A stretch of 64,000 bases of DNA, taken from contig CDRNVI010000079.1 of assembly GCA_977017575.1 (NCBI GenBank), forward strand, positions 43,746 to 107,745, read 5' to 3'. Under the pieces are notes generated by a model, which made no database searches, was not told the DNA's origin, and was given only the letters and a program-made list of their open reading frames with translations. A program made the position numbers and the translations under genes. Below, piece by piece: positions 1 to 64,000 of the stretch. The stretch's first letter is position 1. Each line of letters begins with the position of its first letter. The DNA comes from Paramoeba atlantica (lineage: Eukaryota; Protista; Discosea).

Positions 1-39
1 GAGAAATGGTGTAAGCTTTGCGCATGCCCAACGTCGGCT

Positions 40-840
40 ATGGGTATACATATAGGGGAGAAAGATCACCAGGCTCTGGAGATCTTTGTTGATAAAATTT
101 GGCAAGGCGATCACATGTCTTGGTGGGCACAGCACGTGTACGCGTCTGTTGGTTTACTTCGGGCACCGTATGCATCGCTTTACAAAGTTTTTGATAAATT
201 TGAAAATCAAAGGTTATTCGTCTTGCACGAAGCCATCAAAACGCTTAAGGAGAAAAAGATTACTCGTGTAACGAGAACGGTTCGTGATGGAGGTGGAAGA
301 ACTCTATTTCTAGTTGCCTCTCGTATGAGTCACATGACATCTAAGATTTTAATAGGGCTTCTACCTAATGCCGCATCTCGCGAACTTTCGGCAGCTCTAA
401 ATATGATAACTTCGGAGTTTTCTATGGAAACCGTGTACGATATCCTTAGGTTGGATCTCCTGTACGGAGATTTAGGTAATCGGTCTCCCAACATATTGAA
501 AGCCATACTCGGAAATTGTCTTGATATTACTTCGGACTATTCCCGCGGGTTATGTCATGGAAGAAGAGCCTTGATCACGCCTATGATAAAGGAACTGTGT
601 TACTACGTTCAATGGGGTATCATTTGTGAGGCGATTATTTCTCGTATGCAAGAGTACATCGCTCGAGGGCAAATGGTGTGGGTGAATGAGCTGAATTATG
701 AAACGAGAAAGAATCTATTGGCTAATAAAAGTACTCATAGATTGGCACCTGTACACGAATCTACATCCGACATGCTAAAAAAAAGATTTGAAACCGATTT
801 ATGGAAACATGATGATCTGTCTGGAAACGTGATGATGTGA
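40..840 (+). CDS. Hypothetical protein (266 aa), no recognisable family
   Basis: Uninterrupted 801-nt ATG-TGA ORF; no motif recognised; the true start may lie upstream of the window. Confidence 0.4.
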   Translation: MGIHIGEKDHQALEIFVDKIWQGDHMSWWAQHVYASVGLLRAPYASLYKVFDKFENQRLFVLHEAIKTLKEKKITRVTRTVRDGGGRTLFLVASRMSHMTSKILIGLLPNAASRELSAALNMITSEFSMETVYDILRLDLLYGDLGNRSPNILKAILGNCLDITSDYSRGLCHGRRALITPMIKELCYYVQWGIICEAIISRMQEYIARGQMVWVNELNYETRKNLLANKSTHRLAPVHESTSDMLKKRFETDLWKHDDLSGNVMM

Positions 841-1288
841 CTCATCGCACCGTTTTCCTTCTTTGTATTCCAGTTCGAGTACTTGTTGTTGTTGTTTAAC
901 CCGTTTGGCCATGACTGGCTACGGGTTCAGAGTACACCCTAGTTATTTAGTGCTCGTGTGAAACGGCACCGGGTATTACCGTACCCCGTGGGTGGTACGC
1001 TGTCAGTCGCGCGCAGACTTTCCCAGAGGGATGCCGCACTCGCCGATAGACGAGCAATACCTGTCAGGTTGCGAGGCCTGACCCGTCATCCGTGACTTCA
1101 CTGCCCGATGGATTCGCATCCTGGGGCAAAGAAGTAGTGGAGCAGTCGTTATATTCTGTTCCACCACCAGGGATGACTCACGCTAGGGTGTGTGGAGCTT
1201 GTGAGGCTCTCTCACCAGCGGGGCTCACAATGGAGCGCGACCAGTGCCCTTCACAACTTCAATTATTGCGTATGGATACTATCCTAGT

Positions 1289-2249
1289 TTATTGGCGTCT
1301 TGTTTTGCTGACACCGGGTAGCTCCACACAAGGGTCCGGGGAAGGGGAAGGCGACTGGGGGGACGGAGAAGGGCCGGCGAAGCGGTGACGAAACCGAGGT
1401 TTCGCGAAGGGTTTTATCGAGGTTTCGCGAAGGGTTTTATCGAGGTTTCGCAAGGTTTCGCGAGGTTTCACCCGCAGCCCCTCGTATGACTGTTTTGCTT
1501 CTGCTTCGTTTGGCAGGTATTGTATGCGAGATGTTCGTTCCTGAATCAATGCGCATGTATCTGACTCGTGGAACCTGGCGATTAACGGACGGGCATTTCA
1601 TAACGTCTTTGCGCTCTGGGGGGTGTTGCCAGCCGTCCGCTGACGAAAATCCGGCTGTGACGTGTGTTTGTACGGGCAATCCTTAATGAAATGGTCTGAG
1701 TATCTGCAATTGTAACACTGCGGTCGATAATTTCCGTACGATGGGCGCAACGATTGTGGGTGTTGCCCTGTCGATCCGCCTCTAAAATTATTTTGGAAGG
1801 ACACTTTTGGGGACATACATGTATTTTAGATATGTCCCCGTTCGTCGCGGCGCAGAGAAAGAAATATAACGACTGTGTTGTTCACGCTCACTCAATTGAT
1901 CGGTTACGTGCTGATAGAATTTATCATGCATGCGATCATCTTTATCCATGTTTCGGTGTACCGCCTCTACGTCCATCCTACAGGCTCGCCAATAGGCATC
2001 GCGGAGACTTTGTATTATCGCTTTTCCTAACTCCAAGAACGGACCTGTATACTTTTTGTATGCCGTCGTGTAAGTTTCATATAGAGTACAAAATAACATG
2101 CAAAATACAGTATGTTGACTCCGCAGTAAGAAATGTGGTCCTTTTTGGGCTGACCCCCAGTAAGAGAGATTAGGCTCATGATACCCACAGGAGGCGTATA
2201 GGGAGTAGTGAGTGTGTGTCCACATGTCGGGGCCTCGGGGGTAACCCAA
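1289..2249 (-). pseudogene. Degenerate gag-like retroelement ORF with CCHC zinc knuckle
   Basis: CYNCRYSDHFIKDC (C-x2-C-x4-H-x4-C) at ~1676-1717 within overlapping frameshifted ORFs 1788-2249, 1598-1816 and 1289-1549; Pro/Ser-rich tail. Confidence 0.5.
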
Positions 2250-2258
2250 ATAAACGTT

Positions 2259-3153
2259 TTAACATATTTTTAGAATAAGAAATATGAAAATCTTGTCAAA
2301 CGAGTTGGAAGAAAAGAGAAAACTGGCCAAAAAAACATGAGCACGTGCATGGGTGGCCAAGTGGGACACTATAGCCTTATTATTGTTGTCCGCAGCTTCT
2401 CCCATCATAATTTGTTCCAGAGTCTCCGCGGCCACCCCAACTCCCTCATGACGAAGGCGATGAGTTAAGAGAATGGACCCTAATTTGCACAAGAGGGTCC
2501 AGAGGCCGAGACGAACGCCGTCCTCCTCGATGTTCGGGAATCGCGTATCCGGCGGCATACTAGCCAAACTTTTGGCGTAGTGCACCATGTCCAGACGCCC
2601 CCCACTGCGTCACAGACTCGACGCTTTACCTCTTGTGTTAGCCACGGCTCGCCGCTAAACCCCGTTTGTGTTAAGCATGCGTGCAATTGTGGGCCACAAC
2701 GAGGGTCTTCCTGGGTTCTGATCAAGGATCGGAACGCTTCGCAGATATCTTTTGATCGCAGATATCCGACTGTTCGACGGGGACAGTAGCGGTGCTCGGA
2801 GGGCGAAGCATAGCAGATTCCTCTGCGCACAGTTCATCGCGCAGTTTGACCAGTACTTGGGGAGCTACATCCGTGCTGGAGAAGTCACCTCGTTGCAAGG
2901 CACTCAAGTTACGACGAATCACTTGAGTACCTCGGATTGAGTCACCATTGCTCGTGCATGCGGATGCGCGCTCCAGTATGGGATCAATGATTACGAATTC
3001 TTTGGCAAACTGAATGGCGCCGGGAAGGACCCCAACGAGGTCCCGTTGCACGGTTAAACCAAGTCGCTTCATGGAGCAAAGCTCCATATAAGAGGTCTTT
3101 GGGGTAGGGGTGTTGTTCACCACAGGGACAAGCTCAGGAATAGTGTCTACCAT
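2259..3153 (-). pseudogene. Frameshifted ORF remnant of unknown identity, possibly retroelement-derived
   Basis: Three overlapping minus-strand ORFs (2722-3153, 2480-2830, 2259-2588) that look like one broken frame; no diagnostic motif. Confidence 0.25.
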
Positions 3154-3349
3154 AATACAAAACTAGAACAAGAATTGTAATTCAGATAATACTAGTTCTG
3201 GTAAACCATGTGTCCCTCTCAACATGAGCTTATAAGCTCCTGTATAAATCTCAGTGAATGGACTGTGGACATCTTTGGTGTATGCATGGTTACATGAATA
3301 CCTACTGTATGTACGTATGTATACACACGTATGTATGTACATACATTAT

Positions 3350-4027
3350 TGCGGTGGTTGTAAAACTACCGCTCTACACTTGATTATTGAAAAAAAAAAG
3401 TGAACAAAAACAGTGAAAATATAAAGAGGAACACAGTAATATAATAGAAGAAAAAAATATAAAGGGGGGCTCCGGTGATCCAAAACTGAAAAAAAAAATT
3501 GAAAAAAATGGGGGGTCCAGGGGGGGGGGGTCATGGTCGAGCAAATTTTTTCGAAAAAATTAGTTTTCGAAAACAAACCGCAGAAAGGGTAGCCGGGGTC
3601 TTGGCGCGCATTTTCTACCCCCCTACCCGGGGGTGACCCCCCGGGTATCTGCAGGACGGGTCCGCCAAGTTCGGATTTTTTCGGAAAAAAAATTTTGAAA
3701 AAAAATTCAACTTGGCGAAAAAAATGACAAAAACAATATTTTTCCAAAATCGTTTCCCCTATTGTATTTTGATAGTTTGGGACCTACACTAGCTTTCTCC
3801 GCAGTTGTTTTCGCAAGGTATCACTTCTTCGAACCGTGGCGCGCCCCTCAAAATGACCCATTTTTGACTAAAATAGGTGAAAAAGTATTTTTCGGACCCC
3901 AAGGGGCATTTTTGTGTCGAAAGAACTTCGTTAAACGCGGCGGTAGTTTTCAACGCGAAGCGCGCAGCATGAGTTACTTCTAAGTTGAAAACAACCACCG
4001 CGTTTAACGAAGAGCCTAAAAAAGAAA
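3350..4027 (+). mobile_element. Non-autonomous repeat family R1 (~680 bp, asymmetric ends, terminal ~115-bp hairpin)
   Basis: Starts TGCGGTGGTTGTAAAACTACCGC and ends in the hairpin ...GAAGAGCCTAAAAAAGAAA; AT on both flanks; near-identical copies at 38404-40985 and 38597-39524. Confidence 0.8.
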
Positions 4028-4116
4028 ATATTATACATTACATACATTATTATACATAAATTAAACGGTGGTTATGGAGCCCACATAAGCCCACTGAGCG
4101 AATTGTGGCACGCTTA

Positions 4117-4196
4117 CTACATACGAGTCCACCCACGGTGGATCGTGCTACATACGAGTCCACCCTCGGTGGATCGTGCTACATACGGGTCCAGCC
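4117..4196. repeat. ~31-bp tandem repeat x2.5 with internal TCCACC/GGTGGA hairpin
   Basis: CTACATACGAGTCCACCCACGGTGGATCGTG repeated. Confidence 0.8.
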
Positions 4197-4657
4197 CCCG
4201 ATAAATAGTAGGTATGTGCGTGCGCAGGTAACGGTATGTAACGCGGTATGTAGCGCAGCGATCTCATAAGTCGTTAACGTGTACTTATCAACACAAATTA
4301 GGTACTTATAAAAGAAAATTTGCGGGCCCAAGTAAGCCGTCGTTCACTACGGAGTGCATTCGACCCGATCGTGCGACAGGAAGTGTGCATAACATCCCTA
4401 AAGGGTAGTAATGCGATACTTCTTCCGGAGTCATTACAATGGTTTTCTTGTCACGATACACAAATACATTTGAAGCATGTGTAATGTTGAACTTTCCAGT
4501 TGTAGGTCTTACTGCTAATGCATAAAACTAGCATAACGATAATGCGTTTGGATATTGCGACTCTCTTATAGAGACTCTTTTATACAGCGCATCGGTAGGA
4601 CTTTACCCCGTTTATAGTTTTAGATGTGACATGCTCCTTCAGTAAATCCTTCAGTAA

Positions 4658-5554
4658 ATGATAGAGGATCGTCCGAGAATTGTTTTCCTTAAAGTTCCAA
4701 AATTGGGGAAAATTCTTTTTGTGCGTGCTATTACTAAAATGTTTAAATTCTCAGTAGCGTCTTTCTACTTTGCAGCTCACGACACAAATACTGAATTACC
4801 GCACGAGAGTCGTCGAGGCAAAATACGGGGAGCCAACTTACCACAAGAATATGAACTGGCTCGATTTGTCGAAAACATTTTAAATATTGATCCTTCATGG
4901 AACACGTCTACTCCTGCATGTGATTGGAAAGGTGTGTCTTGTGACGACGAATTACACGCAACGAATATCGATTGGTATTTAATGAAACTTTCTGGTTCTT
5001 TCGAATGGAAGTACATTTGTCACACAATTCGTTATATTAACATATGCAGCAACGAACTTTCTGGAGGTGCACCACTCGACATATTACCATCACAACTGAT
5101 TACGTTCGGAGCGTCATCAAATTTGTTTTCCGGGGAGTTAAATTTCACACATTTGCCGGACACAATGTGTTCACTCTGGCTGTCTCACAACAATTTTCAC
5201 GGGCGCGTAGATCTGACCCATTTGCCTTCGACAATGACATGTCTGCAGATTCACAGGAATCAGCTTTCTGGCGAAGTTGATCTTACTCACTTACCATCAG
5301 ACATGAAATATTTGGAAATATCAAATAATTGTTTTACTGGGCCGCTTGACTTACAGCATTTGCCTCCATTGTTACTTTCTCTCAGGTGCCAAAAGAATCA
5401 ATTCAGTGGTCGTGTGATACTTGATTGTCTTCCTGCGCTCCTACGTGAACTGAATTGCAAACATAATTCTAAGTTACGCGGTACATTGAACTTAAATCCA
5501 CAAGACGATTTGAAAGTGTACGTGACCGGTACTGAAATCTACTTATATTTATAA
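4658..5554 (+). CDS. Leucine-rich repeat protein (LRR1)
   Basis: CDWKGVSCD N-cap followed by ~22-aa repeats LxxNxFxGxxDLTHLP; paralogue of the ORFs at 6070, 13661 and 18165. Confidence 0.9.
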   Translation: MIEDRPRIVFLKVPKLGKILFVRAITKMFKFSVASFYFAAHDTNTELPHESRRGKIRGANLPQEYELARFVENILNIDPSWNTSTPACDWKGVSCDDELHATNIDWYLMKLSGSFEWKYICHTIRYINICSNELSGGAPLDILPSQLITFGASSNLFSGELNFTHLPDTMCSLWLSHNNFHGRVDLTHLPSTMTCLQIHRNQLSGEVDLTHLPSDMKYLEISNNCFTGPLDLQHLPPLLLSLRCQKNQFSGRVILDCLPALLRELNCKHNSKLRGTLNLNPQDDLKVYVTGTEIYLYL

Positions 5555-6069
5555 ATATGAGAGGAAGCATATCTAAATTGTGCAACACAAATATACTTTA
5601 TAACTTTTTATTTCAATGTAAGTTGCATTATGCATTGCATAATACGTACCCCTACCGGGTAAATGGGTAATTACCCACATGCGGGTAATTTACCCGTAGT
5701 ATGCTCTTCACTATTTTTGACAAAGTATTTTTCTTCGACACGTCAATGGGGAATGTGCGGGTTTTGCCAGGTCTTGCCTTTCATAGGTTTCAACCCTCTT
5801 AGTCGACGTTGTCGACCACTCAATAAGTTTGAGGGCGAAAATAAATCGAACTCTTTCGTGGATTATACATTTTTTTAATCAATGAATTGAGAGCGAGAGT
5901 TGTAATTGATATTGCCCACCTATTGATACACATAATTAAGACAAATTTATATTTTTTGCTTGATCTATGCGGTTGACTTTGTGAAAGGCAAAGCTCACAT
6001 CAGAACCAATTCCGAATTAGACTTCAAACTTGAGATACTGAACTCTTTTTCTAGACCTTTTTCATCGGC

Positions 6070-6852
6070 ATGGGTTTGTTTGTTTTATTACATTTACCTT
6101 TAAGCTTAATGTACAGCAATTATTGCATCGACGACGGATCCGATTTACGTCGAGGCAAAGTGACCCCTCTGCTGCTACCCCAAGAGCATATGCTGGAACG
6201 TCTAATTTCAAACCTAACTAGAAAACACGAATCCTGGCGTACGACTAAAACGAATATGTTTGGACGCGTCAAACATGTATCGGTATGCAATTGGAAACGT
6301 GTGATCTGTGATGAGGATCAAACAGTGATCGCACTTGAATGGCATTCCATGAAACTTTTAGGTACCTTACAGTGGGAGTTCTTACCATATACGTTGGATC
6401 ATTGTAACGTTTGCCGTAACAGACTAGGAGGATCACCTCAGCTTGACACGTTGCCGTCAACCCTTATTTATTTAAGCTTAGCGAGGAATGATTTTGCCGG
6501 TGAGTTAAACTTAACCCAATTACCTAACATATTGGGTTCCCTTCGGTTGCATGAGAACCAATTTAAAGGAAATATTGATTTTACGAATATATGCTCTGGG
6601 ATAAATTATTTATCTCTTCAACGAAATAAACTTTCAGGCGCCGTCGATCTTTCTCACTTGCCAAAGAAGTTGTTTTTTTTGGATTTGTCGAATAACAGAT
6701 TCTCCGTTTTAGTAATTCAACGTCCTCCTGGAAACTTGCAGTATTTGTTTGTTAGCAACAACGTGGATATGTGTGGTGAGATTGACAATGCGGTTATTCC
6801 TGAGACTTTACAAACTTTTTTTTTCGAGAATACAAACATTACTTTTCATTAA
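6070..6852 (+). CDS. Leucine-rich repeat protein (LRR2); probable start MYSNYCIDDG near 6109
   Basis: DDGSDLRRGKV header, CNWKRVICD cap, LRR units such as LSLQRNKLSGAVDLSHLP. Confidence 0.9.
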   Translation: MGLFVLLHLPLSLMYSNYCIDDGSDLRRGKVTPLLLPQEHMLERLISNLTRKHESWRTTKTNMFGRVKHVSVCNWKRVICDEDQTVIALEWHSMKLLGTLQWEFLPYTLDHCNVCRNRLGGSPQLDTLPSTLIYLSLARNDFAGELNLTQLPNILGSLRLHENQFKGNIDFTNICSGINYLSLQRNKLSGAVDLSHLPKKLFFLDLSNNRFSVLVIQRPPGNLQYLFVSNNVDMCGEIDNAVIPETLQTFFFENTNITFH

Positions 6853-7074
6853 CTTTTCTACCTTATGCGTCGCAGAAAAGTAGCTGAGGGATCAACTGTG
6901 AGTGTCCGCTTTTCTACACTTTTTTCAGATACATGTTTTCGGACAAAAACAACCTAAATTCCGCAAAAAAATATTTTTTTAGGAAAAACAACACCTTTTC
7001 TTTACACTGATAATTTTCATTTCGATCTTTTCAATGATAAATGAAAAACGATTTTCACCTTGGGTCGTGAAAAT

Positions 7075-7440
7075 TACTCATAAAATATCAAAACAGTTTC
7101 TTTCTATCGTTACTCGTCCATGTCAGCTCGAGAGTTTCATCCTCAAAGGGCTTCAATGTTGTTTGGCAAATTTTGTTTATCATGTGGCCAACGCAAGACA
7201 AAATTATTATAGAAGGAACTCGAGCTGCAATACCCTTCTGAAGAGCAACCGTGTCAGAGACCCCAATGGGGAAATTCTGTCGTATATTGAATACAATTCT
7301 GTCGTATATTGTATACGACAGCGAATACTATTCGCTTTAGGAGGCCCTCGCAATTCTAGCCACATGATTGACTGAACTTCCATCATCGATCATAAATTTT
7401 AGCTTCAACAAACGTTACTCACCAAGATTGGCCTGCAGAG
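7075..7440 (-). pseudogene. hAT-family transposase fragment, not in the ORF track as such
   Basis: Manual translation gives LKFMIDDGSSVNHVAR and VPSIIILSCVGHMINKI, aligning with LRYMMVDGCAVNHVAR and LPSVALLSCIGHFLNNI of the hAT at 28624-30129; contains stops and frameshifts. Confidence 0.75.
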
Positions 7441-8158
7441 TACAGATTAGCTGCTCTTCCATAGTTTTTCCATCGATTGTTCGATGTCTCGGTGAATAAA
7501 TGGGAGGTAGTAGGTATTCCTCCGGGCCAACGTACATACAACTGACGTACAATCAGTGTTTGACGGCTTGGCCGTTAAACGGAGGTTTGTTGCATTACTG
7601 AAAGGGCGTGACTAACGACGCGTGTTTGGGTTTTGGTTGGGAGGGGAGCCCAGGTGGCATCTGGGCTCCGCCTTCCCATTTTGCCGGTTTTCACGGAACA
7701 GTAAAGCCGGTATCCTTTATCCACATGGGGGGAGACGTAGTCCTTCCCAGGGCATGGAGGTCCTAACACTTTATCGTACTTTGTGAGAGAAAATTATTGC
7801 AGAAACATGTTCTTTTATATCGAATACACTATTTGTTTTCTTTCGTATAGGCAAGAAAAGGTAGGACATCATGCGAAACGTGTCGACTATAGTGCCTGCC
7901 GCACGTAACTTACTCATGTGACTAAGAAAAATGGATTTGTACGTTTCTTTTTTTATAAATAAATTGTATTCAAATTTAATTCCACGATGAAGTACATTTT
8001 AGCAATCTGATTAAGTGAGACATCGATTAAGGGAGACTCACTTAATCTTGAGTGATACTCGCTTACTGAGTACATGTAGTCTGCATGTAGACAGGTCCTT
8101 GAGATCAGGTAATATTTAGTTCATTTCTATTATTATCTTAATTATTTGATGACAGACT

Positions 8159-8776
8159 TCAATTACCTTTTTTGTTATCAAAACAACCATGCACAAGAAA
8201 TTCATTGCGTGGTACGTACGTCACCGCCTTATCCATGTACTGAGATAGCGACCATCGTAGCAAGCAATTTACGGTGCTGGACAAACGAATTTTCACATCT
8301 TCTTCGGTGTAATTCGTAAGTGGTCGTGTTCTGATATCAGCAACATTGTGCTGAGACAATATATCGGCCACAACCATTTTTACGTTCGCAGATATTAACA
8401 ATTTAACGATTTTTTCAATGACATAATCTACTGACGAAGACGCAGAATAGCCTTTTTCCATGCACCGACCTGCAACAGTATTATCTGAAGCTAGGAGTAT
8501 GAGCACAGGATGCTGATCTAGTGATCTTATGATACCCTCTTCTAGAGCCAACGCTTCCGCTACTTCGATTTCCGTTTATTGTTGTAGATTATATTCAAAT
8601 TTCTGCACAACGGCTGGTTCATTGATGTTAATTCTCCACGCTGCCACCCGGAAGGGTGTAGCATCTACTGCAAAACATACTGTTTTTGTAGTTAAAGCTG
8701 AAATATTGGGAATGTGAGAGCGCTTGTGTCTGAATTTTAATTCTATCTTACACAATAGACATTTGACAGCCCGCAA
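8159..8776 (-). pseudogene. RNase H remnant of a DIRS/VIPER-type retroelement
   Basis: AVDATPFRVAAW ... ILLASDNTVAG..KGYS ... HNVADIRTR resembles DIRS-type RNase H (D..E..DN..AD); split over two frames. Confidence 0.55.
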
Positions 8777-10999
8777 CGATTCCTTGAGAACGCATAGCTC
8801 TTCATGTTTTCATGCCATATTTTCAGATTTTTTTGCGGAATGATCATTTTAATGGCGCTGGCAGGTACTTCCGGGCGTAGCTCTTCGTACTTCTTGATTA
8901 GCCAGACAAAACGGCTCGAGGGAAGGTTTGCGAGGGTTTGCAGGCATGGGAGAACCTTTCCATGCCCTTTTTTACTACCGCTTTTTAGGATACGGAGATC
9001 TCCTCTTCAGTTGCTCTAGCCCGCTCCCTCCCTTTATGACACTCTCGTCGGTGCTTGTGATATACAGGGGGGTGCAGCTAAATCCGGGGTGGCCTTGCAT
9101 AACGGGAATAAGGTCGAAAACGTCACTTGCAAACTTTTTTGTAAAGCTTACCTCAGAATGAGACCCTTTTTTGGCGTACTTTTCCAGACGAAGCACTATG
9201 ATTGGTTTTGATCTGCCCAATGAATCGCAATGAGCCTTTTAAGAAACTTCCTGGCGAATGCACTCATCTTTCATTCACAAATACTGAAAAAACGTAAAAG
9301 AACATGCCAAAAAAAAACATAATGCAAGAAATGTCTTTTGCCAATTTTTTTTGTATTTTCGTTATAAAAAAGTTGATCAATACGAACCTTGGAAGGAAGT
9401 CTAAAACCATGTGTTTTGGACCCAGTGGGTCCCTACAAAAAAAGGGCAGCAAAGCGCTTAACCAGGAAAACGAAATCTATTCAATGCTGCGAAAATGAGG
9501 AAAAACATATAAAAAGACTTAAAATTCCGCGGGGGGGAAGATATCTTGAAACCACTGTACTTGTTTCTCACTACGTTTTCGCATTAACACGACTTTTGTC
9601 ATTAACGCAACATTTGTCGTCTCGACTTTTCTTGACATAACTTTTTTCCCCCTGTAAGCAAAGGCTTCTGAAACTGAGGCGCCGCGAAGCGGCGCCGATT
9701 TTGTTTTCGTGTTTCGGATTTTTATTTCATCCCCCCTTTAATAGAGACAAATGACGAAATTGTGTCTACATTAAAGGGGGGGGTCACAGTATCCTCATGG
9801 GGGTATGGGCAATCAGGGGGGGCACCGGGTTAACGCGTGGTGGTCGGGGAACGCCTTCAATGTCATTTTATGGCGATTCGCCTGCGAAAAGCGAACTTGC
9901 CTTGGAGAGTCACCCTGTGACTCTGTTGGGGATGATACATCGAGTGTGGTATCCCCCCGGGTAGAAGACTTTCGGCGTCGGCTCATAGGAGTTGAAGTGA
10001 TTCTTTATACTAAATCCCGTTCCGGTTTAATGTACAGTAAACGTCACTATTTTCAGAATGCTCAGTTGTACGTTGACACAGAAAAAACGGCTTTTTTGTC
10101 GTTTTTCGTCACTATTCTCAGAATTGGTCTGTTGAACGTTGACAGGCACTTTTTTATGAGGTCAAATCATAATTCTCATTTTTAAAAAAGAAAACGTTTT
10201 GCAAGAAAAATGTTAGCAGCGGAGCAAGAAGTCGCTTTGGGTGCACAAAAATGATCCCCAGAGATCTCCCACTATCTCCTTGGTTTGCGGAGTCGCCGCT
10301 CTATCAGAAGAACACCGCGCAGTCAAACAGTGCAAGTTTTCCTTTTGTGTATTAGCGTTTTGTTTTCAGAAAAACAAAGTTTCATTACTCGTAGTCACCT
10401 AAATCAGTGTTTTCTTTTCTTTTTTTGGTCTCACTAGGACATTTGTGTGCCTTTCATGAATGGAAGAAGAGAGGGGACAACGATAAAAATAATCTCCAGT
10501 GATCCTCTGTGACCCCCATCTATCTCCACCTACCTGTACCCCCCCAATAATAGAATCGATTTTGGACCATAAAGGCCAAATCCTTGTTACTGGGTGGGGT
10601 ATGCTTTTTCGGTGGGCAAAGGCCTTTTTCGTTCATGAGTGCGTTGATTTTCTGTACAGCCAACCCAGAAACCTTGTTACTGTGTGTCGGCCGAAAAATG
10701 GCGAAATCTCTATATAAAAATCTATACAATAATCCATATAAAAATCTATAATTTTTTGAAGGATTTTCGGTGGGTTTGGATAAGTTTTTCCTTCAAAAGA
10801 GAGTCCTTGTAGCTTCTTTTTTCTCCTGTGGCGGAAGAAGCACAAGCAAAAAACTGAAAACTAGGTTTTCTTCCGCGAAACATAAGAAACTTAATTAAGC
10901 GTGTCATAAATTGACTTTGTAGTTGGTGTCATTCGAGCTAAAAGAGAGCATCAAAACGCTTTTGAGCTCTTCTTCCTGTTATAGATTTTTATAGATTTA

Positions 11000-12140
11000 T
11001 TTTTTAGGCTCTTCGTTAAACGTGGTGATTGTTTTCAACTTAGAACTCACTCATGGTGCGCTCTTCCAGTTGAAAACTACCACCTCGTTTAACGAAGAAT
11101 CTAAAAAAGAAAAATCGCCAAAAGATCATGAATAATCCAGTTTTTTGGGTGAAAAACCTCGATTTTTCGACAAAAATTGCGAAATTTTAACCCGAATTTG
11201 GGCCGTTTTTGATGCTTTACCAGTAGGGGCAGGAGGCGAATCTGTCGAAAAAAACGTCGTAGCATGGTAGCTGAGGTACAAAACTCTTAAAAGACGTTTT
11301 AAGAGTCGATTTTGGAAAAATGGTATGTTTACTTTTTTTCGGGTCAAAAAAAAAAATTTGGTCACCCCAAAAATTTCGGAAATTTTCACCTTGTCGGACT
11401 CCTCCCGCGCGTACCAGGTGGGGGGGGTGGAAAGTCATCGCCGCGGCCTAATCTACCACTTCCCTGCGCTCGATTTCGAAAATCAACTCTACCCTCAATT
11501 ATTGAAAAAAGGTGAACAAAAACAGTGAAAATATAAAGAGGAACACAGTAATATAATAAAAAAATAAAAGGGGGCCCCGGTGGTCCAAAACTGAAAAAAT
11601 TCAAAAAATAGGGGGTCTAGGTGGGGTCCAGGGGGGGGGCATACGTCGCGAAATTTTTTTTCGAATTGTTTGCTTTTTAAAATCGAGCGCAGGGAAGTGG
11701 TAGAGTAGGCCGCGGCGATAATTTCCCACCCCCCCCCCTGGGGGTACCCCCCCTGGTACGCGCAGGAGGGGTCCGACAAGGTCAAAAATTCCGAAATTTT
11801 TGGGGTGACCAAAAAAAATTGTATTTCTCCAAAATCGACTCCTAAAACGCATTTTAAGAGTTTGGGCCCTCAGCTACCATGCTACGACGTTTTTTTCGAC
11901 AGATTCGCCTCCTGCCCCTACTAGTGAGGCATCCAAAACGGCCCAAATTCGGATTGAAATTTCGCATTTTTTGCCGAAAAATCCAGCTTTTTCACCCAAG
12001 AAAATAGATTATTCATGATCTTTTGGCGATTTTTCTTTTTTAGGCTCTTCGGTAAACGCGGTGGTAGTTTTCAACGCGAAATGCGCAGCATGAGGGACTT
12101 CTAAGTTGAAATCAATCACCGTGTTTAACGAAGAGCCTAA
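11000..12140. mobile_element. Two R1-related copies head-to-head, forming a ~1.15-kb foldback
   Basis: ~11000-11480 is the reverse complement of ~11680-12140; both outer ends carry the ~115-bp hairpin; the centre is the R1 start sequence. Confidence 0.8.
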
Positions 12141-12213
12141 ATATAGTACTATAAGTTTTTTTAAAATGCCTTAAATATGTATATAATATATTTTCAGACC
12201 CCTGGTTTTTTGT

Positions 12214-13315
12214 TTATATTTTTGTTTTTGGTATTTTTATCGTTATGTTATCTGTTATGTACAGTACAGCGTTAATGACGGTATTTGCTTTGAGAGCGCT
12301 ATTCCCAGAACAAAACTTCCTCGTTACACATGCGCAAGCCCTGGAGAATGCGAATAACGCGCGAACTTCCTTTAACCGATAAAGAGCCATTGGCGAGTTC
12401 GGCAAAGAATTTCATGCGCGCTTCACGCTGGTTCTCAGTGCATCCCAAGTTTCCATTTCAGGACTTCAGTTCATCTTTTAGGAGATTGTTTGCGGACCCT
12501 ACTTTGTTGATGTGAACATCTGTGGCGGTCACCCACTCTTTTGAATGATGAATTGTGTTGTGGCGGTATTTCCGACAGGCATTTGCTTGCGGCCGCGGCA
12601 TTCGCATAAACTTGGGTTCTGTTGTTCTGTGCGAGATGGGTTACATCGAACTCCACATGGTGTGTGACTTTTTATTCTTCAAGCCTCGCACATAAATATC
12701 CTTCATGGGGTAGTGCATTTGACTAGTCGAATCCAAAATTTCATCACAGTTGACCAACTTGTGATACCACGATGTACCTTCCTTGCGAAAACGCTTGCTC
12801 TTATTGTGTTTCGAACTTTTGATACGCGAGACGCAGGTTTCGTCTTTTTGCATATACACAACCGTCCCTTTCGCCAGTTCCCATCGCCAATCATGCATTA
12901 CTGCGATTATTCCTTCGAAAAGGTCCGCAAATTTTAACACGCACTTAAGTGATAATAAGGCTTCACGAACAATTGTTTTAACAGCGACACCAACCGTGAA
13001 GCCATAAATCATTTGCAAGGTTTCTTTTATGCCTCTATGTTGGTGCCCGCCAAAGAAAGGAAGATGAGCGTGGTATCGCGCACGGCATTCGACGTATCCC
13101 CGGGAAGGACAAAACCAATGATTCTCTTCACGTACACACAAAACTTCCTCGTTCTTCGGGTGATATTTCTCCTTTCCACACCACACAGCTTGCGGAAAGA
13201 GTTCGTGGGCCTCCATCCAGCGTATTATATCCGATTCAGAGGCTTGTGCAATGGATGAGAAATTGAGCCTTCGCGCACACTCGAAGTCGGAACAATCGCG
13301 GCAAGTCCAGTCCAT
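12214..13315 (-). pseudogene. Merlin/IS1595-like transposase pseudogene (subfamily B, copy 1)
   Basis: MQKDETCV first Asp; after frameshifts TQVYANAAA (second Asp now Asn) and DVHINKVGSANNLLK (VHxNxxE motif, Glu now Gly); Cys-rich N-terminus. Confidence 0.75.
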
Positions 13316-13660
13316 AAAGAAGTAAAAGGAAGAAAAGTTTCTATTAACAATTTTTGTATGAATTTTTGCCAGAAGATTTGCATAACGTAAATTTCACGAG
13401 TGGATATGTACATGCGAATAAAGTGGTTAATGAGTCGACGTAGCGTTGTGATGACCACCTTACAATAACCCATTTTCCAAACCTAAAAATACATCACCCA
13501 TACATTGTGTCGCATGCGACACCAAAGGGCACCGCTGAGTAGGACGAGGCTGGTTACTTGAGTCGCAAATCCTCATTCTACAATACGCTACCAACTTAGC
13601 AAGAGTTCTCGATGCCGGTCCGTGCGATTATTAGACAACTTATGGTAACTTATACAATTT

Positions 13661-14590
13661 GTGGTAACTTACACAATTTATGGTAACTTTCCCCCCTGTA
13701 CACAATTAACAAATATATTTCTTGCTTTCGTCGCTCGACCCCTTTGCAAATCTCACCTAATGTATGGTAATTATTGCATCGATGACGGCTCCGATTTACG
13801 TCGAGGCAAAGTAACCTCTCTGCTACTACCTCAAGAAGATATGCTAGAACATCTAATTTCAAACCTAACTGAAAAGCATAATACTTGGCGCACTACTAGA
13901 AAGAATTTGTTTCGGCGTGCCAAGAGTGTATCCGTGTGCACTTGGAAAGGGGTGACATGTGACAATGAGCAACATGTAACTGAAATCGATTGGAGTTCGA
14001 TGCGTCTTGCGGGATTCTTGCAATGGGAATATCTACCCCGATGGTTACTACGTTTGACTTTGATGAGCAACAGCCTTCGCGGGCGCGTAACACTAGACGC
14101 GCTGCCACCTGGACTCAAATGTTTTCAAATTTCATACAATCAATTATGTGGTCCATTATATCTAACACAGTTGCCCAACACATTAGAGACTATGGAATTG
14201 AGCATAAACCAATTCGACGAGAGCATCGATCTTACGCATTTGCCATCAAATCTAAGTTCTTTGGATGTGGCAGTTAACTACCTTGTTGGTGGCGTGGATT
14301 TATCCAGTTTGCCCCAGAGGCTTAATGACATTAATTTGTCCGGTAACAAATTTTCAGGGCCTCTTCAGTTACGGCAGTTACCTTCCGCACTTCAATATTT
14401 CTTCTGCTCGAGTAATGATTTCTCCGGAGTAATCATATGTGACCGCCTTCCTGTAGGACTGAAAGCACTATGGTTGCATAAAAATGAAAATCTGTGTGGT
14501 GAGGTTAGTGTGTCCACTCTTCCCAAGGCACTGGCAGCCGACGTGGGCAGAAACTTTAATATTCTCGGCACACAGATTCAATTAGTTTGA
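13661..14590 (+). CDS. Leucine-rich repeat protein (LRR3); probable start MYGNYCIDDG at 13760
   Basis: Same header, CTWKGVTCD cap and LRR units as the paralogues. Confidence 0.9.
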   Translation: MVTYTIYGNFPPCTQLTNIFLAFVARPLCKSHLMYGNYCIDDGSDLRRGKVTSLLLPQEDMLEHLISNLTEKHNTWRTTRKNLFRRAKSVSVCTWKGVTCDNEQHVTEIDWSSMRLAGFLQWEYLPRWLLRLTLMSNSLRGRVTLDALPPGLKCFQISYNQLCGPLYLTQLPNTLETMELSINQFDESIDLTHLPSNLSSLDVAVNYLVGGVDLSSLPQRLNDINLSGNKFSGPLQLRQLPSALQYFFCSSNDFSGVIICDRLPVGLKALWLHKNENLCGEVSVSTLPKALAADVGRNFNILGTQIQLV

Positions 14591-14652
14591 ATATTGAGTC
14601 CTTAGATCTGTCGGAAAACTCCTTTACTTATGCAATAGTCCTTTACTTCCAC

Positions 14653-15900
14653 CTAAATTGCGCGCAAATGACCCTCATACGTGCAACGTAAACAACTGCG
14701 CCATCTTTCAATAGCGTTTTTTGATTCCGTGATATGATCTCCACTCATCTGTAATGACGATGGAATTTCTTGAAATTTTCTTCCTTCAATCACCTTTGTA
14801 CAAATGCAGACAAAAATAGGTTTCGTTCGCTTTGAAATGGCCTTCCAGTAGGTCTGTACAGATTTCCCGGTAAGCGGGTCGCTGTTACGAACCAGAATCC
14901 TTCTGGTTCTGCGCGACTGTTTTCCACGATTATGAAGTCTCTTTCCGATGTAAGTTTCATCCACCATCAGGTACTTCATGGTAAGTGGTATGTAGAGGGG
15001 CCGGGGAGTAACGCGAAGGCGCGTTCTAATTCATATAAACCACAGTCCGGTTTAGCACTCATGTAGCTAGATAACATTCCGGGGGGGATGTTATGATGTT
15101 CCATGCGTTTTTTTAACATTCCCCCCCTGAAAAACCCCCGTGCCCCCCCGTGGCTTACAGGTTCACTCACTCTACCGACGAAGAGCCACCACGGGAGATT
15201 CTCAACTCTGATCCCCTACAGGGTCCTCCAGGTTTTCGGTACGCATGTACGCTGACGGAGTACTTTAAGAAAGTTCAAGAACGCCAAGAAAGTGAAGCAA
15301 AAAAAGTCGAAGCAATAGGCGAAGAGGAAGATACTGGATAAACGAAGTTATTTTTACTTTAAAAAAAGAATCTCAAAAAGATATCTTGAAAATTTAACAT
15401 TACTGTAGCTACTTAACATTCCTGTAGCTACTTAACATCCCCCCCGGAATGTTAAACCGGGCTGTGGTTTAAATCGGTATGTATTTAACGCCTGCCGCGA
15501 CCAGTTTGCAAAAACACGCTTTCTTTTAAATTTCTAAGCTCTAAATTTGGCAACGAGACGGGTTTTCGACGGCAAAACTGGCTCAAATTCGGGGTGATCT
15601 TCATCCGACATGATGTAAAAGCAGTATGAATTCGTATTGGACTTCTACCCCCTCGCCTTATACAGGATACCGGGCCCGGAGTCTCTGGGCCAGAGACCTT
15701 GAACTTCCTCAACAAGGTGGACCGGGCCCACACGTCCGATAAAAACGGATGCCTTTCGCACCTCTTGATGGCCTTGGGAGTGGCCAGAGGGACAATGCCC
15801 AGATCGTGCAGGCGGCGGTGCTAAACTGGTACCTCCGCGGTGTATGAGGTTAGCGGGTCGAGGGCTTAGGAAGAGGAAAAAAACTTCGGGTGCAGACAAC
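14653..15900 (-). pseudogene. Merlin/IS1595 transposase remnant interrupted by a pogo-type MITE
   Basis: VDETYIGKRLHNRGK and, in the next frame, IVITDEWRSYHG; the upstream boundary is approximate. Confidence 0.65.
15038..15469. mobile_element. pogo-type non-autonomous element (432 bp)
   Basis: TIRs AACCACAGTCCGGTTTA / TAAACCGGGCTGTGGTT with TA on both sides; the TIR matches the pogo element at 36543-41044. Confidence 0.8.
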
Positions 15901-16261
15901 TTACACTAGGTGTATATTATACCCACTTAAGAAAATATTTTCTTTTGACCAGTTTTCAAAATAATATCCTCTTTTCCTCTTGTACATTCGAAAAATATAG
16001 AGCCTAACTGCTCAGTCCCTTTCAAAACTTCGAATGGTACGTGTGAAAGTGAACTTCGAATTGTACGATGATCCATGCATACGCTAACATCTGAAAATTC
16101 GAACCCGAATTCAATGCATGTCTTTGTTCGGGCTTGCCCCGCGTACTCTGTACTCTCATCTTTTCTCTTCGAGGTGGAGTATACACCTCGCATGATTTTA
16201 TTTCGAAAAAGCGGATGCTCAAGAGCTGAGCTTGGGATCCCACATTGTTGCTTCTGAGGGT

Positions 16262-16427
16262 TTTTTTCGAAAAATATTTTTTTCAAAAAAAATCTTGCGG
16301 TATGCCCCCCCCCTAAGCCCCCGCTAGACCCCCCCCCTAGGCCCCCCCTAGACCCCCCATTTTTTCAAAAAAGAAAATTTCAGTTTTGGACCACCGGAGT
16401 CCCCTTTTATATTTTTTTTTTCTCTTA
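16262..16427 (-). repeat. Partial R1 copy truncated at the Tc1 insertion
   Basis: CAGTTTTGGACCACCGGAGTCCCCTTTTATATTTT matches R1. Confidence 0.7.
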
Positions 16428-17999
16428 TAGGGGGGTGCACGAAAATATGGGGGGGGGGGGTCAAAATTCGTATAACTCGGCCAATTTTGGAAAATAATGC
16501 CGTATTCGAGAGCTCTCACAGAGTTACGTGTCATGTGATATTACGTTTTACGTAGTTTCCAGGTATATGCATTCTCCTGAATACCGTAGAAAGGGCAACT
16601 GCAAGTTCTTTTTCTGGAAAAAAAAAAGTTAGTATCCACAATTTCCACATTTTTTTTCCAACACAATTTTCATGCGTTTTCACGCATTTTCACACATTTT
16701 CACGCGCGTTGGAACACTCTTTAAAGTTCTCAAAAATACATCGTATCGCTCCCGTTTTAATTTTTCGACCCCAGAAGCGATCGCTCGTCTCAAATCTTCA
16801 CGATTCGTTGGACAAAGCGCTTTTTTATGCTCGTCCATTAATCCCCAAATGTTTTCTATTGTGTTTAAATCTGGGGATTTGGGTGGCCAACACAACATCT
16901 TCACTCCTTCGTCATTAAAGGCACGACGAGGGCTATTGTGAATTGTACAATTATCCATAGCAACGACTGCCCCCCGATGTCTTCGTAAAAAAAATAAGAA
17001 ACCGTCACGTTGTAGCATAGTTTTTTTGAAAAGGTCCCCATGCACTGAAATTTTATTACCCTGTTGATCTTTATTAGGGAATTCATGAAAAAAGAAACCG
17101 TGCTTAATGCTGACCCCCATCCACACCATAATACCATCACCCCCCAACCACTTTTCCCGCTCACCGGCGTGCTCCTTTGGGGGGTCTGAACGACGGCAAA
17201 GGTAGGTAATTTTGCGGCTGCCCCCGCAAGTAATTTTTTTCTCGTCTGTCCAGACGATAGCCTCAAGCCGAGCAGGGCTCCGTGTTGCCAACTCCTGGCA
17301 TAGCTCTACTCGTTTCCTTTTGTGCTCCTTTGTGAGTGCAGGGTTTCGACGGACTTCGGGATATGATACCCTCCTTCTTGAGGGAACGTATCAGAGCGCG
17401 ACGGGAGCATCTGAAACCCTCTCCTACAAGAAGATTCAGAAGGTGGTCCCAAGAAGCAATACCATAGGTTTCATCCCTTGTTGATCGATAAGATCGAGTG
17501 CTCGCTTCAACAGAGGGTCAGATATTACAGGAGATTGGCGAGTTTTATAGTGAGACCTATCGACCTCACCAGTCTCTTCGTAACGCTGCACCCAACGCTT
17601 GACAGTGTCCTCGTGGCACCTAAACGTCTTGGCGACAGCTGAAAAAGAACCAGTTTCCTCAATTTTTTTCACCAAAAGTATCCTGTGAGATGCTTTAAGT
17701 TGCCCACGAGGCGAATAACAGAATCCACTCGGTTTCTGCACCTTTTTATTATTCGAATATGACCTTTTCTGGGGCATAGTAGTGTATTAGGATCAAAAAA
17801 GTGGATAAATTCACAAAAAAAGCAGTTTTTTCAAAAATTTCAATTTTTTTTAAATTTTTAAAAAATCTAAAAATGCTGGAAACGCATTATCACATGACAC
17901 GTAACTCTGCGAGAGCTCTCGAATGCGGTGCTACTTTCCAAAATTGGCCGAGTTATACGAATTTTGACCACCCCCCGCATATTTTCGTGCACCCCCTTG
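16428..17999 (-). mobile_element. Tc1/mariner (IS630-Tc1) element, 1572 bp, ~130-bp TIRs, TA TSD
   Basis: GGGGGTGCACGAAAATATG... inverted at both ends; TA at 16426-27 and 18000-01. Confidence 0.9.
16680..17777 (-). pseudogene. Tc1-like transposase (DD32E) with two frameshifts
   Basis: HTH (SFSAVAKTFRCHEDTVKRWVQRY), WTDE, MDNCTIH, WPPKSPDLNTIENIW; manual translation bridges 17292-17435 through two frame changes. Confidence 0.85.
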
Positions 18000-18164
18000 T
18001 ATTGTCGATCACAACGGAATAATGATGATTAATGCGACACAATAAGTGCGTGTGCTGTACTCTCTCCTGCAATGCTACTTGACTTGTAGTGCCTTATACA
18101 CAGTATAAGTAGTTATACACTATATAACTACTCAGTAGTTATACAACCACCGCAATCTAGAGTA

Positions 18165-19118
18165 ATGAATGAAGTGGGAAGTATAATGATTGTTCCTCAG
18201 TCTCTTCCTCAATTGATTTTTTCCTCAAATGATTGTTCCTCAATCTCTTACTTTTGGAAACTATTTTCTAGTGATTCTGAACCAAACCTCCTTTGCACTA
18301 TGTACTGCATATACAGTGTTGATGACGGTTCCGATTTACGTCGCGGCAAAGTGGCCTCTCTGCTTCTACCCCAAGAGGATATGCTCGAACGTTTAATTTC
18401 AAACGTAACTGGAAAGCACAAGACTTGGCGTACGTGGAAGAAGAATATGTTTGGACGCGTCAAACGTTTATCTGTATGCCAATGGCGAGGCGTGACATGC
18501 GATAAGGATCAAATGGTGAGCCGAATAGAATGGTTTTCAATGAAACTTTTAGGCACGTTACAGTGGGAGTTCCTACCTTATACGTTGCAACATTGTGACA
18601 TTTGCACTAACAGACTATCCGGATCTCTTGCACTTGACACGTTGCCATCACAACTTACATATTTAACATTATTGGGAAACGCTTTTACCGGTGAGTTAAA
18701 CTTGACCCAATTGCCCAACACACTGTATGCACTCGGGGTGAGTGACAACCAATTTGAAGGAAATGTTGATCTCACGAATCTATGTTCTGGATTACAATAT
18801 TTGTATGTTCATGAAAATCAACTTTCGGGTGATGTCGATCTTTCTCACTTACCGGCAATGTTGCGACACCTATACTTGTCCAGGAACAGATTTACAGGAT
18901 CGCTTTCCTTGCAGCACTTACCTTCATCACTAACTCATTTTATTTCGGATCACAACTTTTTCTCCGGTTTAGTTATGTTTGACTGTCTTCCTGGAAAATT
19001 GCAATTTTTGTCCGTGCACGGAAACAGAGATCTCTACGGTGAGATTGACACGTCGGTTCTTCCTAGGACTTTAGAACCCACTTTTCTGGTCACGGAAACG
19101 AACATTCGTTATAAATAA
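18165..19118 (+). CDS. Leucine-rich repeat protein (LRR4); probable start near 18300
   Basis: DDGSDLRRGKV header, CQWRGVTCD cap; closest to LRR2 but one repeat longer. Confidence 0.9.
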   Translation: MNEVGSIMIVPQSLPQLIFSSNDCSSISYFWKLFSSDSEPNLLCTMYCIYSVDDGSDLRRGKVASLLLPQEDMLERLISNVTGKHKTWRTWKKNMFGRVKRLSVCQWRGVTCDKDQMVSRIEWFSMKLLGTLQWEFLPYTLQHCDICTNRLSGSLALDTLPSQLTYLTLLGNAFTGELNLTQLPNTLYALGVSDNQFEGNVDLTNLCSGLQYLYVHENQLSGDVDLSHLPAMLRHLYLSRNRFTGSLSLQHLPSSLTHFISDHNFFSGLVMFDCLPGKLQFLSVHGNRDLYGEIDTSVLPRTLEPTFLVTETNIRYK

Positions 19119-19983
19119 ATATGTAATTATTTACGTACTGCCCCCCCCCACATAAACGCAACCCGGTTTTGGCCCAAAATTGCGCATAAGTAGCCAGGTC
19201 AAAAAAAAGGGTGAAAAACAAATTTCGCGCCGCTTCGCGGCGCGTGTTTTATTCATGAGTTATATACGCGGGGTGCCCTTGGGGTCTGCTTTTTATATTG
19301 TGCCCCCCCCCCTAGTTATCTGTCACAACTTTCCGTGCAAAGGTGACAGATAACGCAAGTACAGCTTGAAACTTCCATGGTTCTTCGCTCTAAAAATTAC
19401 CTCGCTTCGATGGACATTTTTATAAAATTTTACGGAAAAAATGAATTAGGATATTAAGCTAATTAGGAAAATCATCCAATTAGGATTTTGATTCGCCCCC
19501 CGGTTTAGGATGAAACACGAATTGCGTTAAATGAAATTAGACGCAGTCCTCCCTGGGTCCAAAAAACATGATTTTTTGATATCATTTTCCTGGAACGCAC
19601 CTCTTTTTTTGGTGAAGTGAAGGAAACTTCTCCTTTTTCAAACGAATATTAGTTTTTCCAAAACAATATTTTAAAAAGATACAAACAAGGTACTTATTGT
19701 GGTTGAGCAACATTCAGTGTGTCGTACTCTAAATATCTACTACGGTTGTTCAATACAACGTTAGCCGGACCTATTTTGGTCGATATCATGCTCTATAGGT
19801 CACCTGTTCCTTACAAGGTTTTCGTGGTTTGAAAAATGTCTCCCTTTTCCTTAAACTCAAAAAAAAGATGATACAACGAAACAGAGGTGTAGTACGCTTT
19901 ACTTTTTGTTTCTGCCTTTTCGGTGTTTTATGTCTTTGACTTCCGGACTCTGAACCCAAACCCTTCGCACACACAAAAACGAA

Positions 19984-22668
19984 ATGTCTTGCTTCCTTTC
20001 TGTGGCATTTCTTTCTCTCTTCCTATCCCTCTTCTCCCCACCTACGAAAACGGTGACCGGTCTCCAGCACGCGTCCCTTCAACTCCAATCGGATTCCACC
20101 CCCTTTTCCGTTTCTTCCGATTTCGCCTCTTTGTTTTTGCGCTCGGACGATCCCCCCCTATCCAACCCTTGTCGGGAAAAGACGAACCCTCACCATCCAC
20201 AGCTCTCCCCCGTGGGCCGCTTCCCCCTTGTATTTCCTCTTTACCCGCTCTGTTCTCGAGGGCTTACCATTTCCTGTTGTGAGGCACAGAATCCGGTCCC
20301 ACGCGCTCCTCTCCCGGCTCCCTGGTACCAAACCCTTTTTGAGTTTCTCCAGCACGCCTGGGACGCGCTTCAAAGATTTTGGTGCGCCTTCACCCCCTTA
20401 GCGGATCCCCGTCTTGATCTAAAAAACGAAATTGTGGAGAACGCCTTACATGAAAAGGACGCAAGAATACAAAAGGGGGGGCTGAAAAAGGAGGGGGAAG
20501 CCCAACAAAGGGTACTCTCATCCTTTGCGGGGACTTCCCTGTCCTCCTCATCCTCTTTTTCTTTGATGAAAGAAGCCCAAGGGGAAAGGAATAAAAAGGG
20601 GCATCCAGGAGAATCCTTTTCTGTTGTTTCTCCTCGGGGTCGCTCCTCCCATGGGGGAGCAGAAGGAAATAGGAATTCCAACGGTTTGAGGGCTTCGCAT
20701 AAGGAGATCGGATCTCCGGGATCTTTTTCAGCGATTCCGGAATCTTCGAATCCGTGTGGTGAAGCTTCCGTACGTTCCACAAAATCTTCAGAATCCTTTC
20801 CGGACACGTCTTTATCGAGGGCGGTGGAATCTTCAGCATCGGGTACAGTCCAAATTTCGTCAAATCCAACGCATTCTTTATCAAATCCAGCCCCATCTTC
20901 ATCAAATCCAGCCCCTTCTCCCTCAAACCCAGCCCCCTCCCCCCGGCGTCCCCCCCACCCCTCCCCCTCCCCCCTCTCCACCTTCTCCCTCCCCCGGGCC
21001 GCCCTCGCCGTGAACTTCTCCCGGCTCTCGTTTTGCAAAATCCCGGAGGTGCAAAGCCAGAAACACTTCGGGCCCCACACCGGGCTCACCAACGTGGAGC
21101 GCACCCGGCACTGCGTCGCCCACGCCTACGGCATGCGGGGGTATGCGCTCACCCAACGCATCGCCCCGGGCCCCTGGGAGGGGGTGGGGGCGGTGGCCCG
21201 GCGCGTGGTGCTGGGGTTCCACGCCGCGCGGAACCGACCGAACGGCCAGGCCTCCACCTTTTTCGAGCTGGAGCGGTGCGCGTGGTGCCGGGAGGGGGAA
21301 GAGGGGGAAATAAAGGGGAATAAATCGGGGGGAAGAAGGGGGGGAGAGGGGGAACGAGAAAAAAAAGAGGGACCGGAGAGACCGGAGTACCACGACGGCG
21401 TACTGCCGTGGTCCGGGCGAAAAGAAGCCGAGGAGGGACACGGTCCGCAGGGCCAGCGGGAGGAAAGGGTTTATTCGCACTCCGTTCCCGTGGAGGGGTT
21501 GTTACAAAAAGGGGAGACGGGGGAGAAACAACGTATCAAGATTCAACCCCGTACGTTGGATGATTTCCCCGCCGTCCATCGCGGGTGGAACGCCATGTGG
21601 CTCGCACTCGCGCCCAAGTTCCAGGAGACCTTGGTGGAGTGGCTCTTACCCGATAATGAACGAGAACTACCCCAACCCCACCCTTCCGGAACCCTCCGTA
21701 CCCAGCTGGGGAGTAGTACCTCCTCCTCCTCCTCATCCTCCGGTTCTTCCCAGGATACCAATGTCCCGGTAAATTCATCCAACCCACCCCCGAAAAAAAA
21801 GGTTGCCCCCAAACCCCTCGCCTCCCCCTTCATCCCCTCCATCCGCGAGATCCTCATCACGGGGCCCTGCATGGGGGGGGCGATCGCGACCCTCGCGGCG
21901 CTCCACCTGCACCACTGGCTCGGCTCCCCCGAGGCCCCCCCGGGGCTGGCCGAGCTGCGGGAGAAGATTGTGGTCTACACCTTCGGGAGCCCCCGGGTGG
22001 GGAACCAGGCCTTCGCGGGGCACTACAACCAGCGCCTCGGGGCGCGCACCTTCCGGGTCGTGAACGCGGGGGACGGCAAGGTGCGGCTCCCCCCGGCGTG
22101 CCTGGGCTACGCCCACACCGCCCACGAGGTGTTCTTCCCGAGGGAAGTGCCCGCGATGGGGGCCGGGGAGCCGTTCCCCCCGGAGCTCGCGCCGGTGTTT
22201 GGGCGGGATTTGGAGCCCAGCCCGGGGAAGGGGGGTGGGGGGGAGCGGAGGGCGTTTTTAGCCGCCTCTTCGGTTTCCGCAACGTCGGGAAACGGTGTTG
22301 GATTACCCCCGGGGCGTGAAAGAAGGGCGTGGTTGAGAGGGGGGGAGGGCATACACGACAACCGACGCGCTCTGCGGTGGGGGAGAGAAGAGGGGGACGT
22401 TTCTGCGTCTCCCACTTTTGCGCCATCTCCGATGGTGTCTGATCCCCAACCCACACTGTTTTCGCGTGCGGCTTCGTATCTTCGTCCGGGGAAAACAAAC
22501 ACGAGTGTAGCGCAAGAAGTATTTTTCGAAACCCCCGAGCTCGGGGCGAGCAATTCTATATGCACCGCACTGCCTCCGGTGAATGCACACACGTTTTACT
22601 TTGGTCGGCCCATTCTGTCCTGCTGGCCGTATGATGTGAAGGTCCAGGATACGGTGGGTTCTTGTTAA
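19984..22668 (+). CDS. Class 3 lipase-like alpha/beta hydrolase with low-complexity insertions
   Basis: ILITGPCMGGAIATLAA, YTFGSPRVGNQAFA, RVVNAGDGKVRLPP, GYAH; hydrophobic N-terminus; intronless 894 aa. Confidence 0.8.
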   Translation: MSCFLSVAFLSLFLSLFSPPTKTVTGLQHASLQLQSDSTPFSVSSDFASLFLRSDDPPLSNPCREKTNPHHPQLSPVGRFPLVFPLYPLCSRGLTISCCEAQNPVPRAPLPAPWYQTLFEFLQHAWDALQRFWCAFTPLADPRLDLKNEIVENALHEKDARIQKGGLKKEGEAQQRVLSSFAGTSLSSSSSFSLMKEAQGERNKKGHPGESFSVVSPRGRSSHGGAEGNRNSNGLRASHKEIGSPGSFSAIPESSNPCGEASVRSTKSSESFPDTSLSRAVESSASGTVQISSNPTHSLSNPAPSSSNPAPSPSNPAPSPRRPPHPSPSPLSTFSLPRAALAVNFSRLSFCKIPEVQSQKHFGPHTGLTNVERTRHCVAHAYGMRGYALTQRIAPGPWEGVGAVARRVVLGFHAARNRPNGQASTFFELERCAWCREGEEGEIKGNKSGGRRGGEGEREKKEGPERPEYHDGVLPWSGRKEAEEGHGPQGQREERVYSHSVPVEGLLQKGETGEKQRIKIQPRTLDDFPAVHRGWNAMWLALAPKFQETLVEWLLPDNERELPQPHPSGTLRTQLGSSTSSSSSSSGSSQDTNVPVNSSNPPPKKKVAPKPLASPFIPSIREILITGPCMGGAIATLAALHLHHWLGSPEAPPGLAELREKIVVYTFGSPRVGNQAFAGHYNQRLGARTFRVVNAGDGKVRLPPACLGYAHTAHEVFFPREVPAMGAGEPFPPELAPVFGRDLEPSPGKGGGGERRAFLAASSVSATSGNGVGLPPGRERRAWLRGGEGIHDNRRALRWGREEGDVSASPTFAPSPMVSDPQPTLFSRAASYLRPGKTNTSVAQEVFFETPELGASNSICTALPPVNAHTFYFGRPILSCWPYDVKVQDTVGSC

Positions 22669-23025
22669 GATGGGGTTAATGAAAGAGTATTTTCTTTTTA
22701 GTAAAATTTTGTTGAATGGTATACAGATTACGTTTAAAATCCTGAAACAAACAATTGAAAGAGTAAGAAATGTATGGGCGACGTGCCTCCTGATTCAAGT
22801 CCTCGTATATAAATTTAAGCTACCCTCCTCTTCCGGAACTCTTCCGGTACGCCAAACCCCTTAGTCCCGTATTCTTTTCATCGAAACCACTACACACGCG
22901 ACAAAACACTTTCAACGATTTCTTTATTTATTTATCCTTTTTTCCCTCCCTCTTCCCTCAAAACATCTTTTTCCACCTCTCTCCCTTCCTTTTTTCCCAC
23001 CTCCCCCTTTCCTTCTTCAAACAAA

Positions 23026-25404
23026 ATGGAGGACGACAAATTCCCCACCTTCTTTTTCGGCGTCATGAGCGCCATCCTCCTCGTCACCGTGGCTCTCCCC
23101 CTCACCTGGGGCACCCTGTGCCATCTGAGCCACAAACTTGCCCCCTTCCTGCCCTCTCTTTTTGAAACCACAGAGCGCGACAAAAAGGTCTCTGGAACCC
23201 CCTGGAAACCGCAGCTTTCAAAAAAGAATGCCAGCGCCTCTTTCTCTCCCTCCTCTCGATCCCCCAGTGTGGATACACAAAAAAAGGTCGAGAAAACAAA
23301 TTTTTCGGAGTCTCCCAATCCAAATTCAACCTGTGAAAACGCAATTTCGCCATCTTTCCTATCTTCTCTACGTTCCCCATTCACTCCCTTTTACGGCAAT
23401 CTTCATTTTTGGCTCTCCCACCCCTCCCATCTCTACGCCCACTACCGCATCCTACGCACCCACCCCGCCCTTCTCCGTAAAATCGTATTCCCCCGCGTCT
23501 CCTCCTTTTGCTTTCGGCCCAAAGTGTTTCTCCTTTTCCTTTGGGTTCTCTCAGTGTATCTTTTCGCCACACAAATTCCGAAAGCGGCCTCGTTTGAGGT
23601 TTTGGGGCTTAACCCCGCGACGGCTTCCATCGGGGAAATTAAAAATGCCTACCGCAGTTTAAGTTTTCGGTACCACCCGGATAAGGACCCGAGCCCGGAG
23701 GCCCGGGAGCGGTATGGGAAAATACGAAAAGCGTTTAAACGACTCACCGGGGCGAAACTTGCGGAAGATGGCACCCCGGTGGAGGATACGGAGGAACCCC
23801 TCGGGGTAGGGTTCGCGCTCCCGTTCTTTTTGCGTGACCCCGAGCATGAGGGACGGACGCTGGTGATTTTGCTGCTGTGTGCGTTTGGGATTCCGGCGGT
23901 TTTGCTGTATTTCTTTTTTATTCGCGAGAAAACGACCTATGGGGTGGTTTATGAGCGGCTGAAACAAATGGTGACCCTCGCGCGCGGGTTGCATGGGGAA
24001 ATGGGGATGCCGGAGAATCCGAAGGTCGCGGCGACGAAGCTGCATCAGGAGAATATTCAGAAATTGTTAAAACAGGCCGGGTTGTGGCAAAGTGGGATGG
24101 TCCCGGAGGTGGTGCATAACCTCCCGGATCTCGCCCGGCTGCATAAGTTGTGTTCGCATGCGAAAAATGCAACGGGGCGGATGCAGCAGGATGCACTGTT
24201 TCGGCTGCAAAGTCTCGGGTTTGAAGATGACGCACTGCAGTCGTTGATACAAACGATATTAAGCGAGGAATGGGAGAAGCCGTGTGCGGCCGCAAAACCT
24301 CTGGAAAACATAGCCGCAGAGATCTCGCGAAATCCGCCAGATTATTTTCCCGTCTCAGAGGAACAGTTTGAGGCCGCAAATTACTTTTTAGGCTTCGTCA
24401 TGGAACTCATGCCACCCGTGGTGAAGCCGTTTGATTTACAAAACCGGTCTACGCGGTTGTTAAAGTTATATCGCGATAAAGAGTCATTGCTGCATAAATG
24501 TCACCAGTGGGCACAAAAAATGGAAAAAGATAAAAGGGAAAGAGAGAAGAATGAAAAGGGGGAGAAGGGTTGTGAAGAGGAGAGATCAATGCTGTCCCAG
24601 GAAGCAAAATCACGTGAAAACGAAAAAACGCAATCCGAGTTTTCGAGTAAAAGTTCTCTGGGTGTCGATCCGACACTTTCGAGTGACTCACTGGGTGCAA
24701 ATTCGTGTGATAAGCTGAAAGTGACCTCATCTTCCTATTTAGAGGTCAACTCCGAAACGCACCCCCAAACCGGGAAACTTTTCTCCCCGCGCGAAGGCTC
24801 CGCCCTCCAGGAATCAAATCCTTTACATTCCACAAGCCATACCTCTCTTTCTTCGGTCACCACATCTTCTTTACCTTCCGAACAAAACCGAATGTCCTCA
24901 AAAACCTCTTCTTCTCACACCTTCGACACAATCCGTCCCGCCGGCAGCCAAAGCGCTCCCTCCCCTGCCTTACGCCCTCCTCGACCCCATGCTGCCGAAA
25001 CTCATGAAAATCTTCATGAATCCAAAACATTACAAAACGAAAACTCTCCACCATGTCTTCCCCCTTTCGCAAATCCCAAAATCTCTTCTCATCCCTCCAA
25101 CCCCACCCTCTCCCCTCCTTTATCCCTTTCTCTTCACAAAACAATACAAAACGGTGAAAACAAAAAATCCAATTTGTTTTATGAAACCCAAGAAAGGGAA
25201 AGAAAGGAAATTACGGTTTCTAAATCCCTCAGTCCGCAGTGGGTGGAGAAACTCCTCGCCCTCGATGAGGAGATCATGACGATGCACAACGATATGAATC
25301 GCAGTGCGATTGAGTATCTCAGCAGCGGTCACCACCGACGGATGAAAAAGTTCCAGAAATACAAGGAGGCGGAGCGTAGGAAGCTCGCTCCAGGGGGGCG
25401 GTAG
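23026..25404 (+). CDS. SEC63: SEC63-like membrane J-domain protein
   Basis: Two N-terminal hydrophobic segments, J-domain (FEVLGL..EIKNAYRSLSFRYHPDK), GFALP motif, third TM segment; Ser-rich C-terminal half is divergent. Confidence 0.75.
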   Translation: MEDDKFPTFFFGVMSAILLVTVALPLTWGTLCHLSHKLAPFLPSLFETTERDKKVSGTPWKPQLSKKNASASFSPSSRSPSVDTQKKVEKTNFSESPNPNSTCENAISPSFLSSLRSPFTPFYGNLHFWLSHPSHLYAHYRILRTHPALLRKIVFPRVSSFCFRPKVFLLFLWVLSVYLFATQIPKAASFEVLGLNPATASIGEIKNAYRSLSFRYHPDKDPSPEARERYGKIRKAFKRLTGAKLAEDGTPVEDTEEPLGVGFALPFFLRDPEHEGRTLVILLLCAFGIPAVLLYFFFIREKTTYGVVYERLKQMVTLARGLHGEMGMPENPKVAATKLHQENIQKLLKQAGLWQSGMVPEVVHNLPDLARLHKLCSHAKNATGRMQQDALFRLQSLGFEDDALQSLIQTILSEEWEKPCAAAKPLENIAAEISRNPPDYFPVSEEQFEAANYFLGFVMELMPPVVKPFDLQNRSTRLLKLYRDKESLLHKCHQWAQKMEKDKREREKNEKGEKGCEEERSMLSQEAKSRENEKTQSEFSSKSSLGVDPTLSSDSLGANSCDKLKVTSSSYLEVNSETHPQTGKLFSPREGSALQESNPLHSTSHTSLSSVTTSSLPSEQNRMSSKTSSSHTFDTIRPAGSQSAPSPALRPPRPHAAETHENLHESKTLQNENSPPCLPPFANPKISSHPSNPTLSPPLSLSLHKTIQNGENKKSNLFYETQERERKEITVSKSLSPQWVEKLLALDEEIMTMHNDMNRSAIEYLSSGHHRRMKKFQKYKEAERRKLAPGGR

Positions 25405-25989
25405 GGGAAGAGAGGAGGGGTTTGTATTTTTGGTATTTTCTTGTAAAGTAAAAAGGTCTTTTTTATGGGTTTGTGTTTTTTTAAAGGGTAAAAAGTAAAA
25501 TCCACAATGTGAAAGTGTTGGTTGGTTGGTTTTTTTAGCAAACTGAAACTCATATTGCGGGTGGGTGGGTTTTTTTGATTTTGATTTTTCTATAGAAACT
25601 TGTATTCTACACCTACGATGGGTATGTGCTTTTGAGGAACACCATTTTGGAATTTTGATTTCTCTTGTGTAAACATTTCCGGAGTCTATCCGAACACGTT
25701 CTTAAATTCTACACATGGTGTTATTGCAGCTTAGTGTACGTAGCTGGTTTTGAGACGTAATTTTCGAACATATTTTTAGTTTAGTTTTTAACAGTAGTGG
25801 TTTAAAGCTCTGAAAATATTTCTCTCTATTTTTTTATGGAATATGATTGAATGCCTGATGACCTCATCGCACACTCGATATTGAAATTTCAATAGAAAAT
25901 TTTTTGAAAGAAGCGTGCACTTCTTACTGCTATTCCGCCCACTGAGAAATGTACATCGAAGGGAAACTAAAGTGAGATGCACTGCTTAA

Positions 25990-28146
25990 TTCCATGACCT
26001 CGGTCTCCCCAATGGAGGCAACGCCCTGTCTCAGCATTGCAAATACCAAGGCTTCGGGGGATACCGTTTATGAGGCTTCTTTGCGTCGCTCAGTCCCGTT
26101 CGCTGTCGAATTGAGCAAACTGTGCTACCTGTATACCCAGAATGCAAAAGGTCGTGGATTTCTGGTGGTTTGTACTTGTATTTAGTGGAGACCTCGCGAT
26201 TGGGAAGATCTTCTATCGCTTCCTGTGACACGGTAGCCTCCCTCGAGGCCCGCTAGACGTGGCTTGCATTGGTTCTCTCCAATGCAGCAGACTGTTGTAA
26301 CATGCCTCGTCGGCTACATCTCCCAGTTGTGTGGAACAACATCGGGCTGGGGAGTTGGTGACCGTGGAACGTTCCCCAGCCACTCTTTTCTTCACTCTAC
26401 TAGCATGGAGCGATTGGTGACTGGGAGTTTGACCGGCCGGTCACATAAGATCGGGCAACAGTTCAATAAATTGCTGCGCCGTTACGCTAAAATGTCAAAC
26501 AAAACCGCGGCATATTCAGTTGGATATTCAGTTGACAACTGCGGAGCCGTAAAGGAGACGCCCCACCACCGCCTAAGGTAGTGGATAACAGTAACTGCAT
26601 TTCTTGTTCCCACGTCGTCGTAAACTGTTTCGAGTTAGAGTATCACCTACCACGGCTTGAAACAAGCTGTCAGGGCATACGTATTCGAAGCCTTGTGGTA
26701 GTCCTCGAACAAAGCACAGGTTCGGAATACATCTGAGACAAAGGGGCATTCCATCGTCCCAATGGCTGCCACCGCCATATTCAAAGCAATCTGGCGGTTC
26801 CTCTTTTATTTTGTATTTTCTATTTTGGGGTTCTATCTTCTAGTTTTCTATCTTCTTTTGGGTCTTTATCGCCTCCAGAATTAGTAACAGGTCCTGCGAA
26901 GTTTCCGATACCGAGTGCATGTTCCGCAGGCGTTTGCCCCCGGCGTTTGTCGTCATGTGTAGCGTCGGGCAAGGGAAACACCTCGCTCTTTTCTGATACC
27001 ACTTCTTCTTTTGGCGCATAAGATGTCAGTCAAGGCGACTAGCACTGACTGCGTTACCTCACGACTGGAGCATTCCCCCATCGCTATGGGGAGATAGGAA
27101 GAATGGTGCCCAACCGGGGCCCCTGGTTTTGAGAACAATTTGAGGGACGCCCCGGTCAGGAGCTCCCTCATTGAAGGGGGGAGGGAATTCGTGGTAGTCC
27201 CCTGTATAATCCATGTCACAGCCCCGAGGATCCTCTTCCAAGAGTATCGGAAGCAGAAGCTCCTTGGTCCACCCAGTCGGACCTGGTGCTCGGAGGGAAG
27301 CGAGGCTTTCGGCCCTTCTGGCGACGTCCGCTGGGGATGGAAGGGGACCGTGCCGGGCCTTGTCATAGAGGTAAATCCCTGGTGTGTATGGACTCCCTGT
27401 CGGGTGGAGACATTTGTCCTGCTCAAGGGCAGCCGTCGGATTCGCCGGTGGGTCGAGGGGCTCCTCGAGAGTAGCCGCCGCCCTCGAGAAACAAGAGGCC
27501 CTACACAACTCCTCCACCCGTTTCTTAATGGAAGCCTCCGTGGCTATACTTTCTAAGATAGGGCCTGGATTTGCCTCTATGCATCCGCGCCGGAGATTAC
27601 ATCGGACCAGTTCGGTGAACCAGCCCGAGTTAGCGATCAACTGTTTGTTTGGAAGAAAGGTCCAGCAGGCCGATCCGTCGTCGGCGACGTATGGGCTCCA
27701 GGCTTTTGCGAATTCTTGGGTTATCCCGAACGAATGGCATAAAAAGAGGGGGATGTTCGCCTCCTCCACCGTGCCAGGCGTTTGAAGGCAGGCTCCGGTC
27801 CGGCTACCATCGTATATCATGATGTGGGGCCCGTACGAAGAGCCTACGTTGGGAACAGAGATAGAGGTCCATAGGCATTCTGCCGCTTCGAGATCGGCGT
27901 CGGACTCGAGGTATGGTTGCTAGGGATGCCCAGGGTGACACCTATAGCCTGTGTCAGCCCCTGAAGGCTACCCAGCCCCGGCCCGCAAACCTGGATCCTA
28001 CCTTCAGCTAGTGGACCTAGATGAAGATTCACTTTTGTCCAGTCCCCTGCGTGAGGAGGGGGGTTCTCGGCCATGCCCCCTCCTTCGCTCCGGGAATGAC
28101 ATTCCGACCAGCCCAGGAGTAAAAGCGAATGAAAAATATTCGACAA
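25990..28146 (-). pseudogene. Degenerate CRE/SLACS-like non-LTR retrotransposon (copy C)
   Basis: KKRVEELCRASCFSRAAATL..HP and RAPGPTGWTKELL match AKRAELLARQGEFSRAMAAL..HP and SAGTMGLRPEHL of copy A; downstream RT is decayed. Confidence 0.65.
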
Positions 28147-28442
28147 GTCTTAATTGAACCTATTCTCATATTACACCCGAGTGCACACAATTTTATATCA
28201 AAAAGCTCTCATTGATCAGTATCCGCATCAATCATTTCCTCACCAAAAGAAAGCTGCTGAAAATCGTTGGAGACGACTTCTGTCTCCAAAGCAGCTTCTG
28301 CAGGCGTTGCGCCAATAAGATTGCTGCCACGTAGAGATTGTATCCGTTGGGGGGAAATTGTTTCTGCGCCTCGTAGAAGGTGAGATGAGAGCTTGCGTTC
28401 AGTCTCACGATGCGTCGACGAACTGTACGTCAACACGGCTTA

Positions 28443-28622
28443 CCCAAGAGGCGTAAGCCGGGTAAGGGAACTGGTTCCCTGAGGGGAGGGTCCGGGACGG
28501 TCCTCCGAGTACTGGACCTAGTCGGTTCTCGGCCCAGCCTCTTATAGTGAGACCGTCAGGAATATTGCGATGAGCGGGTTTGAACTCGCCGTCTGAGCAC
28601 CATGTGCTTCAAACTTTGAATT
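28443..28622 (-). mobile_element. 180-bp structured insertion (SINE-like candidate)
   Basis: Splits the hAT C-terminus; CTTA on both flanks; several hairpins; A/B-box-like TGCTCAGACGG and GAGTTCAAACC on the minus strand. Confidence 0.45.
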
Positions 28623-30756
28623 CTTAAACCTCGTAAACACTGGGAAACTTATAATGACCGACTGTTTCCCACCACTTGAGCTCAGTAGTGTGACAAGAAG
28701 GATTCCATTCATAGTCACTGCAATTCAGGTAAGAGCTCCATTCATTCTCAGTGATATGAAATGTTGGATTGCCGCTGCGAAATAAATCATTCGCTCGATC
28801 CACGGATATCGGTAGAATGCCTGACTTTTTCGCCCGCAATGTTATAAAATCTGGGGCAAACCACATTATGTCCTCACAAAATTTCATGTTGTGCTTGTTG
28901 TTTAGACGCGAAAGATGGTGTTTCAATGCAACCTGGAGGGCTTCGCATCCAGCCTCCTCTTTGCTGATGCGAGTCAGCTTCTGAATCATAGGCCATACTG
29001 TTGTGGCTGTGGAAGTCCCGTCCAAGTCAGAGAATCGTTGCAATGCATCATGCAAGGGGGCTAGCCGGGAACAGAATTCACTTGCCGAAGACATAATGCT
29101 ACGAACAGAGCACGTGCTTATAAGTTCGGCACACTTCCTTACTGACTCACTGACACGTGGATTGCATAATTCTGTAACAGTAGGCATTTGTACTTTGAGA
29201 AACTCTATGCATGTAAATTTGTCGTGACACCATCGTGTCACTCCTCCAAGTTTCGGTACCGTAACTCCGGAAACTTCTTTTGCGTTACGAAGATCCTGGA
29301 CAACTTTAGGGCCCATGGAAAAAAGTACCTGAGCACACTTCTCAATGTCTCTTGGGAAGCTTGCAAGCTCTTCTATAATGGTTGGTGCGCTGTCTGGACA
29401 CAGTTTGTCTAAAACCCGCAATGACGCTAACAGATCATCTAGCAGTTCGATCCGGTCTCCCTCGTCCAACTTATTTGACTGAACAGCGCCATACCATTGA
29501 ACGAAATACTGCTCTGCGTCTCTCGTTTTGGCATCAAAGCCTCCAAGAAGTACATCTAAAGCAACTCCACGGTATCGTTCCTTCTTCGCAGTCACCTTTT
29601 CGGCACCGTAAAAACTTTGTCGAAAATACTTCTTGAAGTTAAACAGAGGCGTGTTTTCGTATTCTTTCATACTGTCGCGTGCAATGTTATTCAGAAAATG
29701 ACCAATGCACGAGAGCAGGGCAACAGATGGTAGCTTATTCAGTATCGCGTTATTGAAGTCTCCCCAATTGTTCTCTCCTATGGGACGAATGCGGTCGAAT
29801 ATGCGTTTCGTTTCTTCTTCGGCTTCATCCCGTGCAACGTGATTAACCGCGCATCCGTCCACCATCATATAACGCAGTTTGCCCAGCAAATGCACCCCTA
29901 TTATGGAACTCAGCGTCTCAACCAGAATTTCGGCTGATTCCTTCCCGTTGAAGGCTTTGCGTCTAGGATGATACATTGGGGGGAGAAGGTAATCACTCTG
30001 GGCGACATATAGAACACCCACCAAGACATGTTCGCTCAAAACTTTGTCGATTCCCGCGTCCACAGCAATCCCAAAAAAGGGCTCTTGTGTAATATCGTTT
30101 ACAATCTTATTCCATATTTCTTCCGCCATATCCTTTTCCCACTTTGCGCATCAACTTGTGGTTCTTAGTGAGCAGAGAAAGAACTTCACCCTGCGTTGCA
30201 CCTACAGAGCGTAATTCCTCGTACTCGTAAATAAGAGAGTGGGCGGCCTTGCACGAGAGGTTGGTCTGTGAAACCAGGCAAGGAATACACTTTTGCACAA
30301 ATGTTTGAACGGACCGAGTTGGATGATCCTCCCCTTCTTTTACGCCTTTATGAGCTTCATCACGAGGACAATCACACCCGGTGCACACGTGCTTGATGTG
30401 GTGGTAATAGTGGTTGTTATACGCCGAATGCCACTCGCACCTTTATAACGCATAAAACTCGCACCCTTATAACGCATAAAACTCGCACCCTTATAATGCA
30501 TAATGCACCCTGATAACGCATATTGTCCCACTGATAATGCATATTGTCCCACTGATAATGCATAAAAACTCGCACCCTTATAACGCATAAAACTCGCACC
30601 CTTATAATGCATATTTTTTGCGAGCCCCTCAAAAAAAAAGTGACCCCCCCTCGAAAAAAAAATCGACCCCATGAAAAAAAAGTGGAGGGGGGGAAATAAG
30701 TTAAAAAGAAAAAAAGTGGAGGGGAGAAACAAGTTAAAGAGCGCTAGTATTTCATT

Positions 30757-30932
30757 CCTGCTCCCGGTGAGGCCCCGGAGTTGCGAGAGGCCTCCATACC
30801 CCACAACTACCACCTTCCCCCCCTATTTAGCGGGGGTCGCGCGAGCGACCCCTGATAAATGGGGGGAAGGTGGTAGTTGTTTTGGGGAATATGAGAGGCC
30901 GAACGCACGGAGGGGCCGGCCGGGCCACTGAG
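30757..30932. repeat. ~175-bp GC-rich hairpin module (also at 39870-40045, 40160-40247, and reversed at 59497-59590 and 60170-60247)
   Basis: CAACTACCACCTTCCCCCC...GGGGGGAAGGTGGTAGTTG stem with distinct flanks, near-identical between copies. Confidence 0.85.
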
Positions 30933-31345
30933 TCTGACGTTAGTGGGAAGCAATTTGCGAAGCCCAACCTTTCCATCATGCCCAATCCCTAGAAAAGCCA
31001 AGACCTTGTTTACGCGTCTGCAAGACAAAAATGTGTGTCGTTAGTGGGAAGCAATTTGCGTAGCCCAATTTTTCCATCATACCCAATCCCTTACAAAGCC
31101 AAGACGACTGAAGCCCAACTTTTCTGACTGAGCCCAACTTTTCCACCATACCCAACCCGTAATAAAGCCAAGACCTTTTGAAGCCCATACACGTAAAGAA
31201 AACGACATTCAATGCAAGAACGCACACGAAATGCAAATATCCAATACAATCTCGTGAATACCAACAAGGCCGCGCAGTTTCATAGGAAATTAGTGTTTTA
31301 TGACACAATATTTGAAGGAAGAAGCCCACGCACACGAAAAGAGAT

Positions 31346-32338
31346 TTAAGATTCCTGCGAGCTGTCCAAGAGAATTTGAGGTCGAATTTTCCGTAAGTTT
31401 TCCACAAACTCAGATGGGGACTGGTCTTGAGGGAGCACCACTTTCGGTCGAGCATTGATATTGCTGGATACAGAATCAAGGTCTGCTTGGGATATATTAC
31501 TGAAAGGATGAGACTTTGGGTAGAAATCTCTGACGACGCCATTGAAATTTTCGACACCACCCTTTTCCCAGCTCGCGTACGGTTTACAAAAATACGACGA
31601 GCAATTAAGGGAACGATTTACGCTCTCGTGCTTCGCGAATTCCGTTCCATTATCATATGTGAGTGTCCGTACCAAAAAGCCTTGAAGGGCGCTGGTGATA
31701 GTCTCTGCTACAAGAGTCGATTTCTTGCATGATATCTTTTTCAGGATCCCGAAACGACTTTTGCGCTCAACCAGGGTAAGAAAGTATCCACTATGGCGTG
31801 TACCTTCTATTAGATCACACTCCCAATCACCGTATCGTTCCCGATCGTTAACAATGCTGGGCCGCATATCAATATCTGTACGATTAGGGATGCTGGTACG
31901 ATTAGTTCCACGACGACGGCGTTGTCCACGAATTCCCCCCCGACGGAGGCAACTCTCCAAGTTTTGACTCTTATTCCGACTAATAAAACCATAAATTGCC
32001 TTCCGGGAAATGCTCACACCTTCTTTACGCAAAGTAACAGATATCTGTTGAGGGCTAAAGCGCCGACGTAACAGAGATATGACACTCTCTTTGATGTCTC
32101 CTTCAATTTTGCTTGCACGGGACTTCCGTTTACTCATTGCTTGGTTGAGTGTTCGTTCAGCCCGCTTCGCGTTGTACACACCATCCCGATCTCCACGTGC
32201 CAGTTCTCGACTAAGAGACGACTGATTGACTTTCAATTTTGAGGCAATTTGTGCTTGCGAAAAGTTTTCTTGATTGTGGAGAACCTCAATAAGTTTACGA
32301 TCTTCTGAATTAATACGTTTTCTAGATGTTTGACACAT
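31346..32338 (-). CDS. IS30-family DDE transposase, intact (330 aa)
   Basis: N-terminal HTH (FSQAQIASKLKVNQSSLSRELARG), IDMRPSIVNDRERYGDWECDLIEG, TLTYDNGTEF, FCKPYASWEKGGVENFNG (DD33E). Confidence 0.93.
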   Translation of the reverse strand: MCQTSRKRINSEDRKLIEVLHNQENFSQAQIASKLKVNQSSLSRELARGDRDGVYNAKRAERTLNQAMSKRKSRASKIEGDIKESVISLLRRRFSPQQISVTLRKEGVSISRKAIYGFISRNKSQNLESCLRRGGIRGQRRRRGTNRTSIPNRTDIDMRPSIVNDRERYGDWECDLIEGTRHSGYFLTLVERKSRFGILKKISCKKSTLVAETITSALQGFLVRTLTYDNGTEFAKHESVNRSLNCSSYFCKPYASWEKGGVENFNGVVRDFYPKSHPFSNISQADLDSVSSNINARPKVVLPQDQSPSEFVENLRKIRPQILLDSSQES

Positions 32339-33465
32339 GGTGCAAGAAAGACAAAAAAAATATTATCCGGTTACATTATGCATTATCAGGTTACATTATG
32401 CGTTATCCGGTTACATTATGCGTTATCAGGTTACATTATGCGTTATCGGATTACATTATGCATTATAAGGGTGCGAGTTACTATGCATTATAAGGGTGCA
32501 AGTTTTATGCGTTATCAAGGGTACAATATGCATTATCAGTGGCCCTATATGCATTATCAAGGGTACAATATGCAGTTACTATGCATTATAAGGGTGCAAG
32601 TTTTATGCGTTATCAAGGGTACAATATGCATTATCAGTGGCCCTATATGCATTATCAAGGGTACAATATGCGTTATCAAGGGTACAATATGCGTCATCAG
32701 GTTACATTATGCATTATAAGGGTGCGAGTTTTATGCGTGATAAGGGTGCGTGTGCCAATGGCCCACCCACGGACATTCGATGCACTTTAAATGAGTCCGT
32801 TGACCCATGGAGTTAACGTGGTGGGGACGGGGATGACGTGACTCATACTCTCGGCAATCTTTGTTCCGCAGCTCTTCGTCCTTAGTCTTACCTGCTGGGG
32901 CATCCTTCCCAAAACAACGTTCACGTGCACGTTATCCGAGGATACTGCATAGGGTCACACTCCTTCTTTTGTGTGCGTAAATTTTCCCCTGCCTGGGAAG
33001 GAGCCGCCTCCCGTGCCTGATGCAGATCAGATTTGAGCCTTCGCCTCTGCGCTACAGGAACGTATTTATATTAGTCTCGTTTACTAGAGAGTATCATTCG
33101 GGTTCGCAGGAGCAGGGCTTGCAGAAATAACCCTCACACTTTGCAGTGAAGGAGGCGGAGAGGAAGGACGCTTGACTCGAACATTGGGAGGTAGTGTCGG
33201 CAATTTCCGGGAAGAACGTAACGGAGCCTCCGAAAGGGAAGATGTTTCAGGGGGGGGGGGTGCTTCTTTCGGGGGAAGGTTGCTTCTTCGGCCGCATAGA
33301 GAAAAATGGAGTTGTGAAAGTGAGGTAACTGTAGTATACTTAAATTTAGAAAGATAATTTCAAGCGAAATCCTAATCACTCGATCAAAAAATTAATGACT
33401 GCTATCTAGTTAAAAAAATTCTAAGTCTCTGCGTAGAACGCGTAGAATTCTACGTAGACTACCAA

Positions 33466-33577
33466 CTATGTATAAAGGTGAATTATGCAATATAAAGGTG
33501 AATTATGCAATATAAAGGTGCAGCTTAGTATGCAATATAAGTGGCCACTTTTTATGCCAGATAAAGGTGCAAGTGGG
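33466..33577 (+). repeat. Orphan terminus of an IS30-family element (20-bp repeat array plus terminal motif)
   Basis: TATGCAATATAAAGGTGAAT repeats ending ATAAAGGTGCAAGTGG; nearly identical to 59830-59939. Confidence 0.7.
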
Positions 33578-33850
33578 CCCTGGAGCGCGCGGGTCGCCAA
33601 AAAATATAATTCTGTCCCAGGGCGACGCTCACAGTTGGGCCTTGCTCGCAAATGGGGGCTTTTGCTTCCAGAAGGCTTCGCTCACAGTCAGGCCTTGCCT
33701 CCAGACACGTAAACTAGGTGTCATTATCGTGGGCTACGCTCACAGTTGGGTCTTAGGTGACAAAGCGTAGGAAAATGCACAACTCTGCGAAAGGGTCAGA
33801 CGATGGTAATGTAGTGTCATGGAAAAGTGCTCATCCAAAGTACCATGTGT

Positions 33851-34184
33851 AGAGGTCGTTTCGATGAGTACTTTTTTTCGGAAAACTAAACATGCGTTTC
33901 GATGTGCACTCATCCAAACTACTACAACCCCGGAATTTGAAATCGCATCACGTGGCAGAGCGCAATGAAAGCAGAAATCGACGTGAATACCAGTTATGGG
34001 GCGAATGATCTTACTACTGCGCTGAAAAAAAATCTCTCGTCTGTTTTTGGGAACTTTTCTTCATCACCTGTTTTGATGACTCGTGCGAACTATCATTCTG
34101 CCAGAATTTTCGCCGTAGCCAGAAAGCACAAAAATCGTGTCAAATCATCTTCAGGATTCGTCCTCGCGGCCACGCCTGGCGAGA

Positions 34185-34224
<40 letters not shown>

Positions 34225-34537
34225 ACACTGTGGGCGTGGGTTCAAACCCCACTCTCGTCATTTTCCGAAAGATTGTCCTCCTCACCTCGCAAAGATGAAA
34301 TGCGTAGGGAGAGGCATGAGAAGCATTCATGCAGGGCAAAGCGTGAAAGTGTCGGTCGTTACGCGCATGGCCCTAAATTGGGCGATGTGGCAAGTTGGGC
34401 GATGTAAGTTTGGGCGATGTAAGTTGGGCGATGTAGTTTGAATGAGTACTCCAAATTCCAAAGGAAATTTTCAATCCAGAGGATTTTAATCCAAAGGAAC
34501 TTTTAGTTTTCTGTATGTACTCATCGAAACTACCTCT
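33851..34537. repeat. 21-bp inverted repeat pair enclosing tRNA-Leu
   Basis: AGAGGTCGTTTCGATGAGTAC ... GTACTCATCGAAACTACCTCT (1 mismatch); the core matches the TIR of the Merlin element at 47807-50377. Confidence 0.7.
34178..34260 (+). tRNA. trnL: tRNA-Leu (UAG)
   Basis: GGCGAGA/TCTCGTC acceptor stem, TGGCCGAGTGG A-box, CCAGA-TTTAGGC-TCTGG anticodon arm, long variable arm, GGTTCAAACC, T-run after. Confidence 0.95.
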
Positions 34538-35751
34538 GCCTATGGTTTCAAGTTTCAAGTTTTATCCAGCGCGTGCCCCTTGCGAACTTCGCATTGCTGC
34601 TTTGAATGTGTTTAATCATGCACTTATCCTGCAGAGATTTTGCCTCACAGAGTCCTTACCCGCACACGACGGGTGGATCACGTGAGGATTTGCCCTCGCT
34701 GGAGGAGAATGGGTGCGAGAGCTGGGGTCCCAGGTTGCAGAGTTCTGTTGTCTTGTGCAGGTGCAGAGAGCCGGATGCGTAATCCCCGTATTACAGTTTC
34801 GGGGGTAATCCGGGTGCAGAGAGCTGGGACAGAGCCGAGGTGGGGAGATTTGGGTGAGAGCCTAAACGCGGGAAGCGAGGAACACGTCTAGTGGTCCTCA
34901 AGGGAAGTTACCGTGACGCCTAGCTCTCCCGGAGAGGTAAGGATTGAGAGGAAAGAAGCCGAGAGAGGAAGCACTCACTCCAGGGGAGTGAGTCGGGGAG
35001 GGGTGAAGGGATAAAGGCGCGTCCCCTCCTTCAGCGAGGGACAGTTTCTGACAAGCTTGTCAACAACACCTCGACGGTAACAGTTCAGGAAAAACGGCAG
35101 CGCACTGAACTCACTATATTCGAGAAACGAGAAATTTGTAGATTTCAAAGTTCTATAAAACAAATCGGCTTGGGGACAACGAAAATCCAGAAGTTCGTTG
35201 AGAACTCAACGAAGTGCCCGAATTTCGTTGAGTACCCAACGAACGGGATTTGGATCTGCTTTGAAACTACGGAATGGGGAGAAGAAAAGGATAAGGGCTG
35301 GATCCCAGAACCTGGGATCTGCAAGACCGTAGCGGAAGGAGGAAATCGTCCATCTGAATCCAAGATTGCCTCAAAAAAGTCATTCCGGGTACGTCCCGGG
35401 TTCGTTGTGTCCTCAACGAGTGTTTTGTTGAATACACAATCCTGCGGAAGTGGCAGACATAGGTTCTCAGTGCGCGACCCGCGCGCTGGAGCGCGTGGGT
35501 CGCCAAAAAATATCATTCTGTCCCAGGGCTACGCTCACAGTTGGGCCTTGCTCGCGAGACCACCTGAGATCATGTGAGACCTCTCCAGAGTGGATTTGGC
35601 TCGGGAGGGTTGTTGGATGACCTCAGAACGAGGTCACGCGAGATCGTACTCGCAACCCCTCAATAGTTGGGGGCTGATTTTGAGGAGCTACGGGTGAAAT
35701 CTCGCCACCCGCAGTCCAGCCTGGTTCAGCTAAACCAAAGAAGTGCAAAAA

Positions 35752-35825
35752 TGCTCCCGGCAGGGATCGAACCTGCGACCTTGGGCTTATTAGACCCACG
35801 CTCTAACCATCTGAGCTACGAGAGC
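35752..35825 (-). tRNA. trnI: tRNA-Ile (AAU)
   Basis: Full cloverleaf on the minus strand; anticodon loop CTAATAA. Confidence 0.95.
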
Positions 35826-35908
35826 ACACGTCGTGTTCGGTGATCTTCTAGGACAACTGAGATTAATGTCATGGATTGCATATCTGTCCGCTCGACGCGT
35901 AGCGTAGC

Positions 35909-35980
35909 GGTCGCGTGGCTCAATGGTAGAGCGTCTGACTACGGATCAGGCGGTTGCAGGTTCGATCCCTGTCGCGATCA
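35909..35980 (+). tRNA. trnR: tRNA-Arg (ACG)
   Basis: Full cloverleaf; loop CTACGGA; TTTT terminator. Confidence 0.95.
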
Positions 35981-36004
35981 TTTTGTCGACGTGAGTTCGA
36001 CAAA

Positions 36005-36076
36005 AGGACGCACCCGGGTTTGAACCAGGGACCTCTCGATCTGCAGTCGAATGCTCTACCACTGAGCTATGCGTCC
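36005..36076 (-). tRNA. trnC: tRNA-Cys (GCA)
   Basis: Full cloverleaf on the minus strand; loop CTGCAGA. Confidence 0.95.
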
Positions 36077-36168
36077 ACGCGCCCAGCACCTGAGGAACTT
36101 CTATTTTGACGCACACGGATTTTTTACCTAGCGGCGCACAGCTTGGATGCCGTACCTCGCGTGCGGTC

Positions 36169-36319
36169 ATACCTTCTCGGCCGTAAGGCTAAGATCAAGT
36201 GTAATTTCTGTTCTTGTCAGCTTAGTATCTGATATCAGCCTCCGGGCTGAAGATCTAGCTAATCTCCTGCGGCGGTCAGGTTCCCGATTTGCATTGCTCG
36301 GGAGCTTGGCCGCTGCTCT
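36169..36319 (+). ncRNA. U2: U2 snRNA, short kinetoplastid-like form (~150 nt)
   Basis: ATACCTTCTCGGCC-GTAA-GGCTAAGATCAAGTGTA..CTGTTCTT, stems IIa and IIb, long terminal stem with a TTGCA loop; no stem-loop III; 3' end approximate. Confidence 0.92.
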
Positions 36320-36691
36320 GCGTTACTACCGGATACCCCCACTGTAAGAGAATGGGTTTTGGGTCGAAATGGACAAATCTCTCATACTGGTGGGGATATG
36401 CTTTTTTGTCCAGTTTCCTGTTTTCTCCCAACTTTTTTGACTATTTTTTTGTATTTTTGCTTCGGAAAACGTGTTAAAAGTTTTAACACGTTAGTTATCA
36501 CTTGTAAAGTGAAAAAAACTTATAGTTTTATAGTAAAATATAAACCACCGTCCGGGTTATTATACCTAGGAGGTATAATAAGTGTCCCTAGGTATAATAA
36601 CTTTTCTTTGCGAAAAAGGGTAAAAAAAAATTCGCGCCGCTTCGCGGCGCGTACGTCTTTACATTGCCCACAAACTCGCATGATACATTGG

Positions 36692-38314
36692 CTAGTTTTC
36701 CTCTTGTGCCTGTGAAAAATAATCATGAGTTGTACTTCGAAAACGTGCTTGAGTGGGGTGAGGCGCGGGGGTAACTTCGTTTTCTGTAGCTTCGGGGGTG
36801 AAAGAATATGAAATGCCACGAATATGAATGTTTTCGTGGTTGCTATACCCCAACTGGTTAAAATTCTTGACAATATCAATTTCATATAGGGTTTCTTGGT
36901 GGGCTTCACCCATCCAACGCAACATAAGTTCTGCACCTGCCTTTGATGCGATCTTTCTGTGCCCCTGTTGTAACCAGGGTTGATAATGATTTACGGAGTA
37001 CTCATGACGAAATCTAGCAGCGTAGCTTACATCAATGGCCTGGAGAAATTGTGTCATGCCACCGGGTATGACCCCCAATAACATAAATTCACCCATTCTA
37101 TTATTCGCAAGATCGGTCAAATGTCCTCTGGCGCTATCAAATATACTCAAGCATACTTCATCATTAGACAAAAGTGGAGCAATTGGACTCTTCATGAAAG
37201 GTATCACGTGCTTGGCCATCAGAGATCCAGTAACGACACCCGTTGGACTCTCGAGGACTTGCCATCCGAACGGGTTGCTCACAGTCCAAGGTTTTTTCGC
37301 AGAACGTCGCAGAAGAACAGTACAACGTATTGGCAAAGGAGAATACCCAGCTCCTCGTTTGATGACCGCAACTGAGGCGATGAAAGAACAGCAACGCCTA
37401 TCTCAATTGGGGTCCTCCGAAACCATGACGTTCGTGGTTCCGCGTTCGGAGAGCGTTGAATTGGAGTTCATGCTTCCGCTAAATGAAAAGGGTATTTCAT
37501 CAAAGTTGATGATTATGGCAATGCACCGAGATAGACGAATAGAATATAGAAACTGATGAAACCCTTGAATACAAGCTACGATCTGTTCGTGTGTTTTGGT
37601 GGTTCGTCTTTGAACAGACCGCAATGCAATACTGTGTCGTTTCTTCCACTTTGAAAACCATTTTCTGGTTACAGATTCGCCTTTCAGTGTTCGAGCTTTG
37701 AGCTTTGTAGTGGCAACTGAAACGCGGAGGTTTTGCGCTGGAAGACTAGAGAACCATCTATAAAGCTCAGATCCAACATCGTCTTCTCCAACGTTTTCCC
37801 CTCTTAATCTTTTACGACATCCGTCGCCACGGGATGAATTCTCTGTTTGACGTTTCCAGCTTTGTAGTTGCGAGCGACCGGATAAAAAGACTCGACCTCG
37901 TGTAGTAAGGTACAACTCTCGCTGTAGTTTGGAAAACCACTCTGTCTCGCCTTGTAGTGAACCTAGCAAGCGCATGGCAGTTCGCTTGTCCTTCATTGAT
38001 ATGTCCGTACGTCTTTGCTTCCCTGCTGGTGATTTTCCCGCGACGGAAGCATTTTTGTTTTGACAATTTTTTAACCGTGCACAGGATTCAAGAAGATTGG
38101 CCCTTTCGACGCCAGACAAAATTTCTGAATTTTCCTCTTCCTCTTGAAATATATTAGAGAAATTTACTTCTTCGAGATCAAGGTCATTTTCGTTGTCGGG
38201 TGATTCATTCCCTCCATCGCCGAACTCTTCGTTCGTGGTATCGGATTCATTGGTATCGCTTGTTTCTGTTTCTCGGTTGCCAGAAATATTATGGAGGGTA
38301 TCCTCGTAGCACAT
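36692..38314 (-). pseudogene. pogo-family transposase (CENP-B-type HTH + DDE_1) with one in-frame TGA
   Basis: KWFSKWKKRH, INFDEIP, IFDSARGH, IPGGMTQFLQAIDV; ORFs 37403-38314 and 36692-37336 share a frame, separated by TGA at 37403-05. Confidence 0.85.
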
Positions 38315-38596
38315 GTATTAAATGTATGTTCAAATATATACGTATTCGATGTTTGATCAGAGGTAGGGGGGGGGGGTATAATAAGGACCCTAGGGACACT
38401 TATTGCGGTGGTTGTAAAACTACCGCTCTACACTCGATTATTGAAAGAAAAGTGAACAAAAACAGTGAAAATATAAAGGGGAACACAGTAATATAATAGA
38501 AGAAAAAAATATAAAAGGGGGCTCCGGTGGTCCAAAACTGAAAAAAAAAATTGAAAAAAATGGGGGTCCAGGGGGGCCCACTCGCACATTGATAAT

Positions 38597-39524
38597 TTTC
38601 TTTTTTAGGCTCTTCGTTAAACGCGGTGGTTGCTTTCAACTTAGAAGTCACTCATGCTGCGCGCTTCGCGTTGAAAACTACCGCCGCGTTTAACGAAGAG
38701 CCTAAAAAAGAAAATTTAGCCTGGAAAACGGAAAGATTATAGCCAAAAATAGCCGAATTTCGGGTACAAATGGGGTCATTTTCGCATATTTTTGCTCTCA
38801 GAGCACTAAATCCGACATTTGCGCGTGGGAAATCACTCGCAGGCATGAATGAAAGCCTACCGAACGTATTGGGTAGAGAATACGACTCCAACCATACCAT
38901 TCTTTCGACACAAAAATGCCCCTTTAGGTCCGAAAAATACTTTTTCACCTTTTTTAGTCAAAAGTGGGTCATTTTGGGGGGCGCACCACAGTTCGAAGAA
39001 GTGATACCTTGCGAAAACAACTGCGTAGAAATCTAGTGTAGGTCCCAAACTATCAAAATACAATAGGGGAAACGATTTTGGAAAAATATTTTTTTTGTCA
39101 TCTTTTCCGCCAAGTTGAATTTTTTTTCGAAAAAATTTTTCCGAAAAAATCCGAACTTGGCGGACCCGTCCTGCGGATACGCGGGGGGGTCACCCCCGGG
39201 TAGGGGGGTGGAAAATGCGCGCCAAGACCCCGGCTACCCTTTCTGCGGTTTTTTTTCGAAAACTAATTTTTTCGAAAAAATTTGATCGACCATGCCCCCC
39301 CCCCCTGGACCCCCCCCCTGGACCCCCCCCTGGACCCCCCCCATGGACCCCCCCCATGGACCCCCCATTTTTTTCAAAAAAATTTTTCAGTTTTGGACCA
39401 CCGGAGCCCCCTTTTATATTTTTTTCTTCTATTATATTACTGTGTTCCTCTTTATATTTTCACTGTTTTTGTTCACTTTTTTTTCAATAATCGAGTGTAG
39501 AGCGGTAGTTTTACAACCACCGCA
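38597..39524 (-). mobile_element. R1 copy in reverse orientation inside a minisatellite unit
   Basis: Removal restores GCACATTGATAATGCAT; AT on both flanks. Confidence 0.8.
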
Positions 39525-39825
39525 ATGCATAGTTACTGCACATTGATAATGCATAACGTGCCGCACATTGATAATGCATATAGCACATTGATATTGATAT
39601 TGCATAGTTACTGCACATTGATAATGCATAACATGCCGCACATTGATAATGCATATAGCACATTGATAGTGCATACTAAGCGGCACATTGATATTGCATA
39701 GTTACTGCACATTGATAATGCATATAGCACATTGATAATGCATATAGCACATTGATATTGCATACAGCACATTGATAATGCATACAGCACATTGATAATG
39801 CATACAGCACATTGACGATGCATTA
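39525..39825. repeat. ~20-bp minisatellite GCACATTGATAATGCATATA (IS30-family subterminal array)
   Basis: About 14 degenerate units, preceded at 38578 by CCACTCGCAC and followed by the hairpin module, the same order as in the intact IS30 element. Confidence 0.8.
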
Positions 39826-42271
39826 TTTGGAAATTAAAGGTGTTTTCAAGAAATAGTGAACACTCGTCTCTGCTCCCGGTGAGGCCCCGGAGTTGCGAGA
39901 GGCCTCCATACCCCACAACTACCACCTTCCCCCCCTATTTAGCGGGGGTCGCGCGAGCGACCCCTGATAAATGGGGGGAAGGTGGTAGTTGTTTTGGGGA
40001 AAATGAGAGGCTGAACGCACGGAGGGGCCGGCCGGGCCACTGAGTCACGTGAAAGTGTGACACCCAAAAACTAAACCTAGGTCTTGTTTACCCGTCTGCA
40101 CAACAGAACCGTAAATGGCACGTAAAGATGGTTGGCCGAGGTACCCAATAAATTCACCTTTGCTCCCGGTGAGGCCCCGGAGTTGCGTGAAGGCCTCCAT
40201 ACCCCACAACTACCACCTTCCCCCCCTAATTTAGCGGGGGTCGCGCGAGTCCAGGGGGGGGTCCAGGGGGGGGTCCAGGGGGGGGGGATGGTCGATCAAA
40301 TTTTTTCGAAAAAATTAGTTTTCGAAAAAAACCGCAGAAAGGGTAGCCGGGGTCTTGGCGCGCATTTTCCACCCCCCTACCCGGGGGTGACCCCCCCGCG
40401 TATCCGCAGGGCGGGTCCGCCAAGTTCGGATTTTTTCGGAAAAAAATTTTTGAAAAAAATTTCAACTTGGCGAAAAAAATAACAAAAAAAATATTTTTCC
40501 AAAATCGTTTCCCCTATTGTATCTTGATAGTTTTGGGATCTACACTAGCTTTCTACGCAGTTGTTTTCGCAAGGTATCACTTCTTCGAACTGTGGTGCGC
40601 CCCCCCAAAATGACCCATTTTTGACTAAAAAAGGTGAAAAAGTATTTTTCGGACCTAAAGGGGCATTTTTATGTCGAAAGAATGGTATGGTTGGAGTCGT
40701 ATTCTCTACCCAATACGTTCGGTAGGCTTCCATTCATGCCTACGAGTGATTTCCCACGCGCAAATGTCGGATTTAGTGCTCTGAGAGCAAAAATATGCGA
40801 AAATGACCCCATTTGTACCCGAAATTCGGCTATTTTTGGCTATAATCTTTCCGTTTTCCAGGCTAAATTTTCTTTTTTAGGCTCTTCGTTAAACGCGGCG
40901 GTAGTTTTCAACGCGAAGCGCGCAGCATGAGTGACTTCTAAGTTGAAAGCAACCACCGCGTTTAACGAAGAGCCTAAAAAAGAAAATTTTTATACCTAGG
41001 AGGTACAATAGGTGTCCCTAGGTATAATAACCCGGACTGTGGTTTAGTACTATATAGTAACTATATTCAATGAAAAAAACTATATTTTACTATATTGAGG
41101 GAGATACGGAGTACCTCGCTTACTAAGGTTAATTCCAAAACTTGAAAATGCCCCTCAAAGAAGCGAGAGATCGAGTTTTTTCAAAATTTTAAAACGTAGC
41201 AGTAGCTCATTAGATGAACTCTTTAATGCTCGAAAAATCATCTACAACGACCTCATTTCTCAAATTGTAGAACACTTTTGGTAAAAAAAAGTGCGTCTGC
41301 AAAGGTCTGCGATACGACAAACTGGTTGACTAAGGAGAGTCCTTTGAGAGGGTTGAAACATCCCCAGCCGCACCCACCCGCACCCAGTGCATCTTCAACG
41401 GCAAAGACTTAGCGAAATTTGGGAGATCCAGAAGGAACCCCGAAGGTTCGGGGTAATACTCCCCGAGAGGGATGACTTTTTTTTCAGTCAATTTGTACGT
41501 GTGCTTCACCATACGCGTTTTTTTGCAGAATGCAACCCAAAAGAAAGTGCGAACTGTGCAAACTAAAAACCTTTCACAAAATGAATACATGTATATCCCT
41601 TATATCCTTACATTGACATATAAAATTTAAGAAAATAATTTGGCGTTGTCCTTTTTTTCCCGCGCAAGATCCTTCTTTCTCTGCTTTGACTTCATTTGCT
41701 TCAAAGCGCTCTCCTCAGCTCGCTTCTGACGCATCTCTGCCTGCGTCAACTTTCTGTACGTCTTACTTCCTTTGCGTCCGTGAGCAGGGCTTTTTCCAAT
41801 TTTTGTGACACCAGTGCGCTGTAAATTTTGTTTTACCTCTTCTCGGTACTCTCGTATAGCATCTTTATCTTTTTTGTCACCTTTCTGAAAATGACAAGAG
41901 CAAAAGTCTCGAGAAGCCCATTCTCTAACGACGGAATGCGTGGAATCCAAAGATTCTACGGAGTCGTCGTACAGTGTTACCTGGTGAACTTTCCAGTGCG
42001 TACACTCTGCATTCCAGAGCAACCCGAAAGCAGATCTTGCAAAATCTTTCCGATGCTGATTATAGTGCGGCAACTTGTGCTGATCCATATGGGCAAAAAA
42101 CCTTTCTACACGGTTTCTTATCCGGCGAAACTCCATATCAAATGTTTCGTCAATTGCAGGACCAACTTCTTGGCAAAAGCAATGACGGTTATCGATATAT
42201 GCCTTGTCTGCTATTATCATTACGGGTAGGGGGGACCTTCGATGAGTACTCATCGAAAGTCTACAACTTTC

Positions 42272-42385
42272 CGTGAGTCTCATCGAAAGTTGTAAACTTT
42301 CCGTGAGTCTCATCGAAAGTTGTAAACTTTCCGTGAGTCTCATCGAAAGTTGTAAACTTTCCGTGAGTCTCATCGAAAGTTGTAA
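42272..42385. repeat. 30-bp tandem repeat x3.8 at the CRE/Merlin-end junction
   Basis: CGTGAGTCTCATCGAAAGTTGTAAACTTTC; present once at 47855-47884. Confidence 0.9.
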
Positions 42386-44908
42386 CATACCGTGGTATGT
42401 AGTATTGCTGTGTCAAGTTCTTCGCATAGCTCATGGACGGAATTGGTGGGTGTGGTTCTAAGAGAATATGCCATTTGACTGAAACCAGCACATTGTCGGA
42501 TGAGTGCGAGGGAAACTTGCGGGTCTTCCATGTATTCGATCGCGGCTAAGGATTCTTCAGCAGGCAACAGGGTGTGTTCACGGAGAAATTCTGTGCAGAA
42601 ATCAGTCGTTCCTACAGGGCTACCTAAAATCGAAAAATTTCCCTCGCTTGTCTTTTTAGTCGTCGGGATGTTGTCGAATCTGTCCAGGTGTTCGGCGGAT
42701 TCAGGATGTGTGATGGATCGCCTCGCACTTGTTGGCGTTTAGGAAGATGCCCCACTGTGGGCCGACTCGTTCGATGATGTCTAAAGCTCGTCTGACGTCT
42801 TGAGCCTTCCCCCCGAGAATGCCGTCATCCAAATACCACAGATTAAGCTTAAGAAGACCAGGAAGTTGTCGATCTATCTCGGTAGTAACCAGTTGCATGA
42901 CGAGGGAAAAAAGTAAAGGACCCAACGGATCCCCTTGTTGCACACCCTCCTTTGAAGAAATCTGACGGAAACCGTAAGTGAGAATACTCTCGGTGGTGTA
43001 ACACCATTCAGCCCACGGGGAGAGCTCCGGGAAGTGCTCCCTCGTAAGTGCAGCAAAGGCAGTTCTTGAGATGTTGTTAAAGGCATTTCGCAGATCCACT
43101 TTACATAGCGTGAAATCAGAACTTCCCGCCTGAGAGGCCATCACGTGCCTACACAGGTGCATCAGGCGTTCGGCCCCTGCAGGTGTTGCGACTCCGTATT
43201 GATGAGGCCAGAGTAGTTTGCTTGCCTTTTTCTTTACTGCGGAGCAGGCCGCTTTGCTCACAAGTCGCCTTATTGTTTCGCCAGCAGCAATAGGACGGAC
43301 ATCATTTTCTCCCTTTTCTAAGGCACATAGTCTGGCGCCGCCGAAGAACTTCTGGACTTGGAGACAACCTTTCCCGGACAGCAAGAGGTTCATGACTTCC
43401 TTGAGATAGAAAAGCGGCTGTACCTTGTCATCAGGGTGTGCTGCTAAGGCGCTCTGGAGATGCTCAGGGCGGAGGCCCATGGTGCCAGCCGATGTTCCGC
43501 GCCGGAAACTGCGTAGTGCCTTTTCAACTTCGCCTTCGGATAGATGTAATGGCTCTCCTTCTATGGGTCGGAATGTGACGGAAGATGATAAAGGCAATCT
43601 ACCTGGGTGCTTCGATTGGAGCTTTTCGTAAGTTTCTTCGGATTCAGGTGCCATCGGTGCTGCTGTAAGAGCTGCCATCGCACGGGAAAATTCCCCTTGT
43701 CTGGCCAGCAACTCGGCTCGTTTCGCCGCCTTGCCGGACTCGTCCACTTCCTCATCGTCGTTCCTCTCCCGCTTCTTTACCATTTGCGCAACAGATTCGT
43801 TCCACAGTGCCGCGTATTCCCTGGATTCCCAGCGATCCATGCGTTGGCTCGTTTTCGTGGTATAGGACGAATTTCCTTTTCGTCCCCCTCTTTTGGGCGC
43901 GGGCAGGACACATTTTGGGAGCATCGCTAAGCGTGTCCAGGCCTCAACCGAGTTCTCTCTAACCACTGCAGCCATTGTTTGAGTCAAAACGTAGGCCCAC
44001 TGTTGTCTGCATCGGAATGGTACATCTTTGCATGTGTTGATGGCGTAAGAGCAGACACAATCAAGAGACGGGAGCGAATCCTTGTAAATTTGGGAAATGG
44101 AAGCCTCTTCGGTTTCTGGCTCACATGTTAGCGACGAGGTGTAAGAGCCCAAGGAGTCTTGACATTTTTCCTCATGGGAAGCTTTTTTATTGTGATCATA
44201 GTGCTTGCCGCATGAGGGGCATAAGAAACATCCTTCTTTTTCCCACCATTCCGAAGGCACAGTATCGCTATGTTGGCTTGCGACGTGATGGTAGTAGGCC
44301 TGCCACTTCCCTCCGTGTGATGCGGTGCTCCAGTTGCACACTTCGACTGGACAGGTGCGACGTCTCATTGTGTCTCGTCTAGCTGGTTGGCGAGTCTTGG
44401 AATCTTTACTAACCCCTCTCTCGAAAATTTTGGGCGTCGACTTTTGGCTAGAAAGAGGGCTTTTTCGTGGGAGAAGCCTCGCTGTGGCCATGGAATGTGG
44501 CTCGTACCGCTCTGGGGTTTGGCTTGTTACTTCTTGACCTTTGCCAGACGTATTGGGGGCACAGTCTCTTGATACGCTGGAATGATTTCTCTCTTCGTCT
44601 GTGTCAATCATCCCCGTGTCAGGTGTCTGCTTCTCTCGGTGCAAAGATTGTAGTGCCGTTTCCATTTTGTCTTGCCAGGCCGGTGTAATATTTTCTGGTA
44701 TGGGCGTCGTGTAGAGGGATTCATCGTATGTACTAGTTGCAGCGATAAGATGCTGATTACCCTCAAACTGGTCCCAGGATCCTGGCGTGTGTGTTTTCTC
44801 CTCTTGGGCAAAAAGGTCATCTTCTCGTATCGTCGTCGAGCCGCATGAATCAGCCTACCTCATTGTCCGGATAAAAGAAATAGGGAAAGAAAAATAAGTC
44901 AAATTTTT
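42386..44908 (-). mobile_element. CRE/SLACS-type non-LTR retrotransposon, copy A (5' end present, 3' truncated)
   Basis: N-terminal Cys/His fingers (CPVEVC..HVASQH; CPSCGKH), RPIAAGETIRR, HQYGV, VDLRNAFN, GVQQGDPLGPLLF, WYLDDG; frameshift near 42701; no endonuclease domain. Confidence 0.9.
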
Positions 44909-44948
44909 CAACAAGGTACAGAAACTGTATCTTTATCGTTAAACAGTT
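44909..44948 (-). ncRNA. Spliced-leader exon-like sequence (40 nt), no GT donor after it
   Basis: AACTGTTTAACGATAAAGATACAGTTTCTGTACCTTGTTG: AACT start, ACAGTTTCTGTAC core and TTG end, as in kinetoplastid and diplonemid SL exons. Confidence 0.65.
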
Positions 44949-45199
44949 TTTTAAAGTTTTTTTTTTTTTTTAAGGCCCAATTACATTTCCAAGTTTTTTT
45001 TTTGGGGGGGGAGAAGTATAAAACGCGGCATTGCCTCTATATTTTTACTCAGTAGACGAACCAAGTAGGTCCATTGGGGGGGGTATATGATTCGTAAGCA
45101 AGCAATCAAATTAGCAATTTCACATGTTGTAGCCCAAAACTAATAATTCAACCTGCCTTAAGTTACAGTATTTATGATTTTGATAACAATAATAATAAA

Positions 45200-47794
45200 A
45201 AGAAGCAATTTATGCCCAATCCATTCGCGCGTTCCGGACCGGGTCTTTCGACCACTCCTCGGCCTGACTTGTGAACCCTTCCCTTGTTATATGGGAGGGC
45301 GCAGGCGCGGGCCTGTGTCGACAGCGACACGGTCACGAAACAGGATGCTGGCCGACGGGGAGGAGATTCACTACCCGTGTACTACCTCACTTGGGGTACC
45401 TAGCCCTCGCGGGCTAGGCGTGAGCATAGACTCTGTCGACCCGACCAGCATCCGGGCTCACATTGGAGAACCTCACTCATGAGAGCAAGGCTTGAGAATA
45501 GGTGGGTAAGACACAGTGAGTAGGGGCTTATGCCCCTACCAAAGACTCCGCTGGATCCGCCACGGGGATGCGTGACACCATCATCCGGGCCTGCGAACGC
45601 ATGAGCGTAACATTCAGCTCCGTCAAGAGTTCATTTCGCGCTTGGCTCCGTGACAGAAACCCCTTGGACGCATTCGCCCGTTGGGTTCCGATGTCCCGGA
45701 GTAACGCTAGGGCACTTTCACTCCAGGACCCAAAGGACTCTACAACCATTGCTGTGAAGAGATGCCCGGCTTCGTCTGCTTCTTGTCGCTGTCGCGCCTT
45801 GGTCTCGGCATAGTGCGCGGCAAAAGACCCTGGGGTCACCCAGCTAGCATTACGGACTGAGTCCAAATACTTTAATTGCTGGGCGTGGGTGACCGCAAAG
45901 TCCAATACCATGCCTTGCGCCAGAGTCCCTTTTGCCAAGGATGCAGTGGGCAGGAAGACATCCGCAGGCCTCGTGAGAGCTCCTCCGGGGCCTCGGTTTC
46001 CGAGACTCATCTCGCGCCGTGGTCCCAATTGGGCCTTGGAACAGAAAGATGTGAATTGTTGTGCCAGGGAGTTGTGGCGGGCGATGATGCCATGCCCATT
46101 TTTACAGAGCAAGGCGTGTTCACCGTTCTTGAGGAGAGGGAGGGCACAGCTTTCGGCGGGACAAGGCTTATCCTCTGGGAAAACATCCACCCCCAACCAC
46201 CAACGTGATAGCGTCCGGAACTCCGTGGGGGTGAAAGCCAACCCTCTTTGCTTTGAGGGTGTCACAAAAACCCAGTTTCCGGCCCCTTTACCTGACTGAG
46301 AAACCCAGCGTGCCCTTGTTCGGGCGTCTGCCCTTGCGTAAGCAGCATAGAACTCCTGTTCAGCGATTGCGTGGCTCAGGTGTTTTTGTCGTGGTACGAT
46401 GGTTTCTGGTTCTGTGGTGTCGGGTAAAAGGGGGTGGCGGAGGGAATGGGAAAGTTTTCTTTTCGCCGGGCGTGACTGGGCGTCCCGTGCCTCGTTGTGG
46501 TAGTCTGGTGAGCTTGGCTTGAGGATACGTCCAGTATACAGATCGACCAGGACAGTCCCAACTTTTTGATTTATTTCGCGTGCCGAATCAAGAAACCCTT
46601 CAGCTTCGGCTGCATCCCACTTATCCTTGTCGGAGGCAAAAGCCACAGAAGAAACGTATGCGGCCGAGTGGTGAAGCAACGATGAGCGAAGGCCGAATCC
46701 CCCGTAACGTTTGGGCCGTTGTAGTTGGTCACGGGCGGGAAGATCAAGAGGAAAAAGTGCGTGTTCCACAGCGCGCATGAGGTGAAAATCCAGCTGACGA
46801 CAGAGTTCTCCGAGGCCTTGGGGAGGGGTGGTACGCAGTGCGTATACCATTTGGCAGAATCCGGCGCACTGCCTTATAAGGGCGAGGGCCACTTGCGGGT
46901 CTTCTATCAGGGAGATGGCTTCCAACGTATCGCGGGCTGGCTCGATCGCGTGTGTCCTTAGGAAATTCGCACAGTGTTCTGGAGAGCCCACCGGACTCCC
47001 AAGGATATCAAAGTTTCCGTCATACCTTATTTTGTCGCTAGGAATGTCGGGGAAAAAAGCAGAGGTGTGGGCAGACGCAGGGGGGGTGATGATTTCACAT
47101 TTTGAGAGGTTCAGAAAGAGTTCCCACTGAGTTCCCACTTCCGCGAGAACGTCTAGTGCCTTCCGGACTTCCTGTGGTTCGCCAATGATCACACCGTCAT
47201 CGAGATACCATAACTGTGTTTGGAGCTTTGTACGCGATGCGATTTCCTCCGTTGCCCCCGACAAAACCAAAGAGAACAGGAGGGGACCTAGGGGATCACC
47301 TTGCTGCACGCCCTCGGCCGAAGGAATTAAATTGTCACCAAATGTTAGACAGCTGTGGTTGGCGTAACACCACTCAACCCATGGGGACAACTCGGGGAAA
47401 TGTTTTCGCGTGAGGAAGATAAACACCGGCCTACTGACATTGTTAAAGGCGTTGCGGAGATCCACTTTACAGAAGGTTATATTTTCGTTTTCCATGTTGT
47501 TGAGCATCAACCTACGACAATTGTGAATGACTCGCTCTGCTCCGGCGGGCGCCGCAACGCCGTACTGTTTGCGGCCGAAGAAGGAACTTGCCTTTTCCTT
47601 TAAAGAAAGACACGCTGCCTTGCTGACCAAACGTCGTAGCGTTTCCCCCTCAGCAATAGGCCTCACGTCTTCTTCGTCCTTTTCGAGCGCGCAGAGTCGT
47701 GCACCTGCAAAGAAGGGGTGTACTTCATCCGGGCCTCTGCCTGCTAAAAGGTGGTTCACAAAGGACGTGAGCGCCAGGAGTGGATATCCAGGAG
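45200..47794 (-). mobile_element. CRE/SLACS-type non-LTR retrotransposon, copy B (5'-truncated; RT + CCHC + REL endonuclease; CDS 45528-47759)
   Basis: RT motifs as in copy A but clearly diverged; CPAESC..HALLC, RHN, RPADV, VLDFAV, VVESFG; structured 3' UTR; 3' end approximate. Confidence 0.9.
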
Positions 47795-48101
47795 TATTAT
47801 CATTACGGGTAGGGGGGACCTTCGATGAGTACTCATCGAAAGTCTACAACTTTCCGTGAGTCTCATCGAAAGTTGTAAACTTTCGATGAGTACTCATCGA
47901 AGCGTTTTTGAGCGACTCTAATAGAGATTTTCGAGTTTTTTTTATTACTCACCGAAGCGTATGTGACCGATTCTAATAGAGAATTTACGCTTATTATTGG
48001 TACTCATCGATTTGTGAGGTTCTTTAGGTATCACTCATCGAAGCGTTTTTGACATTTCGTAATACAGTGTGCGCTTCACAACGAACGATATCGTTCGGAC
48101 G

Positions 48102-48127
48102 GGTACAGAAACTGGATCTTTATCTTT
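48102..48127 (-). ncRNA. Second, degenerate SL-exon-like fragment
   Basis: AAAGATAAAGATCCAGTTTCTGTACC, with the same upstream box (TATAGAGGCAATGCCGCG..ATACTTCT) as the 44909 copy. Confidence 0.5.
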
Positions 48128-48470
48128 GGTGCGACGATTCTTGACCCCCCTAGCCCAAAAGAACACTTTTTTTTTTAGTTTTTTTCATTTTTTTGCAATT
48201 AATAAGGGGGTAGAAGTATGAATCGCGGCATTGCCTCTATATTTTGACCCAGTAGTTCCCCCGCCGACCGAAGGCCCAACCCCCCGTACCGCTTTTCGCG
48301 TTGCGCCTGGCGTCGCGCCCCATCACTCAAAGGACGGAAGAAGTGTTCAATAATTTATTTTTAGTTTTTTTCATTATTATTATTATTTTTTTTTTATTTT
48401 TTTTTAGCCAGTCAGGTTTAGCCCTGAGTCCCAGCAAACTACATGAATAGATATGTACAAAAATATTGTT

Positions 48471-49703
48471 TCACTCGTCATGCATAGCATGACCTTCAGA
48501 CTCACTCGAAACGAAATCATCGCCGCTGGTATAGTCTGATGGACAGCTGCTCAAACTCACACTGTCGTCGAAGTCATCTACGTCCGAGCCGTAGTACTCA
48601 AGAAAACACCCCAAGAGGTTGGAAAGTCGAGTTTGCCAAGCAGTCTCTCGCCCGTTGTGAACTTCCCCCAACTTCACACACTGAAGGGCCACATTTCGCA
48701 TCAATTCCAAGGAAGAAGCCCCAAAGTTGTAATGCTGCTTCCTCACCCAGTCTTTAATGATGCGATGCGACCCTTCAGCGGTGTTAGTGTGGTAGCCTTG
48801 GGAGTTCACAAACTCCACGCTATGATTCACAGCGTGGTGGCGACAAAAGTCCCCCAGAGTGGAATACGCCCCCCAACAGTCACTGACAACCACAGCCCGT
48901 ACACTCGTCAAGTGCGGCAGGATGAAGTTATGCAGCGTTTCCGTGTCTCGACGCTTGACTAACTTCCAATGGGTTCTTCCCATTTCTTGTCCACGTATCT
49001 CCGTGACGGTGGCAAACCACCATCCCCTTTTCCGCTGCCGCCTCCCACGCTGATACTTTCTCTTTCCAATGAACGTTTCGTCCACTTGGATGCGAGAAAA
49101 CACGTATTGCTCGGACTGCTCTTGGGAAAGCGCAGCATTGGCCGCGGAGTGTAACACTTCCTGGACTGTTTTTCTACCCACCCCTCGGCTGTGGCAGATT
49201 TGGCCAGTACAAAGCTGATTCGCAATGTCTGCCCAAAGAAGTAAAAGGATGGTGGGAGTTAGATGGCTCCGCAAAGAAACATATGGCTCAAATTTTCCCA
49301 TCTTTATTCGACAGGGGTTCCGCATTCCAGGCTCCTTAAACATGCAAATCATATAATTCTTCCCCGGTACGGACGCCATCTTTTCCGTTCCATGCTTTCG
49401 GCACGATGGCGGAGTCAAAAAACCATGGCAGCTCATCCAGCTTTCGGCATCCGCGCCAAGAGGAATGTCTTGCATACTGCGCCAACGCTTGACACAGTTA
49501 AAAGCAGGGCATCCGTTACAAAGCGGGCGCAACGGCACATCACGCCATAAAGTTGGGTTGAGGTAACGTGGGTCAGGAGGTACTGCCGGGCCATCTCCTA
49601 GAGGTCCTCGCCGGTGTTCTCGGTACGTGGCAGCCTCGAGAAGAGAAATGAAACTTCTGAGAATAGCGTCAGGATCCTGCTGATTGTTGTTGTTATTGTT
49701 CAT
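48471..49703 (-). CDS. Merlin/IS1595 (ISXO2-like) transposase, intact (410 aa)
   Basis: QVDETFIGKRKYQRGR, VVSDCWGAY, VNHSVEFV..GYHTNTAEG. Confidence 0.92.
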   Translation of the reverse strand: MNNNNNNQQDPDAILRSFISLLEAATYREHRRGPLGDGPAVPPDPRYLNPTLWRDVPLRPLCNGCPAFNCVKRWRSMQDIPLGADAESWMSCHGFLTPPSCRKHGTEKMASVPGKNYMICMFKEPGMRNPCRIKMGKFEPYVSLRSHLTPTILLLLWADIANQLCTGQICHSRGVGRKTVQEVLHSAANAALSQEQSEQYVFSRIQVDETFIGKRKYQRGRRQRKRGWWFATVTEIRGQEMGRTHWKLVKRRDTETLHNFILPHLTSVRAVVVSDCWGAYSTLGDFCRHHAVNHSVEFVNSQGYHTNTAEGSHRIIKDWVRKQHYNFGASSLELMRNVALQCVKLGEVHNGRETAWQTRLSNLLGCFLEYYGSDVDDFDDSVSLSSCPSDYTSGDDFVSSESEGHAMHDE

Positions 49704-51103
49704 GATGAAAAGCAGAACTGAGTAAAAAGGAAGCGCTGAGACTAAAAAGAATGGGGTTCACCGCATATTTGTTGAGCCTTTCGCAACATAGGAAAACAAA
49801 TTCACAATCCTGCGGAAGGGGTAGACACAGATTCTCAGTGCGCGACCCGCGCGCTGGAGAAACTACGAAATTCAGTGAGCTTCGCAAATTGCTTCCCACT
49901 AACGACGCACAGGGGAATCCTACGTGGGGTACGGCTCAGGCCCGCTGACGCGGGCCTTCGCCGTTTCGCGGCCGCGCGCACCCCCGCTCACGCGGGGGCC
50001 CCCGCGCGGCCAAAATGGGTACTAAAACGAAGTTTAAGTTAAGTTAACGAAGTTAACGAACAGTTGGCCTTGCTCGCAAACGGGGGCTTTTGCCACCAGT
50101 AGTGGGCTTCGCTCACAGTTGGGCCTTGCTTGCAGGCGTGGGCTTCGCTCACAGTTGGGCCTTTCTTCCTCCTCCCTCTAAGGTCCTGCAGATTTTTTGA
50201 GCTGGAGCGCACGGGTCGCCAAAAAATATTATTATGTCCCAGGGCTACGCTCACAGTTGGCCCTTCGCAAAAAATTGATAAAATACGAAAAATTGAAAAA
50301 GTCAAAAACACCTTCGATGAGTACTCATCGTAAGTTGTAGACTTTCGATGAGTACTCATCGAAGGTCCCCCCTAGCCATCATTTCATCACGGCGATGCAT
50401 GAAACTAGGTATGTCAGATTGGGCTAAGCATTCGCTGCCATGAATCCGACCCTCGAAAGGTCCACTCCAGGCCAAAGGGCAACCGTCCATCATGAGAAGA
50501 ACTTGAAATGCCCAATACTTCGCGGCCTTTTTCGCGTTATATAATTCACTGGGCCCACGGCTGTACATGGGGACGCCGTCGAGTATACTTAACACCATGC
50601 AAAATGCTTTTTCTCGGATAGAAAATCTTCTCTCTGTGTCGGCCAGATTGCCAGCCTCATCAGAAAGCTTCAAGGCCGGCTGAATAAATTTTTTCCATAT
50701 ATGGGGTGCTGAATAATGGCCCCCCACATAAGGAATGAGAACAGCCGCTGCTTGTTCATGGGTCAGATTCAAATGAAGCATTGCCAGAGCGCAGAACACG
50801 TCAAGCGTGGGGCTTTTTAAAGATATGCTCAGCTCTACAACCACATCAGAACAATACCCGGTAAAAGCGTGTGAAACGTCTTTCCAGGGAAGAAGTATCA
50901 TATCGAGAAGTTGAAAATGAGAAAAGTATCTCTGTTGTCATTCAAAAGTTTAGTGATTTTTGCTCAATATTTTCTGCTTTACTGACAGTAACTAGCGTTT
51001 CATATTCTGTACTTTGGCTTCAATATTCTTACTACTTCAGACTTCCAAATCCAAACTTACTACTTCATCCAAATTTTCTTTATTGAATAAATAAACAATC
51101 GGG

Positions 51104-52261
51104 TTATCGTAAACCCGACTGATCATACAACTTACTCTTTCCTGTCGTCTTGGTTTTAGACTCTTCGCTTTCTGCGATCCGGGATTTCGCAATTACTGCT
51201 TGTTTCAGTAATGCGATCTGGGCTCTCATGTCGTCTGTCTCGCGACGATGAGAAAGTTGAGCCTCAGTTAATCTTTCAACCTTGGCTTCAAGACCGCTAG
51301 TCACCGCTTGCAACTTTTCTACTTCAGCGAGCGCCTTTGCTGCCTCGGTCTGACTTACAGAAACCGCGCCGCGTAGAAGTCGATTTTGTTCTCGATGTCT
51401 TTTCGACGCCGCAACGGTCTCTCCACGAAACCCTCGCCAAAGAGTTCGGAACCATTCTGCAATGGTCTCTTGGCCTTTGCTGGATGGCTCATACAACCCT
51501 GGGTAGGCTTTCGCCAGGAAGGCACCTAGGTTTTGCGAGAGTACATCTGTGGGGAGCTCGATGGAGGGGAGTGACCATTGACCCCCGTGTTGCCACCGCC
51601 AATAACTTGGCATCTCTTCCTCTCGAACACCATTTAGCACGTTGCATTTGGCGTCGGAAAAGAACAACAAGCCTACCTGGCGATATTTTGCAATGAGGAT
51701 GATACCCTCGAGAAGGATTTCTTCGTCCAGTGTAACACCACACAAAGTGTTGTGAATACTGGGAACTGAAGAAGTGGTGAGCTGATGATGACGGTTGTTT
51801 AACCATGTCACGGCCCTCGAAATAATATCGTCCTCGAGACGATCCATGATTTCTTGAGGAGGAAGTCTGTCAGGGGCAAATTGGGCGCTGTTTCGTTCCT
51901 CCTGAGTCATCTTGAGATACTCCAAACCTCTCTCCGCTCTTTTCAAAGGAATGTGGAGTACCTTCTTTAAGGTGTGTTGCACCCAATTTCTTAATCGATC
52001 AAATTTTTCCGAGTCTGCATGTCCGTAGGAACACGCCTCTACCTCACTATCCTTGGGGGGCAAATCGTCCATACGGAATATGTTCGAAAAAAGTATCGTT
52101 ATAAAACGGGATTCTAAAAAAGATAAAAGAGATGATAAAATATGAAATGTACCAATATAAATTATATACGTCCCTATAAAAAATATATGAGAAATTATGA
52201 GTTTGCCAATATGTAGGTATTGAGAAAAAATAAAAGAGGAAAAATACATAAAAAAATTCAC
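51104..52261 (-). CDS. Accessory protein of Harbinger element 1 (probable start MDDLPP near 52072), C-terminal coiled coil
   Basis: Long ORF between the Harbinger TIR and the transposase, same strand; no canonical Myb/SANT motif recognised. Confidence 0.6.
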   Translation of the reverse strand: MNFFMYFSSFIFSQYLHIGKLIISHIFFIGTYIIYIGTFHILSSLLSFLESRFITILFSNIFRMDDLPPKDSEVEACSYGHADSEKFDRLRNWVQHTLKKVLHIPLKRAERGLEYLKMTQEERNSAQFAPDRLPPQEIMDRLEDDIISRAVTWLNNRHHQLTTSSVPSIHNTLCGVTLDEEILLEGIILIAKYRQVGLLFFSDAKCNVLNGVREEEMPSYWRWQHGGQWSLPSIELPTDVLSQNLGAFLAKAYPGLYEPSSKGQETIAEWFRTLWRGFRGETVAASKRHREQNRLLRGAVSVSQTEAAKALAEVEKLQAVTSGLEAKVERLTEAQLSHRRETDDMRAQIALLKQAVIAKSRIAESEESKTKTTGKSKLYDQSGLR

Positions 52262-52321
52262 CCCTCCCCTAACTCAGCCGCACCCGGACGCACCCAGACG
52301 CACCCACCTGTTTCAACCCTC

Positions 52322-52397
52322 TGAGTAGTCCAGTTGGTAAAGGGGTTCCATTTTGACGCTGGATGTCCGCGGTTCGATTCCCGGCATCGACATTTTT
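52322..52397 (+). pseudogene. tRNA-like remnant (A-box, B-box, T5 terminator; possibly Gln-TTG derived)
   Basis: TAGTCCAGTTGG and GGTTCGATTCCC; acceptor and anticodon stems do not pair. Confidence 0.4.
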
Positions 52398-52784
52398 AAA
52401 CAAAAAAACTTATATGCTCAAAATCGCGAAAAAAACAAATTCGGAACGATTTTTTTTTCAGATTTTTTTTCTTGAAAAAAGTGGCCAGCTGGCCACCAAA
52501 AACACGGTTTGCATTTTGTATATATGAGGGGCTGCGGGTGACGCTAACCGCGGTCTCGCACGGTCTCGGCGCGGTCTCGCCTGGTCTCGGCGCGGTCTCG
52601 CGCGGTCTCATATTTGTAAAAGGGTATAATGATATTTTAGGGATTGTCAAATAGTTTTCGTTTATAGTATACGTCTAAGCAATTTCAATCGCAATTTCGT
52701 CTACGCAATTTCAATAGGAATAAATAGAGCGAGGTTGAACACAGACCAAGACTGATATTAAAAGATCAATAAAACTAAACCAAT

Positions 52785-53792
52785 TTACTTCTTTCGCTTC
52801 CGCGGTTTTCTAGGTTCGTAGGGCACATAATTTATGTGTTCCTTGAGCAAGTCGCGACTTACACCAGTTTTCTCGACAACTTCGCATCCCTCACTGCACC
52901 AACATTTATTCAAATGGTCAATCTTTCGGAGAGACGCATTCACCCCAGTATCAAAGTCGTACTGCGGCTCTCCGGCCAACAGTCCGTACGCCAACACAGA
53001 TACTATCTGAACAGCATCTTTGATCCAGGAAAGATCATGATCTGTTGCCCAGAAAAAACGAAACTTGTCCACATGGGCAAAGAAACGCTCTACACGAGAG
53101 CGCACTAATGCGAGCCTCTCGTTGACGCGTAATTGATCGTCCTCAAGCATTCCCTTGTTTGGAGTTTTGTATGGGACCAAACAATGATAACAACCAACAT
53201 ACCCCAGGTCGGCCAGAAAGATTTCATCTTTGTGATGCTCAAAGAGGTATGTTCCATGAGTCATCGTGTCTTGATAAATCCTTGCATCGTGCACACTTCC
53301 AACTACGGGTCCACGAAAAAAGATAGGAACTCCGGCCAGTGTGAGCCAAAATTCAATTTTAAAACAGTGTTCTCCGTGCTTCCCAGAGTAAGTCGAATCC
53401 TTCCGTTTAACAGTCTGACTACGGGGATCAAATTTCATATGAGGTTTTTTTGCTCGACAAGGGATGGTGGTAACGTCTAGCATACACGTCACTTCGCTAA
53501 GCCACGGGACACCATGACGAAATCTCAGCGAAGGATTCATCAACGAGGGTGAACGACACAGGTCCGCGATGCGATGAAAATTCTCGCGCAGGTTTCGTAC
53601 GGAAACTGGGAGATCCTCTGGCCCCGTCCATATGACTTGCAAATCACTCAATTGTTCCCAAGAACAATTCAGTGCACATAAGCAAAGGGAAGACTTCAAC
53701 CTCCTTAGATCAGTGCTTGTTACGTTAGTTCCATGCACCGCTTGCAGTTCCGCGTAAAATTGCGCAAGCTGTTCTCGGGTCACGCCATACAT
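52785..53792 (-). CDS. PIF/Harbinger (DDE_Tnp_4) transposase 2, intact (335 aa)
   Basis: LDVTTIP, YSGKHGEHCFK, GSVHDARI, LADLGY, RSRVERFF; element ends not found. Confidence 0.9.
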   Translation of the reverse strand: MYGVTREQLAQFYAELQAVHGTNVTSTDLRRLKSSLCLCALNCSWEQLSDLQVIWTGPEDLPVSVRNLRENFHRIADLCRSPSLMNPSLRFRHGVPWLSEVTCMLDVTTIPCRAKKPHMKFDPRSQTVKRKDSTYSGKHGEHCFKIEFWLTLAGVPIFFRGPVVGSVHDARIYQDTMTHGTYLFEHHKDEIFLADLGYVGCYHCLVPYKTPNKGMLEDDQLRVNERLALVRSRVERFFAHVDKFRFFWATDHDLSWIKDAVQIVSVLAYGLLAGEPQYDFDTGVNASLRKIDHLNKCWCSEGCEVVEKTGVSRDLLKEHINYVPYEPRKPRKRKK

Positions 53793-54099
53793 GAATGCCT
53801 CTATGACAGTACTAGCTATGAAATTGAATTATGTTATGCTAAAGTATGTTATGTTATGTTATGGGCTAGAGGGTAAAAACACGACTTGCAGATTAGGTAA
53901 AATGGGATTTGAGGTGAACAATAAACATCCGCTTTGACACACTTAAAACCATCACGAATAATAAGCAGAACTTAAAATATTATCTTCTCTCTTTCTCCTT
54001 CAACTTTTCCTCAACGCGTCCTTTTTAGTTCAGCCGCGGGAACGAGACTACACGGTCTGATGTTCTTATTTCCTTCGCCGTATATAGAGAGAAAAATAA

Positions 54100-54660
54100 T
54101 GTGCAGGTCCGAGTGGTACAGTGTGTAGCTACAGTGGCCCTTGAGAGAGTGAGAGCAGTGCCACGTGAGGCAGTGATTGCACAGTGATGCAGTGCAGCTG
54201 CAGTGGCACGTGCCAGAGTAAGTGCACTGCCATGTGAGGCAGTGACTGCAGTGATGCAGTGTAGCTGCAGTGGCACGTGAGAGAGTAAGTGCACTGCCAC
54301 GTGAGGCAGTGACTGCAGTGATGCAGTGTAGCTGCAGTGGTACGTGAGAGAATAAGTGCACTGCCATGTGAGGCAGTGATGCAGTGCAGCTGCAGTGGCA
54401 CGTGCGAGAGTAAGATTACTGCCACGTGAGGCAGTGAATGCAGTGTAGATACAGTGGAATGTGAGAGAGTCAGTGACTGCAGTGTAGCTACAGTGGCACG
54501 TGAGAGAGTAAGATTACTGCCACGTGAGGCAGTGACTGCAGAGATGCAGTGCAGCTGCAGTAGCACGTGAGAGAGTGAGAGTACTGCCACGTGAGGCAGT
54601 GACTGCAGTGTAGCTGCAGTAGCACGTGAGAGAGTGAGAGTACTGCCACGTGAGGCAGTG
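54100..54660. repeat. ~59-67-bp minisatellite built from GCAGT motifs
   Basis: CCACGTGAGGCAGTGACTGCAGTGATGCAGTG... about 8 units. Confidence 0.9.
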
Positions 54661-54709
54661 ACTCACGTTGAGTGAGTCCACTGAGTGAGTCCCACGGGGG
54701 TGGGAGAGT

Positions 54710-54960
54710 GTTGTGGAAGAGTGGCCAGCTGGCCATGTTGTGGAAGGGTGGCCAGCTGGCCATGTTGTGGAAGTGACCATGTTTTGGAAGTGGCCATCTT
54801 GTGGAAGTGACCATGTTTTAGAAGTGGCCAATTTGTGGAAGGGTGGCCAGCTGGCCATGTTGTGGAAGGGTGGCCAGCTGGCCATGTTGTGGAAGGGTGG
54901 CCAGCTGGCCACCAAAAACACGGTTTGTGCTTCGTCGAAAAGTGGCCAGCTGGCCACCAA
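54710..54960. repeat. 27-bp minisatellite TGTGGAAGGGTGGCCAGCTGGCCATGT
   Basis: Tandem units with a palindromic TGGCCAGCTGGCCA core; the flanking ~50 bp also occur at 52478-52527. Confidence 0.9.
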
Positions 54961-55463
54961 AAACACGGTTTGCATTTTGTATATATGTAGAGAAAAAAAA
55001 CGAGCAGGGTTATACTATTCTCAGAGAGAGCTATTCTCAGAGAGAGGGTGGGACAGGAGAGACACAGAGCGTGGATGTGTAGAAAAAGAAGGGCATGGAA
55101 AGGTGGGCGGTAGAAATAAAGGAAAGAGAAAGAGAATCACTCCGGCCAGGGGCACTGCTAGCATACTTTGAAAGCTTTGTTTGATGATTTAGGCTAGTAG
55201 TGTTGGGGCTTAGCGCACCCCGCCGCCCGAGCTAAGACACTTCACTATAGTGGTACAAGTAGGAAATTGAATCATTACTGTATTAGTAATGAAAAAGCCA
55301 CTTTTGGAGGAAGACTGCCATGAAAGGAATTTGAAATTTTGTATGGTTTGACAATGTATGAAAAGTGAAGTTGGCGTTTACGAGGTTGAAGTGTGTTAAG
55401 GTACAGTAATAGAGCGGCATTTCGTGCTAGAGTAATTTCAAAACCTTTTTTTATTCCTCTAGT

Positions 55464-56480
55464 ATGCCGAAAAAGAGACATACCCACCTGTCGTCTCACG
55501 AGAGTCAAAAAATACGTTGCAATATTTGCGGATGCTTTAGTTTGCAAAGAAATATGAAGCGGCACATGCGGGAGAAGCATTGCAAAGATGGTGAGGAAAT
55601 GTATGATGTTCAGAAAGTAGAAGGAAGCGTTAACGTTGCACTTTACATGTGCGATGTTTGCAATATTGAAGAAGTGAGAAAGAACGTTCAACGGCATGAG
55701 AAAGGGGAATCTCATCAAATTAGAGCCTTCTTAGCAACGTATAACAAATCCCATAGAAAGGTGCTTTTCTTACCTAGCAGGCGAGTGTTCAGATGCTCCT
55801 GCTGCAAATATAGAGGTGCTGCTTCACTGGAAAACGTGAAACTGCATGTTTCCACCCCTGAACATAACGTAAAAATTGCCTCGTTCTCTCATGCACGCCA
55901 GAGTGAGTCAATTTACCAGAACACGCGTCCTTCCCAGGAATTTGCATTGACGGAAGAAAGTAATGCCATACAACAGAAGTGGAAACTAGCATCAATTGAA
56001 AAGGCAGAAGAATGCCCTCGATCTGCATCACTAAAATTTTTACAGGGATCACCAATGTTTCCAAAGGATTGGAAGCAGGAATTGAAGCCTGGCACGTCTG
56101 AAGAAAAAGCTGAATGTTTTCATAATTTCCAAAGGAATACAGAGCTTAAAGCTACGTCGTGTGGCGTGTGTGGGGTTATTGAACCTTCCCATGAGATTTT
56201 GGAAGGAATCCCTGTAAAAGACTGTGACATGCTTCGTGCTAGCATGGATGCAAACTTAAAAGGAAAACACACGTCTTCGATAGGTGGAAATCTGTATTGC
56301 ATAGATTCGGAGGCGGTGTTTGGTACTGAGGTGCGCTCGTGTTTTCGTTGCAGGAAAAGCGTTAGACTAGGAGGCATCCCATACTTTTCGTTTAAGAACG
56401 ACTGGGACTTTGGTCTGAATTTAAGAGATCTCCGTTTGCCAACATTGGGAGTTGAGAGAAAGATATCAAGTATTGGATAG
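55464..56480 (+). pseudogene. Helitron-like N-terminal region (C2H2 fingers plus the Cys-rich domain that precedes Rep), truncated
   Basis: Three CxxC..H fingers, SCGVCG, then CFRCRKSVRLGGIPYFSFKNDWDFG, typical of the region upstream of Helitron Rep; no Rep or helicase follows. Confidence 0.55.
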
Positions 56481-56985
56481 TTCTGTGGCAACTACGATTT
56501 TTAAGAGATATGCCACATCAGTAGGGGATTTACCGGCAGAAATAAGAACAAGAATTTTCTTGGCTGACCGCACTGCCGTTCCATTCTTTTTCAATCAACA
56601 CTTCGCTCTATGTGTTATCGTACCGCATGAAAATAAAGAAGGCGGAAAGTTACTTTGGTTCGATTCCCTGCCTAACCACAATCCGAGGAGAAGAACTGAA
56701 GTGCTCTTAGATGTGCAAACTGTTGCGCAAAATATCTTTCACGGAGCACATGGCTGGGAGATTATACAGGGCTCAACCTTGGTGCAAGATGATGGCACCA
56801 ATGACTGTGCTTTATTCGTTTGCCGTTGGATGATTCAGTGCGCAACTCCAGGCCTCGAAACACCTCCTGAACTGTCTCGTACGGAACTTGCTCAGATCGT
56901 CAGCCGGGAATCGGTAGAAGCGGTATGGGCAAAAGAGCGAAGAACAAGAAATACAGTGGAACAAGAAATGTACAGTGGAAAATAG
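56452..56985 (+). pseudogene. Ulp1/C48 cysteine protease domain
   Basis: NQHFAL (His), WFDSL (Asp), VQDDGTNDCALF (Gln, Cys). Confidence 0.75.
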
Positions 56986-57336
56986 AAAAGAAATTAGAGT
57001 AAATTGATACGAAAATCACATTCATTTTGAATACCTTCTTCGTGAGAAGAGGGTCCTCAGGCAATTATCTCTCGCCTTGACGTGGCGTCTGAGCTTAATG
57101 CCTGTTGGCTAACCAAGCAGACATAAAGAACTGTCATCGAACGAAATGTTCCGTATGCACGACCTGGTGTAAGTGTTGGGGGAACCTCGGTTCCGTCTCA
57201 CTGAGCCAGTGAACGTGCCCATAGGTGCACTTTTGCATTATTAAAGTACAACATAAAGGGCTCAATGCTTAACATAAACAAGACAGACATAAACAAGTAG
57301 AATCGAACATAGACCTCCCAGAGGCAAAATGTTAGC

Positions 57337-57673
57337 CGGGCGGGCCCCTCAAAAAAAAGATTTCAGAAGCTTGTTTTCTTCAAGATTACCTGCCACGAGG
57401 TAAAGCACTCCCCGCGTCAGCGGGTCTGCACCGCCTCGAAGGGCCCGCCGGGCGGGCCCTTCAAAAAAAAGATTTCAGAAGCTTGTTTCCTTCAAGATTA
57501 CCTGCCACGAGGTAAAGCACTCCCCGCGCCAGCGGGTCTGCACCGCCTCGAAGGGCCCGCCGGGCGGGCCCTTCAAAAAAAAGATTTCAGAAGCTTGTTT
57601 CCTTCAAGATTACTTGTCACGAGGTAAAGCACCACCCGCGCCAGCGGGTCTGCACCGCCTCGAACGGCCCGCC
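57337..57673. repeat. 112-bp tandem repeat x3 with 25-bp hairpin GAAGGGCCCGCCGGGCGGGCCCTTC
   Basis: TTTCAGAAGC recurs at 57361, 57473 and 57585. Confidence 0.92.
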
Positions 57674-57674
57674 G

Positions 57675-57886
57675 TATAACCCAGATTGAAAGGGGCGAGG
57701 GAGATACGAAGCACCAGGCGTGGCAGATTCCCACTGAAAAGAAATGGTATCTCCCCGCACGAGAAAAGCCTTTGCGCTTTCTAGCTCGGAGACAAACTTC
57801 GTGCGGGGAGATACCATTTCTTTTCAGTGGGAATCTGCCACGCCTGTTGCTTCGTATCTCCCTCGCCCCTTTCAATCTGGGTTATA
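57675..57886. mobile_element. 212-bp foldback / MITE with ~87-bp near-perfect arms, TA at both ends
   Basis: TATAACCCAGATTGAAAGGGG...CCCCTTTCAATCTGGGTTATA, one arm mismatch. Confidence 0.85.
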
Positions 57887-57935
57887 GTTTCTGCGAACCC
57901 TGGTTAAAACGCTTGTTTGGGTTACCCCCGAGGCC

Positions 57936-58136
57936 CCCAACATGCAGACACCCACCCCCACTCGCACATTGATAAATTTTCTTTTTTAGGCTCTTCGTTA
58001 AACGCGGTGGTTGTTTTCAACTTAGAAGTCACTCATGCTGCGCGCTTCGCGTTGAAAACTACCGCCGCGTTTAACGAAGGGCCTAAAAAAGAAAATTTAT
58101 CAATGTGCGAGTGGGGGTGGGTGTCTGCATGTTGGG
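57936..58136. repeat. 201-bp foldback: R1 hairpin flanked by inverted IS30-type ends
   Basis: CCCAACATGCAGACACCCACCCCCACTCGCACATTGATAA is inverted around the 115-bp hairpin. Confidence 0.85.
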
Positions 58137-58981
58137 ATCTTCTGACGCGTCGTTACAGACCACAACAGATCAGCGTAACTATGTGGAAGGAGCACAAAAT
58201 CAAGGTATCCCGCAAAGCAATATATAACTTCTTAGAGTGAGATGAAGCAGCTGGAGGTCACTTGTCGAAACTTTTACGCCGTGGGGGTAGGCGTGGATAT
58301 AAACGTCGCCGTGGGGTCAATCGTCTTAAAATTCCTAATAGAGTGGATATTAGTGAACGACCTCAGGTTGTGAATGATCGTCAGCGTTACGGGGACTGGG
58401 AGGCAGACCTCATTGAAGGTACCAAGCAGAGCGGGTATATGCTAAGTCTTATTGAGCGGAAAAGCAGATTCGGTATATTGTTCAAATTATCTTCCAAAAA
58501 GTCAGACCACGTTGCGCAATCAATAGTGGAAGCTCTGCAGGGTTATCAGGTACTGACCATTACATACGATAATGGTACGGAGTTTGCCAAGCACGAAGTG
58601 GTGAATGGGACTTATGGCTGCGAGTCATTCTTCTGCAAGCCGTATGCCAGTTGGGAAAAGGGGGGGGTCGAAAATTTTAATGGTCGTGTGCGTGTGTTTT
58701 TCCCCAAGAAATTTCTCTTCACTGGATTGACACAAGAAGTTCGTCAAGTTGCCAAGGAGATTAACAAGCGACCCATGGAAGTGCTGGCAAATGACTCCCC
58801 CCTTGATTTAGAGAAGATGATCTTGAAAGAGTGTCCTTCCGGTCTTCGTCCACTCCTTTTGGTGGACAGCTCCTCAGAGTCTGAGGATTCTACGGAACAA
58901 TTGAACATCTCTACCCAAGTGTTGGGTCTTAGCACCGTTGAACTCGCGCAACACATCGCTACAAGTGAATTAGATTACTAA
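58136..58981 (+). pseudogene. IS30-family transposase, N-truncated, in-frame TGA at 58238-40
   Basis: DLLTRRYRPQQISVT..VSRKAIY, ISERPQVVNDRQRYGDWEADLIEG, TITYDNGTEF, FCKPYASWEKGGVENFNG. Confidence 0.9.
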
Positions 58982-59939
58982 TATTTAATTCAAGATTATA
59001 TGCAATATTTGCGCTCCCTTGCTAGTTTTATATTTCCAGTTATCATATAATTACTTGTAAGTACATCAGAGAATTTATATTTCCAGTTATCACATAATAT
59101 TTAATTCAAGATTATATGCAATATTTGCGCTCCCTTGCTAGTTTTATATTTCCAGTTATCGTATAATTACTTGTAAGTACATCAGAGAATTTATATTTCC
59201 AGTTATCATATAATTACTTGTAAGTACATCAGAGAATTTATATTTCCAGTTATCATATAATTACTTGTAAGTACATCAGAGAATTAAGAAAAGCACAGTT
59301 GGGATTTTATTCACTTCAAGATTATATGCAATATGTGCGCTCCCTTTCTAGTTTAATATTTCCAGTTATCATATAATTACTTGTAAGTACATTAGAGAAT
59401 TGAGAAAAGCACAGGTGGGATTTTACTCCCGACAGGTAAACTAGTTCTCGTTGTCGTATGTTTCCGTCGCAGACGGGTAAACAAGATCTGGGTTCATTGG
59501 CCCGGCCGGCCCCTCCGTGCGTTCGGCCTCTCATATTCCCCAAAACAACTACCACCTTCCCCCCCCTATTTACCGGGGCCTCACCTGGAGGAAAGGTGAA
59601 TTTATTTAATTCCATTTTTTGGCAATGTTAAGAACCTAAATTTCTAGTCAACCTCAAATTTCGCGAACACCAACCAAAAATGATCATATTTTTTAAGGGG
59701 TCAAAATTTTTTTAAGGGCTCGAAAAAAATTTAAGGGCTCGATTTTTTTTTCAACTTTTATGCCAGATAAAGGTGCAGAATTTATGCAATATAAAGGTGC
59801 AACTTAATATGCCATATAAAGGTGCATTATACAAAATAAGGTGAATTATGCAACATAAAGGTGAATTATGCAATATAAAGGTGCAGCTTAGTATGCAATA
59901 TAAGTGGCCACTTTTTATGCCAGATAAAGGTGCGCGTGG
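58137..59939 (+). mobile_element. IS30-type element copy 2, 5'-truncated
   Basis: Transposase, tandem repeats, partial hairpin module, 20-bp array, then the terminal ATAAAGGTGCGCGTGG; the same order of parts as copy 1. Confidence 0.75.
58982..59400. repeat. 47-bp tandem repeats within higher-order ~120-bp units
   Basis: TTATATTTCCAGTTATCATATAATTACTTGTAAGTACATCAGAGAAT. Confidence 0.9.
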
Positions 59940-59977
59940 GAACCAATTCACAGTATTTTGTGACATGATTAGACGGC

Positions 59978-60167
59978 TATGCAATATTCCTATACTTATG
60001 CAATATTCCTATACTTATGCAATATTCCTATACTTATGCAATATTCCTATACTTGTGCAATATTCCTATACTTGTGCAATATTCCTATACTTATGCAATA
60101 TTCCTATACTTATGCAATATTCCTATACTTATGCAATATTCCTATACTTATGCAATATTCCTATACT
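59978..60167. repeat. 19-bp minisatellite TATGCAATATTCCTATACT x~10
   Basis: Direct tandem units. Confidence 0.95.
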
Positions 60168-60254
60168 TCCACCCTAAATAGGGGGGGAAGGTGGTAGTTG
60201 TGGGGTATGGAGGCCTCTCGCAACTCCGGGGCCTCACCAGGTGCAGGACAGAAG

Positions 60255-61639
60255 GGTCAAAGTAAAGGACTTTTGCATAAGTCAAGGACTTTTGCATAAG
60301 TCAAGGAATTTTGCAGAAGTCAATTTTTAGCAGGGGACCCTCTTTATATGAGTTGGTCCATTGCGACTCATGTATAGCACCATCATACAGATCTGTCATT
60401 ATATTACCGAATTACCCCTTGGTTTGGGTCCTGGGGAGAATATTTGGAGGCAACAATGTGCATGACATTTCGCCAAAAAAATACTTTTTTCGGCGATGTT
60501 GACCTTACGATATCTCTGTACTGTGCGTAATGTTGAAAAGGAATCACATAGGGCCTTCTTCAGGTCTTAAGCTGTTCGTGTGTACTCACAAAACTTTGAA
60601 TCAGTGGTTTTCATATAAGGGGTAACCCCTTGAAAATCGCAAAAAATGACCATTTTTGGACAATTTCGTGAAAAATGGTCGTTTTACGCCGTTTTCGCCC
60701 ATTTTACGAGGGTCACCCCTTATGCAGGCATGCAGATTCTTCAAAAAGTATATTGCCAAAAACTACTTTGCGAGCTACGCTACTATTATAAAATATTTAA
60801 TATACTCATAAGCTAGCTCACGGACTGAATGCGGCCTTCTTGATCAGGGATCTCCAAGCAGTGCACTAAGGTATGATACCACGAAGAGCCGTCTCGTCGC
60901 ACTCTTTTGCTTCGTCCACACCCCATGCGTTTAACGCGAGACACACAAGTTTCGTCTTTCTGCATGAACAAAACGGTGCCTTCAGCAGCGTTGAAGCGCA
61001 TGTCATGAGCGATGCTCACAATAAATTCGAACAAATGAAAAAGTTTAAGCACCGTGATCCGGCTCAATGTACATTCACGAAGTACTTGGCGCAATGTCAT
61101 GCATTCGGTCAGACTGTACAGAACCTTAAGCGTGTCTTTAATGCTCCTTTTGCTTTGTAGATTGAATAAGGGCTCCATAGAGCTGTATCTCGCGCGACAC
61201 TCCAGAGAATCCATGTAGGGGCAGTACCAATGGGTCCCGTCGTGAATGCATAGGATTTCTTTGTTAGCATGATGTTTGACCTTCTGGCACCACACTTGTT
61301 GTGCAACAAGCTTGTGCTTTTTGAGCCAGCGCGCTAAAATTTCCTCTGAAGAATGGTTTAAGCTTGATAAAGACAACGCTTTTACGCAATCAAAGTCCTC
61401 TCAACCCTTGCAAAACCAGTTTACACTGTCCGACATAAAAGTGTGATGCTATATTGAAATAATTCTAAGTTTGATATAAAATTTCCTTGCTTTTGCAAAA
61501 GTCCTTGACTTATGCAAAAGTCCTTGACTTATGCAAAAGTCCTTGACTTCCACCGGACAGAAGTGCGAAGGCTTTAATTTCAATGGTTCCTGACTTATGC
61601 AATACTCCTTGACTTATGCAATATTCCTTTACTTTGGCC
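60255..61639 (-). mobile_element. Merlin subfamily B element, internally deleted (pseudogene 60813-61436)
   Basis: TIR GG(T/C)CAAAGTAAAGGA..TTGCATAAGTCAAGG at both ends; MQKDETCVSR homologous to copy 1; TGA at 61401-03; no TSD seen. Confidence 0.75.
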
Positions 61640-61644
61640 GCCAA

Positions 61645-61970
61645 AACTACGAAATTCAGTGAGCTTCGCAAATTGCTTCCCACTAACGACGCACAGGGGA
61701 ATCCTACGCGGGGTACGGCTTAGGCCCGCTCACGCGGGCCCTCGCCGTTTCGCGGCCGCGCGCACCCCCCACTCACGCGGGGGCCCCCGCGCGGCCAAAA
61801 TGGGTACTAAAATTTGTTATCAAGGTAGTTGGGCTTCGCAAATTGCTTCCCACGAATGGGTACTAAAATTTGTTATCAAGGTAGTTGGGCTTCGCAAATT
61901 GCTTCCCACGAATGGGTACTAAAATTTGTTATCAAGGTAGTTGGGCTTCGCAAATTGCTTCCCACGAATC
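61645..61970 (+). repeat. Repeat R3 (second copy at 49860-50030) with a 56-bp tandem x3
   Basis: AAACTACGAAATTCAGTGAGCTTCGCAAATTGCTTCCCAC start shared; GGGTACTAAAATTTG at 61802, 61858 and 61914. Confidence 0.8.
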
Positions 61971-62089
61971 TAGAGAGAAGCAGACGTACAATAATTGCAC
62001 GATTTTTGCTTCCGTTTGTAAGTCAAGGACTTTTGTGGAACACCCAAGATTTTTTTTTGATTTTCATTTTCCGTGCGCCAAGCAAGCAT

Positions 62090-63516
62090 GGTCCGTGAGC
62101 TAGCTTATGAGTATATATAATAGTAGCGTAGCTCGCAAAGTAGTTTTTGGCAATATACTTTTTGAAGAATCTGCATGCCTGCATAAGGGGTGACCCTCGT
62201 AAAATGGGCGAAAACGGCGAAAAACGACCATTTTTCACGAAATTGTCCAAAAATGGTCATTTTTTGCGATTTTCAAGGGGTTACCCCTTACATGAAAACC
62301 GCTCATTCAAAGTTTTGTGAGTACACACGAACAGCTTAAGACCTGAAGAAGGCCCTATGTGATTCCTTTTCAACATTACGCACAGTACAGAGATATCGTA
62401 AGGTCAACATCGCCGAAAAAAGAATTGTTTTGGCAAAATGTCATGTACATTGTTGCCTCCAAATATTCTCCCCAGGATCCAAACCAGGGGGTAATTCGGT
62501 AGTATACTCCCTCTCTCATTAATTTTTATAAATGGATTTCGAGTTATAAAAATTTAGTTTATGCGGGATCATTAATTTTTATAAATCAGAAATTTATCGA
62601 ACGCTATTTCTTAATTTTTTTCTAAACCAAAGAATTTTTTCTGTTATTCTACTTAAGATGGATTATTTCGTGAACGTGGATGGACGCGCTTCGAAGAAAT
62701 TTCTTACAGAAAAGCGCAAATGGTTGATTTCTACGCTGGAGGCATAGAAAGCATGTAATATCACTTACTTTCTTAAAGAAATGTTTCTTTTATGCGTTTT
62801 TAGATGTACCGTCACCCCCCCTCCCTTGACTTAGCCTGCCAAAAAGTCGAAAAAATAGGAAAAAGCGGATAAGTCGCCCAGCCGACTGCGGGCCTAATTT
62901 GTCCGAAGGAGCGTCTTCGTTGCTCGGTCGCAATCCTATGTCGTAATGCATATTGCACTGCCGGATCCCAGGAGTTCTTCTAGAACTCGCGTTTTCACCA
63001 AGTCTTTTCTTCCACGTAAATTCAACCAGGACAGGTGGGATCAGTCGGGATCGTAAATCTCTAGTTTCAACCCTCTCAGCTTCAGATATTGGATTCATTC
63101 GTGAAAAAATCCTCATGTAGGGAAAAGACAATCTTTTTGGGGGGATTTTCTTTCTGAGATGAAGATACTGATTTTTGTAAAACGCGATTCACTGAAAAAT
63201 TCAGCATGGGGAAGCATGGTCGGGACCTACTCGCGGTCTTCCCTGGCACTACCATCTTACAGATCGTACTAACGCCGACCTTTTTTTGGAATAGCGGTCA
63301 TTTATACGGGAGCATTAATTTTTATAATTATAATTATAACTCACTTTTTGTTATGATTTATAATTTATAAAAATTAATGAGAGGGGGAGTAATGACAGAT
63401 CTGTATGATGGTGCTATACATGAGTCGCAATGGACCAACTCACATAAAGGGGGTCCCTACTAAAAATTGACTTCTGCAAAAGTCCTTGACTTATGCAAAA
63501 GTCATTTACTTTGACC
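62090..63516 (+). mobile_element. 3' end of a Merlin-B element (inverse of 60255-60824), interrupted by a TA-flanked element
   Basis: 62090-62506 plus 63389-63516 is the reverse complement of 60255-60824. Confidence 0.8.
62507..63388. mobile_element. 882-bp Stowaway/mariner-type non-autonomous element, TA TSD
   Basis: TA|CTCCCTCTCTCATTAATTTTTATAAAT ... ATTTATAAAATTAATGAGAGGGGGAG|TA; removal restores the Merlin-B end sequence. Confidence 0.85.
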
Positions 63517-63670
63517 TGATTTTTCTTGTAGCAAATAACTTTCTGAGCCACTAGAGAGTGGTTTTTCATCCAGTCCAGACATTGATTCTCACTCCAGGAA
63601 GAAATTCTTGTGATCGTAAGTTTCGAACGGCATAAGAACCCACCGCACCAGTGCACGTCATTAAAAGGTG
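63517..63670 (-). pseudogene. Merlin subfamily B transposase N-terminal fragment (copy 3)
   Basis: TCTG.GGFLC..ISSWSENQCLDWMKNHSLVAQKVICYK aligns with copies 1 and 2. Confidence 0.6.
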
Positions 63671-64000
63671 AGAAGGGCAATAAGCAACACATGTACACAA
63701 CGTATTCCTCACAAAAAATACCAACTCTCCTTCTTTTTTTAACAAACTAAAATCCTTAAAAACCGTAAAATCACCTAAACAAAACCCCATTCCTCTAGTT
63801 TCCCTAGTTCTTGCTCTCTCTTTTTTTTCTCCTTTTCTTTACCACTACCTCCCAAAAACACAAAACAAAAACGCCAATCCCCCACTTTCATGTCCATTTC
63901 ACCCGAAACCTCCCCCAACCGCCCCAACCCCCCCAACCCCCCACCCCCAACTTCATCCTCTTCGGTAAATCCTTAAACACAACACAGGTACACAATGTAT

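Follow-up and report, generated by a model that had tools for sequence, protein, structure and literature searches.

An IS30-family transposon lineage with multi-site arms, probably resident in the nuclear genome of a kinetoplastid-like protist

We found that a 2,327-bp element at positions 30430 to 32756 of a 64,000-nucleotide stretch of protist DNA (the window, to which all coordinates given without a locus name refer) very probably belongs, as a full-length copy, to an IS30-family lineage of DDE transposons resident in the nuclear genome of a kinetoplastid-like protist of the Euglenozoa. The element is a complete copy of the autonomous type, assigned to subfamily A, with its transposase gene on the minus strand and a 3-bp target-site duplication, AAT, immediately to its left (30427 to 30429) and right (32757 to 32759). 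To our knowledge, the IS30 family has so far been reported only from bacteria and archaea, and in the literature that we searched, including that on kinetoplastids, diplonemids, and euglenozoans, we found no eukaryotic IS30 lineage, in agreement with a preliminary description of this DNA that knew of no established one.

The intact 330-amino-acid open reading frame (ORF) of the element (31346 to 32338, minus strand, about 43% of the element) encodes a protein that scored 245.7 bits against the NCBIfam IS30 transposase model NF033563, for which the cutoff is 80, while its scores on the models of sister families (64.2 bits for IS481, 35.9 for IS21, and 30.4 for IS3) were all under the cutoffs of those models. 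Pfam domains were found at residues 5 to 49 (HTH_38), 57 to 116 (HTH_32), and 169 to 255 (rve), and the DDE triad consists of D175, D229, and E263, which are spaced by 53 and 33 residues and conserved in 84 to 87 of 89 aligned IS30 proteins. Judged by its sequence, the protein is an IS30-family transposase with an intact catalytic triad, as the preliminary description had read it from its HTH and DD33E features, and it is predicted to be active. The C terminus carries a short tail, RPQILLDSSQES, and a tail of this type (RPxxLLDSSQES) was found in frame in four protist copies, out of frame in one, and in none of 80 bacterial proteins.

Both ends of the element are arrays of short repeats. The 3' arm (30430 to 30613, plus strand) begins with the terminal 7 nucleotides GCCACTC and contains six exact copies of an 18-bp site, GCAC-N9-GCATA, together with variant units at a period of 24, and the 5' arm (32362 to 32756, minus strand) contains about 18 units of 20 to 25 bp, with five exact 18-bp sites, and ends in the terminal inverted repeat, ...GGGTGCGTGTGCC. 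This repeat pairs 30429 to 30479 with 32707 to 32757 over 51 nucleotides at 90% complementarity, the terminal 25 nucleotides of the element being GCCACTCGCACCTTTATAACGCATA at one end and GGCACACGCACCCTTATCACGCATA at the other, and the whole arrays are inverted copies of one another over 108 nucleotides at 89%. Tandem Repeats Finder identified array periods of 20, 21, 24, and 25 bp at 30433 to 30613 and 32362 to 32723. These measurements agree with the earlier picture of a 2.3-kb element with imperfect terminal inverted repeats and minisatellite ends, except that the units range from 20 to 25 bp and not from 20 to 22 bp.

The same end design, a 7-nucleotide tip (SSCRCNC) followed by the 18-bp site, recurs in the window and at other loci. 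The 18-bp site occurs 31 times in the window, compared to 0.96 expected, with 29 of these occurrences within IS30-derived arms and GCAC always tipward. The 17-nucleotide terminus SSCRCNCGCACNTTNAT occurs seven times (at 30430, 32756, 33577, 38577, 57957, 58115, and 59940), compared to 0.13 expected by chance; recurrence of this motif had been noticed beforehand at the third to sixth of these positions, which are given here exactly. The short motif GTGCGNGTGG at 21276 and 41374 was dropped as chance, since neither match fits the 17-nucleotide terminus. Loci L001, L003, L004, and L007 have the same arm design, with 9 to 22 of the 18-bp sites each. Across the protist copies, the arms hold 2 to 20 copies of the site at a spacing of approximately 20 to 25 bp, and its middle 9 nucleotides differ among subfamilies, of which at least five have site cores of their own. 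In bacterial sister loci, of which 115 kb were searched, the 18-bp site did not occur. Locus L002 also has none; the inverted repeats there are unrelated, and no duplication is readable. The L001 contig stops before the 3' arm, and no duplication is readable there.

Between the 3' arm and the gene lie, in order, repeats of an A run followed by a G/C block (30614 to 30757, with a similar stretch in the second copy of the window at about 59690 to 59750), an internal hairpin module, conserved and about 175 bp long (30758 to 30934, minus strand), and a spacer 3' of the ORF with subfamily-specific short tandem repeats (30935 to 31345, minus strand). Folded as single-stranded DNA, the hairpin has an energy of -62.6 kcal/mol and a z-score of -8.45, and it is 97 to 99% identical to 39870 to 40046, 60174 to 60248, and L007:2788-2957. 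In the reads, sharp alternative flanks are seen at both hairpin borders, and word depth is very high. An Rfam search of the element gave no family match, and we rejected the hairpin as a known RNA family because the only matches, to miRNAs and scaRNAs and located on the hairpin, were all below threshold. Upstream of the gene, a pyrimidine-rich leader (32339 to 32361, minus strand) extends from the last array unit to the ATG. Each of the six copies examined has a pyrimidine tract ahead of its ATG; an AG acceptor is present between tract and ATG only in some of them, so a role of the leader in trans-splicing of the transposase mRNA is proposed only tentatively.

The element interrupts a decayed gene on the minus strand, whose upstream part (32757 to 32932) ends in ...MGQRTHLKCIECPWVGH and whose downstream part (28624 to 30429) contains the second half of a BED-like zinc finger and a 501-amino-acid core ORF, with a 1-nucleotide frameshift at 30143 and without the C-terminal dimerisation region. 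When the element and one AAT are taken out, the translation reads ...KCIECPWVGH|SAYNNHYYHHIKHVC... in frame, the zinc finger is restored, and the flanks, once rejoined, give a gap-free alignment with an uninterrupted paralog, P0305. The window copy and the paralogs P0305 and P0306 gave no Pfam match; a homolog from strain PhF-6 (P0307, a EukProt transcript with 36% identity over 99% of the query) matched PF05699 with 24.9 bits against a cutoff of 21.4, and a CxxC...H...H finger is conserved. It is therefore through homology to this one domain-bearing protein that we tentatively classify the interrupted gene as hAT-like.

A 414-bp contig from public run X1 joins 30426 directly to 32757 and thus skips 2,330 bp, exactly the element plus one AAT, and a second X1 contig crosses the left junction of the filled site with zero differences; the runs were examined as contigs, and of the filled junctions only the left has its own run contig. 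The ambiguity of the read joint would also allow a 4-bp duplication, AATG; we rejected this length, since the two ends would no longer mirror each other and since 3 bp is the only fit for the other three copies with a duplication. With a precise empty site and an uninterrupted paralog in hand, we could uphold the earlier claims that an AAT duplication flanks an insertion into the zinc finger, with in-frame rejoining, and that the element transposed in this genome.

These data also bear on the possibility that the family was mobile long ago, with the present copy being either an inert relic or domesticated as a gene, which we consider unlikely. Many copies are broken (the second copy in the window, L003, L005, P0016, and P0060), and since 6 of 414 bases differ between the empty-site contig and the window, that contig may stem not from an allele but from a hAT paralog, in which case the insertion is dated only as later than the hAT duplication. 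However, this copy retains an intact ORF and catalytic triad along with two undamaged arms and an undamaged duplication, and the interrupted and empty flanks are 98.5% identical, which on such a scale makes the insertion young. Over the ORF, word depth is 98 to 110, compared to 18 to 30 in unique flanks, and the contigs are at least 99% identical; this is compatible with a few near-identical copies, although depth measures copy number poorly. The terminal repeats and multiple copies speak against domestication.

The closest relatives of the element outside the assembly are all bacterial, and the culture probably holds bacteria, as would be expected if an assembler had joined the IS30 of a culture bacterium to protist DNA. 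In contrast, two assembly contigs, the window and L006, which carries the same insertion, run through the element into flanking DNA on either side, and the left junction is also found in the independent run contig. A U2 snRNA and four tRNAs lie in the window at 1.4 to 3.5 kb from the element, the U2 snRNA within 3.5 kb, and other copies are located between eukaryotic genes; the L003 copy is flanked by kinesin/PIG-P and HSP90-family genes, and the HSP90-family neighbor is a eukaryote-type chaperone according to a PDB search. In addition, the flanks of the element rejoin a eukaryotic gene in frame, and bacterial representatives of 185,579 species reach at most about 45% full-length identity to the protist copies, which are 55 to 77% identical to each other. 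The contamination reading is already refuted for practical purposes, and we assign it next to no probability, in line with the preliminary description, which had argued that the element was native. A single assembly (ENA ERZ24900291) is the source of all protist copies, and a single study produced the four runs, so independent replication is thin.

In phylogenies with 80 and with 55 bacterial IS30 proteins, the nine protist copies formed one clade with 100/100 support, which was joined with 99/94 support to an IS30 group dominated by Verrucomicrobiota. Protist and bacterial sister transposases are 41 to 46% identical over their full length, and the protist subfamilies share 52 to 77% amino acid identity. 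By comparison of the coding sequences, we could show that the gene evolves under purifying selection, with a dN/dS of 0.066 in the only pair for which it was measurable; dS was saturated for all others, and this saturation of synonymous sites between subfamilies supports an old acquisition. An old acquisition that later diversified, as had been proposed, agrees with both the single clade and the saturated dS. The high divergence of the subfamilies, their saturated dS, and their differing array units might instead reflect several independent transfers, each subfamily descending from a different bacterial IS30. We regard this as very improbable: two data sets both place the copies in a single clade at 100/100, so it does not hold that each is nearest to a different bacterial IS30, and all subfamilies share GCAC-N9-GCATA arms, the RPxxLLDSSQES tail, and one hairpin module that keeps its position and orientation, all of them absent from the bacteria sampled.

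Elements of the IS30 family have terminal inverted repeats of about 20 to 30 bp, generate 2- to 3-bp duplications, and are approximately 1.0 to 1.25 kb long, nearly all of it ORF. The window element matches this family in its model score, its HTH and DD(33)E organization, its terminal inverted repeats, and its 3-bp duplication, and departs from it in compactness, with protist elements of 2.1 to 2.5 kb (2,327 bp in the window, 2,090 bp at L003, about 2,171 bp at L007, and about 2,527 bp at L004) compared to 1,214 bp for the bacterial sister IS, of which three copies (L021, L023, and L024) are present in an uncultured Verrucomicrobiae genome bin. The protist and Verrucomicrobiota-type elements have in common the order HTH, HTH, DD(33)E, a terminal inverted repeat of about 25 bp starting with G/C, and 3-bp duplications, which are CTG, ATA, and GTT in the bacterial copies and AAT (window), GGG (L004), GGT (L003), and GTT (L007) in four protist copies. 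Three paralogous empty sites for the L004 insertion (GGG) are found within the window. At L003, a longer palindrome on both sides, CGTTTAAGCGCAC, was rejected as the element end and belongs to the target; by the 11-nucleotide terminus rule, this element spans L003:3715-5804 with GGT on each side. Multi-site arms, the 175-bp hairpin, the pyrimidine-rich leader, and the C-terminal tail are found only in the protist lineage when it is compared to the bacterial relatives sampled. IS30 transposition proceeds through joined IR-IR junctions, in circles or tandem dimers; we saw no back-joining joint in the run contigs, which cannot reveal rare intermediates.

Several transposase-binding sites per arm are known from phage Mu, Tn7, the IR/DR repeats of Sleeping Beauty, and the subterminal repeats of En/Spm. 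The protist arms likewise contain repeated, oriented sites related to the terminal repeat, but the transposases are unrelated, and an arm of the elements described here can reach about 20 sites, arrayed regularly at about two helical turns and with a subfamily-specific site core. Repeat-rich ends that evolved after acquisition, as the preliminary description suggested, fit the absence of such arms from the bacterial sisters; calling them eukaryote style overstates the case, because multi-site arms also occur in the bacterial Mu and Tn7. IS481EU has been treated as a eukaryotic superfamily comprising several families, with terminal inverted repeats, duplications, and its own transposase clade, and further "ISxEU" groups are expected, with IS30 absent from the prokaryote-eukaryote links given there (PMC10045372). 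By the practice used for IS481EU, the protist elements form at least five subfamilies in one clade at 100/100, with prokaryotic IS30 models as the nearest. Like IS481EU and IS3EU, they represent a eukaryotic lineage of a prokaryotic IS family, with narrow hosts, a clade of its own, and the duplication habits of the parent; unlike IS481EU (4, 15, or 25 bp) and IS3EU (6 bp), they have a 3-bp duplication and IS30 as the parent family.

Only very rarely does a transposon transferred from a prokaryote to a eukaryote establish a mobile family there. When all major IS groups were surveyed in 430 eukaryote genomes, the sequences detected were solely IS607-derived, which the authors attributed to incompatibility at the level of transcription (PMC3673617). 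The lineage most likely started with one transfer from a bacterium with a compact IS of about 1.2 kb, of a subgroup now mostly represented by aquatic Verrucomicrobiota, followed by diversification into several subfamilies and by gain of the multi-site arms, the leader, the 175-bp hairpin 3' of the gene, and the short C-terminal tail. We somewhat favor an account in which a bacterial IS30 entered a kinetoplastid-like protist where, given polycistronic transcription units and trans-splicing, the incoming gene could do without its own promoter, and in which the arms, hairpin, and C-terminal peptide then evolved and adapted the enzyme to chromatin or nuclear partners. The gene would be expressed through host polycistronic transcription; the N-terminal HTH domains would bind the repeated 18-bp sites and so load several transposase molecules per arm, the DDE core would cut 7 nucleotides outside the outermost site and insert with a 3-bp stagger as in bacterial IS30, and the subfamily-specific sites would stop cross-mobilisation between subfamilies.

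Comparison of an established IS30 lineage with its compact bacterial sister separates what was kept (the enzyme core, the 25-bp terminal repeat, and the 3-bp stagger) from the parts added in the protist (multi-site arms, hairpin, leader, and C-terminal tail). It thereby makes testable what a bacterial transposase needs for working in a nucleus and whether kinetoplastid-like protists, through their polycistronic transcription, admit bacterial mobile DNA unusually readily. Since the 330-amino-acid enzyme is intact and its 18-bp site and 3-bp target are defined, it might also be worth trying as a genetic tool in such protists.

The window contains further copies and fragments of the family. A second, diverged copy, of subfamily C (58136 to 59940, plus strand), is 5' truncated, with its frame broken at 58239, a 239-amino-acid ORF at 58262 to 58981, a hairpin half at 59494 to 59578, and a 3' arm at 59756 to 59940; its order of parts and C-terminal extension (LLVDSSSES) are those noted in the preliminary description, and its bounds lie one base further out. 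The proposed non-autonomous derivatives were supported in part. Two of the recurring termini, of B type (CCCACTCGCACATTGATAA), belong to one 159-bp palindromic unit (57957 to 58115) that has a perfect inverted repeat of 19 bp or more around it and is without a target duplication, as its flanks, ACC and GGT, are reverse complements and not a direct repeat. The others are a solo end of about 110 bp, derived from a subfamily C arm and lacking a partner (33466 to 33577, minus strand), and a lone B-type terminus (38577 to 38593, plus strand) joined to the same short palindromic module as that at 57957. A subfamily B fragment (39524 to 40046, minus strand), which has eleven GCACATTGATAATGCATA-type sites and a complete hairpin module but is without a terminus, is 93% identical to an autonomous B-type copy at L007:2788-3190.

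The complete element occupies 30430-32756 (2,327 bp), with its transposase encoded on the minus strand, and the trinucleotide AAT lies immediately outside both ends. Its terminal inverted repeat pairs 30429-30479 with 32707-32757 (51 nt, 90% complementary), and the subterminal arrays, to which Tandem Repeats Finder assigned periods of 20, 21, 24, and 25 bp across 30433-30613 and 32362-32723, mirror each other as wholes (108 nt, 89%). Along the direction of the transposase, the parts run from a 5' arm through a pyrimidine-rich leader, the ORF, subfamily-specific tandem repeats, a hairpin of ~175 bp, and repeats of an A-run and a G/C block to the 3' arm. The leader, 20 to 45 nt long, precedes the ATG in 6 of 6 copies examined.

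The transposase ORF (31346-32338, minus strand) encodes 330 residues and scores 245.7 bits with NF033563, the NCBIfam model for IS30 transposases, whose curated cutoff is 80; the IS481, IS21, and IS3 models scored far under their own cutoffs. Pfam identified HTH_38, HTH_32, and rve core domains. The catalytic residues D175, D229, and E263 are kept in 84 to 87 of 89 aligned sequences, 80 of which are bacterial-type IS30 proteins. With these domains and a catalytic spacing of 53 and 33 residues, the preliminary description of an intact HTH and DD33E enzyme is correct. We also found a C-terminal tail, RPxxL[LV]DSSQES, in the main element, in two further protist IS30 proteins (P0001 and P0003), in the second copy in the window, and, out of frame, in a copy at locus L003 of the same assembly, while it occurs in 0 of the 80 bacterial relatives. 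Synonymous sites are saturated between subfamilies, and the sole measurable subfamily pair gave a dN of 0.144, a dS of 2.19, and a dN/dS of 0.066. On these sequence comparisons, purifying selection has preserved the transposase gene during a long diversification.

The strongest evidence for transposition comes from public sequencing runs of the same organism. In one of these (X1, examined as contigs), a 414-bp contig with a word depth of 22 joins 30426 straight to 32757 and so skips 2,330 bp, the element plus 3 bp, with four ambiguous letters (AATG) at the joint. The filled left junction is spanned by a second contig of this run (30315-30457, depth 18) with zero differences. In the empty-site contig, 6 of the 414 positions disagree with the window; its source is thus the other allele or a hAT copy close to the interrupted one. 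The same insertion is also present in ctg3881l (L006), which is 99.66% identical to the window across 6.7 kb and then diverges structurally; the filled form therefore occurs twice in the assembly, in a second haplotype contig or a duplicate. On either the allele or the paralog reading of the empty site, the insertion occurred within this lineage, later than the divergence of the hAT copies.

When the 2,327-bp element and one AAT are removed, two minus-strand frames join as ...MGQRTHLKCIECPWVGH|SAYNNHYYHHIKHVCTGC..., and downstream of the insertion lies a hAT-like core ORF of 501 aa (28624-30129, minus strand). The assembly also encodes an 864-aa paralog of this ORF (P0305, 57% identity), and the hAT dimerisation domain PF05699 is present in a homolog from the strain PhF-6 transcriptome in EukProt (P0307, 36% identity). 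The rejoined peptide aligns with P0305 without gaps across the junction (CPWVGHSAYNNHYYHH versus CPWWSHSLHNNHYYHH), and therefore the flanks belong together, with nothing missing or added.

The hAT copy itself carries a 1-nt insertion at 30143 (within 30107-30160) relative to a run contig with a depth of about 30. Without this extra base, the zinc-finger and 501-aa ORFs fuse (…NHKLMRKWEKDMAEEIW…), matching P0305 (…NHRVMRDWEKDLANEIW…), and the interrupted copy stops ahead of the C-terminal dimerisation region. The copy has decayed, or there is possibly an assembly error in the TTT run at 30143. Just past the hAT gene, ctg3881l (L006:6689-6993) passes directly from position 28666 of the window to 25642 (region 25352-28666), which implies a 3-kb insertion or deletion in either that contig or the window's.

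Close homologs of the transposase (55 to 96% identity) all come from one ENA assembly, ERZ24900291, and the setting of the IS30 copies is nuclear and eukaryotic. A U2 snRNA gene and four tRNA genes lie within 3.5 kb of the main element, the tRNA genes at 34178-34260, 35752-35825, 35909-35980, and 36005-36076 and the U2 gene adjoining them at 36169-36318 (cluster 34178-36318), and one IS30 copy is flanked by kinesin/PIG-P and HSP90-family genes. The ends could be read in three further copies. The L003 copy (3715-5804) has GGT on either side and the L007 copy (about 1026-3196) has GTT. G-runs border the L004 copy (about 3809-6336), and comparison with three paralogous targets in the window that lack an insertion (TA-G6-T) leaves GGG, with SS-CAC termini, as the one duplication that fits. 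The 3-bp duplication claimed for the main element is borne out by four independent insertions (AAT, GGG, GGT, and GTT), and the copies with readable ends share the terminus SSCRCNCGCAC. One of these four targets, that in L003, is at the edge of a palindrome with a 13-bp stem (CGTTTAAGCGCAC ... GTGCGCTTAAACG; L003:3680-3714 and 5805-5822). Bacterial IS30 elements prefer palindromic hot spots.

All subfamilies have in common an 18-bp site, GCAC-N9-GCATA, which occurs 31 times in the window against 0.96 expected by chance; 29 of the 31 lie within IS30-derived arms, always with GCAC toward the nearest tip. The terminal inverted repeat is the outermost such site with 7 nt ahead of it. At other loci of the assembly we counted 20 (L001), 19 (L003), 9 (L004), and 22 (L007) sites. 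The middle 9 nt vary by subfamily, being CCTTATAAY in the main element, ATTGATAAT in the B type, and CTTTATMTK in the second copy; the L004 site has the core CCTTATCTG with TCATA, and that of L003 has an 8-nt core, ATTCACAT. The array of each subfamily matches that subfamily's own terminus, and in L003 the outermost site at either end is unlike the internal array sites. Transposase-binding sites would be predicted to show such covariation of array and terminus, and we infer binding on this ground.

Maximum-likelihood analysis of 9 protist copies together with 80 bacterial-type IS30 proteins placed the protist sequences in a single clade (100/100), as had been anticipated for an old horizontal acquisition that then diversified. 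A second tree, built against 55 proteins that were translated from named genomes of prokaryotes, again gave this clade (100/100), on a long stem of 0.86 changes per site. There it joins (99/94) a subgroup of 18 sequences, 13 of them from Verrucomicrobiota, including Akkermansiaceae, Puniceicoccaceae, Opitutales, and Coraliomargaritaceae. Representative genomes of 185,579 prokaryotic species contained no full-length relatives above ~45% identity. A sister-group IS of 1,214 bp, of which one Verrucomicrobiae genome bin carries three copies, resembles the protist copies in its terminal repeat of ~25 bp and its 3-bp duplications (CTG, ATA, and GTT) but has no arrays. By this comparison, the protist lineage inherited its enzyme core, terminal-repeat length, and 3-bp stagger and gained the arrays, hairpin, leader, and tail within the protist.

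Both the initial observation and its interpretation stand, and the element represents, in a new eukaryotic form, a transposon family known from prokaryotes. The 2023 IS481EU paper links prokaryotic and eukaryotic groups for IS630, IS1380, IS1595/IS1016, ISAzo13, IS256, IS5/ISL2, IS3, and IS481, a list from which IS30 is absent, and predicts more "ISxEU" groups (PMC10045372). A screen of 430 eukaryote genomes by Gilbert and Cordaux, covering all major IS groups, recovered derivatives of IS607 alone (PMC3673617), and the Ginger paper mentions IS30 solely as a bacterial relative of integrases. In the literature searched, we found no eukaryotic or nuclear IS30 lineage, whether under the name "IS30EU" or in the kinetoplastid, diplonemid, or euglenozoan reports listed. 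The pattern already seen in IS481EU and IS3EU fits the present case, which is of real interest for transposon biologists. New here are the direct empty site in reads, a 3-bp duplication in four copies that matches the bacterial sister group, the 18-bp site across all subfamilies, and the Verrucomicrobiota-type sister group itself.

As DNA, the hairpin of ~175 bp folds at -62.6 kcal/mol (z-score, -8.45) and is 97 to 99% identical across subfamilies, compared to only about 60% for their transposases. It matched no Rfam family. The module is found in the window at 30758-30934, 39870-40046, 40161-40249, 59494-59578, and 60174-60248 and elsewhere at L003:5365-5530 and L007:2788-2957. In reads, its word depth is 4,000 to 11,000, versus about 20 to 30 for unique flanks (hundreds-fold), and sharp alternative flanks appear at both borders. 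Possible explanations of the hairpin are a separate unit present in high copy, a cassette for recombination, or a functional part under strong constraint. Just beyond the second copy's end, about nine 21-bp units (TATGCAATATTCCTATACTTA) at 59975-60170 adjoin a half hairpin; this array is possibly the arm of a further IS30 subfamily with a diverged site core.

The second copy (about 58136-59940) is real, having the order of parts and the C-terminal motif of the main element, as had been reported; its 5' arm and roughly the first 88 codons are missing, and a break in the frame lies at 58239. The recurrence of the terminal motif likewise holds, far above chance. Its sites had been read as non-autonomous derivatives, and they are derivatives or fragments, none of them shown to be mobile and non-autonomous. 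They comprise a solo end of the copy-2 subfamily (33466-33577), a lone B-type terminus (38577), and a palindromic unit of 159 bp bounded by B-type termini on both sides, with no target duplication (57957-58115). The same holds for a B-subfamily 3' arm and hairpin at 39524-40046, whose autonomous partner lies in L007.

A palindrome of ~200 bp (57934-58135), in which an outer inverted repeat, perfect over at least 19 bp (CAACATGCAGACACCCACC), encloses two B-type termini and a 125-bp palindromic module, directly abuts the truncated 5' side of the second copy and may have arisen by a fold-back or strand-switch event. At 38577-41000, arms of ~720 bp (38597-39315 and 40268-40985), each ending in this 125-bp palindromic module (TTTTCTTTTTTAGGCTCTTCGTTAAACGCGG...), form a large inverted-repeat structure around C-rich and G-rich runs and the B-type IS30 fragment. 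This structure probably represents a separate transposon family into which IS30 elements often insert, with the L004 copy in one such target, and the same ~720-bp arm also occurs in L005 and at window positions 3348-3925.
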